A program made the position numbers and the translations under genes. From the NCBI GenBank assembly GCA_039029135.1, contig JBCCGT010000002.1, positions 86,714 to 150,713 of the forward strand: a stretch of 64,000 nt of DNA, in the 5' to 3' direction. Of this stretch, positions 1 to 64,000 are shown one piece after another. The notes beneath the pieces were generated by a model, which was not told the DNA's origin, did no database searches, and was given only the letters and a program-made list of their open reading frames with translations. The DNA is from Pseudomonadota bacterium (GTDB lineage: Bacteria; Pseudomonadota; Gammaproteobacteria; Pseudomonadales; Azotimanducaceae). How positions within the stretch are numbered: the stretch's first letter is position 1; each line of letters starts with the position of its first letter.

Positions 1-535
1 TCGGCGCTTCGTTGACGTCCGTGATCGTCACGGTCAGCGTGCCGCTGAACGCAGCACCCGCGGCGTCCTCGGCCACCACCGGCAGCGTCACCGCGGTGTC
101 GGTCTCGAAATCGAACGCCCTACCCGGCGCGAGCGAAAGCTGATCGCCGACGATGCTGAATCGCGGATCCGTCGTGGAGAAGCTGTGCGTGTCTGCACTG
201 TCGACGTCGAGCGCCGACAGGGTGCCAAGAACTGCCCCCGGGGCGTTCTCGGGCACGGAAAAATTGAGAGGGTCGACCCCATAAGGCGGGGAGTTACCCG
301 CCGCGGGGTCCGTGATCACCGTCGCGTCGGCGGTGATCTGAACGCCAGTACCGGCGTTCGTGAAGTTCGCAATGGCCTGGTTGGTGATGGCTATACCGGG
401 ATCGATCGCCCACGCGGACGACGTGCCCACCAGCGCGCCGACGGCGCAGCACAGCGCTCCCAGAAACGACAACAGGCGCCCGCGGCAAAGTGCCGTGGGC
501 GCCCGGTCGTAAGCCTTTAACCAGGCGGCTTCCAT
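1..535 (-). CDS. secreted cadherin-repeat protein (N-terminal part; gene continues beyond the left window edge)
   Basis: Absent from the ORF track because it runs off the edge. I translated the minus strand by hand from the ATG at 535-533. It gives MEAAWLKAYDRAPTALCRGRLLSFLGALCCAVGALVGTSSAWA (signal peptide), then ...FSVPENAPGAVLGTLSALDVDSADTHSF...TLTVTITDVNEAP, a textbook cadherin-repeat pattern. There is no stop down to position 1. Confidence 0.6.
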   Translation of the reverse strand, partial: MEAAWLKAYDRAPTALCRGRLLSFLGALCCAVGALVGTSSAWAIDPGIAITNQAIANFTNAGTGVQITADATVITDPAAGNSPPYGVDPLNFSVPENAPGAVLGTLSALDVDSADTHSFSTTDPRFSIVGDQLSLAPGRAFDFETDTAVTLPVVAEDAAGAAFSGTLTVTITDVNEAP

Positions 536-547
536 GCAGCGAGCGGT

Positions 548-1945
548 CTAGACTTCGCCGTCGACCGTCACGAAGTAGATGACGTAGCCATCCTCTTGCG
601 GCGCACAGTCACCGATCGTCACATCGATCTCCGGGTTGACCTGCGCCGTGTCGATACCGTCCACGACCGTGTCGCCCGAATAGGCGGTCGGCCCCTGAGT
701 GCCTACGCAGTCCTGCGTGTTGACCTGCGCCATGTCGATCGCGCCCGCCCCGCCAAGCGGCAGCGCAAAGGTCACGTTGTTAACGCCGGCACCAGAGTCG
801 ACGTCGACGGTGACCGAGGCCGGGGCGTTGACCGCCACGCCGCTGTTGTTGCCCTCATCGATCGGCTCGGGATCGGCGCCGGTCGCGCCGTCTTCGAGGT
901 TGTCCGCGACCTGCACGTCCTCGATGGTGACGCCCGCAACGGGCTCTGAGTTCTGGAAGCCGATGACGTACATCAAGACGGCGCCAGGGATGCTCTTCGG
1001 ATTGACCGCGGGCGCAACGGGCGCGCCAGCGCCGTCGTACTTGTTGCCCTGGATGGGGTCGTAGATGGCCTCGACCAGCTTGGCGACCTGCAGCTGAATC
1101 TGGGTGATGATGAACGAGCTCGTGTCCGAGTGCTGGCCGTTGGACGCATCGTCCGCCCCGGCGAACGGCGCACCCACGCCCGTCTCGAAGTCGTAGCGCG
1201 TGTCTTCCGGATCTGCGCCCGCAATGTCGGCGAACACGAACTGCTCGACCAGCGGGTCGTCAGCGACATCGTTCGGCGTAATGGCCGTCGTGGACGGCGC
1301 GATGTGGCCGCTGTCGTCACGATTGATGGCGACCTGCAGGCCGTCGTGGTGGGTCGCGACCAGCGTGTAGGTGGCCGCTTCGTCGGCTGCGGCCGCGGCC
1401 GGGACGTCGACGACCAGCAGGATCGTCGAGGTCGCGTCCGCCGCGACAGAGCCGAGATCGTAGTAGTTCGTGCCGCCGACCAGCGGTACGACCGTGTCGA
1501 CGCCGTCGTCGAACACGCCGTTGCCGTTGTCGTCGAGGGCAAGCTGTAGCGCGTCTTCGTCGAAGAAGCCTGTCGGCGAGCCCGCGAAGCCGGTCACCGC
1601 GGTGCCGTCCTTGTCGGCGACGCCGAGCAGGATGTCGGCCGCAGAGTTACCGGTGTTCTGCACGGTAAACACCAGCGCGGGGACGCCGGTCTGACCGACA
1701 AATTCCTGGCCAGTGGTCACGCTGACGTAGTCGCTGTCCGAGCTCGCCACAACGAGCGAGAGCTTACGGTCGACGACAAAATCAACGCTGGTGGTTTCCT
1801 GCAGGGAACCGCCGTTGACCGTGTAGTCGAGGGTCACCGCGTTGGTGACGGTCGCTCCTGCCGCGGTACCGGCGGCGAAGGTCGGCGTGGCGACCAGCGC
1901 TGTCAGTCCGAGGAGGACGAGTCTGAGGGTTTTTGAGTACTGCAT
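548..1945 (-). CDS. secreted surface protein with DUF11-like repeats (465 aa)
   Basis: ATG start. Signal peptide MQYSKTLRLVLLGLTALVATPTFAAG. Thr/Val/Asp/Gly-rich beta-type composition. The N-terminal motif AAGTAAGATVTN is shared with the 379-aa neighbour. Confidence 0.6.
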   Translation of the reverse strand: MQYSKTLRLVLLGLTALVATPTFAAGTAAGATVTNAVTLDYTVNGGSLQETTSVDFVVDRKLSLVVASSDSDYVSVTTGQEFVGQTGVPALVFTVQNTGNSAADILLGVADKDGTAVTGFAGSPTGFFDEDALQLALDDNGNGVFDDGVDTVVPLVGGTNYYDLGSVAADATSTILLVVDVPAAAAADEAATYTLVATHHDGLQVAINRDDSGHIAPSTTAITPNDVADDPLVEQFVFADIAGADPEDTRYDFETGVGAPFAGADDASNGQHSDTSSFIITQIQLQVAKLVEAIYDPIQGNKYDGAGAPVAPAVNPKSIPGAVLMYVIGFQNSEPVAGVTIEDVQVADNLEDGATGADPEPIDEGNNSGVAVNAPASVTVDVDSGAGVNNVTFALPLGGAGAIDMAQVNTQDCVGTQGPTAYSGDTVVDGIDTAQVNPEIDVTIGDCAPQEDGYVIYFVTVDGEV

Positions 1946-2052
1946 GGTGCTCTTCCTGGTTAAAGGTCAAACGCCCGCATGTCTGCGGGCGATCCTGCAC
2001 GCCCCTCGCGGAGCACGCCGCCCCCGAAGGGGCACTAAGCCGGTGTCCCGCG

Positions 2053-2562
2053 CTACTTCAGTCGCACGTTGAAGGACACCGTTCCGGTTTCGCCCGGCTC
2101 GAGAGCGGGCTGATAGACCCAGCGAATCGTCGTGTAATCACGCGCGTTCGCCGGTTCCACGGAATCTCTGCCGTCGTTGCCAGCGACGGTGCGAACCAAT
2201 CCCGCCGGGACGCCGAAGCGCGCGCCGGAATCGATGGAAAAAAAGATGTCACTGCCCTTGCCTCCGGCCGTACCGTCGAGGTACTCGGTGTTCGCCGGGA
2301 TGGGGTTGGTGATCACGACGCTCTTCGCGTCAACGGCCTCGGTGCCCACGTTGCGAAACTCGACCGCGTAGTGGAGTTCGTCTCCGGGCACCACCTGATT
2401 CGGCGGCAGCATGCGGCGCTGCACCTGGCCGTCCGCGTCGACAAAGCGTTCGACCTTGTAGACCACGTTGACGAGTTCGATTCGCGCCTCGGCGGCGGGT
2501 ACCGCGCCGAGGGTGGCAAGCGCAAACAGCAGCATGGCCGCCCTTGAGTAGATCTGGTTCAT
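2053..2562 (-). CDS. DUF11 domain-containing secreted protein (169 aa from the internal ATG)
   Basis: The internal ATG at 2562 is preceded by GAGGAA. Signal peptide MNQIYSRAAMLLFALATLGAVPAAEA. Typical DUF11 pattern: PGDELHYAVEFRNVGTEAVDAKSVVITNPIPANTEYL...PGETGTVSFNVRLK. Confidence 0.65.
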   Translation of the reverse strand: MNQIYSRAAMLLFALATLGAVPAAEARIELVNVVYKVERFVDADGQVQRRMLPPNQVVPGDELHYAVEFRNVGTEAVDAKSVVITNPIPANTEYLDGTAGGKGSDIFFSIDSGARFGVPAGLVRTVAGNDGRDSVEPANARDYTTIRWVYQPALEPGETGTVSFNVRLK

Positions 2563-2672
2563 CGTTGGTTCCTCGTGTGTTCCTCTACGTGTCGCAGCGA
2601 TCGCATCTGTTGTGCTCGTCTGCCTGATAGCCCGTCTCCGGGTCGATTGTTCTGTCGTTCTCAAGACACTCA

Positions 2673-3749
2673 TCAGCGCACCACCGCCTGAAAAGTGATG
2701 GAGTAGCTCACCGGCCCGACCACATCGCCAAAGCGCACTTCCAGCGCCTGGGCGAGCGGATCAAAGCCGGTGTTGTCCACGCCGGCGGGCAGGAAGTCGT
2801 CGTCAAATTCTTCGCCGGCCGGCAGCGCGCTCACCTGCAGCGAGGCGGGCTGATAGGCGAGTTCGACGGGCAGCGGATCAGTAACGGTCAGCGCCGTCGC
2901 GCTGCCACCGACGGGCAGGGTGACGCTGATCTCGTAGTCGATGACGCTGCCCGACACGACGGTGGTGCCGCCGCCGGGGTCCGCCACGCCCAAAACCGCT
3001 TTGCTGATCGACAGCGTCGGGGTCGTGACGAGAAAGTCGTGACTGGCCGCGAACTGGGGCGCGCCGGTGTCGTAGGTCGCGCCGACCATGGCAACGACCA
3101 GGCCGCCGTCCCCCTGTCCCGAGTAGCTGGTGCCCGGCACGGGAAAGGCGGGCTGGGTCGGGTCGCTGGTGCCCGCGCCGTCGACGATCGTGCGGGCGAC
3201 GCCGCGCAGGGTCATGAGGCCGACGTCGTTGTCCGCAAGCCCGGCGGGAATGTCCGCGGTGACATACACGATGAGCGCCTCGTCGGCCGCGAGCAGCGGG
3301 TCATTGCCGCCGGGAACGTAGGGGTCATCTCCTCCCGGACCGGTCTGCAGGCCGAGCTGGCCGTTGCTCTCGATAAACAGGGTCGCAAGCTGCGGGTCGA
3401 AGTCATCGCCCGGCACCGCATCCAGCGCCTGCAGGCGAAACGCCTCCTGGCCGTTACCCAGGTTGGTCAGCCGGTACTGCTGGACGGCGGCCGTCTGGGT
3501 GGCGAAGACGCCCACGGGCCCAACGTCCACGCTGGTTAGCGCGACCTCGAGCAGTTCGTCGACCCGGAACAGGACGCTCGCGCGGGCCGTCGGCTGATTG
3601 ACGCCGCCGATGGTGAAGCTGGCCTCGGCCGAGTTGAGCACAGGCACGCCGGCCGCCGTTCCCGTGGCGGCGAGCGACGGCGAAAACAGCTGCGCACAGC
3701 CCGCCAGCAGGATCGCGTACGCGCCCCGCCGAGTCGAATTCGAATCCAC
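2673..3749 (-). CDS. DUF11-like secreted protein or lipoprotein (start uncertain; ORF maximum extends to 3812)
   Basis: A GTG at 3749 gives VDSNSTRRGAYAILLAGCAQ, which contains a lipobox-like LAGC. It continues AATGTAAGVPVLN... and ends with DUF11-like SGSVIDYEISVTLPVGGSATALTVTDPLP. Confidence 0.55.
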   Translation of the reverse strand: MDSNSTRRGAYAILLAGCAQLFSPSLAATGTAAGVPVLNSAEASFTIGGVNQPTARASVLFRVDELLEVALTSVDVGPVGVFATQTAAVQQYRLTNLGNGQEAFRLQALDAVPGDDFDPQLATLFIESNGQLGLQTGPGGDDPYVPGGNDPLLAADEALIVYVTADIPAGLADNDVGLMTLRGVARTIVDGAGTSDPTQPAFPVPGTSYSGQGDGGLVVAMVGATYDTGAPQFAASHDFLVTTPTLSISKAVLGVADPGGGTTVVSGSVIDYEISVTLPVGGSATALTVTDPLPVELAYQPASLQVSALPAGEEFDDDFLPAGVDNTGFDPLAQALEVRFGDVVGPVSYSITFQAVVR

Positions 3750-4061
3750 GGACGTCGCTTGCAGCCGCTCCTCTGAGCGAGCTTTCTCGACGCACGTCGC
3801 TGTGCACACCACCAGTTACCCCATCGTTGGAGACTTACTGGCAGGACTCTATTGGGACCGGTAGCGGCAACCGTGACGCAGTACACAGTGGCGTCAGGCC
3901 ATCGTAAAAAAGATGGATCAGTGCCAGAACTTTGGTGAATCAGCGCAAATTGCTTTGCATAATCGGCGGAAGAGACAGTTTCCCGGCACCGACTCCGCCG
4001 GCCGGTGTCACCCGTTCCCGGACCGGCTTCGTAAGGGCACTTCGAGGCGAGCTTTGTCGCG

Positions 4062-4295
4062 TCAGGCCGGCGGCGCGTCCTCAGCTCGATACAGCGTCGT
4101 GCTGTCGAGTTCGGCGTCGTAGACGATCACCACATCGCCTCGGCGCAGCTGCGCCAATACCGCCTCGCGCTTGGCCGTCAGCGTGACCCGGTCGGCATCC
4201 GGATCGATACCGTAATCGGTACCCTCGCGCAGCACGAAGTCGTCGATCACGCCCTCGAGCGCGGCGGTGGACAAAAGGTCGTAGGGAATTCTCAT
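4062..4295 (-). CDS. yheU: YheU family protein (UPF0270)
   Basis: 77 aa. IDDFVLREGTDYG...VVIVYD matches the E. coli YheU pattern (ESFVLREGTDYGE...). Confidence 0.7.
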   Translation of the reverse strand: MRIPYDLLSTAALEGVIDDFVLREGTDYGIDPDADRVTLTAKREAVLAQLRRGDVVIVYDAELDSTTLYRAEDAPPA

Positions 4296-4507
4296 AGCGC
4301 GACTGACCGTTTGGTGGCTGCGGCGACTCCTTGTAGCTGCAGCTCCCCCGGAGAGGGTCTCTGCATTGACCCTTTTCGTGAAGTTATCCGCATATCACCG
4401 TCTGGCGGAAGGGTATGCTATTGAACCGCTCGGCATACAATGCCTTACTGGACAGAACAAGACCGGCTCCGCGCAGCGAACGCGGCGGTTCCAACGGGAT
4501 TGGGAAC

Positions 4508-5215
4508 ATGGCAGAACAAGAACACATTCTCGTCGTCGAAGACGAACCTATTACGCGCGAGCAGCTCGTCAGCTATTTCGAAGAGGAAGGCTTTCGCGTC
4601 ACGTCGGCCGCCACCGGTGACGAGGTGCTGCCCGCGCTCGAGAATTCTGACGTCACGCTCGTGCTCCTGGACATCAAGCTGCCCGGCAAGGACGGCCTGA
4701 CGCTGACCCGCGAGATACGCGTGCAGTCGGACGTCGGTATCATTCTCGTGACCAGCAAGCAGGAACAGATCGACCGCATCCTCGGTCTCGAAAGCGGCGC
4801 CGATGACTACGTCACCAAGCCGTTCGATCCCCGCGAGCTGCTCAGCCGTGCCCGCAACCTGATTCGTCGGGTACAGATGCAGCAAAAGCAGCGGCGCAAG
4901 AATCACCTGCGCAAGTTCGACGGCTGGACGCTCGACCTGAACAAACGCGAACTCACCTCTCCCGACGGCAGTCAGCAGAGCCTGTCCGCAGGCGAGTATC
5001 AGCTGCTGCTCGCGTTCATGGAACAGGCGGGTGAGGTCATGAACCGCGATCAGCTCATGAACCGTATCCGCAACCGCGAGTGGTTCCCCGACGACCGCTA
5101 CATCGACGTCCTCGTCGGCCAGCTACGCAAGAAGCTAGGCGAGAAGGCGGCCAACGCCAAGATCATCTCGACCATCCACGGCACCGGCTATCTGTTCACG
5201 CCCGAAGTGGCCTAA
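4508..5215 (+). CDS. OmpR-family response regulator, ArcA/TorR-like
   Basis: ATG at 4508 (MAEQEHILVVEDEP). REC domain with LLDIKLPGKDG. Winged-helix C-terminus ends ...ISTIHGTGYLF. Colinear with E. coli ArcA. Confidence 0.85.
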   Translation: MAEQEHILVVEDEPITREQLVSYFEEEGFRVTSAATGDEVLPALENSDVTLVLLDIKLPGKDGLTLTREIRVQSDVGIILVTSKQEQIDRILGLESGADDYVTKPFDPRELLSRARNLIRRVQMQQKQRRKNHLRKFDGWTLDLNKRELTSPDGSQQSLSAGEYQLLLAFMEQAGEVMNRDQLMNRIRNREWFPDDRYIDVLVGQLRKKLGEKAANAKIISTIHGTGYLFTPEVA

Positions 5216-5282
5216 ACTCCGGGCGAACTCACGCGGGTAACTACCGCGCGCGACGCGCGGGCACCGGTCAGGGATCTTCGAT

Positions 5283-8200
5283 ATGCCGAGCGGCGAGGCC
5301 AGCGGTGGTTCTGACGACCGCACCCCCAGCGCGTCCAAGGGCGCCACCGAGAACACGCGGGGCGGGCACACCCATCTCGATAGCCAAGCCGATCAAGCCA
5401 GCACGGCCACGCCGGACACCGCCGGCGAGCGCCGCGCGACGGTCCTGGAGCGCGGCGAGCCGAGCGCGTTAGCGGACGAGACCATTTACGAATCCGCCTC
5501 GACGATCGTCCACCGACGCACTCAGGACGGCGTCCGCGTCATCTGCAAAGCGCTAAAACCTCACGCCGCCACGCCGACGGCGATCAGTCGCTACTACCAC
5601 GAGTTCGCGATCAACCAGTCCCTGACCTCGGCCTACGTCTGTCGCGCGCTCAGCTTCGACGAGCGTGTACCCGAGATCACTTTGGAAGACGGCGAGGGCC
5701 AGGCGCTGAAGACCCTGATCAGGGACGACGCGCTGAGCTGGGAGGACCGCCTGTTCATCGCGGCAGAGCTGTGCAGCGCGGTGCAGTCGATCCACGACGA
5801 GGGCGCTGTGCATCGCGACCTCAACCCGGCCAACGTCGTCGTCAACCTGACGCGCCAAAGCCTGCACCTGATCGACTTCGGACTCGCGACGCTGTCCACC
5901 CGGGAGTATCCCGAACTCGACCAGCTGGGCGCCCTGACGGGGACGCTGCCCTATATCTCGCCCGAGCAGACCGGTCGGGTGAATCGCGTCGTGGATTACC
6001 GCACGGATCTGTACTCGCTTGGGGCGACGCTCTACGAGCTGTTCGCCGGAACGCCGCCGTTCCCCTTCACGGATCCGCTCGAGCTGATTCACAGCCACAT
6101 TGCTCGCACGCCCACGCCGCTCGCCGAGGCGGATCGCAAGCTGCCCCAGTGGCTCTCCGATATCGTCGCCAAACTGCTCGCCAAGCAGCCGGAGGATCGC
6201 TATCAGACGGCCGGCGCCGCCGGGGTCGATCTGCAGCGGGCGAGTCAGGACGGCGAGGCGCGCAGCGCGTCTTTCGCGCTCGGTCGGACGGACTCGAAGC
6301 ACCAGCTGACCCTGCCGCAGGCCCTCTACGGCCGGCAACCGGAACAGAAGAAGCTGGCGGAGCTCATCGAGCGGGCGCACGACGGCGAGTCGCTGATCGT
6401 CCACATGTTCGGGCCACGCGGTGTCGGCAAGCAGAGCCTGACGCGCAGCTACGGGGCGCAGTTTCGCGACGGCGGCGGCCTGACCGCGCGCTTCGATTGC
6501 TCGATCGGCATGGCCGATATTGCCGAGTGTCAGCTCGAGCTCGCCCGTCAGCTCTTGCGGCAAATACTGAGCAAAGACGACGACACGTCGAACGCCTTTC
6601 TGGCCCGCTTGCGCAATCTGGCGCCGGCGTACACCGAGCAGCTGCGTGCCAACGTGCCCGAGCTGGCCCGCGTGTTTCAGCAGGCCAGTCGACCGGATCC
6701 GCAGCAGCTCGAACGCGACACGCTGCATCAGCTGCTGAAGTCCATCTCCCCGATCAGCGCGCTCGTCGTGCTGGAAAACCCGAATCGCGTCGCACCGGAA
6801 GACCTGCTCGCGCTCATGGACGATTTCATGGCGCTGAACAACACGATCGTCGTGCTATCGATGGAGAACGACTTCGACCTGGGGCTGGACGCATACCGGC
6901 TGCGCACGACCCGCATCGACCTCAAACCCATCGACCGGGCGGCGGTCCGCCTGCTGCTCGCGGAGACTTTCTCGCACAGCGAATCCAAGGTGCGCGAACT
7001 GGCGGCGGAGATCCACGAGAAGACCGAGGGTTATCCGGCGCAGGTGCTGGCGCTGTTGTATGAGCTGCACGCCAACGAGAGCATCTACTACGACGGCGAA
7101 GCGGACGGTTGGTCCTGGCGCCTCGACGCGGTGAAGAGTCACTACTTCACCGACAACAGCGCCGAGCGCATCAGCACGCTGCTGGAACGTCAGTCAGATG
7201 CCGTGCGCAGCCTGCTCGAGGTCGCGTCCTGTATCGGCGGCAGCTTCAACGCACCGGCGCTCGCGCAGCTAACCGGGCTGCCGGAGGCGGACGTCGCGCA
7301 GCTGATACATCAGGCCGCCAGCGCGGGTCTGATCGCCGTCCGCGAGACCGGCTTCGAGGACGGCCCGGTCTACGGCTTTTCTCACGCCGACATCCGCGGC
7401 CGCATCTACGCGGACCTGGATGAAGGACGCAAGAGCATCCTGCACAACGGCATCGCCGATCATCTGATGTCCCGCTCGACCGGCATCGCCACCAATTCGA
7501 ATCAGACCGTGCGGCTCGAAGGCGAGCGCCTGATTCTGATGGCCGAACACCTGAACGCCGCCACCGATCCACTGGACTCCAGCCCAGACAAGCTGCAGCA
7601 GGTCGCCTACCACAACCTACTCGCGGCGAAAGAGCTGATCCGCCAGGCCGACTATCGCGCCGCCTTCAATCTCGCGCACACCGCGCTGCGGCTGTATCTG
7701 CAGGGCGACTTGTCGTCGTCGCTCTTGAACCAGGAGCTGACGCTCTGCGCGGCAGAGGCGGCCTACCTGTGCCCCGACTACGAGCAGCTCGAACGCCTGC
7801 TGGCCGACAACCAGCTGCCGAGCGCGACGCTGGCCGAGTTCGAGATTCGCATGGCGTATGCCAAGGGCGATCTAACGCGCGCGGCGAGCCTGGTGCAGAA
7901 AACGCTCACGGCGCTGCCTAACATCGACGAACTGCGCAGCCGGCCGATTCTTGAGCGCCTGACGGACTTCGGCCAATCCGGCCCGACGCTGCCTCGCCTA
8001 CCCGAGTCGACGAGCGACGCTGCCTACCAGCAGGCGCTGCGGCTGTGCGGCTACGCCCTGCCGGGCGCGCTGCAAACCGGTAATCGTGCGCTGATCCGCG
8101 AGTGGTGCGAGCTGGCCCGGCGCGGCAATCGCTTCGGCTACGCCCCGGAACAGGCCGCACTGTTCGCCGCCGCTGCTGCCGTCGCCCAGTCGCAGGGCAG

Positions 8201-11200
8201 GCGCGGCGCCGGCCTCGCGCAGGCGGCGCGGACCGTCATCAAGCAGTGGCCAGAGGCGATCTTCAGCGCCCGGGCGCGAGGCATCCTGAGCGCGCTCTAC
8301 GAACCCTGGCACACGCCGATCGACCTCGCGGTAAGCAACCTCTCCGACAGCCTGCGCGAACTGCTGGCCAGCCGCGACTACGAGTTTGCCGGCCTGCTGC
8401 TGCACTGGTTCGCGAGCAACGCGATGCTGCGCGGCACCGATCTGACCTCGCTCGCGCGACGCTTGAAGGCGCACATGGAACAGCTCGCCGACTTCGGCGA
8501 GATCACCAACGTTGCAGCGGTGTTTCACCTCGAGCGGATCATTCAAAGCTATATCGGCGACAAGCTCGACGCGGGCGCCGAGGTGGTGCAGCCGCTGTTC
8601 GAAGACGTGCCGCAGATCGACAACCCCGCTGACCGGCTGACCCGCGCAACCATCTACTGCCAGCGGGCATACTACGCGGTGATCTTCAACGATCCGGACG
8701 GCGCCCGCGAGATCCTGCCCGCCGCGCGAGAGTACGCCGACGCGCTCATTGGATCGCCGCTGCTCATCCAGCTCGCGTTCTGCGAAGCGCTGGTGGAGGA
8801 CGGATCCAGGCGCCGTCGCGCCATCCGCAGGCTGAGCCGCTGGGCGCGCGAGACGCCGTTCGCTCGGCCGAAGAGCCAGATCGTGCTGGCCGAGGCGCGC
8901 TGGCGCGCGGGCGATCGCAACGGCGCGCTGGAGCTCTTTGAGGCCGCGGCCGCCAGCGCCCGCGAGTTGAGTCTGGTGAACGACGAGGCGCTCGCCTACG
9001 AGCGCGCGGCGCGGCGCTGCGATAGCGAAGGGCGTCGCGATTTTCTGCGCCTGTTCGCCCACAGCGCGCACCGCGCGTACATGCGCTGGGGAGCCGTGGC
9101 GAAACTGACGCAGTTCGAGGAGGCGTTCAGTGCGGCGCTGCGTGAGGCCGGGCGCGACCCCAGCCGCGGCCTGGCAGACATCAGCGACCTCACCGTGCGC
9201 GACTTCCACAGTCACTCGCACACCTACCACAGCCAGGAATTCAACGAGCGGCTGCTCGATACGACGACGGTGCTGCGCGCAGCCCAGGCGCTGTCCGGCG
9301 AGATTCGACTGGACCACGTGCTTGAGAAGCTGCTCGGTCTGACGCTGGAGCACGCGGGCGCGCAGAAGGCGGCCATGCTCCTCAGCACCGAGGGACGTCT
9401 GTATCTGGAGGCGGTCGCCTCCGTGGACTCGGAGCACACTCGGCGGATCAACCCACCGATCCCGATGGAGGCCTCCAGCGAAGTGCCGTTGAACATCGTG
9501 CAGTTTGTCAGCCGCACCAAGCAGGTGCTGGTGCTGGGCGATGCGACCCAGGACGATGCCTTCGTCCAGGATGCCTACATCGCCCGTAACAAACCGCTGT
9601 CGGTACTGTGTCTGCCAATCCTGCATCGGGGCGAGCTGACCGGCGCCCTCTACGTCGAGCACCGCTGGCTATCGGAGGTCTTCACGGAACAGCGCGTCGA
9701 GGTCCTGAGCCTGCTGTCTTCCCAGGCCGCGATATCGATCGAGAACGCACGCCTGTACGGCGACCTGCAGGGCGCTCGCGACGACTACCGCACGCTGTAC
9801 GACAACGCGATCGAGGGGCTGTTTCGAATCTCGCCCCAGGGTGCGCTGCTGCGCGCGAACCCGACGCTGGCGACGCTGCTCGGTTTCGAAAGCGTGGACG
9901 GGCTGTTGCGCGAGTATCGCGACCTGCTGGACAACGTGTTTCTCGAGCAGGATAGATCGCAGGAGTTCATGCGCCGACTGGACGAGACGACCAGCGTCAC
10001 CGCCTTCGAGGCCAAGGCCGTGACGCGCGACGGGCGAGAGTTCTGGATGTCGATCGCCGCGCGCCTGACCGAGGAGCAGGATGTCGGCGAGTACATCGAC
10101 GGCTCGATCATCGACATCACCTCACGCATCGAAAGCGAGCAGGCCGAGAAACAGCGTCAGATCGCGGAGGCCGCCACCCAGGCGAAGAGCGAATTCCTGG
10201 CCAACATGAGCCACGAGATTCGCACGCCGATGAACGCCATCATCGGCTTCTCCGAGCTCACGCTCGACACCGATCTCGATCGCCAGCAGCGCGAGTACAT
10301 CGGCTCTATCAAGCGGGCCAGCGAATCGCTGCTCAGCCTGGTGAACGACGTGCTGGATTTCTCGAAGATCGAGGCCGGCAAGCTCGACCTAGAGCACACG
10401 CCGTTCAAGCTCGATGCGTCGCTGGAGGAACTGCAGCGACTGTTCCGCACCGAGCTGCACAAGAAGAAGCTGCCGCTCGTGGTGCGTAATCACGCCCTGG
10501 CCCACGCGGCCTATCCACAAAACGGCGTGCTGCTGGGTGACTCCCTGCGCCTGCAGCAGGTGCTGGTCAATCTCGTCAGCAACGCGCTGAAGTTCACGGA
10601 GGACGGCGAGATCAGCATCGACGTCGAGTTCGTGGACGCCTTTCCCGACGCGCGCGGCGAAGAGCGCCTGCGGCTGCGTTTCCGCGTTAGCGATACCGGC
10701 ATCGGGATCGCGCCGGAGCAGCAGGCCCGGCTGTTTGACTCCTTCGAGCAGGCCGAGTCGTCGACCACGCGCGAATACGGCGGCACGGGGCTCGGCCTGT
10801 CGATCTGCAAACGCCTGGTCGAGATGATGGGCGGCGAGATCAGCGTGACCTCGGAGGTCGAGCACGGTAGCTGCTTCGCGTTCAGCGCGGTCTTTGGCAA
10901 GGGCAAGGCGGAGATCGAGCGCGGCACGCCGCGCGCGAAGACGCGCGACCGGAGCGCGGCGCTGTTTGCCAATCGGCGCGTGCTGCTCGCCGAAGACAAT
11001 CCAATAAACCAGCAGCTCGCGCTCGCGTTCCTGCAGCGCGCCGGCGCCACCGTTGACATCGCGGAGACCGGTCGGCAGGCCATGGCGCGGGCGGTGGCGA
11101 ACGCGTACGACCTGATCCTGATGGATATCCGCATGCCCGAGATGGATGGCCTGGCCGCCACCCGCAGCCTGCGCGAACAGGGGCTGGAGACGCCGATCAT

Positions 11201-11798
11201 CGCCGTGTCGGCGGACGCGATCGGCGAGCGTCGCAGCAGCGCGATCGACGCCGGCTGCAACGGCTACGTCACGAAGCCCATCGACTTCGACACGCTGCTC
11301 GCCGAGTGCAGCGAGCACATGGGTGTCGATCTGGCAGAAACACCGCGGCGGCGCGCCACCGACAACGCGGTCGAAGAGCTCGCGGAAGAGCCGTCGGCCG
11401 CCGGTGCCGCGATGCGCGTTCCGGGCATCGACGTCGGCCAGGCGATTCGCAATCACAACGACAACGTCAAGCTCATGCTGAAGCTGATGGGCGACTTCCC
11501 GCGCTACTACGGCGACGCGGGCACGCGCATGCGCGCGCACATCGTCAACGGCGAAATCGAGGAGGCCGAGCGACTGGCCCACAACCTGCGCGGGGTCGCC
11601 GGCTCGTTCGGCGCGGTCGACCTGCAGGAGGCGTCAAAGACGCTGGAGCTCGCGCTCGCGGACGGCGAAGAGACCAACCTGCTGGGGCTCGCGAACAGTT
11701 TCGCCGTCGCGCTGACAGAAGTGCTGGAGGGCGCGGAATCCCTCGCGAGCAAGGAAATCCCGCTGCGCGCGAGCGACTTTAGTGAGGATGCGTCCTGA
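5283..11798 (+). CDS. giant multidomain sensor: Ser/Thr protein kinase, AAA (P-loop) ATPase, helical repeats, GAF, PAS, HisKA, HATPase_c, REC and Hpt
   Basis: 2171 aa. Kinase motifs: [40 protein letters not shown]-loop GPRGVGKQS (nt 6411-6437). GAF around nt 9255-9770. H-box SHEIRTPMN (His codon 10212-10214). G2 box [17 protein letters not shown] motif [13 protein letters not shown] (Asp codon 11124-11126). Hpt motif [12 protein letters not shown] (His codon 11580-11582). Confidence 0.9.
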
Positions 11799-11876
11799 GC
11801 GCGAATGCGTCCTGAGAGAAGTTGCGTCCTGAGAGAAGTTGCGTGCTGAGAGAAGCTGCGTCCTGAGTCGGACGCA
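11789..11876. repeat. five tandem copies of a 17-bp unit (TGCGTCCTGAGAGAAGT) ending in a hairpin
   Basis: Core TGCGTCCTGAG occurs at 11789, 11806, 11823, 11840 (one mismatch) and 11857. The last copy pairs as TGCGTCC-TGAGTC-GGACGCA (11857-11876). The first copy contains the stop codon of the giant kinase gene (11796-11798). Confidence 0.85.
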
Positions 11877-11885
11877 ACTGCAGGG

Positions 11886-12809
11886 TCAGGAAAGCGCGAC
11901 GGTCGGCAGCGTCTTCAGCGCCTCCAGCGCCGCGAAATCGAACAGCGCTTGATCCGCCAACTGCGACGGCGCGATCTGCCCCAGGGCGCGCGCGATGTTG
12001 TCGATGCGACCGGGCTGCTCTACCTCCCACTCCTTCAGCATGGCCTTGACTCTGGCGCGCTGCAGATTGGGCTGCGAGCCGCACAGGTTGCAGGGAATGA
12101 TCGGGAACTCACGCACCGCGGCGTAGCGTTCGATGTCTTTCTCGCGGCAATAGTACAGCGGCCGAATCAACAGGTTTCCGCGGTCGTCCGAGAGCAGCTT
12201 GGGCGGCATGGACGCCAGCCGGCCGCCGAAGAACATGTTCAGAAACAGCGTCTCGACCGCGTCGTCCGCGTGATGGCCGAGCGCGATCTTGTCCGCGCCG
12301 ATGCGCTTGGCAAAGCTGTAGAGAATGCCGCGCCGCAGTCGGGAGCAGACCGGGCAGGTGGTCTTACCTTCCGGCGTCAGCTCCTTGACCACCGAGTAGG
12401 TGTCTTCCTCTAGCACGTGGTACTCCACACCCAGGGCGTCCAGATACTCGGGCAACACGTGCGCCGGAAACCCCGGCTGCTTCTGATCCAGATTGACCGC
12501 GATCAAGCTGAAGTCGACTGGCGCGCTGCGCTGCAGGCTCAGCAGCATGTCCAGCATCGTGTAGGAATCCTTGCCGCCGGACAGGCACACCATGATGCGA
12601 TCGCCGGCGGCGATCATGTCATAGTCCGCCACCGCCTTGCCGGTCAGTCGGCGCAGCTTCTTGGCCAGCTTGTTGTGGTCGTAGACGCGCGCCCGCGCCG
12701 AGCGGGACTCGGGCTGCCAGGTCGCCGCCTGCGCGCCCGGCTCTTGCTCGACCGCGCCTTCGGCGACCGAATCGGCTGCAGGGTCGGATGTGAAAACACT
12801 CGAAGTCAT
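11886..12809 (-). CDS. ttcA: tRNA-cytidine(32) 2-sulfurtransferase TtcA
   Basis: PP-loop motif [19 protein letters not shown] plus the CNLCGSQ cysteine motif. Colinear with E. coli TtcA. I placed the start at the ATG at 12809; a GTG at 12836 is an alternative. Confidence 0.85.
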
Positions 12810-12864
12810 GGTTGGGACGTCGCCGGAAACGGTCACGGATTGTCGGCGTTTGGCGCCCGGGGTT

Positions 12865-14523
12865 TCAAGCGTGATCTGTAGACCAGGGCCTCTCGGCCGA
12901 TCGCAGGTCGCGGAGGAAGGGTTCGAGCTGACCGGCCGGCATCGGCTTCGAGAACAGATAGCCCTGCGCCATCGAGCAGCCGAGGCGCCGCAGCGCCTCG
13001 AGATCCTCCGCGGACTCGACGCCCTCGGCGATCACGTCGAGCGCCATCGCCTGACCGAGGGCGACGATGCCTGCGACGATACCGCGGTTCGCCGGCTCGG
13101 TGGCAATGCGCCGGACAAAGCCACGATCGATCTTCAGCAGGTCGAACGAATAGTCGCGCAGATAGCTGATCGACGAATAGCCGGCGCCGAAATCATCGAG
13201 CGCGATTCTCGCCCCCAGCGCCCGCGCCTGGGTGAGAAAGTCCAGACCGAGCTGATGATCCTCGAGCAGCAGGCTCTCCGTGATTTCGATCGTGAGCTGC
13301 CTGGTCGCGGGCGCCCGCAGCGCCTGCAGCAGTTGCGCAACGTCGGCCGCACTGCGCAGCTGTCGAGGGCTGATGTTCACCGAGATTCGGATGTCGCCCC
13401 AGCCGCTGCGCGCGATCGAATCCAGCAGCTTGAGCACCTCACGCACCGCCCAGAGGCCGATCGGCACGATCTCGCCGCTGTCCTCCGCAATCGGCACGAA
13501 CTCTGCCGGCGATACCGCGCCGAGTTGCGGATGCTGCCAGCGCAGCAGCGCCTCGAACGCGACCAGTCGATTCGTCGCGACCTCGATGATCGGCTGCACG
13601 CTTAAGCCTAGCTGCTCGGCGACGAGGGCCTCGCGCAGAGCCGACTCCACCGCAAAGCGGCGATGCGCCCGTTCATTAAACGCCGGTTCGAAGAACACCA
13701 GCCGGTTACCGCCCGCCTCCTTGGCCGCGCCGCAGGCGGCGTCGGCGCGCTGCAGCAGCTCGCCAACGCCCGCGCCCGCGACCGGCAGCATGGTCACGCC
13801 GATGCTTGCGGTCAGATAGAGCGCGCTGCCCTCCACGTCATAGGCCTGCGTGAGTCTCTCGAAGATGGCGCGCGCCATGTCGCCCCCCTCCGCCGCGGTG
13901 GTCAGCGGCGCGAGCAAGACCGCGAAGCGATCGCCTCCGACCCGCGCCACGGTGTCAGACTCGCGGACCGTCAAGGCCAGTCGGCGCGCGACTTCGGTCA
14001 ACACCAGATCGCCGCTGCGATAGGTCAGCGAATCGTTGACCGTGCCGAAACCGTCGAGGTCGACGCTGACAAGCGCGCCGATCTCGTCGCGCGAGCGGGC
14101 GGCGAGCGCATACCGCCCCAGCCTTTCGCTGAGCAGGTTTAGGTTTGGCAGCTTGGTCAGCGTGTCGTGATGCGCCTGCCATAAGAGCAACCGCCGATCT
14201 TCCGCCTCGCCGTCGCGCAAGCGCCGCCGCAGGCGACGCCGTCGAACCCAGCTCTCCGCGAGACCAGGTACCAGCGCCGGCAGTGCCTCCACCGGCAGGC
14301 GCCTGGGGGCGATCAGCAGCAGCGCCAGCGCAAGCGGCAGCGCGGACAGGAGCACGACCGTACGCGGATCGCTCGCGAGCGTGACAACCAGCAACAGCGC
14401 CAGGGCGCAGCGAGCGAATAGCCGACGTTTGGCAGCGGGAATTCTCAACGCGACATCGGGCCTCTTCCGGACAGCGTGTGCGGTGTGCACGCATAACCCT
14501 AGAAGAGGCTGGCGAGGACGCAA
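12865..14523 (-). CDS. membrane-anchored GGDEF-EAL protein, probably a c-di-GMP phosphodiesterase with a degenerate GGDEF motif
   Basis: Hydrophobic N-terminus. The GGDEF site reads GGDRF. The EAL domain looks intact ([29 protein letters not shown]). Start codon uncertain (TTG at 14523). Confidence 0.8.
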
Positions 14524-14598
14524 TCGACGTCGCGAATATGACGGTGCCGCGGCGTTTGCGCGTCAAACCAACGCGTCCGCCGCGGCGCGCAGGCGGGC

Positions 14599-17088
14599 CT
14601 ACTCGATACCGCGCAGAACCCGCATGGGTGGGGAACTGATCAGGCTGCGCGCGCCGAGCAGGCCCACGACGACGACCAGCAGCGCGCCCGCGACAGGGGT
14701 TGCCAGCCAATACAGCGGATGTGCCTGCGCGGGCAGCGCGAAGACCTCGGTCTGCAGCAGATTGACGGCCAGCTCGGCCCCGGCGATCGCAAGTAACCCG
14801 GACAGGGCGCCGAGCGTCAGGAACTCGATGCTCAGCGAGCCGGCGATCAGCGAGCGAGTACCGCCGAGCGCGCGCAGCAGACCGTGCTCCGCGAGCCGTT
14901 CGTCGCGCGACGACTGAATGCTCGCCAGCAGCACCAGGGCGCCGGAGACCAGCACCAGCAGCAGCACCAGCTCGATGGCCTGCGTCACGCGCCGCGTCAC
15001 TTCCTGCACCTGACGCATGATGTCTTCCATCGGGATAACGCTGACGGTGGGATAGCTGCGCAGAAAGTCGTTCAGCACGCGCTTTCGGTCCGCGCCCAGA
15101 TTGAAGCTGGTCATGAAGGTCGTAGGGACGTCGGCGAGCATGGGCGGCGAGAAGATGACGAAGAAATTTGGCCGCAGGCTGCCCCAGTCCACGCGCCGCA
15201 GATTCGTGACCCGGCCGCTGACGCGAGTGCCCGCAACGTCGATATCCATCACATCGCCAACCGACAGCCCGTGCTGGGCCGCGTACTCGTCTTCCAGCGA
15301 AATCAGGTGTTCGCCCGTGTCCTCCGGCCACCACTCGCCGTCGACCAGTTCGTTCTGCTCGGGAAAACGCGCCGAGTAGGTGAGATTGCGCGTGTTACTG
15401 AGATCGTTGTCCCAGACGTTGTCCTGCTGCGCCATCCAGTCGTCGGCGGTAAGGCCGTTGACGCCCACGACCCGCCCACGAATCATCGGAAACAGCTCGC
15501 CGACCTGCGGGCTGATACGGTCGAGGTGCCGTTCGACGTCGCCGACCTGCGCTGGTGTTACGTTCATAACAAAGTGGTTCGGCGCATCTTCGGGCAACTG
15601 TGCCCGCCACTGGGACAGCAGGGAGGTGCGAACGAGCACCAGGATCAAGAGCAGCATGATCGCGAGGCCAAAGATCAGCATCTGCGAGATGCTGGCGCCA
15701 CGCCGCCGCTGTATGCCAGCCATCGCCAGCCGCCAGGCCGAGCCGGCCTGCATGCCCAGCGCACCCGCGCCGCGCAAGACAAGCCACGCGGCCAGGGCAA
15801 ACACCGCAACCGCGCCTCCGATGGCGCCGAGCGTGTACAGCGTCAGCCGCAGCGAGTCGCTGTACCACAGGATCAGCCCCACGACCCCCACCGCGGCGAA
15901 GACATAGGTCAGCGCGCCCGCAGCGCTCGCGTCGATGTCGCGGCGAATCACCCGCATCGGTGAGATGCCGACAAGCGCAAGCAGCGGCGGCAAAGCGAAG
16001 CTGAACAGACACACGAAGCCGGTGATCAGGCCCAGCGTATAGGGCCGCACCCCGGGCTGGGGCAGCTCGCCCTGAATGAGATCGCCGATGATGAGCAGCA
16101 CGACGTGCTGCAGGACCCAGCCAACGACCAGCCCGAGCAGCGCGCCGACGCCGCCGATAACGAACAGCACGGAAAGGTAGTCGCGCAGCACCGAACGCGG
16201 CGTCGCGCCCAGCGTCTTCAGCACCGCGACGTGATCGTAATGGCGGCGCGCATAGCGATGGGCTGCGAGCGCCACTGCGACGCCCGCCAACAGAACGGCG
16301 AGCAGCCCACCAAGCAGTAGAAAACTCTCGGCGCGATCGAGCGAGTCGCCGATGGCCAGGCTCGCGGACCGCACGCCCTGCCAGCGCATGTGCTCGACGT
16401 CCGCCGGATCGAGCGCCGCGCGCAGCGCCTCGAGCGTGTCGTCCTCGCCCTTCAGCAGATACTTGAAGGTGACCCGACTGCCCGGCTGCAGCATCTCGGT
16501 GGCGGCAAGGTCGGCGGTCGACATCAACGCCCGGGGTGCGAGATCCACGAAGCTGCCGCCGCGGTCCGGTTCCCGGGTCAGCACGCGGGTGACCTTCAGG
16601 CTGGCGAGCCCCACGTCGACCTGATCGCCGAGCGCAATGTCGAGCGCCGGGAAAAGCCGCGAGTCGAGCCAAACCTCGCCCGCGCGCGGGACCTCGAAAA
16701 TAGGGGCGTCGTCGCCGAACGGTTCAGCCGCGACGCGCAGCACGCCGCGCAGCGGATAGTCGGCGCTGACCGCCTTCACCGACGCCAGCAGATTGCGGTC
16801 GCTGCCGGAATACAGCACGGTCGCAAAAGAGACGGTCTCGGCGTACTCGACGTCGAATTCCTCAGCGAGCCGGGCGACGTTCGACACGCTCTCCTGCGAT
16901 CCCGACAGGATCCTGTCGGCGGCGAGGAACGTCGACGACTGCTCGACCAGCGCCAGTTGCAGGCGGTCCACGAACAGCGCCACAGCGGTGACCGAGCTGA
17001 CCGCGATGACGATCGACCACAGCAGCAGTCGCAGTTCGCCGGCGCGCCAGTCGCGCCAAACCAGGCGCAGGGCAAACGGCAGACGCAC
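14599..17088 (-). CDS. ybbP: ABC transporter permease, YbbP-like (double FtsX-type permease)
   Basis: 829 aa with a GTG start. N-terminus [22 protein letters not shown] is typical of YbbP. Many TM segments. Sits downstream of ybbA and divergent from tesA, as in E. coli. Confidence 0.8.
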
Positions 17089-17156
17089 TCAGGTTCGCCC
17101 CGTCCGCAGCGCCGCGCGCCGGCGAGGCCAGGAACGGCCCGGCAGGTGAACGGCGC

Positions 17157-17879
17157 TCACGCGACGATGCGCCCAGCGTCGAGCCGCACGCTGGTCGCAC
17201 AGCGCTCCGCGAGGCGGTTGTCGTGTGTCACGAGCACCAGGGTCGTACCAAAGTCGGCGTTCAGTTCGAACAGCAGGTCCGTGATGCGCGCGCCGGTCGC
17301 GGTGTCGAGATTGCCCGTCGGTTCATCGGCAAACAGGACCTGCGGTCGACATGCGAAGGCGCGCGCGATGGCGACCCGCTGCTGCTCGCCACCGGAGAGC
17401 TCGCGGGGCCTGTGGTGGCCGCGCGCGTCGAGGCCCACGCGGCGCAACAGCTCCGCCGCCCGTTCACCCGCGTCGGCGTCACCGCGCAGTTCCATGGGCA
17501 GCATGACGTTTTCCTGCGCCGACAGGCTGGCCAGCAGCTGAAAATTCTGGAACACGAAACCAACGACGCGACCGCGCAGCAGCGCGCGCGCCTCTTCGTC
17601 GAGCTCGGTGAGCACTTCACCCGCAAGCTCGATCGTGCCGGAGGTCGGCAAGTCCAGGCCGGCGAGCAGCCCCAGCAGCGTGGTCTTGCCCGAACCCGAT
17701 GCGCCCACCACCGCCAGGCTCTCGCCCGGCGCGATCGCGATGTTAATGTTCTGCAAAATCCGCAGCTCGCCTGCGGCGGTCGTTACGGTTTTGTTCACGT
17801 CCGATGTGGATACTATCGGTGTGAGCGTCGGTGCGGGCGTCGCCAGCTCGTGCACGGAGTTTGTCGAGGATTGCGTCAT
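17157..17879 (-). CDS. ybbA: ABC transporter ATP-binding protein, YbbA-like
   Basis: Walker [12 protein letters not shown], signature [14 protein letters not shown], Walker [13 protein letters not shown]. Confidence 0.85.
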
Positions 17880-18156
17880 AGGGACCGTTTGCCGGTCTCG
17901 CGATGGCCGGTCTCGCGAGGATCGATGAATCGATCGGGTGAGTGTTCGGTTGCAGGCGGGCGGGTATTCGGCGCTCGGCCTGCTCGGCGTCCGGCGGCGC
18001 AGAGCGCTGCGGGCCGTCCAGTTTAAGTCTATGCGGGGCCGCGGTGAATGGATCGTGAACCTCGGGCACCGCCGCTGCGTCAGCGCGAGCGGGTCCGACG
18101 CCCAGCCGTCGCGGGGGTCGCCGATGAAAACTCAAAGCTATGTTGGAGCGTACAGG

Positions 18157-18924
18157 ATGAAGCAACTGCCGGGCACCCAGAAGCGAGCGTCCCGCGGCCG
18201 ATCACGCACCTCGCTGAGCCGACGGTTGATGCACGGCCTGGGCGCGCTGCTCGTGATCTGTTGCGCCGCTACCGGCCATGCGGGCACCCCCGACTCCCCT
18301 GCTACCAGTGATCGATTCGTCTCGGCCGATCAACCCGGCCTCAGGGTTCTGGTCTTCGGCGACAGCATCAGCGCGGCCTACGGCATCGATCGCGCGGACG
18401 GCTGGGCCACGCTGCTGGACGCGCGGCTGCGCGCGTTGGACCCAAGCTTCGGCGCCATCAACGCCAGCATCAGCGGCGAGACGACCCAGGGGGGTGCCGC
18501 GCGGATCGCTCACGCGCTGGCGCTGCATAAGCCCGACGTCGTGTTTGTCGAGCTGGGCGGCAACGATGCGCTGCGCGGCTATCCGATCAGCGACACGCGA
18601 GCCAATCTCACGCAAATGCTGCGCCTCAGCCGCGAAGCCGGCGCGAGCCCGATTCTGCTCGGCATGGACATCCCACCCAACTACGGGCCGCGCTATCGGC
18701 GGGACTTCCGCGGCGCGTTTGTCAGCGCCGCCGAAGCCACCGGCGCGTTCCTGGTCCCTTTCTTCCTGGACGGCGTGGCGCTGGTCGACGGCATGATGCA
18801 GAGCGACGGCATTCACCCTACGGCCGCAGCGCAGGCGCGGCTGCTCGCGACGGGCTGGGCGGCGCTGACGGAAACGGCCGGCGAGCGCTTCCCGGCCCTA
18901 CTGGACTGGGATCCAGACCCCTAG
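18157..18924 (+). CDS. tesA: SGNH/GDSL hydrolase, TesA-like arylesterase/thioesterase I
   Basis: The ATG at 18157 has GGAG 8 nt upstream. Signal-like N-terminus. Block I VLVFGDSISAAYG, plus GGNDAL and a DGIHP block. Divergent from ybbA-ybbP. Confidence 0.8.
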   Translation: MKQLPGTQKRASRGRSRTSLSRRLMHGLGALLVICCAATGHAGTPDSPATSDRFVSADQPGLRVLVFGDSISAAYGIDRADGWATLLDARLRALDPSFGAINASISGETTQGGAARIAHALALHKPDVVFVELGGNDALRGYPISDTRANLTQMLRLSREAGASPILLGMDIPPNYGPRYRRDFRGAFVSAAEATGAFLVPFFLDGVALVDGMMQSDGIHPTAAAQARLLATGWAALTETAGERFPALLDWDPDP

Positions 18925-18937
18925 TTTGCGCGGGTAG

Positions 18938-19933
18938 TTAGCCCGAGTCCTCGCGAGACCCGGGCTGCGCGTCTGGCCCGAGGTGCCGCTCGCCGCGCTC
19001 GGCCGCGAGCTCGATCTGCCGCTGCCGTTCGCTCAGCCCCGCCAGCCGCGCACCGCTGACCTCTACCACACAGCGCCGACAGCTCACGCCTTCGCGATAG
19101 TCCGGGTGCTCGCGATCCGAAACGCTCAGCGGTCGCCGACAGGCGTGGCACTGTTCGAAGTCGCCGGCCGCGAGGTCGGGCGTCAGGCTGACCCGCTGGT
19201 CGAAGACGAAACAGTCGCCCTGCCAGCGACTCGTCGCGGGGTCCGCGCTTTCGAGATACTGCAGCACGCCGCCGTCGAGCTGATAGACCCGCTCGAATCC
19301 CTGCTGCAGCAGATAGCTGGACGCCTTCTCGCAGCGAATGCCGCCAGTACAAAACATGGCCACGGGCTGTTCGGGGTCAAGCTGCTCCGCGACGTAGCGC
19401 GGAAACTCGCGAAAGTTGGCGGTGCCCGGATCGACCGCGCCGGCAAAGCCGCCGACCTCGATCTCATAGCCGTTACGGGTGTCGATGACGACCACGTCCG
19501 GGTCGTCGAGGAGCCGATGCCACTCGTCGACACCGACGTGGATGCCGGTGCGGGTGCCAGGCGCCGTCGCCGGACCGAAGCTGACGATCTCGGCCTTCAG
19601 CTTGACCCGCAGCCGGGCGAACGCGCGTCGCTGCGGATGCGCCCCCGAATACTTGGCGCCGAGATCGGCGAACGCCGGCCACGCACGCAGCCACGCCAGG
19701 AGACCATCCAACTCGTCGGGCTCGCCGTCCAACGAGCCGTTGATGCCCTCGGGGGCGAGCAGCACGGTGCCGAGCAGCCCCCGGCGCGCGGCCTCCGCCT
19801 CTAGCTCCGCGCGCAGGCGGCCGAGTTCGGCCTCGCCGAGGGGTTCGGCGACAAACTTGTAGAAGGCTGCCACCGCGCGCGGCGCACTGGCCGGCGACTC
19901 GGGGCGGGCAGACGTTGGTTGGGACGGCTGCAC
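18938..19933 (-). CDS. trhO: rhodanese-domain tRNA uridine(34) hydroxylase TrhO (YceA family)
   Basis: Motifs AAFYKFV...EGINGSL...FCTGGIRCEKAS, with C-terminal CxxC pairs. The ORF maximum (to 20029) overlaps bolA by 88 nt, so I placed the start at the in-frame GTG at 19933, 9 nt after the bolA stop. Confidence 0.75.
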   Translation of the reverse strand: MQPSQPTSARPESPASAPRAVAAFYKFVAEPLGEAELGRLRAELEAEAARRGLLGTVLLAPEGINGSLDGEPDELDGLLAWLRAWPAFADLGAKYSGAHPQRRAFARLRVKLKAEIVSFGPATAPGTRTGIHVGVDEWHRLLDDPDVVVIDTRNGYEIEVGGFAGAVDPGTANFREFPRYVAEQLDPEQPVAMFCTGGIRCEKASSYLLQQGFERVYQLDGGVLQYLESADPATSRWQGDCFVFDQRVSLTPDLAAGDFEQCHACRRPLSVSDREHPDYREGVSCRRCVVEVSGARLAGLSERQRQIELAAERGERHLGPDAQPGSREDSG

Positions 19934-19941
19934 GGGCGGCG

Positions 19942-20280
19942 CTAAGGCGAGTTCGCCTGTCCGGTGGCCGTCGCGCCACCGCCCAGACAGGGCGGCGACA
20001 GCGGTGCCGCACCGAAACGCTCGCGCCACTCGTTCGGCGTGTAGGTGTGCAGGGCGATAGCGTGCACGGGGCCGGCCAGGAATTCCGCGACCGCTGCGTT
20101 GACGGCGCGGTGGCGGGCAATCAGGCGTTGGCCGGCGAAGGCGTCGCTCACCAGCACCAGCTTGAAATGCGACTCCGAGCCGGGCGGCACGTTGTGGTTG
20201 CCGCTCTCGTTGACGATCTCGAGGTGGGCGAGATCGAAGGCGTCCGCCAGACGCTGCTCGATGACCTGGGCGATTTGCAT
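19942..20280 (-). CDS. bolA: BolA family transcriptional regulator / Fe-S assembly factor
   Basis: HFKLVLVSDAFAGQRLIARHRAVNAAVAEFLAGPVHAIALHTYTPNEW...SPPCLGGG matches E. coli BolA almost position for position. Confidence 0.8.
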   Translation of the reverse strand: MQIAQVIEQRLADAFDLAHLEIVNESGNHNVPPGSESHFKLVLVSDAFAGQRLIARHRAVNAAVAEFLAGPVHAIALHTYTPNEWRERFGAAPLSPPCLGGGATATGQANSP

Positions 20281-20338
20281 GCTGTTGGGGCTCCGCGCCG
20301 AAAACAGGGTGCGATCCTACCAGCGACCCGCGGCGGTA

Positions 20339-21034
20339 TCAGTCGGGCACCAGCCAAACTGCACTGATGTTGTCCTCGCCGCCGGCGGCATTGGCGGCCT
20401 CGACGAGCGCGGCGAGCAGCACCTGCGGGGCGTCCGCGTGCTTGCGCACCAACTCCTCCAAGTGCGTCGCTCGCAGCATGTCACTCAAACCATCGCTGCA
20501 GAGCAGAAATCGATCGCCGGGACGGACGTCGAACCTGTGCAGCTCAGCCTCGACCGTCAACTCGACGCCGACCGCCCGCGTAATCACGTTGCGATTCGGC
20601 GCCTGCCACGCCTCGTCCGCCGTCATCACGCCGCTGTCGACAAACTGCTGCACGATGCTGTGGTCGCGCGATAGCTGCTCGAGGCCATCATCCCGCAGCC
20701 GGTAGAGACGCGAGTCGCCGACGTTGGCGCACGCGAGGCCGTCGGCCTCCAACCGGACCGCGACCAGCGTGGTGCCCATGCTCTGCAGCCGCGTCGAGGT
20801 CTGCGCGAGTTCGAACACCCGCGCGTTGGCACGCGACACGGCGGCGTCAAGGTCCGCGCCGGCAACCAGTGCGTCCATGACGACGTCCACCGCCACCTCG
20901 CTCGCCACCTCGCCGGCGTTGAGGCCGCCCATGCCGTCCGCCAGCACGGCGACGCCGGCGCTCGCGTCGAACGCCACCGCGTCTTCGTTGTTGTCCCGCA
21001 CCCGCCCCGGGTCGGTGCGCGCGTAGATCTGCAT
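20339..21034 (-). CDS. PP2C-family Ser/Thr protein phosphatase
   Basis: The internal ATG at 21034 gives MQIYARTDPGRVRDNNEDAV...LADGMGG...CSDGLSD...GGEDNISAV, the canonical PPM motifs. The longer ORF (to 21418) runs through a non-coding repeat region. Confidence 0.8.
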   Translation of the reverse strand: MQIYARTDPGRVRDNNEDAVAFDASAGVAVLADGMGGLNAGEVASEVAVDVVMDALVAGADLDAAVSRANARVFELAQTSTRLQSMGTTLVAVRLEADGLACANVGDSRLYRLRDDGLEQLSRDHSIVQQFVDSGVMTADEAWQAPNRNVITRAVGVELTVEAELHRFDVRPGDRFLLCSDGLSDMLRATHLEELVRKHADAPQVLLAALVEAANAAGGEDNISAVWLVPD

Positions 21035-21178
21035 CGCGGCACTATCGGTCAGGCTCAGCCGTTTTTGCAACGCAAGTCCGATGTGCGGTGTTGATATCCC
21101 TACCGGCGCGCGCGCCGCAGCACGCGCGTCCGCGAGGCCAGGCCGCGCATCACGCATGCCGCGCGTTCCTGCGAAGGG

Positions 21179-21245
21179 ACTCCGAAGACGCTCCGAAGAC
21201 GCTCGAAAAACGCTCCGAAAGCACTCCGCAAACGCCCGGAAAATG
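21179..21245. repeat. about six phased 11-bp repeats (CTCCGAAGACG-like) in the PP2C / yaaA divergent intergenic region
   Basis: The sequence reads actccgaagacg ctccgaagacg ctcgaaaaacg ctccgaaagca ctccgcaaacg cccggaaaatg. A-rich tracts recur with an 11-bp period. Confidence 0.7.
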
Positions 21246-21430
21246 CCGGGCGTCGGGGTCTCCAAAAACCGGACGCCATGGGTTGGCCGGACGGCCTCCT
21301 CTGGACCCTGTGTTATCGTTGTACGGCGCGTTGTGCCTGCAGGAGGCGTGCGTGCTAGCCGCGTGCGCTGGCCGCGAACGCGCAACATTAAACGCAAACC
21401 ATAAAACACCACGGTCACGCTGCTCGCCCT

Positions 21431-22231
21431 ATGCTCGTCATCATCTCGCCGGCCAAACGCCTGGATTTCGACACGCCAACCCCTCGCGCCATCGTCCCGA
21501 AGGCGACGCAGCCGGAGTTCATGGAGGATGCCGAGACGCTCGTTAAGACGCTGCGCGACTACACGCCGCGACGCCTGACCAACCTGATGGGCATCTCCAA
21601 GGATCTAGCGACGCTGAACCAGGAGCGCTACGCCGCTTGGCGCGCGCCGTTCACGCCCGACGACGCCAAGCCAGCCATGCTCGCGTTCAAGGGCGATGTG
21701 TATCTGGGGCTGCAGGCGGGACAGCTCGGCACCCGCGATCTGAACTGGGCGCAGAAGAACGTGCGTATCCTCTCTGGCCTGCACGGCGTGCTGCGTCCAC
21801 TCGACCTGATGCAGCCGTACCGCCTGGAAATGGGTACGGCGCTAAAGACCGGTCGCGGCAAAGACCTCTACCAGTTTTGGGATGACCGCGTTACCCATAC
21901 GCTCAACGCGGTCCTCGAAGGCCGCCGCAGCAAGGTGATTGTGAACCTCGCATCGAACGAGTACTTCGGCGTCGTCCAACCGGCCAAGCTGGCCGGGCGC
22001 CTGCTGAACGTGCGCTTCGAAGACCTGAACAAGGGCAAGTACAAGGTGCTGAGCTTCTTCGCGAAGAAAGCGCGCGGCATGATGACGCGCTACGTTATCG
22101 ACAAGCGAATCAGCGCCCCGCGCGGCTTGCTCGACTTCGACTATGGCGGTTACTACTACGCTGAGGCAGCATCCAGCGACGACACGCTCGTGTTCCGCCG
22201 CGACGGCGTCGATGCCCCGGCCAGCGCCTGA
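21431..22231 (+). CDS. yaaA: peroxide stress protein YaaA (UPF0246)
   Basis: N-terminus MLVIISPAKRLDF compares with E. coli YaaA MLILISPAKTLDY. Length 266 aa. Confidence 0.85.
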   Translation: MLVIISPAKRLDFDTPTPRAIVPKATQPEFMEDAETLVKTLRDYTPRRLTNLMGISKDLATLNQERYAAWRAPFTPDDAKPAMLAFKGDVYLGLQAGQLGTRDLNWAQKNVRILSGLHGVLRPLDLMQPYRLEMGTALKTGRGKDLYQFWDDRVTHTLNAVLEGRRSKVIVNLASNEYFGVVQPAKLAGRLLNVRFEDLNKGKYKVLSFFAKKARGMMTRYVIDKRISAPRGLLDFDYGGYYYAEAASSDDTLVFRRDGVDAPASA

Positions 22232-22268
22232 CAGGCCGCAGGACGCCAACAACCAGCAGGATGACCCG

Positions 22269-22568
22269 ATGACACAAGCCAGCAACCAAGAACTCGAGGC
22301 CGCCGTGTTCCGGCGCCTGGTCGCCCACCTCGACGAGCGCACGGACGTGCAGAACATCGAGCTCATGAATCTGGCGGGCTTCTGTCGTAACTGCCTGTCG
22401 AAATGGTACAAGGAAGCCGCTGCGGAGAGCGGCGCGCCGATCGAGTACGAAGCGGCCCGCGAGATCGTCTACGGCATGCCCTATGGCGACTGGAAGGCAA
22501 AGTACCAGCAGCCGGCGACCGCAGAGCAGCAGGCGGAGTTTGAGCGCCAGAACGCGCACACGGATTAG
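22269..22568 (+). CDS. DUF1244 domain protein
   Basis: ATG at 22269. The conserved FCRNCLSKWY motif is typical of DUF1244. Confidence 0.65.
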   Translation: MTQASNQELEAAVFRRLVAHLDERTDVQNIELMNLAGFCRNCLSKWYKEAAAESGAPIEYEAAREIVYGMPYGDWKAKYQQPATAEQQAEFERQNAHTD

Positions 22569-22617
22569 CGGCGAACGCGCGCGACACGACGCAACCAAGG
22601 CACGCGGGAACGAGCAC

Positions 22618-23346
22618 ATGACGGGACGCGGCATGCAGATCTGGCGAGAGTGGCGCGGTGTGGCGCTGTTCATCGTGCTGATGCTGCTGTTTCGATCGGT
22701 CATTGCCGACTGGAACCAGGTGCCCTCTGGCAGCATGCGACCCACCATCCTGATCGGCGATCGCGTCGTCGTGGACAAGCTGGCCTACGATCTGCGGGTC
22801 CCCTTTTCCATTCGCCGGTTGTCGCGGTTCGACGATCCAGGTCGCGGCGACATCGTGACCTTCGAGTCGCCACAGGACGGCAGGCTGCTCATTAAACGCG
22901 TCATCGGACTCCCCGGTGATCGCATTGCCATGCAGGACAACGAACTGATCGTCAACGGCCAGCCGGCCGACTACCGCCGCGTGGCGGGCGAAGAGTTGAC
23001 GCGACTCGAGCTGCCGGACGCTGAGCGCTTCGAAGTGCTTGAGGAAACCATCGCCGACCAAAGCTGGATCACGCTGCGCCTGAAGCAGTTCAATCGCCAA
23101 GTGAAGTCGTTCGAGGAGGTGCTCGTGCCTGCCGGGCAGTACTACATGCTGGGCGACAACCGCGATCGCAGCGGCGACTCGCGCTATATCGGCCTCGTCG
23201 ATCGCGCCGCCATTCTGGGTCGCGCCCACACCGTGGCGTTCTCGCTCGACTACGACAACTACTTCATTCCGCGCACGACCCGCTACGGCCGCTCGCTCGC
23301 GGCCGCAGAGCGCAGCCAGCAGATGCCGGCCCCGCCTGGCAGCTAG
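22618..23346 (+). CDS. lepB: signal peptidase I
   Basis: One N-terminal TM segment. Catalytic Ser box VPSGSMRPTI and Lys box LLIKRVIGLPGD. C-terminal GDNRDRSGDSRYIGLV. Confidence 0.85.
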   Translation: MTGRGMQIWREWRGVALFIVLMLLFRSVIADWNQVPSGSMRPTILIGDRVVVDKLAYDLRVPFSIRRLSRFDDPGRGDIVTFESPQDGRLLIKRVIGLPGDRIAMQDNELIVNGQPADYRRVAGEELTRLELPDAERFEVLEETIADQSWITLRLKQFNRQVKSFEEVLVPAGQYYMLGDNRDRSGDSRYIGLVDRAAILGRAHTVAFSLDYDNYFIPRTTRYGRSLAAAERSQQMPAPPGS

Positions 23347-23406
23347 GGAACTGACGCCACACCACAACAAACGCATACCGTCAGACGCAACGAGGGGGAG
23401 AGGCTA

Positions 23407-24024
23407 ATGACGACGCTATATGGAGTTTCGGGATCGCGCGCGATCCGTTCGATCTGGGCCATCGAGGAAGTCGGCATCGACTACGAGCACGTGCCCACCC
23501 ACTTCTTCAACGACTCCAAGACCGAGGACTACCTCGCGATTAATCCCAACGGTCGCATCCCGACGCTGCAGGACGACGGGCCCGACGGTCCGATCACCCT
23601 GTGCGAGTCCATGGCGATCAACCTATACCTGGCCAAGCACTACGGGGGCGATCTGTACCCGGCGACCGCGGCCGACGAGGCCCTGGCCTGGCAGTGGAGC
23701 GTGTGGGCGATCTCCGAGATCGAACCGCTGCAGATGCAGATCGTGGTCCAAAAGCTGTTTACGCCGGAAGAGAAACGCAATCCCAAGGTCATCGCCGGCG
23801 CCGAAAAGGGACTGCGGCGGCCGCTGGGCGTCCTGGACGCGCATCTGGCCAAGCGTGACTGGCTGCTAGGCGATGCCTTCACGGTTGCGGACCTCAACGT
23901 CGCGGCGGTCATGCTGCTGTTCGACATGATCGAGCTGGATACCAGCGACTTCAGCGGTGTGTCCCGCTGGCGTAGCACGTGCGGCGCGCGCCCGGCGCTG
24001 GCCCGCGCGCAGGCGAAGGCGTGA
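23407..24024 (+). CDS. glutathione S-transferase family protein
   Basis: 205 aa. GST N-terminal thioredoxin-like fold (INPNGRIPTL...ESMAINLYL) and a helical C-terminal domain. Confidence 0.75.
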   Translation: MTTLYGVSGSRAIRSIWAIEEVGIDYEHVPTHFFNDSKTEDYLAINPNGRIPTLQDDGPDGPITLCESMAINLYLAKHYGGDLYPATAADEALAWQWSVWAISEIEPLQMQIVVQKLFTPEEKRNPKVIAGAEKGLRRPLGVLDAHLAKRDWLLGDAFTVADLNVAAVMLLFDMIELDTSDFSGVSRWRSTCGARPALARAQAKA

Positions 24025-25184
24025 CCGCGGCCGCGCTGACCGTCGCACCGCTGCTGGAGCAGATCGCGGCGGGCGCGGCGAGTGCTGACGTCGAACGCAG
24101 CGTCGATCGCGGCGTCATCGACGCGATTAAGGCCAACCCCGTCATGCGCATGACCGCGGCGGAAAGCATCGCCGGCAGCGACGCCAGCAGCGTCGCCGTC
24201 GCCGCAGAGCTGGCTGCCGTCGCGGCGGCCTGCAGCTCAACGGCCTGGTGCCTGTGGAATCACCTGTGCACCTTTCACCTGTTTTGCGGCCTCCTGGGTC
24301 CGGAAAACGCCGATCAGCTACGTGGCATCACCGAGCGGGCGGAGTGGGTCTGTTTCCCGGCCGGCGCGGGAACGGCGAGCAAGGGCGAACTGGATGGCGG
24401 CGAGGTCGTCATCACCGGGCAGGCGGCGTTCGGCTCGGGCGGCCGCTATGCCGACTATGCCGGCGCGAGCTTTCGGGCGCCGGACAGCGACGGCGTCGCG
24501 TTCGCCCTCGTCGATCTGCACCAGGCCGAAGTACGCATCGATCCGACCTGGCGGGCGATGAGCCTGCGCGCGTCGGCGACAGACGACGTCCACTACGCCG
24601 GCGCGCGCGTCGACGCCGCACGAGTGGTGGCGTTTCCGTTTCGCTATCGCGAGGTCTTTCGCGACCCCGAGCGAGACATGATTCACCCGCGCTATCGCGA
24701 GGACTGGGTGGCGCTGTCTGATCTGTGGCTCGGCGCCATGGCGGCGGGCGTCGCACAGGCGGCACTGGACGAGGTCTGTGACGGCATCCGTGAGCGCGTC
24801 GCGATCGCCGGCGTAAAGGTGGCCGAGCGTCCCACCGTGCACGTCAACCTCGGTCAGGCGCAGGCCGCGATCTCGGCGGCGCGCGACACGGTCGACGCGG
24901 CCTGTCGCGAGACAGATGCCCGCATTGCGGCGCGGCAAATCCCGACCGAGACCGACTATCTGCGGCAAATGGCCGCGGGCATGCAGGCGCTGCGTCTGTG
25001 CGATGACGCGATGCGCCTGCTGCTGCGTATCCAGGGCGGCAACGGGCTGCGCGAGGGCACGAACTTCGAGCGCCGCTATCGCGATTTTCAGGCCATGCCG
25101 CTGCACATCAACGCCCATCCCGACCGGGTGACCGAGCAGTACGGCCGCGCGCTGTTGGGGCTAGCCACAGAGAATCCCTTCTAG
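24021..25184 (+). CDS. acyl-CoA dehydrogenase-fold flavoprotein (ACAD / flavin monooxygenase-like)
   Basis: The GTG at 24021 overlaps the GST stop (GTGA). The C-terminal half (...GGNGLREGTNFERRYRDFQAM...) resembles the ACAD C-terminal helical domain. Substrate unknown. Confidence 0.55.
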   Translation: MTAAALTVAPLLEQIAAGAASADVERSVDRGVIDAIKANPVMRMTAAESIAGSDASSVAVAAELAAVAAACSSTAWCLWNHLCTFHLFCGLLGPENADQLRGITERAEWVCFPAGAGTASKGELDGGEVVITGQAAFGSGGRYADYAGASFRAPDSDGVAFALVDLHQAEVRIDPTWRAMSLRASATDDVHYAGARVDAARVVAFPFRYREVFRDPERDMIHPRYREDWVALSDLWLGAMAAGVAQAALDEVCDGIRERVAIAGVKVAERPTVHVNLGQAQAAISAARDTVDAACRETDARIAARQIPTETDYLRQMAAGMQALRLCDDAMRLLLRIQGGNGLREGTNFERRYRDFQAMPLHINAHPDRVTEQYGRALLGLATENPF

Positions 25185-25607
25185 CCGAACGCCGCGCACG
25201 CGGACGGCACGCGGCGCCGTCTGCGCCAGCAGTCCAGGGACAGATGCCGGGCGTTAGGGGCCTCTAGGCGTTGTGCTCTGCCAACACTGTCTCTTTGCCT
25301 GGTTGGTTCAACCAGCCAACTCTTGAGCGATCTGACCAGCCGCCGAACGGCGCGGCCAAATTCGCTTACCTAGTTTTTTCCTAATGTTTTCAGCCGTTTG
25401 CAACCCACCGTCCGTGCCTGCAGCGGCTGGCACGATTCCTGATTCAGGCCTTGGAGCGCGCCCGAGACGCGGGCCCGCCGGCCGGCGCAACCCAGCCGTT
25501 CGGCACGCAACAGGACAGCGTTAAGTATCGGTACAGGCGGCCCACATAAGGTGGCGCGTCTGGCCTACCGCCATGGAAGGCGCCAAGAAGGTGCAAAGGA
25601 GCTCGGT

Positions 25608-28600
25608 GTGATTCAGACGTTCGCCCGCCACCCGGTAGCCGCCAATCTGACCATGGTGCTGATGATCATGGCCGGCGTCTGGGCGCTCAAGGGCATGCCC
25701 ACCCAGCTCGACCCACCGGCGAACCTGCCGCTGATCTGGGTGGAGGTGTCGTGGCGCGGCGCAAGCGCAGAGGATCTGGAGACGCTGGTCACCCGACCCA
25801 TCGAGCAACAGCTGCGCAATCTGCAGGCGCTGCGCGAGCTGCGCTCGTACACCGTCAACGGCTTTACCCGCATCAACGTCTGGTTCGAATACGACGCCGA
25901 CCGCGGCATGGCGCTCGACGACGTAAAGCAGAAGGTCGCGAACATTCGCAACCTGCCGGGTGACATCGAACCCCCGGTGGTGCGCCCATTCGTGGACCTG
26001 GAGCCGGTCGCCAGCGTGATCGTCACGGCGCCCGGCGAGCTGGCCGAGATGCTGCCGCTGGTGCGCCGCCTGGAGCGGGACCTGCTGCAGCGCGGCGTGG
26101 AACAGGTCACCTTCGACGGCCTGCCGGACGAAGAGATCGCGCTGCTCGTGTCCGGCCAGCGCCTGCAGCAGATGGGCATGAGCCTGGAGGCGTTCGCGGC
26201 CGCCGTGGCCGCGGTCAGCCAGAACGTGCCCGCAGGCACGCTCGGCGTCGGCCAGGGTTCGGTCCAGCTACGCAGCCTCGACCAGCGCCGCGACACCGAC
26301 GGCTTCAACGATCTCGAGCTGGCGATCGGCGAGCGCGTGTACCGTCTGGGCGAGCTCGCCGAGGCGCAGCGGCGCGGCGTGCCCGGTCAGCCCGAGCTGA
26401 GGAAAAACGGTCAGGCGGCCATCGAGATGCAGATCTGGCGCGACGTGTCGGGCGACGCGCTGGCGGCGAATCGCGTTCTCGAGGCGTGGCTGCAGGAGAC
26501 GACGCCAACCCTGCCCGCAGGCGTCGCGCTAAGCATCGACTTGAAGGTCTGGGACATGCTCGGCGCGCAGCTCGGCATGATCCTCAAGAACGGCATGTCC
26601 GGCATGCTGCTGGTCGTGGCCGTGCTTTTCGTGTTCCTGAACGGCCGCACCGCGTGGTGGGTGACCGCCGGCATACCCGTGAGTTTTCTGCTCGCGCTCG
26701 CTTTGCTCTACAGCGGCTTCGGCTACGGGATCAGCATCATCGCTCTAATCGGTCTGATCATGGCGCTGGGGATCGTGGTCGACGACGCCATCGTTGTCGG
26801 CGAGGAGATCGTCACCCAGTTCGAGGCGGGCAAGTCCGCCGAGGCGGCCGCAATAGACGGCGCACGACGCATGTGGGCACCCGTCGCCACCTCGTCGCTC
26901 ACTACCCTCGCCGCCTTCGGCCCGATCATCGCCGTCGGCGGCGTGCTTGGTCCGATGGTGCTCGCCCTGCCCACGGTCCTGCTGTGCGTGATCGTCGCCT
27001 CGCTCATCGAGTGCTTCCTGGTGTTGCCCGGGCACCTGCGCTCGGCGCTAGCACGCACGACGTCGCAGAAGAAGGTCGGCCGCCGCGAGCGTTTCATCCA
27101 GGGCTTCTATCGCTTTCGCGACGATCGCTTCATCCCCGCCGTCCGACTCGCGCTGCGCTATCCGGGCGCGACGCTGACCTGCGCGATCGGCGGGGTCGTA
27201 CTGGCCGCCAGCCTCATTGCTAGCGGCCACGTGGGCTTCAATCTGACCGTCGGTTTCGATTTCGAGTCCATTACCGCGGACGCCGAGTTCGCCGCGAGCG
27301 CGACGCCCGAGCAGCGCGAGCGCTTCGTCGCCCACCTGGAGCAGACGCTCAGCGAGGTCAACGAGGAACTCGCGGCAGACAACGGCCGCCGCAACGTCAC
27401 GGGCTGGACCGTGAAACACAACGCGGCCAGCTTCAATCAGGAACGCGTCACCGGCAAACAGTATGTGTCGCTGCAGGCCGCCTACGCGTTCGAGGAGCAG
27501 CGCTCGGCCGACCCAGCGGCGTTCGAGACCCTGTGGCGGGCCCGCGTGACGCGTCCGCACTACGTCGAGCGCTTCGTGCTCGCCGTGGCGGGTGGCGCCG
27601 GCGGTGGTGATCCGGAAATCAATCTCGTCCTGCGCGGCGACGACACGGCCTCGCTGAAGCGCGGCGCGCAGGAGCTGATCGGCGCCCTGCAGGGCTACGC
27701 GGGCGTTTCAAACGTCATCGACAATCTGCCCTACGGTAAGGAGCAGATCATCTTCTCGCTCACGCCGACGGGTCGCTCACTAGGTCTTTCGGCCCAGGAG
27801 GTAGGCCGCCAGCTACGCGCCGCCTACGCCGGCGCGCGCGTGCAGATCTTCAACGAGGACAATGCCGAGATCGAAGTCCGCGTGCTCTTGCACGACGACG
27901 AGCGACGCGACATCGGTCAACTCCGACGGTTTCCGATCGAGACGGCGGGCGGCTTCGTTGCCCTCGGCAGCATCGCCGAGCTGCACAACCGACGCGGCAT
28001 CGACACGATTCGCCATCACAACGGCCAGATGTCGGTGGCGGTTTCCGCCGACGTCGACACCTCGGTCGCGAATGCGCTGACGATCATCAACGGCGTCAAG
28101 GCCGACGCGCTGCCCGCGATCCTGGACCGGCACGGGCTGCAGTTCGATCTCGGCGGCCGCTCACGGCAGGACGCTCAGATGCTGGACACCATGGCGCTGG
28201 GCGCCGTGCTGACCCTGGTGCTGATCTATCTGATCCTCGCGTGGGCGTTTTCCTCCTACCTGTGGCCCTTCGCCATCATGCTGGCCATACCGTTTGGCTT
28301 TACCGGCGCCGTCTTCGGTCACTGGGTCATGGGCTGGGACTTCGGCGCCATGTCGCTGCTCGCGTTCATGGCGCTCACGGGGATCGTGGTGAACGATTCC
28401 ATCGTCCTGATCAGCGTGCTGCGCGAACGCCTGCGCGACGGCAGCGACATGACCAGCGCGCTGCTCGATGCCGTGCGCTCACGGTTTCGCGCCGTCGTGC
28501 TGACGTCCCTGACGACCGTCGCGGGACTCGCGCCGCTGTTGCTCGAAGACTCGAGTCTCGACCTGTTCTTCACGCCGATCGCGATCACGCTGTGTTTCGG

Positions 28601-28754
28601 GCTGTCGTTCGCAACGCTGCTGGTGCTGATCGTAATTCCCACGATGCTGCTGCAGCTCGAGCGCGCCAAGTCCTGGGGCCGGGCGTTCACAGCCCGCGCC
28701 AAGGCGGGCGTCCCATCACCTTTCGCAACACCAAATTCTGGAGTAAGCCGATGA
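25608..28754 (+). CDS. RND efflux transporter permease (AcrB/AcrD/AcrF family)
   Basis: The GTG at 25608 is preceded by AAGGAG (25596-25601). About 1048 aa. Two 6-TM bundles with large periplasmic loops and typical motifs (LGIVVDDAIVV, GIVVNDSIVLI). Confidence 0.85.
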   Translation: MIQTFARHPVAANLTMVLMIMAGVWALKGMPTQLDPPANLPLIWVEVSWRGASAEDLETLVTRPIEQQLRNLQALRELRSYTVNGFTRINVWFEYDADRGMALDDVKQKVANIRNLPGDIEPPVVRPFVDLEPVASVIVTAPGELAEMLPLVRRLERDLLQRGVEQVTFDGLPDEEIALLVSGQRLQQMGMSLEAFAAAVAAVSQNVPAGTLGVGQGSVQLRSLDQRRDTDGFNDLELAIGERVYRLGELAEAQRRGVPGQPELRKNGQAAIEMQIWRDVSGDALAANRVLEAWLQETTPTLPAGVALSIDLKVWDMLGAQLGMILKNGMSGMLLVVAVLFVFLNGRTAWWVTAGIPVSFLLALALLYSGFGYGISIIALIGLIMALGIVVDDAIVVGEEIVTQFEAGKSAEAAAIDGARRMWAPVATSSLTTLAAFGPIIAVGGVLGPMVLALPTVLLCVIVASLIECFLVLPGHLRSALARTTSQKKVGRRERFIQGFYRFRDDRFIPAVRLALRYPGATLTCAIGGVVLAASLIASGHVGFNLTVGFDFESITADAEFAASATPEQRERFVAHLEQTLSEVNEELAADNGRRNVTGWTVKHNAASFNQERVTGKQYVSLQAAYAFEEQRSADPAAFETLWRARVTRPHYVERFVLAVAGGAGGGDPEINLVLRGDDTASLKRGAQELIGALQGYAGVSNVIDNLPYGKEQIIFSLTPTGRSLGLSAQEVGRQLRAAYAGARVQIFNEDNAEIEVRVLLHDDERRDIGQLRRFPIETAGGFVALGSIAELHNRRGIDTIRHHNGQMSVAVSADVDTSVANALTIINGVKADALPAILDRHGLQFDLGGRSRQDAQMLDTMALGAVLTLVLIYLILAWAFSSYLWPFAIMLAIPFGFTGAVFGHWVMGWDFGAMSLLAFMALTGIVVNDSIVLISVLRERLRDGSDMTSALLDAVRSRFRAVVLTSLTTVAGLAPLLLEDSSLDLFFTPIAITLCFGLSFATLLVLIVIPTMLLQLERAKSWGRAFTARAKAGVPSPFATPNSGVSR

Positions 28755-30166
28755 CGTCCCCGGAAGCAGGCATCGCCGATCCACGCCCGGACAACCAAGG
28801 GCGCGCGCGGCCGGTATGGATCAGCGCGGGCATCGTTGCGGCGACTCTGACCCTCAGCGCGCTGATTTTCGTGACCGGTCCCGACAACGCGCCGACGCCG
28901 CCGGAGGAAAAGGCCTGGTCCGTCTCGACCATGCTGGTGGATCCGCGACCGGCGACGCCCAGCTTTACGGGCTACGGACGCGTGCATTCACGCGCCATGG
29001 CCAAGCTGACCTCCGACATCTCCGCGACGGTAGCGGCGGTGCACGCCGAGGAAGGGCAACAAGCCGCGGCAGGCGCGCTCCTGGTGCAGCTCGACCCCAG
29101 CCAGTTTCGGCTCTCAGTCGCCGAACGCGAGGCTGAGCTAGCACAGCGCCAGGCTAATCTCGCGAGCGTCGAGTCCGAGCTGCTGCTCGCGCGGCGTACC
29201 GACAAACAGCACGCATCCATGCAGCGCATCGCCCGCGCAAAGCAGGCGCGACACGAGCAGCTGTTGCGCGATCGTCTGATTAGCCGCGCCCTGTACGACG
29301 AGGTGGCGCAGGCGACAAGTCAGGTCGACATCGAGTTTCAGCGCCACAAGCAGCAGCTCACACAGCTCCCGCATCGGGTGGCTGCCGCCAAGGCGGAAGT
29401 GAGACGCGCCGAGGCGCAGCTCGATAGCGCCCGCATCGACCTGTCAAAAACCGAGCTGCGTGCCCCGTTTGCCGGGCCCGTCACCGCGGTCAACGCGGCC
29501 GTGGGTGACCGCATGCTGCCCGGAGCCGTGCTCGTCGAGATGGCCGACGACGATGCGTTCGAGCTGCGGGTGCCGATTCCAGACACCTACATCGCGCAGA
29601 TTCGCGGCGCGCTGGACGCCGGCGGTGAGGTCGCGGGCACCAGCCGGCTGGGCATCACCAAGCTGACGCGGATGGCCTCGGTCGTGGCGCCCGGCCAGTC
29701 CGGGCTCGACGGTTTTTTCGCCATCGGCAACGCGACCGAGCGACGCCCGGCGGTGGGTCAGATCGTCGAGGTCAGCGTCGCGCTGCCCATCATCCAGGGC
29801 ACCGTGGCGCTACCCCCGCAGGCCCTGTATGAAAACCGCCGCGTCTACGCCGTGGTGGATGACCGCCTGCAGGCGCTGCCGGTAGAGCGGGTCGGCGAGA
29901 CGCGCGACAACCAGGGCAACTATCGGGTGCTGGTCCGATCCCGGGCGCTCGCCCGGCACGCCGAGATCATCACAACCCAGCTCCCCGCTGCGATGCCCGG
30001 CCTGCTGGTGCAGCCCAGCCGCGACGCCACCAATCTCGTCTTCAGCGGCGACGGCGAGGAAGGGGCACCGCAACTGGACGACGCGCGGCTGACGCTCGAG
30101 CCGCCCGAGGCGGAGCCAAGCAGCACGGGTCGCAACGCCGGGACCCCCGCAACTCGACCATCGTGA
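28751..30166 (+). CDS. efflux periplasmic adaptor (HlyD/MFP family)
   Basis: The ATG at 28751 overlaps the RND stop (ATGA). N-terminal TM anchor, a coiled-coil hairpin segment, and the lipoyl-like motif [16 protein letters not shown]. Confidence 0.75.
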
Positions 30167-30203
30167 TAGCCTCAAGACCACGTTCGAACAACGAGACCCG
30201 GAT

Positions 30204-30815
30204 ATGGCAAAGAGCTTCACCAGCACCGTCGTCGGTCTGCTGAGCCTGTTTACACTCACCGCGTGCAGCGGCGAGACCGAGCAGGCGAGCGCGCAGGCAG
30301 CAAGCGCCGCGCCGACCCCAGCCGCGGCCCAGGCCGCAGCGGCGCCGCCGGCCGCGGACCCGCAGGTGGGGTCGAGCGCGCCGGACTTCGCGCTGCCGGG
30401 GTCCGACGGCAAGACGCACCGCCTCAGCGACTACGCCGGTCGCCACGTCGTGGTCGCGTTCTTCCCTAAGGCCTTCACCGGGGGCTGAACTCTGCAATGC
30501 AAGGCGCTGCGTGACAGTGACCAGGAAATTCGCAACTTCGACGTCGCCTACTTTATGGCGAGCACCGATTCACTCGCGGACAACACGGCGTTCGCGCTCA
30601 AGAATGACGCCAGCTTTCCGATTCTCGCGGACGAAGACAAATCGGCGAGCGCGGCCTTCGGCGTGCTGGGCGGCAGCGGCTACGCGTCGCGCGTCACCTT
30701 CTATATCGATCCAACAGGGAAGATCGCCAGGATCGACCGCGCGGTGAATCCACGCACGGCAGGCGCTGATCTCGTGAGTGCCTTACAGGCGTTGGGCGTG
30801 CCCGCAGCCGGGTAG
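30204..30815 (+). CDS. Bcp/PrxQ-type peroxiredoxin lipoprotein with an in-frame TGA at the peroxidatic Cys position (candidate selenoprotein; otherwise a pseudogene)
   Basis: ORFs 30204..30488 and 30555..30815 share a frame and are separated only by the TGA at 30486-30488. Read-through gives [13 protein letters not shown][U]TLQCKALRD, versus E. coli Bcp FYPKAMTPGCTVQACGLRD. Lipobox LFTLTAC at the N-terminus. Confidence 0.6.
30492..30517 (+). promoter_or_regulatory. candidate bacterial SECIS-like stem-loop downstream of the in-frame TGA
   Basis: CUG(CA)AUGCA-AGGCGC-UGCGU(GA)CAG: a 3-bp lower stem, a 2x2 internal loop, a 5-bp upper stem including one G-U pair, and a G-rich 6-nt loop. It starts 3 nt after the UGA. 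Modest stability, and a little closer to the UGA than canonical models. Confidence 0.3.
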
Positions 30816-30887
30816 CCTCCGGTCAAGCAGAGATCGCGCCTATTGTGTGAGCTTAGGTGCGTCCGGCGCTCGCCTATGGCTTTACCT

Positions 30888-30912
30888 TATGAATGAGAAT
30901 GATTATCATTTG
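30888..30912. promoter_or_regulatory. Fur box
   Basis: The core of atGAATGAGAATGATTATCATTTGt matches the Fur consensus segment AATGATAATCATTATC at 14 of 16 positions. It lies in an AT-rich island about 80 nt upstream of the 30988 gene. Confidence 0.7.
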
Positions 30913-30987
30913 TGAAATCGGGCGTGGCGCATGCACCGTCCACGCACGCGGGCCGGGCATATTGGTTACGCCTTGAGGACTCACTAG

Positions 30988-32157
30988 ATGGAACGATCGC
31001 TGCTGCGCTTCAGACTGCTCGGCCCGGTGACGAATGCCGTGAACCTTCACGCGCGGCGGCTGTTCGCCCGCTACCTGACCGGTCTAACGGCAGCTCTCAG
31101 CGCCATAGCGCTGCTCGCCATGCCCTGCCACGCTGACGAGCGTCAGTACACATTCTCTTGGCAGTTCGAACAGGACGCGGCACTCAAGCCACGCGGGGGC
31201 ACCACCCGCGGCGGCCCGCTGACGCTCGCGACGTCACCCTCGGCCGCCTACCAGCGGCTTGCGGCCGCGCGGGACGCCGGCAAGAGCGCCAAGGTCCTCG
31301 ACCGACTCGCGATCCTGGCCATGGCTGGCGACTACCGGGCGAGCTTCGACTTTCTGGAAACCATCGGCTACACGGCGGACTACAACCCGTCACAGCCCTA
31401 TCAGTCCTGGGGCACCGAGCGGGTTTACGTGCTGGTCGACGAACCGGAGCGTGTCGAGCTGCAGCACGTGCTGGTCATGCAGATGCGCAACAAGGACGGC
31501 AGCCTCACGGAACCCATGGCTATGAAACATTGGCGCCAGGCCTGGCGCTATGAGGATCGGGATCTGCACACCTACCGCGGCGCTCGCAACTGGGAACATC
31601 GCCGCCTCAGCCGCGGCGCCGCCCGCAGCCGCTGGACCCAGGCCGTGTTCCAGGTCGACGATTCTCCGCGCTACGAGGCAAGCGGCCGCTGGACACACGA
31701 CCACGGCGTCTCGAGCTGGACCAGCGACACCACCTGGAGGCCGCTGCCGCGACGCGAACACAGCGTCCGCAAGGACTATCAGGTGCTGATCGGCACCAAT
31801 ACGCACATCATTAACCCGACCGGCTGGGTGCAGCGGGAAAGCAACCGCAAAGTGGTACTGGACGCTGACGGACAACCGTTAACGACCCTCGCCGCCGAAG
31901 AGGGCCTCAATCGCTACGAGCGCCTAGACGGCTTCGACTTCGCGGCCGGCGATCTATATCTGCAGAAGACCGGCTCCTACTGGGCCGCCGTGCGCGACTA
32001 CTGGGACACGACACTGGATCAGCGACGCGACTTTCGACTCGCGAGCCAGGTGGACGGCATGCCGCTCTTCGCCGCGATGTTCGCGGCGGCCGAGGCCGGG
32101 AGCGACGCCGCGTCCCCGGCCAGCGCCATCGCGCCCTACCTGGAACTCGCCAGGTGA
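30988..32157 (+). CDS. uncharacterised secreted protein, predicted Fur-regulated
   Basis: 389 aa. Signal-like YLTGLTAALSAIALLAMPCHA. Trp/Arg/Asp-rich mature part. I recognised no catalytic motif. Confidence 0.6.
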   Translation: MERSLLRFRLLGPVTNAVNLHARRLFARYLTGLTAALSAIALLAMPCHADERQYTFSWQFEQDAALKPRGGTTRGGPLTLATSPSAAYQRLAAARDAGKSAKVLDRLAILAMAGDYRASFDFLETIGYTADYNPSQPYQSWGTERVYVLVDEPERVELQHVLVMQMRNKDGSLTEPMAMKHWRQAWRYEDRDLHTYRGARNWEHRRLSRGAARSRWTQAVFQVDDSPRYEASGRWTHDHGVSSWTSDTTWRPLPRREHSVRKDYQVLIGTNTHIINPTGWVQRESNRKVVLDADGQPLTTLAAEEGLNRYERLDGFDFAAGDLYLQKTGSYWAAVRDYWDTTLDQRRDFRLASQVDGMPLFAAMFAAAEAGSDAASPASAIAPYLELAR

Positions 32158-32342
32158 GGCGCGGCATCGAACCTTTAGGCCAGGCGCCCGGCCTGCAGCC
32201 CCTCAAACCCCAGCCGCACGCGCATCTCAACAAGGGCTACCAGGCACCCAAGGCGCGGTTGACGTCCGCACAGCGCGTGGCGCTGGGCTGTGGCTGGCTG
32301 CTGTTCATGGGCCTGTACATCGGGAGCTGGTGGCTCGTCTGA
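32154..32342 (+). CDS. possible small membrane protein (62 aa)
   Basis: The GTG at 32154 overlaps the preceding stop (GTGA). The C-terminus VALGCGWLLFMGLYIGSWWLV forms one TM helix. There is no homology argument. Confidence 0.3.
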   Translation: MRRGIEPLGQAPGLQPLKPQPHAHLNKGYQAPKARLTSAQRVALGCGWLLFMGLYIGSWWLV

Positions 32343-32427
32343 CCAAGCCCGAGCGGCGCCCGCCATATTCGCCACAGCGCGCTCCACGCGGGCCGCGCTC
32401 ACGCTAACCCCTTCGGGAGAAATCGTT

Positions 32428-33195
32428 TTGCCAGCCCAGTACCAGCTCACCGTCGCACACAACGATTCGCTGACGCCCCACATGCGACGCATACGTCTGA
32501 CCGGCAGCGACCTGCGCGACTTCCCGGCGGATCAGGAGAGCGGCTACGTGAAGCTGCTGGTTGAGCGCGAAGACGGCGAGACCGTGCCACGGTCGTACAC
32601 GATCCGCGCGTTCGATGCGCGCCGCGAAATGCTAACGCTCGACTTCGTCGACCACGGCGACTCCGGTCCCGCGTCCGCTTGGGCACGCCGCGCCGAGCCG
32701 GGCGCCGCGGTGACCATTCGGGGACCGGGCGAAAAGAAGCTCGCCGATCCCGCGGCCGACTGGTTCTTTCTGGCCGCCGACCTCAGCGCCCTGCCCGCGC
32801 TGGCCGTCAATCTGGAGGTCCTGCGACGCGACGCATCCGGCTACGCGATCATCGAGGTGCCGAGCCTGGATGACCGGCAGAATATCGACGCTCCGACCGG
32901 CATAGACGTCCAGTGGATCGTCAACGAGGACGCCGCCGCGCCCAACCGCGCACTGGTCGACACGGTGCTGCGGCAACCGTGGTTGGAGGGACGCGCCTAT
33001 CCGTGGTTTGCCGGCGAGTTCGACGGTATGCGCGCGCTGCGCAAGTACTTCCGCGACGAGCGCGGCATCGATCGCAAGGCCATGTATCTGAGCTGCTACT
33101 GGAAGCTGGGCGACACCGACGAGGGCATGAAAAAAGCCAAGCGCCGGGACGCGGAAAGCGACGCGCAGACGCTCACGGCCGTCGGCGCGCGCTGA
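32428..33195 (+). CDS. siderophore-interacting protein (ViuB/SIP-type ferric-siderophore reductase)
   Basis: The TTG at 32428 has GGGAGA 7 nt upstream. FAD-binding motif RSYTIRAFD. NAD(P)H-domain pattern FFLAADLSALPA...GEFDGMRALRKYF...YWKLG. Confidence 0.8.
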   Translation: MPAQYQLTVAHNDSLTPHMRRIRLTGSDLRDFPADQESGYVKLLVEREDGETVPRSYTIRAFDARREMLTLDFVDHGDSGPASAWARRAEPGAAVTIRGPGEKKLADPAADWFFLAADLSALPALAVNLEVLRRDASGYAIIEVPSLDDRQNIDAPTGIDVQWIVNEDAAAPNRALVDTVLRQPWLEGRAYPWFAGEFDGMRALRKYFRDERGIDRKAMYLSCYWKLGDTDEGMKKAKRRDAESDAQTLTAVGAR

Positions 33196-33249
33196 GCGGC
33201 AGATCGCGGCGTCGGCGCCGGGCGACATCCGTGCTACGGTCGGCCGACG

Positions 33250-33678
33250 ATGAAGGCATCCAGCACACCGAATGCGACGGCGCAGCTGCGCGCCCTGACC
33301 GATCTTGTCCGCGAGACCGGGCAGGCCCTCCCCGAGATAAGCGCCAGCGGCGGACTGGTCGAGACGCTCCGGTGGGGGCAGACGTCATTTATGCCCGCCA
33401 AGGCGCGTGTTGGGACCACCGTGCGCGTGGACCAGCATGACGACGCCCACGTTGCGCTGTACGTGCACTGCCAGACCAGCCTGATCGACAGCTTCCGGAC
33501 GCTGCTCCCCGACTTGACCTACGCGGGCAATCGCGCGGTGCTGTTTCCGTGCGACGAGCCACTGCCAAGCGACGAAATCCGGCTCTGCGTCGAAGCCGCG
33601 CTGCTGTACCACTACAACAAGCGCCGCCCTAGGCCAGCCACCGGCCGGCCGTCGGCGGCGACGCGCCGACGCTCATGA
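33250..33678 (+). CDS. DUF1801 (YdhG-like) domain protein
   Basis: 142 aa. The ETLRWGQTSF...HVALYVHC...AVLFPCDEPLP pattern resembles DUF1801. A weak call. Confidence 0.4.
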   Translation: MKASSTPNATAQLRALTDLVRETGQALPEISASGGLVETLRWGQTSFMPAKARVGTTVRVDQHDDAHVALYVHCQTSLIDSFRTLLPDLTYAGNRAVLFPCDEPLPSDEIRLCVEAALLYHYNKRRPRPATGRPSAATRRRS

Positions 33679-34130
33679 CGACCGTGCCCCTCCCTGATCT
33701 CGGTGCGCGACCGCTTACGGTAGAGTGCACCGCCCGCATCGCCGCGCCGCCCGCAGCCGTGTTCGCCGCCTGGAGCACCGATATCGATCGCTGGTTCGCC
33801 CAGCCGGGCACCGTCGCGATGGTGCCGGAACCCGGCCGACCGTACTTCTTCTACAACCGCGATGACTGGGGGCGACACCCCCACTACGGACGCTTCCTAA
33901 GCGTGCACGAGCACCGCCTGCTTGAGATGACGTGGATCACGGGCAACGGCACCCAGGAGGGCACGGCGGGGGCGGAGACGGTACTGCGGATCGAGCTCGA
34001 CGGGCACGGCGGCAACACCGGGATCCGCCTGCTGCATTCGGGGTTTGTCTCAGAAGCCTCGCGCGCCGGTCATCAGGACAACTGGCCGCTCGCTCTGGAT
34101 GAACTGGCGGCCGCGTTGGCATCAGGCTGA
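33675..34130 (+). CDS. SRPBCC (AHSA1/START-like) domain protein
   Basis: The ATG overlaps the preceding stop (ATGA). FAAWSTDIDRWF...LLEMTWI...TVLRIEL is typical of the Aha1/SRPBCC family. Confidence 0.6.
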   Translation: MTTVPLPDLGARPLTVECTARIAAPPAAVFAAWSTDIDRWFAQPGTVAMVPEPGRPYFFYNRDDWGRHPHYGRFLSVHEHRLLEMTWITGNGTQEGTAGAETVLRIELDGHGGNTGIRLLHSGFVSEASRAGHQDNWPLALDELAAALASG

Positions 34131-34182
34131 GCGCTGCGGGCGAGTTCCACGCCGCGAGCTTCAGCGGGGCGCAAGAAAAACG

Positions 34183-35184
34183 TCAGCAAAAGCGCTCAGG
34201 CCCTGACCACTGGCCCGCGCTATAGCGATCGCCGTGACACCAGCCGACCGGTAGCACGGCCTCGATCCGAGCCAGGTCGGTATCCGTCAGTCGCAGCTCG
34301 GTACCGGCGACCAGCTCCTCGAGGTGCGCCACGGAGCGCGTTCCAGGAATGGGCAAAACATGCTCGCCCTGCGCATGCAGCCAGGCGATCGCGAGCCCAC
34401 CGGCAGGCACGCCCATCTCGGCGGCGAGCCGACGATAGGACTCGGTCGCCGCGAGGTTGCGCTCTAGAGCGATGCGCTGAAAGCGCGGATTCACCTGCAT
34501 GAACGCAAGGCTCTGACAGGTCTCGAAGTCGAGCGGCCGGTCGGTGAGCAGCGACCGGCCGACGGGAGAGAACGCGACCAGAGACGCCCCGAGGTCCCGC
34601 GTCCGCTGCACGAGACCCAGCTCCGGCGCCCGCGTCGACAGCGAATACTCCGACTGCACCGCGGCAACCGGCTGCACCGCGTGCGCGACCTGCAGCGACG
34701 TCGGCGCGATCTCGGAAAACCCGACCTGCCGCGTCTTGCCTGTCTGCACCAACGCACCGAGGGTTTCCGCGACCTCTTCGATCGGCGTGTCGGCATCGCG
34801 GCGATGCACGTAGAACAGCTCGACCTGCTCGACGCCCAGCCGCGTGAGCGATTTGTCGAGCTCGCCTTCCAGGTGGGCGCGCGTGTTGTCGTAGGTGCGC
34901 GCCCCGTCGGGCGTTGTGGTGATGCCGGCCTTGGTAGCGATGGTGAAACAGTCTTGCGCCTGCTTGCCCTGCTGCGCGAGAAAGGCGCCGATGCGGCGCT
35001 CGGATTCCCCCTTGCCGTACGCGTTCGAGGTATCCAGGTGCGTGATACCCAGATCGAGACAGCGCGCGAGGATCGCATGCGACGTCTCGTCGTCGGTCGG
35101 CCCATAGAAGTTGCTGAGCGACATAGCGCCGAAACCCATCGCGGAGACGGGCGTGCCAAGCTGACCCAGTTGCCGTTGTTGCAT
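34183..35184 (-). CDS. aldo/keto reductase
   Basis: MQQRQLGQLGTPVSAMGFGAMSL...LDTSNAYGKGESE...YVHRRD...IPGTRS are AKR family motifs. Confidence 0.85.
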   Translation of the reverse strand: MQQRQLGQLGTPVSAMGFGAMSLSNFYGPTDDETSHAILARCLDLGITHLDTSNAYGKGESERRIGAFLAQQGKQAQDCFTIATKAGITTTPDGARTYDNTRAHLEGELDKSLTRLGVEQVELFYVHRRDADTPIEEVAETLGALVQTGKTRQVGFSEIAPTSLQVAHAVQPVAAVQSEYSLSTRAPELGLVQRTRDLGASLVAFSPVGRSLLTDRPLDFETCQSLAFMQVNPRFQRIALERNLAATESYRRLAAEMGVPAGGLAIAWLHAQGEHVLPIPGTRSVAHLEELVAGTELRLTDTDLARIEAVLPVGWCHGDRYSAGQWSGPERFC

Positions 35185-35223
35185 CGCGCTACCCCTTTAT
35201 CGCTTCTTATCCCTTCAACCTTT

Positions 35224-36609
35224 TTACTGCAGGCCGCCGCGCGTCAGCTGATCGGGATCCAGGATGCGGCGCAGCTCGTCCTCTGCGATGTCCGTCTGCT
35301 CGACCGCGACGTCGAGAATCGGGCGCCCGTCCTTGTAGGCCGCCTTGGCAATCTCAGCGGCCTTGGCGTAGCCGATGACCGGATTCAGGGCAGTGACCAA
35401 GATGGGGTTGCGGTGCAGCGGCCCGGCCAGGCTGTCCGCGTTGACCTCGAAGGTGGCGATGGCGCGATCCGCGAGCAGCCGCGAGCTGTTGGCTAGCAGG
35501 TCGATGCTGCCTAGGAGGTTGTCCGCGATCACGGGCAGCATGACGTTCAGCTCGAAGTTGCCGGATTGACCCCCATTGGTAATCGCCGCATCGTTACCGA
35601 TGACCTGAGCGGCGACCATCGCCGTGGACTCGGGAATCACCGGGTTGACCTTGCCCGGCATGATGGACGAGCCGGGTTGCAGGGCCTCGAGCGTGATCTC
35701 ACCCAGCCCGGCAAGCGGTCCGGAGTTCATCCAGCGCAGGTCGTTGGCGATCTTTAGCAGCGCGACGGCCAGCGTCTTGAGCTGACCCGAGAGCGCCACC
35801 GCCGCGTCCTGGGATCCCAGCAGCGGAAAGTAGTTGGCCGCCGTCTGGAAGGCCACGCCGGTAGCATCGCTGAGATGCTGCGCGAAGCGCGCCCCGAATT
35901 CCGGGTGCGTGTTGATACCGGTGCCGACGGCGGTGCCGCCCAGCGCCAGTTCCTGCACGCCGGGTAGGACCGCGACCAGCCGCGCCTGCGCGTTGCGCAG
36001 TTGGTCGGCCCAGCTGCGCAGGCTCTGCGCCAGGGAAATCGGCATCGCATCCATCAGGTGGGTGCGGCCGGTCTTGTAAACCGTTTCCAGCTTCGCGGCC
36101 CGCGCTTCGATGGTGTCGATCAGGTGGATCAGCGCGGGCTGCAGTCGTTCGTGCACACCCAGCGCGGCGCTGACGTGGATCGTGGTCGGAATGACGTCGT
36201 TAGAGCTCTGACCGAAGTTGACGTGGTCGTTGGCGTTTACTTCGCTGCCCAGCGCGCGGCTCGCGAGCGTCGCCACCACCTCATTGGCGTTCATGTTGGT
36301 GCTGGTGCCCGAGCCGGTTTGAAACACATCGAGCGGAAAGTGGCGCATGACGTCATCGTCGTCGGCAAGCGAAGCACATACAGAGGCGATCGCATCCGCC
36401 ATGTCAGCGGGCAGGCAATCGAGCGCGGCGTTGGTCTTGGCCGCGTTCGCCTTGACGAGCAGCAGGGCGTCGATGAACGCGCGCGGCATGCGCCGTCCAC
36501 TAACCGGAAAGTTCTCGATGGCGCGCTGGGTCTGGGCGCCGTAGAGCGCATCCGCCGGTACCGTCAATTCGCCCATGCTGTCTTTGACAACACGTGTGCC
36601 CTCAGTCAT
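35224..36609 (-). CDS. fumC: class II fumarate hydratase (FumC; aspartase/fumarase superfamily)
   Basis: Signature GSSIMPGKVNP. The N-terminus KDSMGELTVPADALYGAQTQRA resembles FumC more than AspA. AGAGGA lies upstream of the ATG at 36609. Confidence 0.8.
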   Translation of the reverse strand: MTEGTRVVKDSMGELTVPADALYGAQTQRAIENFPVSGRRMPRAFIDALLLVKANAAKTNAALDCLPADMADAIASVCASLADDDDVMRHFPLDVFQTGSGTSTNMNANEVVATLASRALGSEVNANDHVNFGQSSNDVIPTTIHVSAALGVHERLQPALIHLIDTIEARAAKLETVYKTGRTHLMDAMPISLAQSLRSWADQLRNAQARLVAVLPGVQELALGGTAVGTGINTHPEFGARFAQHLSDATGVAFQTAANYFPLLGSQDAAVALSGQLKTLAVALLKIANDLRWMNSGPLAGLGEITLEALQPGSSIMPGKVNPVIPESTAMVAAQVIGNDAAITNGGQSGNFELNVMLPVIADNLLGSIDLLANSSRLLADRAIATFEVNADSLAGPLHRNPILVTALNPVIGYAKAAEIAKAAYKDGRPILDVAVEQTDIAEDELRRILDPDQLTRGGLQ

Positions 36610-36971
36610 CTCATGTCCTCTGTGGTGTTATCGGATCTGGTATTCACTGCGTCGCGTCAGCACGCCACGCTGATGTAGCCGTATAGCCTCACGCGTTTGC
36701 GCCCATTGCGCCAGCCCCGCAGCGCGCGGCGGCGACAGTGCCGGTCGATGGCCGCTTAAGCCAAGCCGTCAGTCCCGTCCTGTCGATCGACAACGGCGCC
36801 AATAGCGGCGTCGGACGCAGGAAGCCGGCAGGATTGTCCCCGGATTCCGGGACCTCGTCGATCGCCATGGCAACGCGCAGCGGATGCCGTCGGTCGCAAC
36901 GCTCGGGGTTTCTAAAGGCTCGGCCGCGCGTCGCCGTGATTTGGCACATTTTTCGTATTCTTAATTTTAAT

Positions 36972-36996
36972 ACTTATGAGAATCGTTTGCATTTGA
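36972..36996. promoter_or_regulatory. Fur box in the fumC / sodN divergent region
   Basis: acTTATGAGAATCGTTTGCATTTGa sits inside the most AT-rich stretch of the window (tttttcgtattcttaattttaatactt...). It shares ATGAGAAT...CATTTG with the other boxes in the window. Confidence 0.6.
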
Positions 36997-37049
36997 TATG
37001 CCCGGGCGCTAGTTTGAAAGCCGTCGTTTTTTGCGGATCCCCTTAGCCT

Positions 37050-37334
37050 ATGAAGCCCATATCGAAAACCACACTCACGACAGCAGCGCTCGCGAGCCTT
37101 GCATTCAGCCCTCTCGCCGCGGCCCATCACCACGCCGAGGCGACGCTCGGCTCGGGTACAATCGGCCTGCTGCTGATGATGCTGGGCGTGCTACTGGCGA
37201 CCGTCGCGCTCGTCCTGGATCGCCACGACGGCTCGCCACCGGATGCCCGTCGCACCCTTCGCAAAAGCGCCGCTCGACTCAACCCGCTACCGCTACTGAC
37301 ACGCGCCTCGAAACTGGGAGCCAACGCACCGTGA
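37050..37334 (+). CDS. small signal-peptide/TM protein with a His-His-His motif at the predicted mature N-terminus
   Basis: 94 aa: MKPISKTTLTTAALASLAFSPLAAA|HHHAEATLGSGTIGLLLMMLGVLLATVALVL... There is an AxA cleavage site, then HHH, then one TM helix. Its stop overlaps the sodN GTG (GTGA at 37331-37334). Confidence 0.5.
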   Translation: MKPISKTTLTTAALASLAFSPLAAAHHHAEATLGSGTIGLLLMMLGVLLATVALVLDRHDGSPPDARRTLRKSAARLNPLPLLTRASKLGANAP

Positions 37335-37801
37335 AACTCTTCGACATGACTCTGCCCAGCGTCCAGGGACACTGCGACGTGCCCTGCGGCATCTACGACC
37401 CGGCCACGGCCCAGATCGCCGCGCACTCGGTCGCACGCTTTCTCGACCAGATCGCAGAGCTGCCCGAAGGCTCGCTCGATCGCGCCGCGCAGGCACGCCT
37501 CGCGCGACTGGTCAGCCAGAAGGAGGCTCACGCGGCCGAGGTGAAGGCCGCGGTCGTGGTCATCTGGGGGGACTACTTCAAGGCACCGCAGTTCGAGGCG
37601 CACCCGTCGCTGCACGAGCTCACCCACAGCATTCTCCTGACCGCCTCGGCGTGTAAACAGGAGATCGATCCCGCCAACGGTCGCAAGCTGGTCGATCTGG
37701 TGAACGACTTTGCCGAGATCTTCTGGCAGACCAAGGACGTCGACACCGAGCGGGTGGTCGCCAAGTACGCGCCGAATCTGGAGATCGTCCGGCCGCGCTA
37801 G
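37331..37801 (+). CDS. sodN: nickel superoxide dismutase precursor (SodN)
   Basis: The Ni-hook motif HCDVPCGIYDP follows a short propeptide (VKLFDMTLPSVQG if the GTG at 37331 is used, MTLPSVQG if the ATG at 37346). Size and helical remainder fit NiSOD. Confidence 0.85.
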   Translation: MKLFDMTLPSVQGHCDVPCGIYDPATAQIAAHSVARFLDQIAELPEGSLDRAAQARLARLVSQKEAHAAEVKAAVVVIWGDYFKAPQFEAHPSLHELTHSILLTASACKQEIDPANGRKLVDLVNDFAEIFWQTKDVDTERVVAKYAPNLEIVRPR

Positions 37802-37869
37802 TCGGCGCAGCGTGCTCGTCGCGTCGTCGCCGGCGCGCGCCCGAGCCTAGACGTCGAGAGGTCGAGAGG

Positions 37870-37894
37870 TCGAGCGACGCGATCCGTCGCTCGA
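37870..37894 (+). terminator. perfect 10-bp stem / 5-nt loop hairpin downstream of sodN (no U-tract)
   Basis: TCGAGCGACG-CGATC-CGTCGCTCGA, preceded by a GTCGAGAG GTCGAGAG GTCGAGCG direct repeat. Confidence 0.35.
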
Positions 37895-37957
37895 TGCTAA
37901 CGGAGGCACCCCGGAGGCTTCACAGACGGTTCACCGGGGTGTTGCCAATCTAACGGC

Positions 37958-38536
37958 ATGACCGCTGGCATGCCCACCGACAGAACCATCACCCCGCGCT
38001 GGGTCCTGTGTCTTGCGCTGCTCGCCTGCCTGATTGCGGCCAATGCGGCCAGTGAGACACACACCATGTTCGACGCGAGCGCAGAAGGCCACTCCTGGCA
38101 AATCGTCAACGACACCGTGATGGGCGGGCGATCGAGCTCGACGTTCGATCACACCGACGAGGGGTTCGTGTTCTCCGGGCTGCTCAACAACAACGGCGGC
38201 GGCTTCGCGTCGGTGCGGGCCAGAGCCCCTTCGGGCGGCATCACCGGCAGCGACGCGATCCGTCTGACCGTCCTGGGCGATGGACGCACCTACCAGCTAC
38301 GTCTGAACAGTCGACGCCATCGCTACAACTACCAGCACAAGTTCGCCACCCGCGCGGGCGAGTGGCAGACCCACACGCTGCCGCTCGACGACTTCCGGGC
38401 GAGCTGGCGCGGCCGCAAGCTCGATCGGCCGGCGCCCGACCCCACCGACGTGATGGGCTTCGGGATTCTGCTGGCCGACGGCAGAGATGGGCCGTTCCGT
38501 ATCGCGGTGGACCGTATCGAAGCGATCCAGCGCTAA
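37958..38536 (+). CDS. CIA30 (complex I intermediate-associated protein 30-like) family protein, secreted
   Basis: Signal peptide followed by WQIVNDTVMGGRSSSTF, the hallmark CIA30 motif. Confidence 0.7.
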   Translation: MTAGMPTDRTITPRWVLCLALLACLIAANAASETHTMFDASAEGHSWQIVNDTVMGGRSSSTFDHTDEGFVFSGLLNNNGGGFASVRARAPSGGITGSDAIRLTVLGDGRTYQLRLNSRRHRYNYQHKFATRAGEWQTHTLPLDDFRASWRGRKLDRPAPDPTDVMGFGILLADGRDGPFRIAVDRIEAIQR

Positions 38537-38540
38537 CCCT

Positions 38541-38567
38541 CTGCGGGCCGAAGTTCGGCCACCGCAG
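38541..38567 (+). terminator. GC-rich hairpin after the CIA30 gene (no U-tract)
   Basis: CTGCG-GGCCGA-agt-TCGGCC-ac-CGCAG. Confidence 0.3.
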
Positions 38568-38793
38568 CCTGGCGGCGACCATTTGCTGTTAGCGATGGCG
38601 CCCCTCTGACATCCCGCTTCGCCTGGATTTACGCAGCTTTATAGCCCTTCTCCCCCGTCCGGTCCGTCTGCGGCCGGACGCCCCCCGTGACGCCGCGCCA
38701 CGCCGGCGCAGAGCGCCTGTGCACCCCACTGGAACATCGCCAAAACCGCCCCGCTAGAGGATTGCGGTTCGATCGGGCCGCACGGTATGATTA

Positions 38794-38820
38794 AATGATA
38801 ATGAGAATAATTACCATTTG
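38794..38820. promoter_or_regulatory. Fur box (best match in the window)
   Basis: GATAATGAGAATAATTACC (38797-38815) matches GATAATGATAATCATTATC at 16 of 19 positions. It lies about 55 nt upstream of the receptor start. Confidence 0.8.
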
Positions 38821-38872
38821 CAGTTTCATCAGCAAAGCAACTCACAAGCGACATAACCAAGGGGAAAGGTCG

Positions 38873-41227
38873 ATGGCAACACAACACCGCCACTGGTGGG
38901 CGCTCGGCTTGGCCGCCGCCTGCACCACCGCGTGGGCACAGGACGACGGCGAACGCCTGCAGGAGACCGTCATTCAGGCGGAACCCACCATTTCAATCGC
39001 GACACGCTCGCTCGGCTCGGAAGAGCTGGTGCAGCAGATGACCGATACGATCGAAGACACGGTGCGCTACATCCCTGGCGTGCAGGTCAACGACAGCGGC
39101 AACCGCTTCAACGACAACGGCTTCAACATTCGGGGTCTGGAAGGCGACTTCGTCGCCGTGACAATCGACGGCGTCGACCAGGGCGAGACCCTGAATCCGC
39201 CTTCCTTCTCTCCCTACGGCTTCTTCGGTTCCAGTCGCGGTGCAATAGAAGTGGAGACGGTCAAGGCCATCCAGGTCACCAAAGGTCCGAACTCGGTCTC
39301 GGTTGGCAACGGCGCGCTGGCGGGCGCGGTTACCTATGTAACCAAGGACCCGAGCGACTTCCTGCAGCCCGACGGCAACGACAGCGCGATCGCCATCAAG
39401 ACCGGCTACGACAGCCGCTCCGATGAGATGATGGTCAGCGCCGCGCTCGCGAACCGCGCCGGACGCGTCGAATCGCTGTTCCAGGCGACCTATCGCGACG
39501 GCCACGAGGTCGAGGCGCACGACAGCGGCGACGACATCAACGGCAGCGCCCGCGGCCAGGCCGACCCCTTCGACCGCGAAGAGCTCGCGCTGTTGGCTAA
39601 GGTCGACTTCGCCGTGCGCGACAACCACACGCTCGGCCTGGTATGGGAAAAGGTGCAGCGCGACATCGATGGCACGCCGCTGTCGAGAGAAGAAGGACCG
39701 ACCTATTTCGACTTCATCACCGACGATCTGAATGACCGTGATCGTATCGGCATCAGCTACGACATAGACGACGCGCAGCTTGGCTTCGCCGACGAGATCG
39801 CCGCGACATTCGACTATCAGTACCTGCACACCCAAGGCATCACGACCTTTGGCTTCAACTCCGCCCGCACGATGGAGCAGTTCCTGCGCCAGGAAGATCG
39901 CGCCTTCAAACAAGAGACCTACCGCGTCGGTCTCGATCTCAGTAAAGAACTGACGCTCGGCAGTCTGGAACACGAGCTCACGTACGGTATCGAGTACGAA
40001 ACTATCGAGGTCAACAACGAGCTGTTCGATAAGCGCTACGTGGGACTGACCATGGATTCGGGTGAACGGTCCTTCAACGTCGACGGCACGTGGGTCCCGG
40101 AAACCGACATCGATCGTTTCAGCCTCTATCTGCGCGATGAAGTCCGTTTCACCGATCGCGTCAGCGGATTCGCCGGGGTTCGCGTCGACAGCACGGAGTA
40201 CTCGCCGGAGGTGGATGACCGCTTCCCTGATCCGACGGGTGACACCTTATTCGACGCGGACTTTACCGCCTGGGCCGGTGAGATCGGCCTGCGCGTCGAG
40301 GTTGCCGATGGCCACAGCATCGCGGCGTCCGTCAGCCAAGGCTACAAGGCACCGACCACGCAGGATCTGTTCCTGGACGTCGGCAGCGGTTTCGTCACTG
40401 ACATCACCACCGGCAACGAGGTGCTGGACATCGAGGAAGTCTCGAATCCGGACCTGGATCCGGAGCGTTCGACCAACTACGAGCTGTCGTACCTGTTCCA
40501 GCGCGGCCGCACGCGTATCGAGCTCACGGGCTTCTTCACGGACTACGATGAGTTCATCCAGAACGTATCGGACGCCGTGCCCTACGCTCAGCCGATCACG
40601 GTACAGGAATTCAGCTTCGCCACCTTCACCTTCGTCAATGTCACCAGGACCGAAGACGCTTTCGTAAGGGCGGAAAACGTCGGTGCGGTCGAGCTGTTTG
40701 GCTTCGAACTGGACGGCCAGTTCGCATTCAACGACCAGTGGTCGGTGCGCTTCGGCTACTCTCACGTCGAGGGCGAGCACAAGTCTTCGAGCCTCAGCCA
40801 GATCAACGGGTTCCAGGATGGCGACGATCTCGTAACAGCGTCGCCGGACTCGGCTCTGCTGTCGCTGCGCTATCAGGCACCGCAAGGTAACTGGGGCGGC
40901 TCCGCCAACTTCGTCTGGACCGACGGCGTCGATGAGTCAACGGATGCGAGCTTCACGTCGCTCAACAACGGCGAAGGTCCCGTGCACTACCCCGACTCCT
41001 GGACGACGCTGGATCTGATCGGCTTCTACCAGTTCGAGCAGCTCGGCGGTCTGCGCCTCTCCGTGGCCGTGCGCAACGTCTGGGACGAAGACTATGTGCG
41101 CTGGGAAGTGATCAACGGCGTGCGTCCCGGCAACGGCGGCTTCTTCGCCGGCGCCAGCGGCAACGGCTTCGAGCGCTTCTCCGATCCCGGACGCAGCGTC
41201 TCAGTCGACCTCAGCCTGAACTTCTGA
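38873..41227 (+). CDS. TonB-dependent outer-membrane receptor (siderophore/haem type)
   Basis: The ATG at 38873 follows GGGGAAAGG. Signal peptide ...ACTTAWAQDD. Plug motifs (TVIQAEP, NIRGLEG, IEVETVKAIQVTKGPNSV) and a terminal ...SVDLSLNF. Confidence 0.9.
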   Translation: MATQHRHWWALGLAAACTTAWAQDDGERLQETVIQAEPTISIATRSLGSEELVQQMTDTIEDTVRYIPGVQVNDSGNRFNDNGFNIRGLEGDFVAVTIDGVDQGETLNPPSFSPYGFFGSSRGAIEVETVKAIQVTKGPNSVSVGNGALAGAVTYVTKDPSDFLQPDGNDSAIAIKTGYDSRSDEMMVSAALANRAGRVESLFQATYRDGHEVEAHDSGDDINGSARGQADPFDREELALLAKVDFAVRDNHTLGLVWEKVQRDIDGTPLSREEGPTYFDFITDDLNDRDRIGISYDIDDAQLGFADEIAATFDYQYLHTQGITTFGFNSARTMEQFLRQEDRAFKQETYRVGLDLSKELTLGSLEHELTYGIEYETIEVNNELFDKRYVGLTMDSGERSFNVDGTWVPETDIDRFSLYLRDEVRFTDRVSGFAGVRVDSTEYSPEVDDRFPDPTGDTLFDADFTAWAGEIGLRVEVADGHSIAASVSQGYKAPTTQDLFLDVGSGFVTDITTGNEVLDIEEVSNPDLDPERSTNYELSYLFQRGRTRIELTGFFTDYDEFIQNVSDAVPYAQPITVQEFSFATFTFVNVTRTEDAFVRAENVGAVELFGFELDGQFAFNDQWSVRFGYSHVEGEHKSSSLSQINGFQDGDDLVTASPDSALLSLRYQAPQGNWGGSANFVWTDGVDESTDASFTSLNNGEGPVHYPDSWTTLDLIGFYQFEQLGGLRLSVAVRNVWDEDYVRWEVINGVRPGNGGFFAGASGNGFERFSDPGRSVSVDLSLNF

Positions 41228-41893
41228 CGCTCGGGCCGCGAGGCCCGACAGCTCAACTGCAACCGCGCGCACGCCGTCCGGCGAGCGCTGCGGACCCGCC
41301 CCCGGCGTCAGCACGCCGTACAGCAAAACCGGCGTCAGTACACCCGCCGCTAGCGTGACAAGCGCCTGCCGACGCCGCTGCCGATTGAACAGAACAATCC
41401 CGAACCCGGTCAGCGCAAACACCAGCATGCCGATCGCCGAGACGTCGATGAAGGCCGACCAGACGCCGCCGCTGCCGCGCCCCTTGTGCAGCGCGTTCAG
41501 CACCGCAAGCCACGAGCCGCGATCGATCTCGATGCTCAGCTCAGCCGGCGTCACCAGCACCAGCGCCTGACCCGCGATCAGATCGTATTCGAGCGAGATC
41601 TCCTCGAAGTCCTCGAACTGCTCGATGCGCTGGGGCGTGCCGAGCGTCGTGCGTCGACTGATCTCGGCCTGCAGCCGGGTGAGGTCCGGCGACCACTGCG
41701 AAGGCAGACCCAGCGCCGCCTGCAGAGGTTCGTCCAGCGGCAGGGACCAGCTCTCGGCCGCGGCGTCCTGCCCGTACCAGCCGTGGTTCAGCGCCACGCC
41801 GGTGACCGCGAAGAACGCGAGGCTGGCGAGCAGCACCGCGGAGGTATACAGGTGAATCAGCCGCAGACAGCGCAGCGCCAGTGCCCGGGTCAC
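41201..41893 (-). CDS. PepSY-associated TM-helix protein (short form)
   Basis: The GTG at 41893 overlaps the upstream stop (GTGA). Motifs LRLIHLYTSAVLLASLAFFAVTGVALNH and LHKGRGSGGVWSAFIDVSAIGMLVFALTG are typical PepSY_TM motifs. Its 3' end overlaps the convergent receptor gene by 27 nt. Confidence 0.65.
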   Translation of the reverse strand: MTRALALRCLRLIHLYTSAVLLASLAFFAVTGVALNHGWYGQDAAAESWSLPLDEPLQAALGLPSQWSPDLTRLQAEISRRTTLGTPQRIEQFEDFEEISLEYDLIAGQALVLVTPAELSIEIDRGSWLAVLNALHKGRGSGGVWSAFIDVSAIGMLVFALTGFGIVLFNRQRRRQALVTLAAGVLTPVLLYGVLTPGAGPQRSPDGVRAVAVELSGLAARASEVQAEVD

Positions 41894-43254
41894 TGTGCGG
41901 TCCGTTCGGCGCGCTGCGCGGCTACCAGGTTCGTCAGGCTATCGATCTGGCCGTCCAGGCCGTGCTCGTCGGGATAGGCGCGGCGCACGTCCCGCAGGGT
42001 CGCCAGCGCCGCCTCATAGTCGCCTCGATCGACCGCCACCTGCGCAACCCCAAGCAGGCCATTGCGACGCACCGATTCCAGCGCGCTCGCCCGTTGAAAC
42101 AGCACCGCCGCCTGCGCCAGCGCGCCGGCGGCGCGCTGGGCCTTCGCCAGCGCAATCAGCGCCTGCCCGTTTGCCGCGTCGCGCTCGAGCGCACGGCGGT
42201 AGGCCGCCGTGGCCGCCGCGGCGTCACCGCGCGCGGCGGCGAGGTCGCCGCGCACGGTCATGAGCGCGGACACCTGCACCGCCGACAGCCCGGCGCGACG
42301 CCGCCACTGCGCGTCGGCCAGCGCCTGCGCCTGACGCAGCGCATCGCGTGCCAGCAGCCAGCGGCACAGGCGGATGAGGTCCGCCGGTTCGACCTCTCCC
42401 GCGCCGACGTTCGCCTCCAGCAGCGCCGCCGCGCGGCTGTAGTTGCCGTTGCTCAGATGCAGCTGGGCCGCCGCCTGCCGATTGGCCGGCGTCGCATCTC
42501 CCAGCCGCAGTGCCGCTTCCAGCGAGGCGACCGCCCGATCGGTGTCCTGCTGCTGCAGGGCGAGGCGCGCGCGCTGCTGCCAGACGCTGACGTTGGTCGC
42601 GGCCTCGCCGAGCAGCTGATCGATCAGCGCGCTCGCCGAGCCCGCGTTGCCCGAGGCCACCAGCGCCGTCAGCAGGCCCTGCTGCCACTGCGGGTTGTCG
42701 GGCTCATGCACCAGCGCCGATTGATAGGCGCTGATCGCGCTCCAGGGATGCGCGAGCTTCAGATTCAAATAGCCGAGCTGGCCGTAGGTCTGCACGTCCG
42801 TCGCGCCCAGGCTCAGTGCCCGCGCGAGCCGATCCCGCGCGGGCCGCTCTTGACCGGTCAGCAGGTAGAGGGTGCCCAGCCCGGCGTTGGCCCGGATGGA
42901 ACCGGGCGCCGCCTCGAGCACGCGGCGGTAGACCTCGATCGCCGCATCGAAGCGACTCAGGATGGCGTGTAGCTGCGCCTCGAGCAGGTCGAGCGCCGGG
43001 CTGTGTGGCGGCGGAAACGCCTGGATGGAGGCGAGCGCGATGTCGTACTGCTCACGGCGCAACAGCGGCCGCAGCTCCTGCGACAGCTCGAACTCTTCCG
43101 CGGCGACGCGCAGATCCTCATCGAGATACAGCTCGCCTTCGGGCGCGAAGCGCCAGGCGGGCTCGCTGACCGCGACCTCAACCGCCGCGGCGCGTTCTGT
43201 CGCGAGCACGAAGAGCGTCAGGGACAGCACGAGACCGACGACGCGACTAGCCAT
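41890..43254 (-). CDS. periplasmic TPR-repeat protein (TtpD-like member of TonB2-type systems)
   Basis: Signal peptide MASRVVGLVLSLTLFVLATERAAA. Ala/Leu-rich TPR-like repeats throughout. Start at the ATG at 43254 (alternative TTG at 43269). Confidence 0.7.
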   Translation of the reverse strand: MASRVVGLVLSLTLFVLATERAAAVEVAVSEPAWRFAPEGELYLDEDLRVAAEEFELSQELRPLLRREQYDIALASIQAFPPPHSPALDLLEAQLHAILSRFDAAIEVYRRVLEAAPGSIRANAGLGTLYLLTGQERPARDRLARALSLGATDVQTYGQLGYLNLKLAHPWSAISAYQSALVHEPDNPQWQQGLLTALVASGNAGSASALIDQLLGEAATNVSVWQQRARLALQQQDTDRAVASLEAALRLGDATPANRQAAAQLHLSNGNYSRAAALLEANVGAGEVEPADLIRLCRWLLARDALRQAQALADAQWRRRAGLSAVQVSALMTVRGDLAAARGDAAAATAAYRRALERDAANGQALIALAKAQRAAGALAQAAVLFQRASALESVRRNGLLGVAQVAVDRGDYEAALATLRDVRRAYPDEHGLDGQIDSLTNLVAAQRAERTAQ

Positions 43255-43894
43255 TAGAGCGAAACTCAATGGGCCAGACGAACCGCGCCCGCACCCGCTC
43301 CCCGTCCTTCTCGGGCGGGCTGAACCGAGCCCGGGCGATGAGCGAGCGTATGCGATCTTCCATCTCGGGATACTCGTTACTCCTGATGCTGCGCAGCCGC
43401 ACGCGACCGGACTCGTCGATCAGCACGGCTAGCTCGACCTTGAAGCGATCGATACCGGCGCGCAGCATGCGGGCCGTGAACTGGATCGACAAGTCCGTCA
43501 ATAGCTGCGGCACGCCGTCCAGCTCGGCCAGCCCAAAGCCGTCGAAGTTGACGGCGAGCAGGTCGTCGAACAGCGGTGTCTCGCGTGGCTGCGCGGGCGG
43601 CTCCAGCGCCTCGAGCTTCAGTTCCGGCGCCTGGACGCGGCTGACGGGCAGCGCCAAGCGAGCGTCGCTGCTGGTCAGCAGATCGAGCGCCATGTCGGCG
43701 TTGGTTGGCGGCTCGCGGACCGCCGGCGGCGGCGGTGGCGGCGGCGCCAGCGCGCTCTCGACCTGCCGCACGACGACGCGCTCCTTGGCGACGAAGGGCG
43801 GCGTGTAAAAATAAAGCGCGAGCAGGCCGACGAGACCGGCCAGCGCCAGCGCCAGGGCGCGCAGCACCGCGAGCGCGGGCTGGGCGGCGATCAC
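43247..43894 (-). CDS. tonB: energy transducer TonB
   Basis: N-terminal TM anchor, Pro-rich spacer APPPPPPPAVREPP, and a C-terminal TonB-like domain. The GTG start overlaps the exbD stop. Confidence 0.8.
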   Translation of the reverse strand: MIAAQPALAVLRALALALAGLVGLLALYFYTPPFVAKERVVVRQVESALAPPPPPPPAVREPPTNADMALDLLTSSDARLALPVSRVQAPELKLEALEPPAQPRETPLFDDLLAVNFDGFGLAELDGVPQLLTDLSIQFTARMLRAGIDRFKVELAVLIDESGRVRLRSIRSNEYPEMEDRIRSLIARARFSPPEKDGERVRARFVWPIEFRSNG

Positions 43895-44307
43895 TGGCCG
43901 TCCTCAGCGACCGTCGCGACGTGCACGGCCTCAGCGCCCGCCAGCTTCGCCTGATCGATCACGCGCACGAGCAGCGCGGTCGGTACGACCGCATCGGCCT
44001 GCACCACCACGGGCTGGCGTCGGTTCGCCAGCAGCGGTTCGAGCGTCGCCCGCACCCCGGCAACGCCGATCCGCGTGCCGCCGTAGACCACCGCGCCGTC
44101 GGCGCCGATGCCGATCAGGAGGACGTTGCGCTCGATCTGTTGGCTGCTGAGCGCGTTCGGCTTGTCGACCTCGATGCCGGTCTCCTTGACGAACACGGTC
44201 GAGACGATAAAGAAGATCAGCAGGATGAACACCACGTCGATCAGCGGGGACAGATCGATGCGGGTCTCTTCCCGGGCCGCCAGCCGCGATTCGAGACTCT
44301 GCCTCAC
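43891..44307 (-). CDS. exbD: biopolymer transporter ExbD/TolR
   Basis: The GTG at 44307 overlaps the exbB stop (GTGA). IDLSPLIDVVFILLIFFIV is the canonical ExbD TM segment. Confidence 0.85.
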   Translation of the reverse strand: MRQSLESRLAAREETRIDLSPLIDVVFILLIFFIVSTVFVKETGIEVDKPNALSSQQIERNVLLIGIGADGAVVYGGTRIGVAGVRATLEPLLANRRQPVVVQADAVVPTALLVRVIDQAKLAGAEAVHVATVAEDGQ

Positions 44308-44681
44308 GCCGCGGCCTCCCGACGTACCGCGCCGCCGAGCAGCGCGAGCAGCACCCAGCCAGGGATCGCGGTGAGCAGGCCGATCTGCGTGGTGACCAGC
44401 GCATCGGCGATGCCGCCGCTGACCAACAGCGATGGGTCGAACCCGCGTTCGATGCTCATCTGCCGAAACGTCGACAGCAGACCAACGATGGTGCCAAGCA
44501 GCCCAAGCAGCGGCAGCACGCTGACCAGCACGCGCAGCGTGGGCAGCACGTTCTGCGTGCGCTGCAGCCAGTCCGCATCGCGACGCTCGAGCAGCAGGTA
44601 GGCGGCCCACGCGAAGGCGGCCAGCGCGGTGCCGAGGATCGCCCAGCAGACCGGATTGCTCAGCGTCGCCCACTTATCCAC
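44304..44681 (-). CDS. exbB: MotA/TolQ/ExbB proton-channel protein (short ExbB)
   Basis: 125 aa. LLGLLGTIVGLLSTF...GGIADALVTTQIGLLTAIP is the ExbB signature. Confidence 0.8.
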   Translation of the reverse strand: MDKWATLSNPVCWAILGTALAAFAWAAYLLLERRDADWLQRTQNVLPTLRVLVSVLPLLGLLGTIVGLLSTFRQMSIERGFDPSLLVSGGIADALVTTQIGLLTAIPGWVLLALLGGAVRREAAA

Positions 44682-45966
44682 GGCGGGCGACCATGTCGAT
44701 ATCGGTTAGCGTAACCGCCGTTTGCTCCAGAGCGCCGGTGTGCGCGCTGGCCCGGCGGCTCAGCAGCGCGTGCAGCACCAGCGCGGGAATAGCGACGATG
44801 AGTCCCAGTTCCGTCGTCACGAGCGCCTCGGAGATGCCGCCCGAGACGACGCTGGGATCGTTGCCGCCGAACAGCGTCATCATGGAAAACGTATTGATCA
44901 TGCCGGACACCGTACCGAGTAGACCCAGGAGCGGCGCCACCGTGGCCGTGACGGCGATGGCGCCGAGAAACCGCTCGAGCCGCTCGCGCTCCGCCACCAG
45001 CGCGCCAAACAGGCGGTCGTCGCGCTGCTCCACCGTGGGCGCTGCGCGCACGATCTCGACGATCTCGGCGCCGATCGGCGGCAGATCCCCCAACCAGCGC
45101 TGCATGGCCGGCTGCTGCCAGGGATCGGCGTCGCCGCTGACGCGCGGCGGCGTCACGATGCGCGGCAGGCGCAGGAACTGCCAGGCCTTGCCCAGCGTGA
45201 TCAGCACGGCGAGACAGGCGAAGCCGAGAATCGGCAGCACCCAGATCCCGCCCTGACGCAGATGGTCGACGATGCCCTGACGCTGACCGCGCGCCGCCAG
45301 GACGCGCCGAATCGTGGGGTCGAGCTGCACGCTCGCGACGCCGTCCCGGCGCAGGGCGCGTAGCGCGTCGAGGTCGCCGCCGCTGAACGGCAGCGCGGCG
45401 AGCGGCAGATCGCCCTCGCGCTCCAGCAGCAGCCCGCCGCCCTCGGCGTCCAGGTACCAGGCGATCGGACCGAGACGCAGCCGCTCGCCGTCCGTGAGCT
45501 GGCCGTCGTCGCGCACGTAGCTCGCGCGCGCGAACGATGGCGCCAGCGCGGTCTCGAACCGGTCGATCGCGTTCGCCAGCACCTCCTGCGCCGGCTGGTC
45601 GACCGCGTCGGAATCGAACTCGCGCAGCAGGTTGGCCTGATACGCCGCCTGAGCGCGCCAGCTACGCACCCGCGTTTCGAGCTGGCCGATGCTGAGCGTC
45701 CGCTCATCGGCCGCACGCCGAGCGGCGGCGGCGGACGCCCGCAGGCGCAGCACGTCCGCATTGACCGCGTTGACCCGCTGCGCCTGGGCGGCCGCCGCGC
45801 GGCCGATATCGCGGGTTTCCCGATCGAGCGCTCGCTGAGACTTGGCGATGTCGTCGCGCAGGCCGGCTAGCAGCGCCGCGTCGCCGTGAGCCCCGCTCGC
45901 GCTCGCTATGAGGAGTGCGGCCAGCAGCCACCGCTCAGACGCTCGCAGCGCTCTCGCGGCCGTCAC
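44674..45966 (-). CDS. large MotA/TolQ/ExbB-family protein with a periplasmic N-terminal domain (TtpC-like)
   Basis: The GTG at 45966 overlaps the DUF3450 gene stop (GTGA). Signal-like WLLAALLIASASGAHG and a coiled-coil region. The C-terminus PLLGLLGTVSGMINTF...GGISEALVTTELGLIVAIPA is ExbB-like. Confidence 0.75.
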   Translation of the reverse strand: MTAARALRASERWLLAALLIASASGAHGDAALLAGLRDDIAKSQRALDRETRDIGRAAAAQAQRVNAVNADVLRLRASAAAARRAADERTLSIGQLETRVRSWRAQAAYQANLLREFDSDAVDQPAQEVLANAIDRFETALAPSFARASYVRDDGQLTDGERLRLGPIAWYLDAEGGGLLLEREGDLPLAALPFSGGDLDALRALRRDGVASVQLDPTIRRVLAARGQRQGIVDHLRQGGIWVLPILGFACLAVLITLGKAWQFLRLPRIVTPPRVSGDADPWQQPAMQRWLGDLPPIGAEIVEIVRAAPTVEQRDDRLFGALVAERERLERFLGAIAVTATVAPLLGLLGTVSGMINTFSMMTLFGGNDPSVVSGGISEALVTTELGLIVAIPALVLHALLSRRASAHTGALEQTAVTLTDIDMVARRG

Positions 45967-46748
45967 GGCGCGACGATCTCGGTCGACACGGGCAGGGCCA
46001 GAAGCTCCAGCCGGCCGCGGCTGCGCTGAGCGTCGACCAGACGTCGCACGGCCGCTGGCGACGCGCCAGCCGGGTCGCCCCAGCGCCAGCCCTCCTGCGT
46101 CGAGTGGCCCACGCCGGCTAGGGTATCGCCGCGGCTGACGTAGTAGCCGTGGCTGAGGCCGATGAAGACCTGCTGCACCTCGACGGTGGCCACGCCAATG
46201 GGCATCTGGGTCTCGTGCAGCGCGATTCGCTGATCGAACTCCGCGAGCGCGTCCAACAGCGCCAGGACGCTGCGCAGCTCGCCGCTGGTGTCGGCCGCGG
46301 CCGCGGCGTTGTCGAGTTCGGCCTGGCAGAGGGCCCGCAGCGGCGGCGGCAGGCGCGGCAGCAGGGCCTCGAGCCGCTTCACGACCGGCGGCAGCGCCGC
46401 CGTCAGCACAGCCGCGTCTGCCTCCAGCGACTCCTGTTCCGCCAGCAGTTCGCCGCGGCGCGCGGACACGTCGTCCTCGACGGCCGCGCGCTGCTCGATC
46501 AGGCGCTCCAGATCGGCCTTCTCGCGTTCCAGCAGCGCCTGCTGTCGTTCGCCCGCGACGCGGCGCTCGCGCCAGTCGGCGTCGAGCTCGCTGCGCTGGC
46601 GCTCGATCGCGCTCCAGCGCCCCACCAGCGCGTCGACCTCGGCGCCGATGCCCGCACCGGGCGCCACGGCGGGTACGCACAGCATCAGGAGACCAAGCGT
46701 CGCCGCACGAGCACGCGTGAACCGGGGAATCAGGCGGGAAGTTGTCAT
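45963..46748 (-). CDS. DUF3450 family protein (TtpB-like first gene of the TonB2-type operon)
   Basis: ATG at 46748 (alternative at 46763). Signal peptide TLGLLMLCVPAVAPGAG. A long coiled-coil is followed by FIGLSHGYYVS, typical of DUF3450. Confidence 0.65.
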   Translation of the reverse strand: MTTSRLIPRFTRARAATLGLLMLCVPAVAPGAGIGAEVDALVGRWSAIERQRSELDADWRERRVAGERQQALLEREKADLERLIEQRAAVEDDVSARRGELLAEQESLEADAAVLTAALPPVVKRLEALLPRLPPPLRALCQAELDNAAAAADTSGELRSVLALLDALAEFDQRIALHETQMPIGVATVEVQQVFIGLSHGYYVSRGDTLAGVGHSTQEGWRWGDPAGASPAAVRRLVDAQRSRGRLELLALPVSTEIVAP

Positions 46749-46902
46749 ATTCAAATTGCGCATCCAGACTGTTTTCTGCGGGCTTTTGCGGGACAAGCTG
46801 CCGCCCGACGAGGCGTCCGACCGCGTCGCTGTCGCAGCTTGCACGCGTCGCTGTCGGGACCGCTGCCGGACGCCTCGGTCCAGCCGTCAGCCTCTCTCAA
46901 AC

Positions 46903-46925
46903 GGCAATGATTCTCGTTTGTATTT
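46903..46925. promoter_or_regulatory. Fur box in the divergent TonB2-operon / EF-hand gene region
   Basis: GGCAATGATTCTCGTTTGTATTT shares the motif AATGAWTCTCGTTT with the box at 56184. Confidence 0.55.
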
Positions 46926-46976
46926 AAACCGCCGGCTGACGATAATCCAAGTGATCGGGACAACGGAGACGAATCG

Positions 46977-47960
46977 ATGTTGGGAGTGAACAACACCAAG
47001 ACCAGCCGGCGCGCTGGGCACCTGACGACGGCCATCTGCGCGCTGTGCTGCACGGCCGGCGCGGTGGCAGGCGATCAGGACGATTTCTGGAGCGATTCCT
47101 ATCGCGAGGTCCGGCGGGTCCAGTTCATCGATCGCTATGACCGCGACGCGGACGGCCGCGTCAGCTCCATTGAATTCGAGCAGGCGCGCCGCGACCGCTT
47201 CGACATCACCGACGAGGACGCAAGCGGCACCGTGTCGCGTGAGGAATACGTCTATGAGTGGGAAGACCGGCTCGACGCGCAGATGATCAAGGACCGAGCG
47301 TCGGAGGTGAAACAGACGCAGGTGCGCTTCGGCGCGCTGGACCGCAACGACGACGAGCGCATGACGTGGCGCGAGTATCAGGCCTCCGGCAAGCGCATGT
47401 TCAAGGCCCACGACGGCAACCGGGACGGCAAGATCGACGCCGAGGAGCCGAATCGCCCGCGCGAACGGGCCCGCACGGCGCGCAAGATCGATCCCGAGCA
47501 GATGAAGGCCTGGCAGCTCGCCCGCGTCAATCGCATGCTGCGCATGCCGAGCACGCACCGCCGCTCGGGCGTGATGGTGCGCTACGACACCGACGGCGAT
47601 GAGCTCGTCACGCGCAAGGAATTCAACGCCCAGCGGCGCAGCGACTTCGACCGTACCGACGCCGACGGCAACGGCTGGCTGAGCGCCGACGAGTACCTCG
47701 CCGAATACGAGGACCGGCTCGACGCCGAGATCGAAATCCAGCGCCGCGAATCGGTCGAGCAGGCAGGTCGACGCTTCGCTGCCCTCGACGATGACGAGGA
47801 CGCCGCCATGACCTTCGCGGAGTATCAGGATTCGGGGCACAGCATGTTCGCGCGCCACGACGCCTCCGGCGACGGCTACGTGACGACCAGCGATCCGCTG
47901 CCGGCGCCGCCGACCCAGGTCGCCGCGGTCACGACGACGAACGACGCGCAGCAGAACTAG
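46977..47960 (+). CDS. secreted multi-EF-hand calcium-binding protein
   Basis: GGAG 8 nt upstream of the start; signal peptide. At least eight DxDxDG-type loops: DRDADGRVSSIEF, DEDASGTVSREEY, DRNDDERMTWREY, DGNRDGKIDAEE, DTDGDELVTRKEF, DADGNGWLSADEY, DDDEDAAMTFAEY, DASGDGYVTTSD. Confidence 0.8.
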   Translation: MLGVNNTKTSRRAGHLTTAICALCCTAGAVAGDQDDFWSDSYREVRRVQFIDRYDRDADGRVSSIEFEQARRDRFDITDEDASGTVSREEYVYEWEDRLDAQMIKDRASEVKQTQVRFGALDRNDDERMTWREYQASGKRMFKAHDGNRDGKIDAEEPNRPRERARTARKIDPEQMKAWQLARVNRMLRMPSTHRRSGVMVRYDTDGDELVTRKEFNAQRRSDFDRTDADGNGWLSADEYLAEYEDRLDAEIEIQRRESVEQAGRRFAALDDDEDAAMTFAEYQDSGHSMFARHDASGDGYVTTSDPLPAPPTQVAAVTTTNDAQQN

Positions 47961-47964
47961 TCGC

Positions 47965-49503
47965 TTGCGCGCGCTCCCCCGCCCGGCGGATCGCGCCGCC
48001 CGCGTCCTGACGCTCGCTCTCACGCTGCTGCTGCTGGGCGCCGCGCCCGCGCGCGGCGCGCCAGGCGAACAAGGCGAGCAAGGCGCGCTCGTCACCGAAC
48101 GGCTGACCGCGAACGGCGTGCTCGGCAGCCAGCTCACCATGGCGGTCACGGGCGCCGACAGCGTGCGCGCGCGACAGGCCATGAACGCGGCGGTCGAAGA
48201 GATCAAGCGGCTTGAGGCGCTGCTATCGAGCTATCGGGACGACAGCGAGCTGAGCCGCCTGAACGCGAGCGGCGAGGTCGAGTCGGCATCCAACGATCTG
48301 CGCGCCGTGCTGGCGCTGTGCCAGCAGTACGCGGCCCGCCTGGACAATCACTTCAGCTGCGCGCTCGGCGCTCTCCGGCAGCGCTGGCAGACGGCCGAGG
48401 CGAACGCAGAGCTGCCCGACCGCATCGAGCAGCGCCGGCTGGCGCGCGAGACGCGCGGCGCCGCGATCGACCTGAGCAACGGCGGCGCGCGCATCGAAGC
48501 GCCCATCAAGCTCGACGTCGACGGCCTGGCGAAGGGCTACATCATCGACGCCGCGTTCGCGACGCTTGAGGCGCGCTATCCGACCGCAGCCGGCGCGTTC
48601 GTCAATATCGGCGGCGACGGCCGCTACGGCGGCGTGCGGGCGGACGGCCAGACCTGGCGGGTTGCGCTGCAGGGCGCCGACGCGCCGGGTACGCTGCAGC
48701 TGCCGGCGAGCGGCGCGGCCATCGCCGCGAGCGGCTCGAGCAGCCGCAGCTACACAGTCGGTCGCCGGACCTTCAGTCAGGTGCTCGCACCCCGCGACGG
48801 CTGGCCCGTCCATCAGCCGCCGCACACCTACGTCATGGCGCCCACCGCCGCGCTGGCGGACGCGATCGCGACCGGGCTTATGGTGATGCCGCCCGCGCGC
48901 AGCCTGGACTGGCTCGGCCAGCAGAGCGACGTCGAAGCGCTGCTGGTGCTGGTCGACGGCTACCAGCTGACGACCCCGCGGTTCAGATCCGCGCTCGTCG
49001 CCGCCGACGCTGCGCCGCCGGCACAGGGCTTCAGGCTCAGCTATGAGGTACCCGATATCGACGCGGGCGACTACCGGCGACCCTACATCGCGGTGTGGAT
49101 CACCGGCGCCGATCGACGCGTGGTGACGCAGCTGTTGCTGCGCGGCGACGCGGAGCGCTGGGCGCGCGAGAACACGCGCTGGTGGTCGGCCATCGGTCGC
49201 AGCAACACGGCGCTGTTCGACGCCATCGCCAGACCGACGCAGCGTCCGGGCGCGTATCAGGTCCACTGGGACGGCCACGACAGTCGCGGCACGCCGGTTG
49301 GCGACGAGCGGCTGATCCTGCACGTCGAGGCGGCGCGGGAATATGGCGACCACGACTACGTTCGGCTGCCGCTCGATCCGATGGGCGAGGCCATCGAGTT
49401 TCCGGGCAAGGGCGAGATCGGCCCGCTACGCCTCGAGTGGACCGCGACGCGCAGCCCCGCCATGGCGGCCGCGAGCGCGAATCGCAGCAGCGCCCCGCCG
49501 TAG
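47965..49503 (+). CDS. apbE: ApbE-type FAD:protein FMN transferase fused to a C-terminal DUF2271 domain
   Basis: TTG start; signal peptide. The ApbE pattern (LSRLN..., DVDGLAKGYIID, AIAASGSSSRSY) fills the first 350 aa or so. The C-terminal PYIAVWITGADRRVVTQLLLRGD...RWW...WDGHDSRGTPV resembles DUF2271. Confidence 0.7.
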   Translation: MRALPRPADRAARVLTLALTLLLLGAAPARGAPGEQGEQGALVTERLTANGVLGSQLTMAVTGADSVRARQAMNAAVEEIKRLEALLSSYRDDSELSRLNASGEVESASNDLRAVLALCQQYAARLDNHFSCALGALRQRWQTAEANAELPDRIEQRRLARETRGAAIDLSNGGARIEAPIKLDVDGLAKGYIIDAAFATLEARYPTAAGAFVNIGGDGRYGGVRADGQTWRVALQGADAPGTLQLPASGAAIAASGSSSRSYTVGRRTFSQVLAPRDGWPVHQPPHTYVMAPTAALADAIATGLMVMPPARSLDWLGQQSDVEALLVLVDGYQLTTPRFRSALVAADAAPPAQGFRLSYEVPDIDAGDYRRPYIAVWITGADRRVVTQLLLRGDAERWARENTRWWSAIGRSNTALFDAIARPTQRPGAYQVHWDGHDSRGTPVGDERLILHVEAAREYGDHDYVRLPLDPMGEAIEFPGKGEIGPLRLEWTATRSPAMAAASANRSSAPP

Positions 49504-49804
49504 CTTCGGCGTTCGTTGGGCGCGGCGATCCCGCCTCCGCCGTTCGACTGCGAACCTCACGCGGCGTTTACTCAAGGCGCCCTACCCTGTATTTCGACAC
49601 GGTCTGTTGCGCGGCGGCGTGTCGGCGTCGGGCGCCGGCTGATCCGCGACCATCCGAACGAGCCGTCGACGGGCTGCTACAGTTGCTTCGCGACGTCGGC
49701 GCGAGGAACAGCAGGTCGAACGCAAGATCCCGCGCGACAGGCGCACGAGGGAGAGAAGCGCGCGCCTGAGCGCACCAGAGGCTGGTGTTCGCGGCGCGAC
49801 TGAT

Positions 49805-52468
49805 TTGCCCAGGGCTGACGGAAGAACGGTGCCAGCAAGCTCAGCAGCACGACGAACGACGACTCCCGCCGCCAGCAAGGTGCTCTGCCTGCTGCTCTGC
49901 GCGACGTTTGGCGGCGGAGCGCGCGGCGAGAGTCAGGCCGCGCCGGCAGCATCCGATCCGGCAGCAGCGAACGCTGAGCGTGCCGAAGAAGAGCTGATCG
50001 AGGTCGTCGCGCAGCGACTGCGCTTCGGCGCGGGGGGCGCCATCGACCCGGAACAGTCGTTCGACCGCGACACGATTAGGGCGCTGGGCGTGAGCAGCCT
50101 CGACGAGCTGATCAGCGAGCTGGCGCCCGAGCTGCGCAGCGGCCGGGGGCGGAGCTCCGGTCCCCCGGTTGTGCTGGTCAACGGCCAGCGCATCGGCAGC
50201 TTTAACGAGGTCCGGCGCTATCCGCCGGAGGCCGTAGAGCGAGTCGAAATCTATCCGGAGGACGTTGCACTGCGCTTCGGGTTCCGACCGGAGCAGAAGG
50301 TCATCAACTTCGTGTTGCAGCCTCGCTTCCGCGCGGCGCCCGTCGCCACCAAGATCGCCGCCGCCAGCGACGGGGGCGCGGAGACAGCCGCGCTGGAGGC
50401 GGGCTATCTGCGCCTGCGCGATCGGCGCCGCCTGAACCTGACCGCACGTGTGTCCCGAGACCGACCGCTGCACGACTCTGACCGCAGCGTCGCGGTCCCG
50501 ACCGATCGGCCGGCGGGGCTGACAGGCAATCTGTTCCCGGCCGGCGAGCGCGCCGAGCTTGATCCCGCGCTCTCGGCACTCGCGGGCGAGCCGGTGTTCA
50601 GCGCCGCGATCCCGGTCCCGGCGCTAGCCCTCTCCGACTTCGCGGCTACCGCCAATCAAACCGCGACGACCTCGCAGGCAAGCGCCAGAACGCTGGTGCC
50701 CAAAAGCCGCGAAGCGCGGTTGACGGCCAGCCTCGCCCATCCGGTGGGCGAGCGGCGCTCGGCGAGCTGGTCCGCCGAGGTGTGGCAGTCGAGGTCCCGG
50801 GCAGAGCTCGGCCTTGCAGGCCTCACGATCGACGTGCCAAACGACCATCCGCGCTCGCCGTTCGCCGGCGTCGTCACCGCGGAGCGCCTGCTGCCCGAAA
50901 CGCTGCTGCGCGAAACGCAGAGCCGGCGCGTCAGCCTCAGCGCGACGCTCGCCGGCCAGCGCGCCGGCTGGAACTGGCTGGGGACGGCACGTTTCGACGA
51001 TCTGGAGCGGGACACCGAAACCGGGACGGGCGTCGACGCCGCCGCATTCGAGGCTGCGGTTAACGCGGGCGACGCGTCGATCGATCCCTTCGGCCCGCCC
51101 GCGTCGTTCACCATCGAGCCGCTGCGCGACCGCACCCGCCAGACCCAGTCGGCGCTCGAGCTGCAGACCAACGGCACTGCGTTCGGCGAGCGCCTGTCCA
51201 CGACCATCGCCGCCAGTCTGCGGCGCGACGAGATCGACAGCGTCACCGAGAGCCGGCTGGCGAGCGCGGCCGTGCAGCTCGAGCGCAACGGCGCGGCGCT
51301 CACGACCAGTTTTGACCTGTCGCTGTTCGAGGGCGCGCGACTGGGCAGCCTGTCGCTGAACGCCAATACCGGGCTGACCGGGTTGAGCGACTTCGACGCT
51401 CTACACCGACTCGGCGCGGGACTGGTCTGGCGGCCGAACTCGGCGCTGCGCGTCGTCGCGTCCTGGAGCAGCGAGGAGGACGCACCGACGCTGCCGCAGC
51501 TCGGAGACGCGATCAGCCGGAGCCCGAATCGACGCGTGTACGACTTCGCGAACGGCGCCGCGACGAACGCGATCCAGATCACCGGCGGCAACCCGAACCT
51601 GCGCGCGGCCGAGCGCCGGTTGGCGAGCGTCGCGCTGCGCTTGGAGCCGTTCGATGCGCACGATTTGTCGCTGTCGCTAAATCTGCTGCGACGCCGCACA
51701 CGGGATCCGGTCGTGACGCTGACTAATCCGAATGCAGAGGTCGAGGCTGCGTTTCCCGAGCGCTTTACGCGGGACGCGGCAGGAACACTCCTGAGCTTTG
51801 ACAGCCGCCCCATCAATCTGCATGCGAGCCGGCGCAGCGAGTTCGGCTGGACGCTGCGCTTCAGCCGCGCCGTGCGCTCGGAGGCCGCCGGTCCGACGCG
51901 CGGCCGCCCAGGCAGAGGGGGCCAGGCGTCGGCGCCGCGCCGCGGCGAGCGCCCGTTCGGCGGCGGCTGGCGAGGCTTCGGCTCGGGCCGCGGGCGCCTT
52001 GGCTTCTCGCTCGGTCACCGCGTGACCCTGCGGGACGACGCGAGATTCGGCCGCGATCTGCCGCTGCTGGATTTCGTCGGTCACACGGGCGCGGGGCGGG
52101 CGGACGGCGCGGAGCACGAGGTCAATCTGCGCGCGTTCTACGCCTATCGCTCGTGGAGCGGAAGACTGCAGTCGAGCTGGCAGAGCGCGACGACCACGCT
52201 GCCCGATCCGCTCGCCCCTCAGCTGAAGCGCGCCCCGCTGCTGCGCGTTGATCTCAGCGCGGCCTACACGGTATTGCCCCGCAGCCGGCTGGCACAGCGC
52301 TGGCCGCTGCTGGGTGGCACGCGCATTCGGCTGAGCGTCGACAATCTGTTCAACGCCCGACCGCAGGTGCGGGACGAGTTCAATCAGACGCCGCCGGGCA
52401 GTTCCAGGGCAGAACTCGATCCGCTCGGCCGATATTTCGGCCTGGAACTCCGCAGCGTGCTTCGTTAG
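49805..52468 (+). CDS. TonB-dependent-receptor-like outer-membrane protein with an Arg/Gly-rich insert (start uncertain)
   Basis: Plug-like region: IEVVAQR...SLDELISELAPEL...VVLVNGQRIGSFNEVRRYPPEAVERVEIYPEDVALRFGF. A long beta-rich remainder follows. The C-terminus is GRYFGLELRSVLR rather than a terminal Phe. Alternative starts: GTG at 49829 or 49880. Confidence 0.65.
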   Translation: MPRADGRTVPASSAARRTTTPAASKVLCLLLCATFGGGARGESQAAPAASDPAAANAERAEEELIEVVAQRLRFGAGGAIDPEQSFDRDTIRALGVSSLDELISELAPELRSGRGRSSGPPVVLVNGQRIGSFNEVRRYPPEAVERVEIYPEDVALRFGFRPEQKVINFVLQPRFRAAPVATKIAAASDGGAETAALEAGYLRLRDRRRLNLTARVSRDRPLHDSDRSVAVPTDRPAGLTGNLFPAGERAELDPALSALAGEPVFSAAIPVPALALSDFAATANQTATTSQASARTLVPKSREARLTASLAHPVGERRSASWSAEVWQSRSRAELGLAGLTIDVPNDHPRSPFAGVVTAERLLPETLLRETQSRRVSLSATLAGQRAGWNWLGTARFDDLERDTETGTGVDAAAFEAAVNAGDASIDPFGPPASFTIEPLRDRTRQTQSALELQTNGTAFGERLSTTIAASLRRDEIDSVTESRLASAAVQLERNGAALTTSFDLSLFEGARLGSLSLNANTGLTGLSDFDALHRLGAGLVWRPNSALRVVASWSSEEDAPTLPQLGDAISRSPNRRVYDFANGAATNAIQITGGNPNLRAAERRLASVALRLEPFDAHDLSLSLNLLRRRTRDPVVTLTNPNAEVEAAFPERFTRDAAGTLLSFDSRPINLHASRRSEFGWTLRFSRAVRSEAAGPTRGRPGRGGQASAPRRGERPFGGGWRGFGSGRGRLGFSLGHRVTLRDDARFGRDLPLLDFVGHTGAGRADGAEHEVNLRAFYAYRSWSGRLQSSWQSATTTLPDPLAPQLKRAPLLRVDLSAAYTVLPRSRLAQRWPLLGGTRIRLSVDNLFNARPQVRDEFNQTPPGSSRAELDPLGRYFGLELRSVLR

Positions 52469-52619
52469 TTGGACGCCTCGCGCAACCAACGCAAGTGAAC
52501 GCCGCGACGGTGCGCCGGGGCACAGCAGACTTGCACAGCAGACTTGGACACCCACGCTCGGCGTCAGCCCTTTCGAGGAACGGCTTGGTAAACTTCTGAC
52601 GCCAAAGGGAGGAAGCGCC

Positions 52620-54068
52620 ATGAGCAACCAGCAGGGTACAGAAACAAGCAAGCAGGACATCGACCGCGTCCTGGAACTGCAGCGCAAGAGCTATCTTGCC
52701 GAGGGCGTCGTATCCAACGCGACGCGACACGAGCGACTCGAGCGCGCGATCCAGGTGCTCAAGCGTAACGAGAACAAATTCGTCGAAGCGATGAGCGCCG
52801 ACTTCGGCCATCGCAGCGACCACCAATCTCGCTTCACCGACATCGCCGGATCGATTGGTCCCCTGCGCCACGCGCAGAAGCATCTGAAGTCCTGGAACCG
52901 ATCGGAAAAGCGCAAGGCCGGACCCTTCCCGCTGAATTTGCTGGGCGCCAAGGCGCGGGTCGACTACCAGCCCCTCGGTGTCGTCGGCGTGATCAGCCCG
53001 TGGAACTTTCCGGTTAATCTGACCTTCACCCCGCTCGCGGGCATCCTAGCCGCGGGCAACCGCTGCATGATCAAGCCGAGCGAGTACACGCCGGCCACGT
53101 CGGAGGCCATGCGCGAGGCGATCGGCAGCGAGTTCGATGAGGCCGAGATCGCCGTCGTCGTCGGCGGCCCGCAGACCGGCGCGGACTTTGCCGGTACCGC
53201 GTTCGATCACCTGCTGTTCACCGGCGCGACCTCGATCGCGAAACACGTCATGCGCGCGGCCTCAGAGAACCTGGTCCCGGTCACGCTGGAGCTAGGCGGC
53301 AAGTCGCCGGTCGTGGTCAGTCGCAGCGCGGACATGGACAAGACCGCGAGCGCGATCATGACCGGCAAGATGCTGAACGCCGGGCAGATCTGTCTGGCGC
53401 CGGACTACGTCATGGTGCCGCAAGAGCGCATGCCGGAGTTCGTCGAGTCGAGCCAGCAGGCGGTCGCAAAGATGTACCCGACCCTGCTCGACAACCCGGA
53501 CTACACCTCGATCGTCAACGAGCGCCACTTCGAACGCCTGAACGGCTACATCGAGGAAGCCCGCGAGAAAGGCCTCGAGGTCGTGGAGCTGAACCCGGCC
53601 GGCGAGGACTTCCGCCAGCAGCCGCACCACAAGATTCCCCCGACGCTGATCATGGATCCGGACGACGACCTGGCCGTGATGCAGGACGAGATCTTCGGGC
53701 CGGTGATGCCCGTCAAGGGCTACGACCAGGTCGACGACGCCGTCGATCGCATCAACGCCGGCGCCCGACCCCTGGGGCTGTACTACTTCGGCGAAGACAG
53801 CGCCGAGGAAGCGCGCGTCTTGGACCACACGACCTCGGGCGGCGTCACCGTCAACGACGTCGTCATGCACGTCGCGCAGGAAGACCTGCCATTCGGTGGC
53901 GTCGGCCCTTCCGGGATGGGCGCCTACCACGGCTACGACGGCTTCAAGACGTTCAGCCACGCGAAGGCCGTGTTCACCCAGTCGAAGCTGCCAGTCGCCG
54001 AGCTGGCGGGACTGCGGCCGCCATACGGCGAAAAGATCCTGAAGGCGATCAAACAGCAGATGCGCTAG
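52620..54068 (+). CDS. NAD(P)-dependent aldehyde dehydrogenase (coniferyl-aldehyde dehydrogenase-like, ALDH3-type)
   Basis: Strong RBS AAGGGAGGAA. Motifs ELGGKSP and the catalytic Cys in GQICLAPDY. The N-terminal region is CalB-like. Confidence 0.85.
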   Translation: MSNQQGTETSKQDIDRVLELQRKSYLAEGVVSNATRHERLERAIQVLKRNENKFVEAMSADFGHRSDHQSRFTDIAGSIGPLRHAQKHLKSWNRSEKRKAGPFPLNLLGAKARVDYQPLGVVGVISPWNFPVNLTFTPLAGILAAGNRCMIKPSEYTPATSEAMREAIGSEFDEAEIAVVVGGPQTGADFAGTAFDHLLFTGATSIAKHVMRAASENLVPVTLELGGKSPVVVSRSADMDKTASAIMTGKMLNAGQICLAPDYVMVPQERMPEFVESSQQAVAKMYPTLLDNPDYTSIVNERHFERLNGYIEEAREKGLEVVELNPAGEDFRQQPHHKIPPTLIMDPDDDLAVMQDEIFGPVMPVKGYDQVDDAVDRINAGARPLGLYYFGEDSAEEARVLDHTTSGGVTVNDVVMHVAQEDLPFGGVGPSGMGAYHGYDGFKTFSHAKAVFTQSKLPVAELAGLRPPYGEKILKAIKQQMR

Positions 54069-54193
54069 CAGCCGGTAGCAGGAGGAAGACCGCAGGAGCG
54101 AACGACGGGCCGACGGACGGTTGCGGGCCTGCGTGCAGGACCATGATCGAAACCCGCACAACCAGACACCCAGCGAACGAAGATCGATTCGTC

Positions 54194-54961
54194 ATGCGCG
54201 ATCGCGTTCTGGTCGCCTACGCCAGTCAGACCGGCCGCGCCGAGAAACTCGCGCGGCAGCTCTGAGAGCGCAATCCCGAGCGCTGCGACCTGTTCGCGCT
54301 CGGCGAACTCGACCCGATCGCACTGACCCGCTACGCGCGCCAGGTGTTTATCGTTTCGACCCACGGCGAAGGCAAGCCGCCAACCCGCGCCGTCGCTTTC
54401 TTCGCTTCCCTGCAGAACGCCGCGATCAATCTGGCCGGGGTGCAGTTTGCGGTCCTCGCACTCGGCAATCGCAGCTATGAATACTTCTGCGCCTTCGGCA
54501 AGGCGCTGCACGCGCGGCTCATCGGGCTGGGCGCCGCGGCGCGGGTGCCGCTGGTCGAGGTACACAACCACGACATGGCCGTGATCACGCACTGGCGTGA
54601 GAAGCTGCAGCTGACCTTCGAGCTGCGCACGGAAGAATCCACGGACTGGGTCATCGCGACCGTCATGGAGGCGCAGCCGCTGCCGGAAGCGGCTGCGGTC
54701 GAACTCGCGCTCTACGTGCAGTGCCTGGAGCAGGCGGAGGCCGCGGCGCTCGCCGTGCGCACGAGCCGCCATCAGCCGGAGGCCGAGGCGTTCATCGCCC
54801 GCATCGTCAGCGATCCGCAGAGTCCGTTCACCAGCATAAGGGTACCGACCGATACGGCGAGCGGACGCTACGCGCGATCGCTGCAGAAACTGGCCGCCAC
54901 CGAATCGGGCGACAAGTGGCTGGTGAAGACGCTGGAGCAGATGCCGGACGGCGGCGCGTGA
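54194..54961 (+). pseudogene. flavodoxin-like (CysJ/P450-reductase FMN-domain) gene interrupted by an in-frame TGA at 54263-54265
   Basis: The ATG at 54194 gives MRDRVLVAYASQTGRAEKLARQL[TGA]ERNPERCDLFALGEL...VFIVSTHGEGKPP...LALGNRSYEYFC. The FMN phosphate loop (SQTG) lies upstream of the stop, so the annotated 54344 ORF alone would be truncated. Confidence 0.45.
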
Positions 54962-55134
54962 CCGCGTCAGACCCGGCTCCGTCGTCGCGGACGGTGTGAA
55001 AGAGCCCCGCCACGACCTCGCAGCATGACGGCCGAGTTAGCGGCAGCCGCCGCAGCGCGTCCCCGGAATCGAATGAGATCGTTTAGGCTTGATCGCAATC
55101 GGGCCACACTCGCGGAGGCGGCGCGCCGACTGCC

Positions 55135-56160
55135 ATGGAACACGAACTGACAGACATCGACGCCGTTCAGGAGGCGGTGGGCCGGCTCGCCGGACCGCGC
55201 GACATGAAGGTGATCGACTTCATGGACGAACACGCGATTCGCTGGCTCGCGCACGCGACGCTGGGGATGCTCACGTCCGGAACCAATGCAAGCGATGCAT
55301 CGCAGGCGACTCTGGCCGCGACGCTCGCGGGCGGTCCTGCGGGTTTCGCCACGGCCGTGGACGCGACCATGCTGCAGGTGCCGGGTGCGCTCGTCGACGA
55401 CCCCGGGATCATGGTCGCCGGCAACGCCTTCGCCTCGCTGTGGCTGCTGCCCGGCATGACGGAGACCCTGCGGATCAACGGCCGGGTCGCCGACGTCGGC
55501 CCGGAACGCATACTGGTCGCGGTCGAGGAATGCTATCTGCACTGCGGCAAGGCGCTGATCCGCTCCGACTTCTGGGCGCCGGACGGCGTGTCGCCCGCGC
55601 CCACCGAGGTGACCGACTTCATCGCCGCGAGCCGGCTGCTGGGGCTTGCCACCCTGAGCGCGGACGGCCGAGCCGATCTGAGCCCAAAGGGCGATCCCGC
55701 CGGCGCGCTGCTGCGCGAGGCCAACGGTCACCTGTGGTATCCGGATCGACCCGGTAACCGTCGCATCGACAGCTTTCGCAACATCGTCGACCAGCCCCGG
55801 GTGGCGGCCATCGCGCTGATTCCCGGCAGCATCCATGCGCTGTACGTCGAGGCCGGCGCCCGCGTCAGCCGCGACCCCGAGCAGCTCGCCGCCTTCGCCG
55901 TCGGCGACAAGACGCCGCATCTGGTCACGCGCCTGCAGGCGACGCGGACTGACTTGCGTTCGAGCGCGGCGCTCGAACGCGCCGCGCTATGGCCCGCCGC
56001 GGCCGCGCCGACCGGTCTGCGAGCGGCGGAGATCTTCAAGACCCACGTCAAGCTGAGCAAGGAAAGCGGCCTGGGCGCCACCCTGACCCGGGCGGCGATC
56101 TCTATCCCGGGGGCGATGCGCCGCGGGCTGGAGAGCGACTACGAGAAGAACCTCTACTAA
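55135..56160 (+). CDS. pyridoxamine 5'-phosphate oxidase-related FMN-binding protein (tandem split-barrel)
   Basis: ETLRINGRV...HCGKALIRS and LSPKGDPAG...YPDRPGNRRIDSFRNI...ALIPG are characteristic of the PPOX-class FMN-dependent family. Confidence 0.6.
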   Translation: MEHELTDIDAVQEAVGRLAGPRDMKVIDFMDEHAIRWLAHATLGMLTSGTNASDASQATLAATLAGGPAGFATAVDATMLQVPGALVDDPGIMVAGNAFASLWLLPGMTETLRINGRVADVGPERILVAVEECYLHCGKALIRSDFWAPDGVSPAPTEVTDFIAASRLLGLATLSADGRADLSPKGDPAGALLREANGHLWYPDRPGNRRIDSFRNIVDQPRVAAIALIPGSIHALYVEAGARVSRDPEQLAAFAVGDKTPHLVTRLQATRTDLRSSAALERAALWPAAAAPTGLRAAEIFKTHVKLSKESGLGATLTRAAISIPGAMRRGLESDYEKNLY

Positions 56161-56183
56161 ACTGCGCTACCCGCCCGGTCGCT

Positions 56184-56208
56184 ACAATCGAGAATGAATC
56201 TCGTTTAG
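56184..56208. promoter_or_regulatory. Fur-box-like operator upstream of the DUF3649/PepSY unit
   Basis: acaatcGAGAATGAATCTCGTTTAg matches the 19-bp consensus at only 11 of 19 positions, but is near-identical to the 46903 box core (AATGAWTCTCGTTT). Confidence 0.5.
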
Positions 56209-56240
56209 ACTGAGTCTCCGATCGACCGGAGTTGTGCCTG

Positions 56241-56543
56241 ATGGCCACGGCGAAACGCTCGCGCCACAGTCGCTGGACGATCGCGGGCCGCGCCGCGACC
56301 GCGATTCTGCTGGGCTATGTGTTCGCCAACAGCGCGGGCCTGCTGCTGGCTCTCGCGCTGCCCGTTGACCGCATCACCGGTGTGCTCACCGGCACGATCG
56401 CCTCCTTCCTGCTTTGGGGCGCGGCCATAATGTGGGCCTTCTCGGTCACCAAAACCCGCACGGCGCTGCTGGGCTTAAGTTCGAGCATCACACTCTGCGC
56501 CGGCGGCGCGTACGGACTCTATCTGCTGGGAGGCACAGCATGA
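56241..56543 (+). CDS. DUF3649-like small membrane protein
   Basis: ATG at 56241. Three hydrophobic helices. Its position immediately upstream of, and overlapping, a PepSY_TM gene is typical for DUF3649. Confidence 0.55.
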   Translation: MATAKRSRHSRWTIAGRAATAILLGYVFANSAGLLLALALPVDRITGVLTGTIASFLLWGAAIMWAFSVTKTRTALLGLSSSITLCAGGAYGLYLLGGTA

Positions 56544-58147
56544 ACGGCGCGTTCCGTCAGTCGATGACCTGGCTGCACACCTGGTCCGGCATCGTCGTGG
56601 TTTGGCTGCTGTACTTCATGTTTGTGACCGGCACCATCGGCTACTTCGACGACGAGGTCGACCGCTGGATGAAGCCCGAGCAGGGACCGTCCGCGCAAAT
56701 GCCGATCGAAGCGGGCTTGGAGGCGGCCCAGACGCGGCTCGAGGACATCGCCGCCGGCGCCGACCGCTGGTTCATCTATCCGACCATCAAGCGCAGCAAT
56801 CCGCACCTCTCGACGTTCTGGCAGATGCCCACGGTGGAGGGCGAGGACGTCGTGCGCGGCGACGAGGAGCTGGATCCGACAACCGCGCAGCCCTTCACGC
56901 CTGCCGCGCGCGACACCGGCGGCGGCCAGGTGCTGTACCGCATGCACTATCTGCTGCACTACCTGCCGGGTCGCAGCGGCTACTACATCATGGCGATCGT
57001 GACGATGTTCATGTTCGTCGGCCTGATGACCGGCGTGGTCGCCCACAAGAAGATCTTCAAGGACTTCTTCACCTTCCGCTGGGCGCGGGGGCAGCGTAGC
57101 TGGCTCGACCTTCACAACCTGGCGTCCGTGGCCACCCTGCCCTTCCAGTTCATGATCACCTACAGCGGCCTGCTGTTTACGCTGGCGCTGTTCTGGATGC
57201 CGTTCGTGGTACTGGGCGGCTACGGCTTCGACATCAAACGCATCTCTGCGCTCGCGATCGAATTTCAGGGCCAGCAGGCCGAGCGCTCCGGCGACGCCGT
57301 GCCCCTCGTGCGGCTTGCGACGCTCGCGCAGCAGATCGAGGCGGACTGGGGTCCCAACCAGATCGCCTTCGTGCGCGTCGAGTACCCGGGCGATGCGAAT
57401 GCCCGGGTCACGTTCCAGCGCGAGACGACGGGGCGCACGAGCGCAGAGTCCGTCCTGTTCGACGGCGCGAGCGGCGAGCGCCTGACCAAGCCGGCCGGCG
57501 GACTCGACTTCGACGCCAACCCTGCGTTCGGCTTTGCGGGCGTCATGTTCAGCCTGCATGAGGGCCAGTTCGCCGATACCGTGCTGCGCTGGGTGTACTT
57601 TCTGTCCGGCTTGCTCGGCACCATCATGATCGGCACCGGGGCGATCTACTGGGTCGAAAAACGCCGCCCCCGACGCGCCGGCGATCCAACCAAGTGGAGC
57701 TTTCGCGCCGTGGAGCGCGCCAACGTCGCGGTCATCGCGGGTCTCATCGGCGCGGTTGGCGTCTATCTGTGGGCGAATCGGCTGCTGCCGGTCGGCCTGG
57801 CGGAGCGCGCCGACTGGGAGGTCCACTGCATGTTCCTCGCCTGGCTTGCGTTCTTCGCGCACGCGGCGCTGCGCAGGGCGCCGGTTGCCTGGATCGAGCA
57901 GTGCACGGCCGTTGGGCTGATCTTCCTGGCCGTGCCGATCGTCAATGGACTCACCACGTCGGCGCATCTGGGTAACAGCATCGCCGCGGGCGACTGGGTG
58001 CTGGCCGGCGTGGATCTGACGGCCATCGCCACCGGCCTGATTGCGCTCGGCATCGCCCACGCGATGCGCGCCAGGCGGTCGCGCCTTGATGCGATCGACG
58101 TGCCCGCGCTGGACGGCGGCGATGCCCAGCCGCAGCTCGGCGGCTGA
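56540..58147 (+). CDS. PepSY-associated TM-helix protein (PiuB-like iron-regulated membrane protein)
   Basis: ATGA start/stop overlap at 56540. The N-terminus MNGAFRQSMTWLHTWSGIVVVWLLYFMFVTGTIGYF is the canonical PiuB start. 535 aa with multiple TM segments. Confidence 0.8.
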   Translation: MNGAFRQSMTWLHTWSGIVVVWLLYFMFVTGTIGYFDDEVDRWMKPEQGPSAQMPIEAGLEAAQTRLEDIAAGADRWFIYPTIKRSNPHLSTFWQMPTVEGEDVVRGDEELDPTTAQPFTPAARDTGGGQVLYRMHYLLHYLPGRSGYYIMAIVTMFMFVGLMTGVVAHKKIFKDFFTFRWARGQRSWLDLHNLASVATLPFQFMITYSGLLFTLALFWMPFVVLGGYGFDIKRISALAIEFQGQQAERSGDAVPLVRLATLAQQIEADWGPNQIAFVRVEYPGDANARVTFQRETTGRTSAESVLFDGASGERLTKPAGGLDFDANPAFGFAGVMFSLHEGQFADTVLRWVYFLSGLLGTIMIGTGAIYWVEKRRPRRAGDPTKWSFRAVERANVAVIAGLIGAVGVYLWANRLLPVGLAERADWEVHCMFLAWLAFFAHAALRRAPVAWIEQCTAVGLIFLAVPIVNGLTTSAHLGNSIAAGDWVLAGVDLTAIATGLIALGIAHAMRARRSRLDAIDVPALDGGDAQPQLGG

Positions 58148-58197
58148 TTCAACGCGCTCGCCGCCCCGACGATCTCAACGGCCACCCAAAAGACCAT

Positions 58198-58473
58198 ATG
58201 GGAGAACTCGGATTGATCGGCCTGCTGCTGTTCGCGAACGCGACCCTGTGTTTCTCGATGCGTCGACACCAGCGGCTGGTGTTCAAGGAGCTGCTGGCGC
58301 GCCGGGTCGAGCTCGCGCTGCGCGGCCTGGGGTTTGCGCTGCTCGCCGTCGCCGCCTGGGGCTTCGTCGCGCGCGACGGGGCGATGGTCGGACTGGCCGC
58401 GTTCGTCGGCTGGTTCACCCTGTGCATGCTGGTTGCCGCCGGTACCGTCACCGCGCTATCGACGCAGCGTTAA
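58198..58473 (+). CDS. DUF3325-like small membrane protein
   Basis: 91 aa with three TM helices. It directly follows a PiuB-like gene, the usual DUF3325 context. Confidence 0.5.
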   Translation: MGELGLIGLLLFANATLCFSMRRHQRLVFKELLARRVELALRGLGFALLAVAAWGFVARDGAMVGLAAFVGWFTLCMLVAAGTVTALSTQR

Positions 58474-58486
58474 CGCGCCTTCCGCT

Positions 58487-58873
58487 ATGCTTGGTGTCCC
58501 TCGCAGCCGACAGGTGACGCCCCAGCCGATGCCGCGCCGTCCAAGCAACGATTTCGATCGCTATCACGCCCACGTGTACTACGACGCGGCTTCCGAGGCC
58601 GCCGCCCGCGCGCTGTGCATCGGCGCCTGGCAGCACGCGCAGATCGCGCTCGGCCGGTTCCACCGCAAGCCGGTCGGCCCACATCCCGAGTGGAGCTGCC
58701 AGCTCAGCTTCGACGCCGACGAGTTCGACCGCGTCGTTCCCTGGCTCGACGCGCATCGCGGCGATCTCAGCCTGCTGGTGCATCCAATAACGGGGGATGC
58801 GCTCGCGGAACACAGCACCCACGCGAGTTGGCTCGGCGAGTCTGTGCCCATGAATCTGGACATCTTCAGGTGA
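58487..58873 (+). CDS. DOPA 4,5-dioxygenase (DODA) family protein
   Basis: YHAHVYYDA...GRFHRKPVGPHP...LSLLVHPITG matches the bacterial DODA-family pattern. The ATG at 58529 is an alternative start. Confidence 0.65.
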   Translation: MLGVPRSRQVTPQPMPRRPSNDFDRYHAHVYYDAASEAAARALCIGAWQHAQIALGRFHRKPVGPHPEWSCQLSFDADEFDRVVPWLDAHRGDLSLLVHPITGDALAEHSTHASWLGESVPMNLDIFR

Positions 58874-58907
58874 GCGCCATGCGCAAACTGTCCGTTACCA
58901 AGCCAAT

Positions 58908-59588
58908 ATGCTGAAGCTGTTCGTCGATCTCTTTACCGCGCCCGGTGCGGCATTTGCGACGCTGAAGGCCAAGCCGGGCTTCCTGCTGCCGCTGCTGCTG
59001 CTCGTCGCCGCCGCGGTCGGGCTGAACGCGGCCTACTTCGCTTTGGTGGATCCGGAGTTTCTGGTCGAAGACATTCTGCAGCGCGCCGGCGACGACATCA
59101 CCGCCGAGGAGGAGCGCGGCATTCGCGAGTTTGCGAACGCAGAGGGCCGCGGGGGCCGCTGGCTGCCGACCATCGGCGGCGGCTTCTTTTTCATCGTGAT
59201 CCTGCTCGTACACGCGACCTACTACAGCCTCGTCTCCATGGCGCGCGGCCACCAGATTCGTTTCCGCCAGTGGTTCGCGTTTGTTTCGTGGAGCTATCTG
59301 CCGAGCCTGCTCGCGCTGCTCGCCGGGGCCATCGCGCTAGCCATCGCGCCGGGCTTTGAGCTCAGCCTCAACGACCTCAATCCACTGTCGATCGCGAATC
59401 TGTTGAATGTCGACGGCCTCAGCGGCAACGCGCGCGTGCTGCAGCAGATCGACGTGACCCAGCTATGGACGCTGTGCCTGCTGGCCCTGGGCTACCGCGC
59501 CTGGACGGGCGCGCGCTGGGCCGTCAGCCTCCTGGTTGCGCTGGTGCCCTTCATTGTTGCCTACAGCCTGCCGCTGCTCTTTGCCTGA
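58908..59588 (+). CDS. Yip1-family integral membrane protein
   Basis: 226 aa with five hydrophobic segments. The N-terminus MLKLFVDLFTAPGAAFATLKAKPGF is typical of the bacterial YIP1 family. Confidence 0.55.
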   Translation: MLKLFVDLFTAPGAAFATLKAKPGFLLPLLLLVAAAVGLNAAYFALVDPEFLVEDILQRAGDDITAEEERGIREFANAEGRGGRWLPTIGGGFFFIVILLVHATYYSLVSMARGHQIRFRQWFAFVSWSYLPSLLALLAGAIALAIAPGFELSLNDLNPLSIANLLNVDGLSGNARVLQQIDVTQLWTLCLLALGYRAWTGARWAVSLLVALVPFIVAYSLPLLFA

Positions 59589-59600
59589 CGAGGTATCCCG

Positions 59601-60767
59601 GTGAACGCACGCGCCCTCATTCTGCTGCTCATCGTTCTGGCCGTCGTCGCGGTCCCCTTCATCACCCGCGACGGCAGCGGCCGCGGCGCGTTTGTACAGC
59701 TCGCCAACCCGGACATGCGCACCATCCGCACGTCGATCCTCGCGTCCGGCAGCCTCGCGCACGCCAACGAGGTCACGCTGACCGCCGAGGTCATCGGCCG
59801 GGTCGAAGCGGTGTACGTCGAAGAAGGCGACGTCGTCGAGACCGGCAAGCTGCTGCTGCAGATCGACGACGAGGCGCTGGCGGCTCAGGTCGCGCAGAGC
59901 GAGGCGTCCGTGCGCATGCAGGCAATCGACATCGAGCGCACAGAGCTGCGGGTGAAAAACCTGCGCCGACGTCTGGAGCGTGCAGAAGCGCTGAAGGAGC
60001 GACAGCTGCTCGACGAGGGCGCGTTCGAGGACGCGGAGCTCGAATATCAGGTGGCCGAGGTCGACCTGCGCTCGGCGCGCGAGCGTCTGCTGCAGACCCA
60101 GGCCGCGCTGCAGCAGTTCGAGGACCAGCGCGACAAGACCCGCGTGCGCGCGCCGATCTCCGGCGTGGTGACCTCGCTCGACATCGAACTCGGCGAGACC
60201 GCGGTGTCGAGCACGACGAACATCCCGGGCAGCGGCCTGATGACCATCGCCGACCCGAGCAACATCATCACAGAGGTCTACATCGACGAGGCGGACGTTG
60301 CGGACATCGCGCTCGGCCAGCAGGCCGAGATTGTCGCAATCGCATACCCGAACCAGCCGCTGACCGGACGCGTGCAGTTCATCGCCAATACGGCGAAGCA
60401 CGCGCCACATCGCTCGGGCCTGTCTTTCCTGGTGCGCATCAACATCACCGACACCAACGGCATCGAGCTGCGCCCGGGCATGTCCTGTCGCGCCGCGATC
60501 TACACGCGCGGCGAGGACGAGATGCTCGCCGTGCCCGTGCAGGCCGTGATCACCGAGGAAGATCCCGAGACGCGGCGACCGCGCCAGTTCGTATGGGTCA
60601 TGCGGGACGGCGAGGCGCACAAACTCAGCGTCGACACCGGACTGTCTGATGACGCCTATCAGGAGATCGCGACCGGGCTGGATCCGATCGACGAGGTGAT
60701 CATCGGTCCCGGCCGCGTGCTGCGCCGCCTGCGCGAGGGCGACCCCGTGCAGCCCGAGCAGTCTTGA
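59601..60767 (+). CDS. MacA-like periplasmic adaptor (HlyD family)
   Basis: GTG start; TM anchor, coiled-coil hairpin and [16 protein letters not shown] lipoyl motif. Precedes a MacB-type ATPase and permease. Confidence 0.8.
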
Positions 60768-61474
60768 GCGTGGCCGCGCTGATCCAGATGCGCGGTATCG
60801 AGAAGCGCTACGAGCTGGGCGATGAGACCGTCACCGCCCTGGCGGGCGTCGACCTCAACATCGAGCGCAACGAGTACGTGGCCATCGTCGGTTCGTCGGG
60901 TTCGGGTAAATCCACCCTGATGAACATCCTGGGCTGCCTGGATCAGCCCACCGCCGGGCACTATCAGCTCAACGGCGCGGACGTGGAGCGGCTGGTCGAC
61001 GATCAGCTCGCCGACATCCGCAATCGCGAGATCGGCTTCGTCTTCCAGAGCTTCAATCTGCTCAGCCGCGCATCGGCGCTGAACAACGTGGTCCAACCGC
61101 TGATCTATCGCGGCGAGTCCGTCACAGCGCGCCGCGCGCGGGCCGCCGAGGCGCTGGACCGGGTGGGGCTTGCGAACCGCGCGGACCATCTACCCAATCA
61201 GCTATCCGGCGGCCAGCGCCAGCGCGTCGCCATCGCGCGGGCGCTGGTGACCGAGCCGTCGATCCTGCTGGCGGACGAACCCACCGGCAATTTGGACTCC
61301 GAGACCACCGCCAACGTCATGGCACTCTTCGAGGAGCTGCATGCAGAGGGTCAGACCCTCGTCATCGTGACCCACGAACCCGACATTGCGGCGCGCGCGC
61401 GGCGCGTCGTGACGCTGTTCGACGGCGCGGTGCACTCGGACTCGCGGACCGTCGCCGAGGCCGCGCCGGCGTGA
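60764..61474 (+). CDS. ABC transporter ATP-binding protein (MacB/LolD type)
   Basis: Walker [13 protein letters not shown], signature [14 protein letters not shown], Walker [13 protein letters not shown]. Confidence 0.9.
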
Positions 61475-62697
61475 TCGGCGCGATCATCGAAGCCGGCCGC
61501 GCCGCCTGGCAGTCGATCGTCGCCCACGGCTTTCGCAGCCTGCTGACCATGCTCGGCATCATCATCGGCGTGGCGTCCGTGATCGCGGTGATCTCGCTCG
61601 TGCAGGGCCTGCGCGAATCCATCACGGCAGAGTTTCAGTCGCTCGGCTCGAATGCGCTGACCGTGCGCTCGTACACCCCCTTCAAGCGGCGCCTCGAGGG
61701 CCAGGTGTCGCGGATCACCGTCGACGACTATCAGCTCATCGTCGATCGGGTCAGCGACGTGGAGACCATTACGCCCGTGCTGTTCTCGGAAGGCGCGGCC
61801 GGCGAGCTGAGCTGGGGCAGCCAGACCACCTTCAGCCAGGTGCAAGGCACGACCCACAGCTTTCAGGACGTCGCCAATCTATACGCGGCCCGCGGCCGCT
61901 TCCTGTCGCCGGCGGACAACTCGACGCGCAGACGCGTCGCGGTGCTCGGACCGCAGGTTGTGGAAGATCTGGAGATGACGCAGCCGGTCGGCGAGTTCCT
62001 GACGATCGGCGGCGAATGGATCAAGGTGGTCGGGGTCATGGAAGCGCGCGGCGAGCTGTTCGGCCGCAGCCAGGACGACTATGTGCTGCTGCCGTTCGAG
62101 ACGATGCGCAGCATGAACGGCGTCCAGGTCGAGCCCGACATCGTCATGCAGCTCGCGGTGGCGTCGAGCGAGGCGATGGGCGACGTCACGAACCAAATCC
62201 GCGCCTATCTGCGCAAGTCGCACAACCTGGCGCCGACGGCGGACGACGACTTCCGCATCCAGACGCCAGAACAGATCGCCGAGTCGCTGGATCAGATCAT
62301 CAACACGGTAACCGTCATCATCGGCGGCATCGTCGCGATCTCCCTCTTGGTCGGCGGCATCGGCATCATGAACATCATGCTGGTATCGGTGACCGAACGG
62401 ACTCGAGAGATCGGCATCTGCAAGGCGCTGGGCGCTCGCCGCCGGGACATCCTGCTGCAGTTTCTGATCGAGGCCCTGCTGCTGTCGCTGCTCGGCGGCG
62501 TGCTGGGCTTGCTGCTCGGCTACGGCCTCGGTGCGCTGGTGGCGTCGCTGGTACCCAACTTCCCGCCGGCCACCGTGCCGCTGTGGGCCATCGCGCTGGC
62601 GCTGGGATTTTCCGGCGCCATCGGCGTGCTGTTCGGTCTCTTACCCGCCTCAAAGGCCGCAGACTTGAATCCGATCGACGCGCTGCGCTATGAGTAG
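61471..62697 (+). CDS. ABC transporter permease (MacB-like: periplasmic core domain plus FtsX domain)
   Basis: GTGA start/stop overlap. One N-terminal TM, a large periplasmic domain, and the C-terminal FtsX motif [19 protein letters not shown]. Confidence 0.85.
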
Positions 62698-62743
62698 TCG
62701 AGACGAATAACGATCAGCGCACAGCGGACGCGGGGGCACCAAC

Positions 62744-63481
62744 ATGGATCACAGCGACGATCAGGGCTACGTCTATCTGGCGGCCGGTCTGTTCAACCTC
62801 GGCACCAACTTTCAGAACGCCTATATCGCGAACCGGCTGGAGGAGCACGGCTATCGATGCTTCCTGCCGCAGCGGGACGGTTTCGAGGTCGCGCGCTTCG
62901 TCGAGTTCCTGCAGCAGGCCAAGGACAACGACGCGACCCGGCGCTACGCCTCGGAGATCGCTCACTTCGTTCCCTACTATCTGGATCTGGGCTACTTCCT
63001 GAGCCGCTCGATCGCGGTCGTCGCGTCCCTCGACGATCCGCTCGACAGCGGGATGATCGTCGAGATCAGCTATGCCCGGCTCAGCAATCTTCCCGTGATC
63101 GGCTTTCGCTCGGACATCCGCTCGCCGCTCGGCAACGTCAGCGAAGAGATCGCCATCAACCCGTTCCCGGTGCGCCAGTGCGACGTCTACATCAAGGCGG
63201 CGACCCCCACCGGGGACCTCGCGAGCGTCTACCGCGCCACCGACGCGTTCGTCGAGACCATCGAGAGCGAGCTACGCGCGCGGGTGCCCCTGAAGCACAA
63301 CCGCATGGCAACTAGCGACAATCCCGTCCTGCAGGACATCGTCAAGGGTGCCGCGATCCTGTTCGACGGCCTGTCCCGCCCCTTCGGGACCGACGCGATG
63401 CGCGAAATCGCGAACCGCTACGTCCAGCACAAGGACTTCTTTGACGCCCAACAGCCGAAGTTTTTGGCGATCAACACCTAG
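62744..63481 (+). CDS. nucleoside 2-deoxyribosyltransferase-like domain protein with a C-terminal extension of about 90 aa of unknown function
   Basis: VYLAAGLFN near the N-terminus and DDPLDSGMIVEISYARLSNLPVIG resemble the NDT/Rcl fold motifs (YLAGPLF ... DxGTxxEiGyA). Confidence 0.5.
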   Translation: MDHSDDQGYVYLAAGLFNLGTNFQNAYIANRLEEHGYRCFLPQRDGFEVARFVEFLQQAKDNDATRRYASEIAHFVPYYLDLGYFLSRSIAVVASLDDPLDSGMIVEISYARLSNLPVIGFRSDIRSPLGNVSEEIAINPFPVRQCDVYIKAATPTGDLASVYRATDAFVETIESELRARVPLKHNRMATSDNPVLQDIVKGAAILFDGLSRPFGTDAMREIANRYVQHKDFFDAQQPKFLAINT

Positions 63482-63523
63482 CTCTAGATCGGGCCGCACT
63501 AGTGTCCGACATTACCCTCTAAC

Positions 63524-63548
63524 CTAAATGATTGTGATTCCCATTTGC
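63524..63548. promoter_or_regulatory. Fur box upstream of the terminal TonB-dependent receptor
   Basis: cTAAATGATTGTGATTCCCATTTGc matches the consensus at 12 of 19 positions and shares the trailing CATTTG with the boxes at 30888, 36972 and 38794. Confidence 0.6.
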
Positions 63549-63594
63549 GATATTCCTGCTATGCTCGCGCGCCTTTCGCATCTGGGGATTTGTT

Positions 63595-64000
63595 GTGCAC
63601 TTACTTGCGAAAATCGGCTGCCATGGCGCCGTGGCAGCCGCGCTGCTGCCTTGGGCGCTGCCCGCCTTCGCCGCAGACAGCGAGCGTTCGGAGATCGAGG
63701 AAATCATCGTCGTCGGCACCAAGCAGGGTCTGTCCGTGCAGGACACCGTCAGCTCGGTGTCGGTCTACGACGAGGAACGCATGGCGCGCGAGGTGGTCTT
63801 CGAGCTGGACGACATCTTCCTGCGCTCGGCGAACGTCAGTTCCTCTGGCTTCACCGGCGGGCTGTCCATTCGCGGCGTCGCCCGCAACGGCGTCGGATTC
63901 TCGGGCAGCGGCAACACGTCGAACATCTACATCAACGGCGCGCCCATCTCCGACCAGGCGACAGGCGGCATTGAGAGCCTCTGGGACGTAGCCCAGGTGG
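63595..64000 (+). CDS. TonB-dependent receptor (N-terminal part; runs off the right edge)
   Basis: Hand translation from the GTG at 63595 (GGGGA 6 nt upstream) gives VHLLAKIGCHGAVAAALLPWALPAFAADSERSEIEEIIVVGTKQGLSVQDTVSSVSVYDEE...GLSIRGVARNG, a signal peptide plus TonB-box/plug motifs. Absent from the ORF track because there is no stop inside the window. Confidence 0.75.
   Translation, partial: MHLLAKIGCHGAVAAALLPWALPAFAADSERSEIEEIIVVGTKQGLSVQDTVSSVSVYDEERMAREVVFELDDIFLRSANVSSSGFTGGLSIRGVARNGVGFSGSGNTSNIYINGAPISDQATGGIESLWDVAQV

What the first reader, a model, noticed from the sequence alone, without database searches (positions are those of the whole stretch)
30204..30815. Peroxiredoxin lipoprotein with TGA exactly at the peroxidatic cysteine: candidate exported selenoprotein
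Two track ORFs (30204..30488 and 30555..30815) lie in the same frame. A single TGA (30486-30488) separates them, with no other stop between. Read-through gives ...[14 protein letters not shown]-[TGA][17 protein letters not shown]..., which is colinear with E. coli Bcp (FYPKAMTPGCTVQACGLRD). The TGA falls on the catalytic (peroxidatic) Cys, and a resolving Cys is kept four residues later (U-x-x-x-C). A random nonsense mutation landing on this one codon is unlikely, whereas Cys-to-Sec replacement in thiol peroxidases is an established phenomenon. The N-terminus carries a lipobox (LFTLTAC), so the product would be an envelope-exposed selenoprotein, which is uncommon in aerobic proteobacteria. A modest stem-loop (30492-30517) follows the TGA.
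Basis: partly seen in the sequence, partly recalled or inferred. Interest (0 to 1): 0.7.

Follow-up and report, generated by a model that had tools for sequence, protein, structure and literature searches.

The report
Selenocysteine peroxiredoxin lipoprotein gene, genuine
The in-frame TGA very probably encodes selenocysteine at the catalytic site of an exported peroxide-detoxifying enzyme, making this a real but ordinary new member of a selenoprotein family already known to be common in environmental bacteria.

Summary
In detail: one ORF (30204-30815) is interrupted only by a TGA at 30486-30488, at the peroxidatic Cys of a peroxiredoxin (motif PKAFTGG-U). It is not a nonsense mutation. A genome scan whose search patterns did not cover that codon found TGA at the same position in 42 of 56 relatives (Gammaproteobacteria, Acidobacteriota, Myxococcota). 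All 42 keep an intact, selectively constrained downstream half.

A hairpin 15-16 nt after the TGA (30503-30522, loop CGUGA) is conserved with compensatory changes. It includes an Arg codon that is CGT in 30/30 TGA forms, against 1/5 Cys forms. Window and nearest relative are 39/39 identical from the TGA onward, against 71% on either side.

In two relatives, selA and selB lie directly upstream of the TGA-Prx gene. The window itself holds no Sec machinery, and the rest of its genome could not be searched.

Sec-peroxiredoxins with this PxxxTxxU motif are a known, abundant family (Sargasso Sea, GOS). Two features are particular here. One is the lipobox plus Ala/Pro linker, where relatives have ordinary signal peptides. 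The other is the position after an RND pump operon, which is not conserved. Verdict: interpretation supported; new member of a known kind.

The parts
30204..30815 (+). Complete selenoprotein gene: a Sec-containing peroxiredoxin precursor of 203 codons including the UGA, ending at TAG 30813-30815
   Evidence: Single frame with one internal TGA. AhpC-TSA/Redoxin match spans residues 54-185, i.e. both halves. Full-length homologues are 50-68% identical.
30204..30266 (+). Signal peptide with lipobox ([20 protein letters not shown]|C; the Cys to be lipidated is codon 21, 30264-30266)
   Evidence: Matches the lipoprotein pattern [^DERK]6-[LIVMFWSTAG]2-[LIVMFYSTAGCQ]-[AGS]-C, with K at position 3 (the pattern itself is recalled from PROSITE PS51257). 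Relatives have ordinary signal peptides instead.
30267..30359 (+). Ala/Pro/Gln-rich linker ([31 protein letters not shown]) between the lipid anchor and the Prx domain
   Evidence: Read directly from the translation. It is absent from all homologues aligned.
30465..30488 (+). Active-site motif P-KAF-T-GG-U (PxxxTxxU)
   Evidence: It matches the PxxxTxxU motif given for Sec-Prx in PMC13188914 and the TxxU motif in PMC1088965.
30486..30488 (+). UGA codon read as selenocysteine (the peroxidatic residue, position 95)
   Evidence: Aligned with the invariant peroxidatic Cys. TGA sits at this codon in 42 of 56 related loci.
30498..30500 (+). TGC codon for Cys99, the candidate resolving Cys (U-x-x-x-C)
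   Evidence: Invariant in A1 and in the gammaproteobacterial and acidobacterial TGA forms. It is absent from the Myxococcota forms.
30503..30522 (+). SECIS-like hairpin: stem GGCGCUG / CAGUG(A)CC with a bulged A, and apical loop CGUGA (30510-30514)
   Evidence: RNAalifold predicts it unaided. 96% of cells are paired, against 16-56% when the partners are slid. The closing pair is GC in 15 sequences, CG in 10 and UA in 1. The loop Arg codon is CGT in 30/30 TGA forms and 1/5 Cys forms. Window and L002 are 39/39 nt identical from the TGA, against 85/120 on either side. The covariance model finds a single hit in the window.
30690..30692 (+). CGC codon for the conserved active-site Arg163
   Evidence: Invariant column in A1 and retained in all TGA forms.
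25551..30166 (+). Upstream RND transporter (25551-28754) and HlyD-type adaptor (28751-30166) on the same strand. The adaptor ends 37 nt before the Prx start, so co-transcription is probable.
   Evidence: Gene calls and Pfam families on the identical Logan contig; Pfam. No promoter-like or terminator-like site lies between the adaptor gene and the Prx gene. The arrangement is not conserved.

Best explanation
The gene 30204-30815 encodes a selenocysteine-containing peroxiredoxin. During translation, SelB carrying Sec-tRNA(Sec) recognises the hairpin 15-16 nt downstream (30503-30522, loop CGUGA) and inserts selenocysteine at UGA 30486-30488, so the ribosome goes on to make the full 203-residue precursor. 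The precursor is exported, cleaved at the lipobox and lipid-anchored at Cys21. This leaves the Prx domain in the periplasm on a roughly 30-residue Ala/Pro tether. There, Sec95 (held by Pro88, Thr92 and Arg163) reduces H2O2 or organic hydroperoxides and becomes a selenenic acid. Cys99 resolves it to a selenenylsulfide, and a periplasmic thioredoxin-like reductant regenerates the enzyme. What is shown: the conserved UGA, the constrained downstream reading frame, the conserved and covarying hairpin, the intact Prx catalytic residues, and the link to selA-selB in relatives. What is inferred: actual Sec insertion in this organism, lipidation and location, the role of Cys99, and the identity of the reductant.
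For: TGA is at the peroxidatic-Cys codon. The same TGA occurs in 42 of 56 related loci from three phyla, found with peptide patterns that did not include that codon. All TGA forms keep 103-129 open codons after the TGA. Substitutions there fall mostly on third codon positions; for window vs L002 they number 8/6/21 by codon position, with 42/52 residues identical. The hairpin is predicted independently, is 96% paired, and shows compensatory GC/CG/UA changes. The synonymous third position of the loop Arg codon is T in 30/30 TGA forms and in 1/5 Cys forms. A 39-nt island of 100% identity sits within 71% flanks. Cys forms L013, L060 and L062 lack the hairpin. selA (TIGR00474, 564 bits) and selB (TIGR00475, 465 bits) lie directly upstream of the TGA-Prx gene in L007, and also in L009. 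TGA is an ordinary stop in this genome: about half of the long ORFs end in it. The identical sequence appears in an independent assembly. The PxxxTxxU motif matches the known Sec-Prx family (PMC1088965, PMC13188914).
Against: No selA, selB, selD or tRNA-Sec is present in the 64-kb window, and the rest of the source genome could not be searched. No Rfam family matches the element even at E<=10. On its own the local fold is not more stable than shuffled sequence. Two gammaproteobacterial Cys forms (L059, L061) and one myxobacterial Cys form (L043) keep the hairpin, so the hairpin alone does not prove decoding. The pair counts come from related sequences, so the shuffle control overstates significance. 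There is no direct evidence for selenium incorporation, lipidation or peroxidase activity.
Confidence: 0.88

Rival explanations
1. The gene was a selenoprotein gene, but this organism has lost or lacks the Sec-decoding machinery. The UGA now terminates translation, or is read at low level as Cys or Trp by near-cognate tRNAs, so the gene is a recently stranded pseudogene.
For: No Sec machinery is found in the window. The source genome is not in the genome collection searched (best match 70%), so its selenium trait is unknown. Gain and loss of Sec use is frequent in bacteria (PMC1794560).
Against: The hairpin and TGA are nucleotide-perfect relative to L002 (39/39), while the flanks have diverged to 71%. 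The downstream half shows purifying selection and no further stop or frameshift. Loss would have to be very recent.
Confidence: 0.07
2. An ordinary nonsense mutation (TGC to TGA) has inactivated a Cys-peroxiredoxin: a plain pseudogene whose position at the catalytic codon is coincidence.
For: TGC to TGA is a single transversion. 30 of the 203 codons are one step from a stop. All annotated protein homologues in the protein database have Cys.
Against: The same TGA is present in 42 related loci across three phyla. The protein database shows only Cys forms because gene callers truncate TGA forms. The conserved hairpin and the selA-selB linkage have no place in this model.
Confidence: 0.02
3. A sequencing or assembly error produced the TGA.
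For: The source is a metagenome-assembled genome.
Against: An independent Logan assembly of SRR22824298 gives the identical 3322 nt, including the TGA. Dozens of other assemblies have TGA at the same codon.
Confidence: 0.01
4. UGA is reassigned genome-wide (for example to Trp or Gly), and this is an ordinary sense codon.
For: None specific.
Against: About half of the long, high-GC3 ORFs in the window end in TGA. No other convincing in-frame TGA gene was found in the window. The aligned residue in homologues is always Cys.
Confidence: 0.01

Closest known systems
Sec-containing peroxiredoxin family (Prx, TxxU motif; pfam00578 / COG1225) of the Sargasso Sea and GOS selenoproteomes (PMC1088965, PMC2398784; review PMC13188914)
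   Same: It has the AhpC-TSA fold, with Sec at the peroxidatic position in PxxxTxxU. Cys homologues are far more numerous. A small hairpin with G in the apical loop follows the UGA. The family occurs in marine and environmental bacteria, including Myxococcota (Anaeromyxobacter is listed in PMC1794560).
   Different: This copy carries a lipobox and an Ala/Pro tether. The subfamily as a whole carries signal peptides, and the four selenoproteome papers consulted never mention signal peptides or the periplasm. The particular SECIS (loop CGUGA) is described here only from my own alignment.
PrxU of Eubacterium acidaminophilum (Sohling et al. 2001, cited in PMC13188914; NCBIfam NF040737 peroxi_PrxU)
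   Same: It is a peroxiredoxin with selenocysteine as the peroxidatic residue, and it has been demonstrated experimentally.
   Different: The relationship is distant: the window protein scores 54.9 bits against the PrxU model, whose cutoff is 270. By my recollection PrxU is a cytoplasmic protein of a strict anaerobe and is closer to the AhpC/Prx1 type. The window protein is exported and closest to Bcp/PrxQ.
Bcp / PrxQ thiol peroxidases (E. coli Bcp, NCBIfam NF006960; PDB 3drn Bcp of Sulfolobus)
   Same: These are the best family and structure matches. They share the PxxxTxxC active site and have a second Cys nearby in the same helix. They are thioredoxin-dependent.
   Different: The window protein falls below the equivalog cutoff (86.9 vs 140 bits). 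It has Sec instead of Cys. The spacing is U-x3-C rather than C-x4-C. It is exported and lipid-anchored rather than cytoplasmic.
E. coli fdhF SECIS / SelB recoding system
   Same: In both, UGA is followed within the coding sequence by a short hairpin whose apical loop contains G-U. Here these are G26-U27 counted from the U of UGA, against G23-U24 in fdhF by my recollection. Decoding depends on selA and selB, and both genes are found next to the gene in relatives.
   Different: The hairpin lies one codon further downstream, the bulge is an A on the 3' side rather than a U on the 5' side, and the stem is shorter. SelB binding has not been tested.

Membership tests
Sec-containing peroxiredoxin (Prx, TxxU) | AhpC-TSA / thioredoxin-fold peroxiredoxin domain | tested here: met
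   PF00578 at 1.9e-29 and 102.6 bits (cutoff 26), covering residues 55-176 and spanning the TGA.
Sec-containing peroxiredoxin (Prx, TxxU) | In-frame UGA at the peroxidatic position of PxxxTxxC/U, with the conserved Arg present | tested here: met
   P88-KAF-T92-GG-U95. R163 is invariant.
Sec-containing peroxiredoxin (Prx, TxxU) | UGA conserved in orthologues, paired with Cys in homologues, and the downstream ORF conserved | tested here: met
   42 loci have TGA and 14 have TGC among 56. The downstream part stays open for 103-129 codons. Substitutions are biased to the third codon position.
Sec-containing peroxiredoxin (Prx, TxxU) | Bacterial SECIS: a stem-loop shortly after the UGA with a small apical loop containing G | tested here: met
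   Hairpin at 30503-30522 with loop CGUGA, showing covariation and synonymous-site constraint. The criterion is as worded in PMC1088965.
Sec-containing peroxiredoxin (Prx, TxxU) | Sec-decoding genes selA, selB, selC and selD in the same genome | not testable with these tools
Relatives L007 and L009 have selA-selB adjacent to the TGA-Prx gene.
Sec-containing peroxiredoxin (Prx, TxxU) | Selenium actually incorporated; peroxidase activity | not testable with these tools
   This needs 75Se labelling, mass spectrometry and enzyme assays.
Bcp / PrxQ (NCBIfam NF006960, NF053650) | Score above the curated equivalog cutoff | tested here: not met
   86.9 bits against a cutoff of 140, and 69.5 against 260. 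It is the closest family, but the protein is not an equivalog.
Bcp / PrxQ (NCBIfam NF006960, NF053650) | Resolving Cys five residues after the peroxidatic Cys (C-x4-C) | tested here: not met
   The spacing here is U-x3-C. C99 aligns one position before the resolving position of 3drn. The C-x4-C rule is from my own knowledge.
PrxU (NCBIfam NF040737) | Score above the curated cutoff | tested here: not met
   54.9 bits against a cutoff of 270.
Bacterial lipoprotein (signal peptidase II substrate) | Basic N-region, hydrophobic core, and lipobox [LVI][ASTVI][GAS]C within residues 15-35 | tested here: met
   K3, then [11 protein letters not shown] with Cys21, matched by regular expression. No dedicated predictor was available.
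Bacterial lipoprotein (signal peptidase II substrate) | Lipidation and membrane localisation | not testable with these tools
   This is experimental. Ser at +2 would suggest outer-membrane sorting under the E. coli rule, but the rule may not hold in this organism.

The most novel reading that the evidence does not exclude
The window gene represents an undescribed exported branch of the Sec-peroxiredoxins, with its own conserved SECIS (loop CGUGA) shared between Gammaproteobacteria and Acidobacteriota. In this lineage the enzyme has become a lipid-anchored periplasmic selenoenzyme co-transcribed with an RND pump and its adaptor, so that peroxide (or lipid hydroperoxide) detoxification in the envelope is functionally coupled to efflux.
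Probability: 0.1. Interest if true: 0.5.

Novelty: new member of a known kind. Interest (0 to 1): 0.3.

Why it matters
There are two practical consequences. First, the gene is mis-annotated in public data as two fragments, or as one 94-residue stub. The same applies to dozens of related genomes, so the selenoproteomes of these Gammaproteobacteria, Acidobacteriota and Myxococcota are under-counted. Second, the subfamily is exported, which places a selenol-based peroxidase in the periplasm of presumably aerobic environmental bacteria. That raises a concrete question about which periplasmic reductant recycles a selenenylsulfide. None of this changes current understanding of Sec decoding or of peroxiredoxins.

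Tried and rejected
- Single-sequence folding of the 60 nt after the TGA gave z = +0.98. This is uninformative on its own.
- Rfam found nothing in the whole window at gathering thresholds, in 30440-30600 at E<=10, or in L007/L009.
- ARAGORN found no tRNA-Sec in the window or in any of 57 loci.
- The protein database search returned only Cys forms. This briefly suggested a pseudogene, until the DNA-level loci showed that TGA forms are simply truncated by gene callers.
- Pfam annotation of about 40 window ORFs found no SelA, SelB or SelD.
- A scan for other TGA-split ORFs in the window found only frame shadows and adjacent genes.
- RND-MFP-Prx synteny is absent from all Prx relatives and from the two closest MFP homologues. 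A conserved functional operon is therefore rejected.
- Fumarase from the window is not on record in the contig index.
- The NCBI contig of the source MAG (353 kb) could not be retrieved; only the 5.8-kb Logan contig came back.

Full report
**1. The observation**

The window has a single reading frame from ATG 30204 to TAG 30813-30815, interrupted only by TGA at 30486-30488. The translation reads [21 protein letters not shown]...[31 protein letters not shown].... With Cys put in place of the stop, Pfam AhpC-TSA (1.9e-29) and Redoxin (3.2e-23) match across both halves.

In an alignment with 21 full-length homologues, the stop falls on the peroxidatic Cys of the motif [11 protein letters not shown]. 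Pro88, Thr92, Cys99 and Arg163 are invariant. An independent Logan assembly of run SRR22824298 is 100% identical over 3322 nt, including the TGA.

Two details need correcting:
- The conserved stem-loop lies at 30503-30522, not 30492-30517.
- The second Cys gives U-x3-C, one residue closer than the Bcp-type spacing.

**2. Is it a nonsense mutation?**

The protein database returns only Cys forms, at up to 68% identity. This is a bias, because gene callers stop at TGA.

I scanned one genome per species at the DNA level, using peptide patterns that did not cover the Cys codon ([32 protein letters not shown] and others). This gave 57 related loci:
- 42 carry TGA at exactly this codon, 14 carry TGC, and one could not be placed.
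- The TGA forms come from gammaproteobacterial MAGs (Pseudomonadales, Candidatus Azotimanducaceae, Pseudohongiella), from Acidobacteriota (Vicinamibacteria) and from Myxococcota.
- Every TGA form keeps 103-129 open codons after the TGA.
- Over the 52 codons after the TGA, differences from the window fall mostly on third codon positions. Against L002 they number 8, 6 and 21 at positions 1, 2 and 3, with 42/52 residues identical. The level of conservation matches that upstream.

The downstream half is therefore translated in frame. TGA is otherwise a normal stop in this genome, and no other TGA-split gene is evident in the window.

**3. The recoding signal**

On its own, the sequence after the TGA folds no better than shuffles, and no Rfam family matches it. 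Comparison with relatives changes the picture.

In 26 distinct TGA forms from Gammaproteobacteria and Acidobacteriota, RNAalifold predicts a 6-bp hairpin at alignment columns 19-35, counted from the U of UGA. Counting pairs on that structure gives the following:
- 96% of cells are paired, against 16-56% when the 3' partners are slid.
- The pair closing the loop is G-C in 15 sequences, C-G in 10 and U-A in 1.
- Another pair alternates between G-C and G-U.

The loop is CGUGA in all 26 sequences but one. Its U is the synonymous third base of an Arg codon, which is CGT in 30/30 TGA forms but in only 1 of 5 distinct Cys forms of the same subfamily (Fisher p about 1e-4, not corrected for phylogeny).

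Window and L002 are 39/39 identical from the TGA through the hairpin, against 85/120 on each side. A covariance model built from the alignment finds exactly one hit in the 64-kb window, at the TGA. It scores held-out TGA forms at 60-71 bits and Cys forms L060, L062 and L013 at 14-22 bits.

In the window the hairpin is GGCGCUG-CGUGA-CAGUG(A)CC at 30503-30522. It begins 14 nt after the UGA and has G-U in a five-base loop. [quoted passage not shown]

The Myxococcota TGA forms have a different, stronger 8-bp hairpin at the same place (GCGUACCG-GGAY-CGGUACGC), and their Corallococcus Cys relatives lack it. Three Cys forms (L059, L061, L043) retain the hairpin. They are most simply read as recent Sec-to-Cys conversions. 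They also show that a hairpin alone does not prove decoding.

**4. Sec machinery**

The window contains no tRNA and no SelA, SelB or SelD among about 40 annotated ORFs. The source is an NCBI MAG labelled 'Pseudomonadota bacterium' (100% match of the upstream adaptor protein, 353-kb contig). It is not in the genome collection I could scan, and its contig could not be retrieved.

Two related MAG chromosomes do carry the machinery: L007 (Candidatus Azotimanducaceae) and L009 (Pseudomonadales), whose Prx is 63-64% identical to the window's. In L007, selA (TIGR00474, 564 bits, cutoff 268) and selB (TIGR00475, 465 bits, cutoff 242) lie immediately upstream of the TGA-Prx gene on the same strand; tblastn finds both genes at the matching position in L009. 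This ties the gene family to Sec decoding in the same order of bacteria. For the window's own genome the point stays untested.

**5. What it is and how it probably works**

The protein is a peroxiredoxin with Sec95 as the peroxidatic residue in the PxxxTxxU motif, with the conserved Arg163 and a nearby Cys99.

The N-terminus fits the lipoprotein rule: K3, a hydrophobic core, and L-T-A-C with Cys21. It is followed by an Ala/Pro-rich tether of about 30 residues that no relative has. Relatives carry ordinary signal peptides, so the whole subfamily is exported.

The inferred cycle is as follows:
1. The selenolate attacks peroxide and becomes a selenenic acid.
2. Cys99 forms a selenenylsulfide with it.
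3. A periplasmic thioredoxin-like reductant regenerates the enzyme.

The gene follows an RND transporter and its adaptor by 37 nt, with no promoter-like or terminator-like signal between them. This arrangement is absent from all Prx relatives and from the closest adaptor homologues, so I do not read it as a conserved functional unit.

**6. Comparison with what is known**

Sec-containing peroxiredoxins are an established selenoprotein family:
- PrxU of Eubacterium acidaminophilum was shown experimentally (cited in PMC13188914).
- It had 253 genes in 34 GOS samples (PMC2398784).
- It occurs in sequenced Deltaproteobacteria, including Anaeromyxobacter (PMC1794560).

The window gene meets every sequence-level criterion of that family. 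It is closest to Bcp/PrxQ but falls below the curated cutoffs, and it is far from the PrxU model.

The export signal of this subfamily is not mentioned in the four selenoproteome papers I searched. A further literature search found no paper that evidently describes one. Periplasmic selenoproteins as such are known, for example formate dehydrogenase N.

**7. Verdict**

The main residual doubt is that the organism's own Sec machinery could not be checked. It is a new member of a known kind. Its small particular features are the lipobox and tether, the U-x3-C spacing, and a well-defined SECIS shared across two phyla. Interest is modest (0.3).

Noticed in passing
window 30895-30910 and 38797-38812: There are two Fur-box-like 16-mers (consensus GATAATGATAATCATT, 2 mismatches each; 0 expected by chance). 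The first overlaps a promoter-like site at 30881-30909, upstream of a DUF6607 gene (30988-32157) and a siderophore-interacting protein gene (32290-33195). The second sits at the start of a TonB-dependent receptor ORF (38795-41227). The Prx gene therefore borders an apparently iron-regulated region.
   Followed up: partly
L007 1957-6462 and L009 2073-6462: A selA-selB-(TGA)Prx cluster lies on one strand in two related MAG chromosomes. In L007 an IS200/IS605-type TnpB gene (851-2098) lies just upstream. No tRNA-Sec was detected in the roughly 400-nt gap before the Prx gene.
   Followed up: partly
L059 828-881, L061 4190-4243, L043 (Hyalangium versicolor): These Cys-encoding (TGC) relatives still carry the SECIS-like hairpin (52-56 bits with the model; -15.6 kcal/mol in L043). 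This may be the footprint of recent Sec-to-Cys conversion.
   Followed up: partly
L048-L057 and L032-L034 (Myxococcota loci): The Myxococcota TGA forms use a different 8-bp hairpin (GCGUACCG-GGAY-CGGUACGC) and lack the second Cys (U-TREL). They would be 1-Cys-type Sec-peroxiredoxins with a distinct SECIS.
   Followed up: no
window 21431-22231: A YaaA peroxide-stress protein gene (PF03883, 2.2e-82) lies 8 kb upstream of the Prx gene.
   Followed up: no
window 5283-11798: A 2171-residue multidomain signalling protein combines a Ser/Thr kinase, AAA_16, GAF, PAS, HisKA, HATPase, receiver and Hpt domains in one ORF.
   Followed up: no
window 25551-30166: The RND transporter gene precedes its HlyD-type adaptor gene and overlaps it by 4 nt. 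No outer-membrane factor gene follows; the Prx lipoprotein gene takes that position. Homologous pumps in L065 and L066 have the same RND-then-adaptor order but different downstream genes (holA-lptE; DsbA-MOSC).
   Followed up: partly
L007 about 5830-5900: A T-rich tandem repeat (TTTTTTACCAAC, several copies) lies in the leader just upstream of the TGA-Prx start codon.
   Followed up: no
L010, L012, L014, L017, L019, L062/L063: In the Pseudohongiella-type loci, and in one Cys-form locus, a glutathione S-transferase gene lies next to or near the Prx gene. The window has a GST gene 6 kb upstream (23407-24024).
   Followed up: no

What the first reader, a model, noticed from the sequence alone, without database searches (positions are those of the whole stretch)
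35224..37801. Fur-box-centred divergent fumC / nickel-SOD pair: an iron-sparing module built with NiSOD
The iron-independent class II fumarase (35224-36609, minus) and a NiSOD gene (37331-37801, plus; Ni-hook HCDVPCGIYDP) diverge from a 440-nt spacer. The AT-richest part of that spacer contains a Fur-box-like site (36972-36996). In Pseudomonas aeruginosa, a Fur-repressed operon joins fumC with the Mn-SOD gene sodA, replacing Fe-S fumarase and Fe-SOD under iron limitation. Here the same logic seems to be rebuilt with a Ni enzyme and a divergent rather than operonic layout. I recognised no SodX-type maturation protease gene next to sodN; the flanking genes are a 94-aa membrane protein and a CIA30 protein.
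Basis: partly seen in the sequence, partly recalled or inferred. Interest (0 to 1): 0.65.

Follow-up and report, generated by a model that had tools for sequence, protein, structure and literature searches.

The report
Iron-sparing fumarase and nickel-SOD gene pair
A marine bacterium places an iron-free fumarase gene and a nickel superoxide dismutase gene back to back around a probable binding site for Fur, the iron-sensing repressor; this is a reduced version of a gene cluster common in marine bacteria, and is unusual only because the protease that matures the nickel enzyme is missing.

Summary
fumC (35224-36609, minus) and sodN (37331-37801, plus, HCDVPCGIYDP) diverge across a 440-nt spacer whose AT-rich end carries a Fur-like site (36960-36996).

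The site resembles five stronger Fur boxes in the same window, all upstream of iron-uptake genes. It is the second-best non-training hit of a matrix built from them (local shuffle p about 0.03).

Three details need correcting:
- The site is not centred. It lies 54 nt from the 94-aa ORF but 363 nt from fumC.
- The 94-aa ORF is not a bystander. It overlaps the sodN start (GTGA) and is a divergent member of a small His-rich membrane protein family found only directly upstream of sodN (53 of 155 related loci).
- The idea is only partly new. Alteromonas transcriptomics already shows NiSOD and FumC induced together by iron limitation.

What I did not find described is physical linkage. fumC lies within 8 kb of sodN in 8 of 163 related loci, some as Fur-box-led operons (X-fumC-TPR-mem-sodN-sodX) that parallel Pseudomonas fagA-fumC-orfX-sodA.

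The real oddity is the missing sodX. It follows sodN in about 149 of 150 related loci but is absent from this 64-kb window.

Verdict: a new variant of a known kind. Regulation is inferred, not shown.

The parts
35224..36609 (-). fumC, class II (iron-independent) fumarase, 461 aa
   Evidence: Pfam Lyase_1 plus FumaraseC_C. The GSSIMPGKVNP loop is present in the sequence. PDB best hits are class II fumarases at about 420 bits, against aspartases at about 310 bits. It is 62-67% identical to the sodN-linked fumC genes of L056, L045, L041, L023 and L076. Caveat: it scores below the NCBIfam equivalog cutoffs (494 against 665 for fumC_II).
36610..36940 (.). GC-rich (66-72%) part of the spacer with no recognised content. 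It may be a long fumC leader or a decayed gene.
   Evidence: No coding periodicity. No Rfam match at E<=1. The 86-aa ORF at 36689-36949(-) has no Pfam hit and no significant similarity to the conserved gene upstream of fumC in relatives.
36940..37049 (.). AT-rich (about 40% GC) promoter region of the 94-aa ORF/sodN operon, and possibly of fumC
   Evidence: Composition profile. Only weak sigma-70-like hexamers on either strand: TTGGCA-16-AATTTT on the plus strand and ATGCAA-17-TAAAAT on the minus strand.
36960..36996 (.). Fur-box-like array CTTAATTTTAATACTTATGAGAATCGTTTGCATTTGA
   Evidence: Three overlapping 12/19 consensus matches. The 19-mer at 36978-36996 is the second-best non-training hit of the local Fur matrix. 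Shuffle p is about 0.026.
37050..37334 (+). 94-aa small membrane protein: signal peptide ending AAA, then HHHAE, one transmembrane helix and a basic tail. Divergent member of the sodN-associated DUF6732-like family.
   Evidence: Its TGA stop overlaps the sodN GTG start (GTGA). It is also called as a gene in an independent assembly. Codon periodicity is present in the central part. It scores 9.9 bits against an HMM of 41 family members, above the 99th percentile of shuffles. The family is found only directly upstream of sodN.
37331..37801 (+). sodN, nickel superoxide dismutase precursor, 156 aa. The leader is 37331-37369 and the Ni-hook HCDVPCGIYDP is 37370-37402.
   Evidence: Pfam Sod_Ni 1.5e-44. 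TIGR02753 scores 155 bits against a cutoff of 90. All 32 invariant columns of 25 homologues are kept. Position -1 is Gly instead of the usual Ala. A GGGAG Shine-Dalgarno sequence lies about 10 nt before the GTG.
37802..37957 (.). The position where sodX lies in relatives. Here it is a 156-nt gap with no ORF, followed by a CIA30-domain gene (37958-38536).
   Evidence: Three-frame translation shows no S24/S26-like remnant. sodX follows sodN in all 80 genome loci and in about 149 of 150 judgeable loci overall.
38791..38821 (.). Strong Fur box (16/19) upstream of a TonB-dependent receptor. Used as a reference site for this organism's Fur motif.
   Evidence: Receptor domains.

Best explanation
The locus is a reduced, rearranged copy of an iron-sparing gene cluster that is widespread in marine Gammaproteobacteria.

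When iron is sufficient, Fe-Fur binds the AT-rich array at 36960-36996 and blocks the promoter of the operon formed by the 94-aa ORF and sodN. When iron is scarce, Fur leaves, and the cell makes a nickel SOD to replace an iron SOD. It also makes a small His-rich membrane protein that probably helps supply nickel.

The divergent fumC supplies an Fe-S-free fumarase. It is probably derepressed from the same region through a leader of about 340 nt.

Shown here: gene identities, translational coupling of the 94-aa ORF to sodN, similarity of the site to local Fur boxes, and recurrent fumC-sodN linkage and Fur boxes in relatives.

Inferred: Fur binding, iron responsiveness, control of fumC from this site, and the nickel role of the small protein.
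For: Gene identities.

Fur-like site. The five sites it resembles lie upstream of these iron genes:
- DUF6607 and a siderophore-interacting protein
- two TonB-dependent receptors
- a DUF3450/ExbB/TonB cluster
- a PepSY_TM protein

Linkage of fumC to sodN: 8 of 163 loci carry fumC within 8 kb of sodN, where about 1 would be expected by chance.
- L056 and L045: Fur box (14-15/19), then X-fumC-TPR-(mem)-sodN-sodX.
- L076: Fur box (17/19), then flavodoxin...TPR-mem-sodN-sodX-X-fumC.
- L041: the same divergent layout as the window, with a 15/19 Fur box between the genes.

Enrichment: Fur-like sites of at least 14/19 occur in 23% of sodN-operon upstream gaps against 8% of other intergenic gaps (Fisher p = 6e-5).

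Literature:
- The Pseudomonas fagA-fumC-orfX-sodA operon is iron- and Fur-linked (PMC3377617).
- A. macleodii raises FumC 20-fold and induces NiSOD under iron limitation (PMC7190382).
- Both genes are used as marine iron-stress markers (PMC11069385).
- Alteromonas sodN loci carry a Fur-like palindrome upstream.
Against: - The site matches the classical consensus only 12/19 and is the weakest of the window's six candidates.
- No convincing sigma-70 promoter was found on either strand.
- The site is 363 nt from fumC, with unexplained GC-rich sequence between them.
- No close relative shares the layout, so the site could not be footprinted. The nearest relative, L081 (sodN 81% identical), has sodN-sodX without fumC or the small membrane gene.
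- Without sodX the enzyme may not mature.
- Whether the genome has sodB or fumA to be replaced is unknown.
Confidence: 0.55

Rival explanations
1. The Fur-like site controls only the 94-aa ORF/sodN operon. fumC has its own promoter nearer its start, and its adjacency is inherited synteny from an ancestral fumC-sodN cluster rather than shared control.
For: The site is 54 nt from the 94-aa ORF but 363 nt from fumC. The intervening 330 nt shows no recognised gene, RNA family or leader feature. In L023 and L044 fumC lies 3.5 kb from sodN behind a separate intergenic region, which carries 13/19 Fur-like matches in L044 but none at that threshold in L023.
Against: L041 has the same divergent layout with a comparably long distance (about 460 nt) from its Fur box to fumC. 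This suggests long fumC leaders are tolerated or conserved. No better promoter was found near fumC.
Confidence: 0.25
2. The AT-rich stretch is an ordinary promoter region that merely resembles a Fur box. sodN answers to nickel or oxidative stress, as in the Nur system of Streptomyces, and not to iron.
For: Only 12/19 to the consensus. Shuffle p is about 0.03, which is not overwhelming. In Streptomyces, sodN is controlled through Nur and a small RNA (PMC3919588).
Against: The site shares the organism-specific GAGAAT...CATTTG pattern of five boxes upstream of iron-uptake genes. Fur-like sites are enriched upstream of sodN operons generally. NiSOD is iron-limitation induced in Alteromonas (PMC7190382). 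No Nur-type or NikR-type palindrome was noticed on reading the region by eye; no motif scan was run.
Confidence: 0.13
3. The sodN gene here is a decaying or silent remnant. Having lost sodX, the precursor cannot expose His1 and the enzyme is inactive.
For: sodX is absent from the window although it follows sodN in about 149 of 150 relatives. A search with the nearest relative's SodX returned only that protein itself. The -1 residue is Gly rather than Ala.
Against: sodN keeps every invariant residue, has strong codon bias (GC3 0.87), a Shine-Dalgarno sequence and a coupled upstream gene. Six other loci with Gly at -1 do have sodX, so Gly is compatible with cleavage. sodX may lie elsewhere in the 353-kb contig or the rest of the genome, which could not be read.
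Confidence: 0.07

Closest known systems
Pseudomonas aeruginosa / P. fluorescens fagA-fumC-orfX-sodA operon (Fur-linked, induced by iron limitation)
   Same: It pairs an iron-free class II fumarase with a non-iron SOD behind a Fur box. Related marine loci (L056, L045) even have the same gene order, with a small gene before fumC and a TPR-like gene between fumC and the SOD.
   Different: The SOD is the nickel type, with its own accessory genes (a small membrane protein, and SodX in relatives), instead of Mn-SodA. In the window the two genes are divergent, and the genes at the fagA and orfX positions are absent. Homology of the marine accessory genes to Pseudomonas FagA and OrfX was not shown (one search returned no named relatives).
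Alteromonas macleodii iron-limitation response (NiSOD MASE_02360 and FumC MASE_14985 induced; PMC7190382)
   Same: The same two enzymes serve as iron-sparing replacements in a marine gammaproteobacterium. Alteromonas sodN loci share the TPR-mem-sodN-sodX arrangement and a Fur-like palindrome upstream.
   Different: In A. macleodii the two genes are far apart, judging by their locus tags. Here they are adjacent. There the regulation is measured; here it is only predicted.
Canonical sodN-sodX cassette (Streptomyces, marine cyanobacteria, marine Gammaproteobacteria)
   Same: A NiSOD precursor with a short leader ending just before HCxxPCGxY.
   Different: There is no sodX after sodN, nor anywhere in 64 kb. 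The -1 residue is Gly. In Streptomyces, regulation runs through Nur and a small RNA (PMC3919588), not a Fur box at the promoter.
Pfam DUF6732 / N-terminal segment of HupE-UreJ nickel permeases
   Same: Signal peptide, then a mature N-terminus that starts with His and is rich in His, then a transmembrane helix. A typical family member passes the DUF6732 cutoff (28.3 bits) and another weakly matches the first 50 positions of HupE_UreJ.
   Different: The window's 94-aa protein has HHHAE instead of HPGHDHxHW and matches no Pfam or NCBIfam model. With a single helix it cannot be a permease on its own. No function is known for DUF6732.

Membership tests
Nickel superoxide dismutase (Sod_Ni, TIGR02753) | Profile score above the curated cutoff | tested here: met
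   TIGR02753 scores 155.3 bits against a cutoff of 90. Pfam PF09055 scores 152 bits against 25.
Nickel superoxide dismutase (Sod_Ni, TIGR02753) | Ni-hook HCxxPCGxY directly after a cleavable N-terminal leader | tested here: met
   MKLFDMTLPSVQG / HCDVPCGIYDP. H14, C15, C19 and Y22 are invariant across 25 homologues.
Nickel superoxide dismutase (Sod_Ni, TIGR02753) | Dedicated SodX (S24/S26-like) maturation protease encoded next to sodN | tested here: not met
   No SodX-like ORF in the window. The only S26 protein is the 287-aa LepB type at 22483-23346. sodX is adjacent in about 149 of 150 related loci.
Nickel superoxide dismutase (Sod_Ni, TIGR02753) | Ni-dependent SOD activity | not testable with these tools
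   Needs an enzyme assay.
Class II fumarase (FumC) | Lyase_1 plus FumaraseC_C domains and the GSSxMPxKxN loop | tested here: met
   for the domains. GSSIMPGKVNP is in the translation.
Class II fumarase (FumC) | Closer to fumarases than to aspartases | tested here: met
   PDB: fumarases at about 420 bits, aspartases at about 310 bits.
Class II fumarase (FumC) | NCBIfam equivalog cutoff | tested here: not met
   TIGR00979 scores 494.5 against 664.75. The aspartase subfamily model scores 487.7 against 510. This is a divergent subgroup shared with the other sodN-linked fumC genes.
Fur box (Fe-Fur operator) | Match to the 19-bp consensus GATAATGATAATCATTATC | tested here: inconclusive
   12/19 in three overlapping 6-nt registers. 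That is typical of weak sites and reachable by chance in AT-rich DNA.
Fur box (Fe-Fur operator) | Match to the organism's own Fur-box pattern | tested here: met
   Second-best non-training hit of a matrix from five sites upstream of iron-uptake genes. Shuffle p is about 0.026.
Fur box (Fe-Fur operator) | Overlap with a promoter | tested here: inconclusive
   Only weak hexamers were found. The position, 54-90 nt before the start of the 94-aa ORF, is compatible.
Fur box (Fe-Fur operator) | Fur binding and iron-dependent repression | not testable with these tools
   Needs EMSA or footprinting, and RNA measurements.
Pseudomonas-type fagA-fumC-orfX-sod operon | Co-directional operon with a small gene before fumC and a gene between fumC and the SOD | tested here: not met
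   In the window the genes are divergent, and neither accessory gene is detectable. The pattern is met by position in the related loci L056 and L045.
Pseudomonas-type fagA-fumC-orfX-sod operon | Sequence homology of the accessory genes to FagA and OrfX | not tested
   No Pseudomonas sequences were available. The profile search returned only unnamed marine proteins.
sodN-associated small membrane protein (DUF6732-like) | Located directly upstream of sodN and coupled to it | tested here: met
   GTGA overlap. 53 of the family's 54 HMM hits lie directly upstream of sodN, and the other is fused to it.
sodN-associated small membrane protein (DUF6732-like) | Signal peptide, mature N-terminal His cluster, one transmembrane helix and a basic tail | tested here: met
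   ...LAAA/HHHAE...GLLLMMLGVLLATVALVL...RRTLRK. The features were read from the sequence; no signal-peptide predictor was available.
sodN-associated small membrane protein (DUF6732-like) | HxGHDHxHW motif and a profile score | tested here: inconclusive
   The motif is reduced to HHH. The local HMM gives 9.9 bits, above the 99th percentile of shuffles but below the shuffle maximum. No Pfam hit.

The most novel reading that the evidence does not exclude
The small His-rich membrane protein encoded directly upstream of sodN (DUF6732-like; the 94-aa ORF here) may be a dedicated nickel-capture or nickel-delivery factor for NiSOD. The unit would then have three parts: nickel supply, the nickel enzyme and an iron-free fumarase. 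In addition, in this lineage NiSOD maturation may no longer depend on a linked SodX, with another peptidase cutting the VQG/H site.
Probability: 0.2. Interest if true: 0.6.

Novelty: new variant of a known kind. Interest (0 to 1): 0.4.

Why it matters
Iron limits heterotrophic bacteria over large parts of the ocean, and NiSOD and FumC transcripts are already used as field markers of bacterial iron stress.

Physical linkage of the two genes behind Fur boxes in several marine lineages would give a genomic basis for that co-induction. In some loci flavodoxin or azurin genes sit in the same cluster. The linkage would also tie nickel demand to iron scarcity.

The work also points to an uncharacterised small protein that travels only with sodN, and to a rare sodN that lacks its usual protease. 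Both can be tested at the bench.

For this window specifically, the finding is an expected regulon member in an iron-uptake neighbourhood, not a surprise.

Tried and rejected
- Looked for a gene in the 330-nt GC-rich part of the spacer. The 86-aa ORF at 36689-36949(-) has no Pfam hit, no coding periodicity, and only an 8-residue resemblance (PESGDNPA) to the conserved gene upstream of fumC in relatives (hhalign probability 0.4%). Rejected as unsupported.
- Rfam at E<=1 over 36400-38000 found nothing.
- The sigma-70 and terminator scan found no promoter above chance. My own lenient scan found only 8/12 matches.
- Searched the window for sodX, the TPR gene and the gene upstream of fumC with proteins from relatives. 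The only hit was LepB.
- Searched the 5.8-billion-protein set with the nearest relative's SodX, hoping to find one from the same genome. Only the query came back. This is weak negative evidence.
- A metagenome scan for close relatives with the same layout found nothing above 62% identity, so phylogenetic footprinting of the site was not possible.
- Tried to show that the marine gene upstream of fumC is FagA with a profile search. It returned 20 unnamed marine proteins and no Pseudomonas protein. A literature search on PA4469 and PA4471 was uninformative.
- Tested whether Gly at the -1 position goes with loss of sodX. It does not: 6 of 7 loci with Gly have sodX.
- Considered aspartase instead of fumarase because of the NCBIfam scores. 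Rejected on the PDB ranking.
Full report
**The observation**

The window has 67% GC and comes from an uncultured Pseudomonadota genome; its sodN protein is identical to P0001, which lies on a 353-kb contig.
- fumC occupies 35224-36609 on the minus strand (Lyase_1 plus FumaraseC_C).
- Its best solved-structure matches are class II fumarases at about 420 bits, against about 310 bits for aspartases.
- It falls below the NCBIfam equivalog cutoffs.
- sodN occupies 37331-37801 on the plus strand (Sod_Ni 1.5e-44; TIGR02753 155 bits against a cutoff of 90).
- The Ni-hook HCDVPCGIYDP follows a 13-residue leader.
- Between fumC and the next plus-strand ORF (37050) lie 440 nt.
- GC is 66-72% over 36650-36950 and drops to about 40% over 36940-37050.

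**The Fur-like site**

Against the classical 19-mer, the region gives three overlapping 12/19 matches, at 36960, 36966 and 36972. That alone is weak.

The same scan found much better sites elsewhere in the window:
- 38797 (16/19)
- 30895 (15/19)
- 63530
- 56190
- 46903

These five sites lie upstream of iron-related genes:
- a DUF6607 gene followed by a siderophore-interacting protein
- two TonB-dependent receptors
- a DUF3450/ExbB/TonB cluster
- a PepSY_TM protein

So the window from about 31 kb onward is an iron-uptake neighbourhood, and these sites show what this organism's Fur box looks like (GAGAATnATTnnCATTTG).
- The 19-mer at 36978-36996 (GAGAATCGTTTGCATTTGA) is 14/19 identical to two of them.
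- A matrix built from the five sites, without the test site, ranks it second among all non-training positions on both strands.
- 520 of 20,000 shuffles of the local AT-rich 121 nt reach its score.

I conclude that it is a plausible but weaker Fur operator.

It is not centred in the spacer. It ends 54 nt before the start of the 94-aa ORF and begins 363 nt from the fumC start. Promoter hexamers on both strands are weak.

**The 94-aa ORF belongs to the sodN unit**
- Its TGA stop overlaps the GTG start of sodN (GTGA), and a GGGAG lies about 10 nt upstream of that GTG.
- An independent assembly calls the same two genes.
- In related loci, a 60-75-aa ORF sits in the same place. It has a signal peptide ending in Ala, then HPGHDHxHW, one transmembrane helix and a basic tail.
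- An HMM of 41 such proteins hits 54 of 15,821 ORFs in the 163 loci. Of these, 53 lie directly upstream of sodN and one is fused to it.
- A typical member passes the Pfam DUF6732 cutoff. Another weakly matches the first helix of HupE/UreJ nickel permeases.
- The window's protein has HHHAE after the predicted cleavage site. It scores 9.9 bits against the HMM, above the 99th percentile of composition-matched shuffles.

I treat it as a divergent member of the family. The nickel-related role is my inference.

**Related loci**

I fetched 80 genome loci and 80 metagenome loci around sodN homologues, plus four through identical-protein look-ups.

fumC lies within 8 kb of sodN in 8 of 163 loci, where roughly one would be expected by chance. 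The arrangements are informative:

| Locus | Organism | Arrangement |
|---|---|---|
| L056 | Arenicella | Fur box (14-15/19), then X-fumC-TPR-mem-sodN-sodX |
| L045 | Oceanospirillaceae | Fur box (14-15/19), then X-fumC-TPR-sodN-sodX (no mem ORF detected) |
| L076 | not recorded | Fur box (17/19), then flavodoxin-ORF-TPR-mem-sodN-sodX-X-fumC |
| L158 | not recorded | mem-sodN-sodX-azurin-X-fumC |
| L041 | not recorded | divergent like the window, with a 15/19 Fur box between fumC and ORF-mem-sodN |

Here X is a conserved 111-131-aa protein with an HWRxxC motif, and "mem" is the small membrane protein.

This gene order mirrors the Pseudomonas fagA-fumC-orfX-sodA operon, which is Fur-linked and induced by iron limitation (PMC3377617). 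I could not show that X and the TPR protein are homologous to FagA and OrfX.

Across all loci, Fur-like sites of at least 14/19 occur in 23% of the intergenic gaps that precede sodN operons, against 8% of other gaps (Fisher p = 6e-5).

**What is already known**

In Alteromonas macleodii, iron limitation raises FumC 20-fold and induces NiSOD. The authors name both as iron-sparing replacements (PMC7190382). Both genes are used as iron-stress markers in the California Current (PMC11069385).

Alteromonas loci in my set have TPR-mem-sodN-sodX and a Fur-like palindrome upstream. The physiological idea is therefore published.

In my searches I did not find a description of the physical fumC-sodN cluster, or of the small membrane protein. 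Only one paper holds the terms sodN, fumC and Fur together, and it concerns Streptomyces Nur.

**What is unusual here**

sodX follows sodN in all 80 genome loci and in about 149 of 150 judgeable loci overall. Five apparent absences turned out to be divergent sodX genes, and only L096 truly lacks it.
- The nearest relative, L081 (sodN 81% identical), has sodN-sodX.
- In the window, the 156 nt after sodN hold no remnant.
- The only S26 peptidase in 64 kb is a LepB-type enzyme.
- A database search with the nearest relative's SodX returned only that protein itself.
- sodN itself looks intact and selected.
- Gly at the -1 position is compatible with SodX in six other loci.

The gene may lie elsewhere in the genome, which I could not read.

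The window also lacks X and the TPR gene. The 330-nt GC-rich stretch between the Fur-like site and fumC has no recognised content. The corresponding stretch in L041 shows a faint resemblance to X (hhalign E = 4e-4), so it may be a decayed gene.

**Explanation and verdict**

The most likely account is this:
- Fe-Fur represses the promoter of the 94-aa ORF/sodN operon at 36960-36996.
- Iron scarcity lifts the repression, and NiSOD replaces an iron SOD.
- fumC, the iron-free fumarase, is probably derepressed from the same region through a long leader.

My confidence is 0.55 for the whole account, and higher for the sodN side alone.

The main rival keeps Fur control of sodN but gives fumC its own promoter (0.25). 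Less likely are a non-Fur AT-rich promoter (0.13) and a silent sodN (0.07).

This is a new variant of a known kind. The logic is that of Pseudomonas fumC-sodA, and the enzymes are those of the Alteromonas response. Here they are physically linked, in a reduced divergent form without sodX. Interest is moderate (0.4).

Noticed in passing
Related loci L004-L158, directly upstream of sodN (for example L057 7756-7947, L023 7753-7965); window 37050-37334: A family of 60-75-aa membrane proteins has a signal peptide, a mature N-terminus HPGHDHxHW, one helix and a basic tail. It occurs only directly upstream of sodN (53 of 54 HMM hits; one more is fused in frame, as in L026 and P0012/L082). It matches Pfam DUF6732, for which no function is known.
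   Followed up: partly
L158 1882-2334; L088 6814-7263; L106 4305-4754; L036, L011, L111 and others: An azurin-like copper protein gene follows sodN-sodX in at least 20 loci. A flavodoxin gene precedes the cluster in L076 and L059. So several iron-free replacement proteins appear to gather around sodN.
   Followed up: partly
L056 5506-5847; L045 5653-6000; L076 8773-9150; L023 13468-13851; L158 2352-2732; L028 7107-7469: A conserved hypothetical protein of 111-131 aa (invariant HWR..C..PL motif, no Pfam or NCBIfam model) lies immediately upstream of fumC, in the position of Pseudomonas fagA. In L028 it lies upstream of mem-sodN without fumC.
   Followed up: partly
window 30889-30913, 38791-38821, 46897-46921, 56184-56208, 63524-63548: Five strong Fur boxes with a shared GAGAATnATTnnCATTTG pattern lie upstream of iron-uptake genes: DUF6607 with a siderophore-interacting protein, two TonB-dependent receptors, a DUF3450/ExbB/TonB cluster opposite EF-hand/ApbE-DUF2271 genes, and a PepSY_TM protein. 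The right half of the window is an iron-uptake island.
   Followed up: partly
window 36610-36950: A 330-nt GC-rich stretch between the Fur-like site and fumC has no coding periodicity, no Rfam hit and no supported ORF. It contains a 19-nt imperfect inverted repeat (36866-36884 / 36920-36938). It may be a long leader or a decayed gene.
   Followed up: partly
window 38795-38875: The longest ORF of the TonB-dependent receptor starts at 38795, inside its own Fur box. An independent gene call gives 784 aa, so the real start is probably the ATG at 38873.
   Followed up: no
window 37840-37900: Just after sodN there are three tandem GTCGAG(A/C)G units and an 8-bp hairpin (GAGCGACG-CGATC-CGTCGCTC) without a T-run. 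This may be an atypical terminator between sodN and the CIA30 gene.
   Followed up: no
window 5283-11798: A 2171-aa protein combines a Ser/Thr kinase, an AAA ATPase, GAF, PAS, histidine kinase, receiver and Hpt domains.
   Followed up: no
window 54344-54961: A 205-aa ORF matches only the C-terminal two thirds of the flavodoxin profile (profile positions 51-130 at residues 2-76). It may be truncated or have a mis-set start. It lies between an aldehyde dehydrogenase and a Fur-box-preceded PepSY_TM gene.
   Followed up: no
L096 4190-4675: This is the only other locus, out of about 150, with no sodX after sodN. It is a low-GC (38%) marine contig where sodN follows groES-groEL. Close relatives (L093, L094) do have sodX.
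   Followed up: no
L081 5880-5925: The nearest relative's sodN is preceded by a perfect AT palindrome (ACATAATATATATTATG) next to an HxlR-type regulator gene, instead of a Fur-like box. Regulation may therefore differ even between close relatives.
   Followed up: no

What the first reader, a model, noticed from the sequence alone, without database searches (positions are those of the whole stretch)
37050..37334. Small membrane protein with a predicted mature N-terminus HHH (ATCUN-type Ni/Cu site), translationally coupled to sodN
The 94-aa ORF has a signal peptide ending in an AxA site (SPLAAA|HHHAE), followed by one TM helix and a basic tail. Cleavage would expose NH2-His-His-His. A free amino terminus with His at position 3 is the classical ATCUN motif, which binds Ni(II) and Cu(II). 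Its stop codon overlaps the GTG start of sodN (GTGA at 37331-37334), which argues for co-expression. I could not place this protein in any described NiSOD accessory family; the known partner is the SodX peptidase. It might capture or relay nickel at the membrane for NiSOD.
Basis: inference. Interest (0 to 1): 0.6.

Follow-up and report, generated by a model that had tools for sequence, protein, structure and literature searches.

The report
Small His-tipped membrane protein before NiSOD
A tiny gene directly in front of the nickel superoxide dismutase gene encodes a membrane-anchored peptide with a histidine tip; it belongs to a widespread, unnamed family found beside nickel enzymes in marine bacteria and probably helps supply nickel, though no experiment has tested this.

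Summary
The 94-codon ORF (37050-37334) is real. Its TGA overlaps the GTG start of a bona fide sodN, and its product has the stated build: signal peptide ending AAA|HHH, one TM helix, basic tail.

It is not an orphan. Homologous ORFs occupy the same position in the nearest sodN loci (BLASTP 5e-9 and 2e-7). Of 80 proteobacterial sodN loci, 61-65 carry a 50-90 aa gene of the same build just upstream (consensus A|HPGHDHxHW..IHxL, one TM, basic tail). A profile finds 890 clusters, nearly all named "hypothetical". The closest Pfam family, DUF6732, matches only below threshold.

Weaker relatives lie in urease and [NiFe]-hydrogenase loci. One passes the HupE/UreJ cutoff as a one-helix "mini-HupE". All 27 full HupE/UreJ permeases examined also start A|H.

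The ATCUN reading fails as the conserved mode. Pro follows His1 in 72% of members, and only 6 of 292 are ATCUN-compatible. One close homologue has no His at all.

Best reading (0.55): a periplasm-facing, His-tipped nickel capture or uptake helper for NiSOD, working like the first segment of HupE/UreJ. This is inferred from gene context only. I found no description in the searchable literature.

The parts
36978..36996 (.). Fur-box-like sequence GAGAATCGTTTGCATTTGA in the AT-rich spacer between divergent fumC and the mini gene. It is a candidate operator for iron-repressed expression.
   Evidence: It matches 14/19 to each of the two strong Fur-consensus sites in the window, at 38803 and 30895. 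The generic sigma-70 scan found no promoter. This is inference.
37050..37334 (+). Mini gene, 94 aa: a divergent member of the His-tipped single-pass membrane protein family that precedes sodN.
   Evidence: the ORF. (rank 1 of 36,055 ORFs against the leave-out family HMM). (BLASTP 5e-9 and 2e-7 to ORFs upstream of sodN in L016 and L015). (same build in 61-65 of 80 sodN loci).
37050..37124 (+). Predicted Sec signal peptide, residues 1-25 (MKPISK / TTLTTAALASLAFSPL / AAA), with cleavage AAA|H.
   Evidence: The family alignment has A25 invariant and H26 in at least 90%. In 292 members, -1 is Ala in 96% and -3 is Ala or Val in 79%; the median length is 22. Cleavage itself is not shown.
37125..37133 (+). 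His-His-His, residues 26-28: the predicted mature N-terminus and the periplasm-facing metal-binding tip.
   Evidence: Sequence. His1 of the mature form is the conserved family feature; His3 is not.
37152..37229 (+). Single transmembrane helix, about residues 35-60 (GTIGLLLMMLGVLLATVALVLD...).
   Evidence: AlphaFold2 helix 35-60 with pLDDT 73-84 in an otherwise low-confidence model. Hydropathy 2.76. It is the best-conserved stretch with L016 and L015.
37230..37331 (+). Basic, low-complexity C-terminal tail, predicted cytoplasmic (positive-inside rule).
   Evidence: Mean net tail charge in the family is +3.8. The tail sequence is poorly conserved.
37317..37320 (+). GGAG Shine-Dalgarno for sodN, inside the 3' end of the mini gene, 10 nt before the GTG.
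   Evidence: Relatives L014 and L017 have AAGGAGG at the same place.
37331..37801 (+). sodN, nickel superoxide dismutase precursor. The 13-aa propeptide spans 37331-37369 and the Ni-hook HCDVPCGIY starts at 37370.
   Evidence: PF09055 1.5e-44 and TIGR02753 155 bits.
35224..36609 (-). fumC (class II fumarase), transcribed divergently from the mini gene-sodN pair. Context only.
   Evidence: Lyase_1 plus FumaraseC_C.
38795..41227 (+). TonB-dependent receptor with a strong Fur box over its 5' end (38797-38815, 16/19), followed on the minus strand by PepSY_TM_like_2, TPR and TonB genes. This is an iron-starvation context and a recurrent neighbour of sodN clusters.
   Evidence: TonB-dependent receptors also lie next to sodN in L014, L017, L059 and L087 and in L160/L161.

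Best explanation
The ORF encodes a genuine small inner-membrane protein. After Sec export and signal-peptidase cleavage at AAA|HHH (inferred), about 9 residues carrying the free N-terminal His cluster face the periplasm. One helix spans the membrane and a basic tail stays in the cytoplasm.

It is a divergent member of a large, unnamed family (60-80 aa; consensus A|HPGHDHxHW..IHxL, one TM, K/R tail). This family is the usual first gene of proteobacterial NiSOD operons (mini gene, sodN, sodX).

The most likely job is nickel acquisition for NiSOD. The His tip, that is the N-terminal amine, the His1 imidazole and neighbouring His, captures Ni(II) at the outer face of the inner membrane. It then passes the nickel inwards, either through an oligomer of its own helices or to a permease. 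In that respect it works like the processed N-terminus plus first helix of HupE/UreJ nickel permeases.

It is made together with SodN through overlapping stop and start codons, probably under iron-starvation (Fur) control.

Shown: the gene, its conservation, its position, the motif statistics and purifying selection. Inferred: cleavage, topology, nickel binding and transport.
For: Conservation at the same position:
- 61 of 80 sodN loci pass a strict rule for the build. With three weaker-scoring members that makes 64, and 65 with the His-less homologue.
- In a 401-genome class sample, 7 of the 8 genomes with SodX-type sodN have the mini gene directly upstream.
- Three reverse look-ups from family members (Veronia, Cobetia, Parahaliea) all land on mini gene, Sod_Ni, S24/S26 peptidase.

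A real coding family:
- 890 clusters at E<=1e-3, all about 60-80 aa.
- dN/dS is 0.10-0.42 in close pairs, including L014/L017 of this sub-clade.

This ORF belongs to the family:
- It ranks first of 36,055 own-genome ORFs against the leave-out HMM.
- BLASTP gives 5e-9 and 2e-7 to the L016 and L015 ORFs.

Link to nickel:
- Weaker profile hits in genomes without sodN lie next to UreD or UreC (L108, L111, L116, L122, L125, L126), between the NiFe-hydrogenase large subunit and cytochrome b (L104, L106) or just after the large subunit (L105, L110), and next to a HypE-like protein (L103). Neighbours were confirmed with Pfam.
- The L110 one-helix protein passes the Pfam HupE_UreJ cutoff (24.1 bits).
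- 27 of 27 full HupE/UreJ proteins start A|H after a signal peptide.
- In two sodN loci (L029, L088) the same slot holds a ~123-aa HupE/UreJ-like protein.
- In marine cyanobacteria that slot holds the putative Ni permease SodT (PMC4284471).
- An N-terminal His after a signal peptide is an established metal chelator and is proposed to feed HupE/UreJ-2 permeases (PMC12537917).

Other support:
- Five of 7 genomes with the mini gene lack NicO, CbiM and canonical HupE/UreJ. The one SodX-type genome without it (G322) has 2 HupE/UreJ and 3 NicO.
- This genome has no Fe/Mn SOD homologue, so NiSOD supply matters.
Against:
- Homology to HupE/UreJ is not established. hhalign gives E=4.5e-7 with signal peptides included but only E=0.08 for the mature parts.
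- The window protein lacks the family's in-helix His and the HW motif.
- Its close homologue in L016 has no His tip at all yet keeps sodN and sodX, so the tip may be dispensable in this sub-clade.
- One TM helix is not a known transporter architecture.
- This genome encodes three HupE/UreJ-2-type proteins with A|H ends that could import nickel instead.
- A His cluster would also bind Cu(II) or Zn(II).
- The transporter inventory covers only 8 genomes and omits NikABCDE and UreH.
Confidence: 0.55

Rival explanations
1. ATCUN reading, as proposed by the first reader. The mature NH2-His-His-His binds Ni(II) or Cu(II) in the classical square-planar ATCUN mode: amine, two amide nitrogens and the His3 imidazole. 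This mode would be the functional core.
For: The predicted mature end of this one protein is H-H-H, with His at position 3 and no Pro at position 2.
Against: Only 6 of 292 family members are ATCUN-compatible, and 72% have Pro at position 2, which cannot supply the amide nitrogen. The nearest relatives read HHGHLHE and HHGGSHE (Gly3), or have no His at all. ATCUN sites also bind very tightly and exchange slowly, which suits a relay poorly (general knowledge).
Confidence: 0.08
2. Regulatory leader or sensor. The exported nascent peptide reports periplasmic nickel (or export status) and tunes translation of the overlapping sodN. The copper-sensing leader CutF does this for cutO.
For: Stop-start overlap with the sodN SD buried in the mini gene is conserved in this sub-clade. 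A small exported metal-motif peptide in front of a metalloenzyme gene has a precedent (PMC9973294, title and abstract only). The association with three different nickel enzymes would also suit a sensor.
Against: Most family members are separated from sodN by 10-80 nt rather than overlapping (gap values). No conserved C-terminal stalling motif exists; tails are variable and basic. A stable TM helix under purifying selection points to a lasting membrane protein. No structured RNA was found.
Confidence: 0.12
3. Membrane tether or assembly factor. The cytoplasmic tail recruits pro-SodN or SodX to the membrane, or the protein stabilises another transporter as KdpF or CbiN do. The His tip would be secondary.
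For: The L016 homologue keeps the helix and tail but has no His tip. Small single-helix subunits of metal transporters are known (CbiN, CbtB, KdpF: general knowledge). One source names a member CbiN.
Against: The tail is the least conserved part, whereas the His tip is the most conserved across 292 members. No partner membrane gene is conserved next to it.
Confidence: 0.1
4. Another metal or another role. The tip handles Cu(II) or Zn(II), or buffers or excludes excess metal at the membrane, and the link to NiSOD is indirect.
For: N-terminal His sites often prefer copper (PMC12537917). A Copper-bind (PF00127) gene lies nearby in the Veronia locus.
Against: Co-location is with sodN, urease and NiFe-hydrogenase genes, not with copper or zinc systems.
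Confidence: 0.08
5. Spurious ORF in GC-rich DNA.
For: In-frame GC3 is only 0.72, against 0.80-0.88 for neighbouring genes. The SD is weak. The sodN frame is itself open upstream to 37031.
Against: Homologues at the same position, the top rank against the family HMM, and purifying selection in relatives.
Confidence: 0.03

Closest known systems
HupE/UreJ nickel permeases (Pfam PF04955), N-terminal segment
   Same: Both have a Sec signal peptide cut to leave His as residue 1 (27 of 27 HupE/UreJ examined). A short His-bearing periplasmic stretch is followed by a helix that often carries His. Both are encoded beside nickel-enzyme genes. One-helix versions in hydrogenase loci pass or approach the Pfam cutoff (L110 24.1 bits, L103 17.4 bits). 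HupE/UreJ-like genes occupy the same slot before sodN in L029 and L088.
   Different: The mini protein has one helix instead of six. The HPxxGxDH and FHGxxHG signatures are absent from the window protein and from the sodN-linked core family. Mature-part profile comparison is not significant (E=0.08). The window ORF has no Pfam hit.
Pfam DUF6732 (PF20506), function unknown
   Same: Similar length and build. 43 of 63 sodN-linked members give weak matches (best 1.3e-4). A few database members are labelled DUF6732, and one of them (Veronia) sits before sodN.
   Different: No member scanned reaches the 27-bit cutoff, and the window ORF gives no match at all. No paper mentions DUF6732, so the name adds no function.
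SodT (UreH-family putative Ni permease beside sodN-sodX in Prochlorococcus and marine Synechococcus)
   Same: It takes the same operon position and has the same presumed task, supplying nickel to NiSOD (PMC4284471).
   Different: SodT has six TM helices and a cytoplasmic His-rich loop. There is no sequence relation, and SodT is itself untested.
'Anglerase' domains Ang-1/Ang-2 and DUF4198 (N-terminal-His metal-capture proteins, Franco Cairo et al. 2025, PMC12537917)
   Same: The principle is the same: the residue exposed by signal-peptide cleavage is a His that chelates a metal in the periplasm and is proposed to feed a HupE/UreJ-2 permease. This genome also encodes three such fusion-type proteins.
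   Different: Anglerases are folded beta-sandwich domains of about 150 aa fused to a permease. Here the capture part is about 9-15 unstructured residues on a single helix with no attached permease.
ATCUN (amino-terminal Cu/Ni) motif
   Same: The predicted mature HHH has a free amine and His at position 3.
   Different: The motif is not conserved in the family (6 of 292; Pro2 in 72%).
Small single-helix or two-helix subunits of Co/Ni transporters (CbtB, CbiN, NikL)
   Same: They are small, membrane-bound and sometimes His-rich, and they act in Ni/Co uptake (general knowledge; PMC2667541 lists the systems).
   Different: Those subunits are always encoded with their large partners (CbtA, CbiM/Q/O). 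No such partner is conserved here, and CbiM is absent from this genome.

Membership tests
ATCUN motif | Free alpha-amino group at residue 1 of the mature chain | not testable with these tools
   This depends on signal-peptidase cleavage at AAA|H. Cleavage is supported only by the -3/-1 rule and family conservation.
ATCUN motif | His at position 3 and a non-Pro residue at position 2 | tested here: met
   The window protein reads H-H-H. The feature is met in only 6 of 292 family members, so it is incidental.
sodN-linked His-tipped mini-protein family (unnamed) | Gene of 50-100 codons ending within about 200 nt upstream of sodN on the same strand | tested here: met
   The stop overlaps the sodN GTG. 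The same position is occupied in 61-65 of 80 loci.
sodN-linked His-tipped mini-protein family (unnamed) | Signal peptide with Ala at -1 directly followed by His, then one TM helix and a basic tail | tested here: met
   AAA|HHH, helix 35-60, and a K/R-rich tail.
sodN-linked His-tipped mini-protein family (unnamed) | Core motif HPGHDHxHW and a His inside the helix (IHxL) | tested here: not met
   The window has HHHAEATLG and no His in the helix. It is a divergent sub-clade with L014-L017.
sodN-linked His-tipped mini-protein family (unnamed) | Sequence similarity to members beyond chance | tested here: met
   Leave-out HMM: E=0.021 and rank 1 of 36,055 ORFs. BLASTP 5e-9 and 2e-7 to L016 and L015.
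Pfam DUF6732 (PF20506) | Score at or above the 27-bit gathering cutoff | tested here: not met
   The window ORF gives no match. Relatives match only below the cutoff.
HupE/UreJ (PF04955) | Score at or above the 23-bit cutoff; six TM helices; HPxxGxDH in helix 1 | tested here: not met
   No Pfam match, one helix and no such motif. Mature-part hhalign gives E=0.08.
HupE/UreJ (PF04955) | Signal peptide processed to leave His as the first residue | tested here: met
   27 of 27 HupE/UreJ have A|H, as does the window ORF (prediction only).
NiSOD (sodN), the neighbouring gene | Sod_Ni domain with the Ni-hook HCxxPCxxY after a short propeptide | tested here: met
   PF09055 1.5e-44 and TIGR02753 155 bits; HCDVPCGIY after a 13-aa leader.

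The most novel reading that the evidence does not exclude
The mature peptide, about 45-70 residues in the family, is itself a minimal nickel importer. Several copies would associate through their single helices. The ring of N-terminal His clusters would capture Ni(II) and pass it down a His-lined pore to the cytoplasm, where pro-NiSOD, urease or hydrogenase maturation factors wait. It would be an evolutionary reduction of HupE/UreJ to signal peptide, His1 and helix 1, the smallest metal permease known, and the main nickel entry route for NiSOD in abundant marine bacteria such as SAR86.
Probability: 0.2. Interest if true: 0.85.

Novelty: new variant of a known kind. Interest (0 to 1): 0.62.

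Why it matters
How NiSOD obtains nickel is known only in outline: SodX cleavage, a proposed chaperone in Streptomyces, and the untested SodT in cyanobacteria. For proteobacteria nothing has been proposed. NiSOD is the main or only cytoplasmic SOD in many abundant, iron-starved marine bacteria. This genome has no Fe/Mn SOD homologue.

A conserved first gene of the NiSOD operon, with relatives in urease and hydrogenase loci, gives a concrete and cheap target: a 60-90 codon gene and a 9-residue peptide. It could be used to test nickel capture at the inner membrane. It also extends the recent idea that signal-peptide-exposed N-terminal His residues mark metal-handling proteins to a form with no folded domain.

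Because such genes fall near or below common ORF-length cutoffs and are named "hypothetical", they are easily missed in annotation.

Tried and rejected
- Single-sequence searches with the window ORF found nothing. These covered the 5.8-billion-protein word index and 60 relatives. Only synteny-guided reading of sodN loci revealed the family.
- A search with the sub-clade alignment found no members beyond the five already known.
- Pfam and NCBIfam give no hit for the window ORF.
- DUF6732 was sought in 400 class genomes. There was one weak hit, which was uninformative.
- Homology of the mature parts to HupE/UreJ by hhalign is not significant. I therefore rejected filing the protein as HupE/UreJ.
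- AlphaFold2 on the 5-sequence alignment gave pLDDT 60, helices only and no fold to search. No fold search was run.
- Rfam found no riboswitch or leader RNA in 36500-38900.
- The generic promoter and terminator scan found nothing.
- Synteny with the four same-genus genomes is not conserved. They lack sodN, and their fumC is only 62-63% identical with very different GC3. No statement on recent acquisition is possible.
- TIGR02754 suggested that SodX is absent (33 bits, below cutoff). I rejected this after an HMM built from proteobacterial SodX found a clear homologue at C2:268167-268556 (2.2e-21).
- Literature searches for DUF6732, sodN with a small or His-rich membrane protein, and NiSOD gene neighbourhoods found no description of this gene.

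Full report
**1. The observation**

The window holds an ATG-started ORF at 37050..37334 (+) of 94 codons. Its TGA (37332-37334) overlaps a GTG at 37331. That GTG opens a 156-aa protein that is clearly NiSOD: PF09055 at 1.5e-44, TIGR02753 at 155 bits against a cutoff of 90, and the Ni-hook HCDVPCGIY after a 13-residue leader. A GGAG lies 10 nt before the GTG, inside the small ORF. The alternative ATG at 37346 has no such signal.

The product reads MKPISK-TTLTTAALASLAFSPL-AAA|HHH-AEATLGSGT-[IGLLLMMLGVLLATVALVL]-DRHDGSPPDARRTLRKSAARLN... This is a signal-peptide-like start with Ala at -3 and -1, three His, one hydrophobic helix and a basic tail. AlphaFold2 on a 5-sequence alignment gives only helices, at residues 6-25 and 35-60. 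Only the second is moderately confident, and mean pLDDT is 60. The description is therefore correct. The ORF has no Pfam or NCBIfam match.

**2. Not an orphan**

Direct searches with the ORF found nothing. sodN itself is patchy: it is absent from the four same-genus genomes and present in 10 of 61 relatives.

I then fetched 80 sodN loci from 185,579 species genomes and read what lies upstream. Most carry a 50-90 codon gene on the same strand, ending 0-200 nt before sodN, with the same build.
- Marinomonas: ...QVAQA|HPGHDHSHWTSEPIHILTMVAIGTVIVGGLAYKHMTRRK...
- Pseudoteredinibacter: ...MALA|HPGHDHGHW...
- SAR86: ...NLSA|HGEGISSLHIHGES...
- PS1-clade alphaproteobacteria: ...LFA|HPGHHHSF...

A strict rule (hydrophobic start, [AGS]H, TM, length) is met in 61 of 80 loci. 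Three more clear members fail it only on hydrophobicity. One homologue lacks His. Two loci are cut off upstream. Two carry a ~123-aa HupE/UreJ-like gene in that slot. sodX follows sodN in nearly all loci.

In the alignment of 63 sequences, the Ala before the His is invariant and the His is present in at least 90%.

**3. This ORF belongs to the family**

The four sodN genes most similar to the window's (63-67% identity; L014-L017, marine Pseudomonadota MAGs) have upstream ORFs that align with it. L016 shows 50% identity over 44 residues (E=5e-9). L015 shows 30% over 73 residues (E=2e-7).

An HMM built from about 300 family members, excluding the window ORF and these four, ranks the window ORF first among 36,055 ORFs of 40-200 aa in its own genome (E=0.021, 15.8 bits). 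All four relatives also overlap the mini-gene stop with the sodN start: TAATG after AAGGAGG in L014 and L017, TAATG in L016, and 8 nt in L015. A search with the sub-clade alignment found no further members.

**4. The family**

- **Size.** A profile search of 1.84 billion cluster representatives finds 890 clusters at E<=1e-3, all about 50-100 aa.
- **Names.** Where they exist, names are "hypothetical protein". There are a few "DUF6732" and single stray labels such as "CbiN".
- **Pfam.** Of 63 members, 43 match DUF6732 below threshold (best 1.3e-4) and 7 touch HupE_UreJ. No paper in the library mentions DUF6732.
- **Motif statistics in 292 distinct members.** Position -1 is Ala in 96%. Position -3 is Ala or Val in 79%. 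The median signal peptide is 22 aa. The mature end reads H1, P2 (72%), G3 (92%), H4 (90%), D5 (77%), H6 (83%), H8 (65%), W9 (73%) and H15 (79%, in the helix). Mean net tail charge is +3.8.
- **ATCUN.** Only 6 of 292 members have His3 without Pro2.
- **Selection.** Close pairs give dN/dS of 0.10-0.42.

**5. Co-occurrence**

In an even sample of 401 genomes of the class, 9 have sodN. One of these, G275, has a Sec-signal NiSOD without SodX, which is a different type. Of the other 8, 7 have the mini gene directly upstream. The profile found 6 of them, and reading the locus found one more, G456.

Three look-ups starting from family members (Veronia, Cobetia, Parahaliea) all returned mini gene, Sod_Ni, S24/S26 peptidase, preceded by a DUF2753 gene.

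**6. A wider nickel link**

The weaker profile hits in genomes that lack sodN were not random.
- **Full permeases.** Some hits are the N-termini of full HupE/UreJ permeases, for example L102 beside ureG.
- **Hydrogenase loci.** Others are separate one-helix proteins placed between the NiFe-hydrogenase large subunit and its cytochrome b (L104, L106), just after the large subunit (L105, L110), or next to a HypE-like protein (L103).
- **Urease loci.** Still others lie next to ureD or ureC (L108, L111, L116, L122, L125, L126).

Pfam confirmed the neighbours. The L110 protein (A|HPSGEHPQGLATGLWHLLTQPDHLLML..., one helix) passes the Pfam HupE_UreJ cutoff over model positions 4-51 (24.1 bits). All 27 full HupE/UreJ proteins I extracted begin A|H after their signal peptide.

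This gives a graded series: six-helix HupE/UreJ, then one-helix "mini-HupE" in hydrogenase and urease loci, then the sodN-linked HPGHDH family, and finally the window's reduced form.

Formal homology of the mature parts is not shown. hhalign gives E=4.5e-7 with signal peptides included but 0.08 without them. I therefore claim functional resemblance, not membership.

**7. Genome context**

- **SodX.** It is present but unlinked, at C2:268167-268556, 144 kb from sodN. It scores 2.2e-21 against an HMM of proteobacterial SodX. TIGR02754 alone had missed it.
- **Other SODs and nickel enzymes.** tblastn finds no Fe/Mn SOD homologue. It does find a urease cluster at C2:48-53 kb with no transporter gene in it, and no NiFe hydrogenase.
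- **Known importers.** NicO and CbiM are absent. There are three HupE/UreJ-2-type proteins with A|H ends, two of which have ~150-aa periplasmic domains like the published "anglerases" (PMC12537917).
- **Comparison across 8 genomes.** Five of the 7 genomes with the mini gene lack NicO, CbiM and canonical HupE/UreJ. The one SodX-type genome without it has several. This is suggestive, but the numbers are small.
- **Iron context.** The pair sits in an iron-starvation neighbourhood. fumC is divergent. A TonB-dependent receptor with a 16/19 Fur box lies downstream, with PepSY-like, TPR and TonB genes. A siderophore-interacting protein lies behind a 15/19 Fur box. The spacer before the mini gene holds a sequence that matches those two boxes at 14/19.

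**8. Mechanism**

The evidence shows a conserved, selected, co-located small membrane protein whose most conserved part is the residue run right after a canonical signal-peptidase site. From this I infer four things.
- **Cleavage.** Cleavage leaves His1 with a free amine.
- **Topology.** The N-terminus faces out and the C-terminus in, by the positive-inside rule.
- **Metal binding.** The amine, the His1 imidazole and His4/6/8 (here His2 and His3) bind Ni(II).
- **Delivery.** The metal is passed inward for NiSOD.

This mirrors what is proposed for the processed N-terminus of HupE/UreJ and for anglerase domains (PMC4284471, PMC12537917). It also matches the position of SodT in cyanobacterial sodN clusters (PMC4284471). 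Whether the peptide acts alone as an oligomer or with a partner is open.

The main rivals are:
- a CutF-like translational sensor (PMC9973294);
- a tether or stabiliser;
- handling of another metal.

The ATCUN mode is a peculiarity of this sequence, not the family's principle.

**9. Caveats specific to this window**

The window protein is the most reduced member seen. It has three His, no HW motif and no helix His. The L016 homologue has none at all. In this sub-clade the tip may be decaying, or the helix and tail may carry the function.

**10. Novelty**

I found no description in the searchable literature. Zhang et al. 2009 (PMC2667541) and the 2025 signal-strapping paper (PMC12537917) do not mention it. 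That note is not independent evidence, but I confirmed the SAR86 genes myself (L022-L025, L044, L046, L058, L066).

New here:
- the breadth of the family (890 clusters);
- the motif statistics that rule out ATCUN;
- the urease and hydrogenase relatives and the mini-HupE bridge;
- the DUF2753 partner;
- this divergent GC-rich sub-clade.

Noticed in passing
own genome, whole (outside and inside the window): tblastn with a SodB protein finds no Fe/Mn superoxide dismutase homologue in the 5.4-Mb genome (100% complete). NiSOD may therefore be the only cytoplasmic SOD. Cu/Zn SOD was not checked.
   Followed up: partly
own genome C2:268167-268556 (+), 144 kb beyond sodN, outside the window: The NiSOD maturation protease SodX is present but unlinked. 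In nearly all other proteobacterial loci it directly follows sodN. TIGR02754 scores it below cutoff (33 bits), whereas an HMM of proteobacterial SodX gives 2.2e-21.
   Followed up: yes
window 38797-38815 and 30889-30913; also 36978-36996: There are two strong Fur-box matches. One (16/19) lies over the 5' end of the TonB-dependent receptor, so its true start is probably the later ATG (MATQHRHWW...). The other (15/19) lies before the DUF6607 and siderophore-interacting-protein genes. A weaker relative of these boxes sits before the mini gene-sodN pair, opposite fumC. This recalls the iron-starvation fumC-sodA arrangement of Pseudomonas (from memory).
   Followed up: partly
L028:3274-3717, L087:3270-3734, L157:3566-3988, L158:3571-3975, L160:3561-4010 and 18 more loci: A DUF2753 (TPR-like, 134-154 aa) gene lies directly upstream of the mini gene in 23 of 80 sodN loci, and in the Veronia, Cobetia and Parahaliea loci. 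Five of the six full-length seeds end in His. It is absent from this genome. It may be a further uncharacterised NiSOD-cluster component.
   Followed up: partly
L104:1417-1692, L106:1495-1698, L105:1498-1671, L110:1480-1734 (-), L103:1486-1704: One-helix proteins with a signal peptide and an A|H end sit inside NiFe-hydrogenase clusters: between the large subunit and cytochrome b, after the large subunit, or next to a HypE-like gene. The L110 protein passes the Pfam HupE_UreJ cutoff as a one-helix 'mini-HupE'.
   Followed up: partly
L125:1495-1707 (-), L126:1435-1710, L116:1495-1701 (-), L122:1498-1707 (-), L108:1465-1668, L111 (minus strand, beside ureC): Similar one-helix A|H proteins lie beside ureD or ureC in urease clusters of several genera.
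   Followed up: partly
own genome C1:43189-43356 (-): A second mini ORF of the same build (MRKSAIAALTLLAPLAHA|HHESAADHG..., one TM, RRD tail; 55 aa) is the second-best hit of the family HMM in this genome (E=0.12). It lies between a CoA-transferase-like gene and an enoyl-CoA-hydratase-like gene, with no nickel enzyme nearby.
   Followed up: no
own genome C8:184707-185774 (-), C4:62799-63908 (-), C2:277434-278195 (+): Three HupE/UreJ-2-type membrane proteins have a signal peptide cut to A|H. Two of them have ~150-aa periplasmic domains and resemble the published 'anglerase'-permease fusions. Similar ~350-400 aa proteins give weak HupE_UreJ hits in many genomes of the class.
   Followed up: partly
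L016:1616-1855: This is the closest homologue of the window ORF by identity (50% over 44 aa). It has no His at the predicted mature end (…WAEA|SPGPGTETLG…) yet keeps sodN and sodX downstream.
   Followed up: partly
L164 (G275:C211), minus strand 2227-2682: A NiSOD with a classical Sec signal peptide ending SAHA|HCQIPCGIYDD. It has no SodX and no mini gene, so it is a periplasmic-type NiSOD. This agrees with earlier notes of the scan on exported NiSODs.
   Followed up: no
window 37031-37801 (+): The sodN reading frame is open upstream to a TTG at 37031, giving a spurious 256-aa ORF that swallows the mini gene in another frame. Gene callers could mis-annotate a long SodN here.
   Followed up: yes
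L029:3536-3910 and L088:58-429: In a Rhodospirillaceae MAG and an Acidobacteriota MAG, the slot before sodN holds a ~123-aa, roughly 3-4-helix protein. It has an A|H end and a HupE-like H..L..DH motif, and its HupE_UreJ score is just below cutoff (22.5 bits). It looks like an intermediate between the full permease and the one-helix form.
   Followed up: partly
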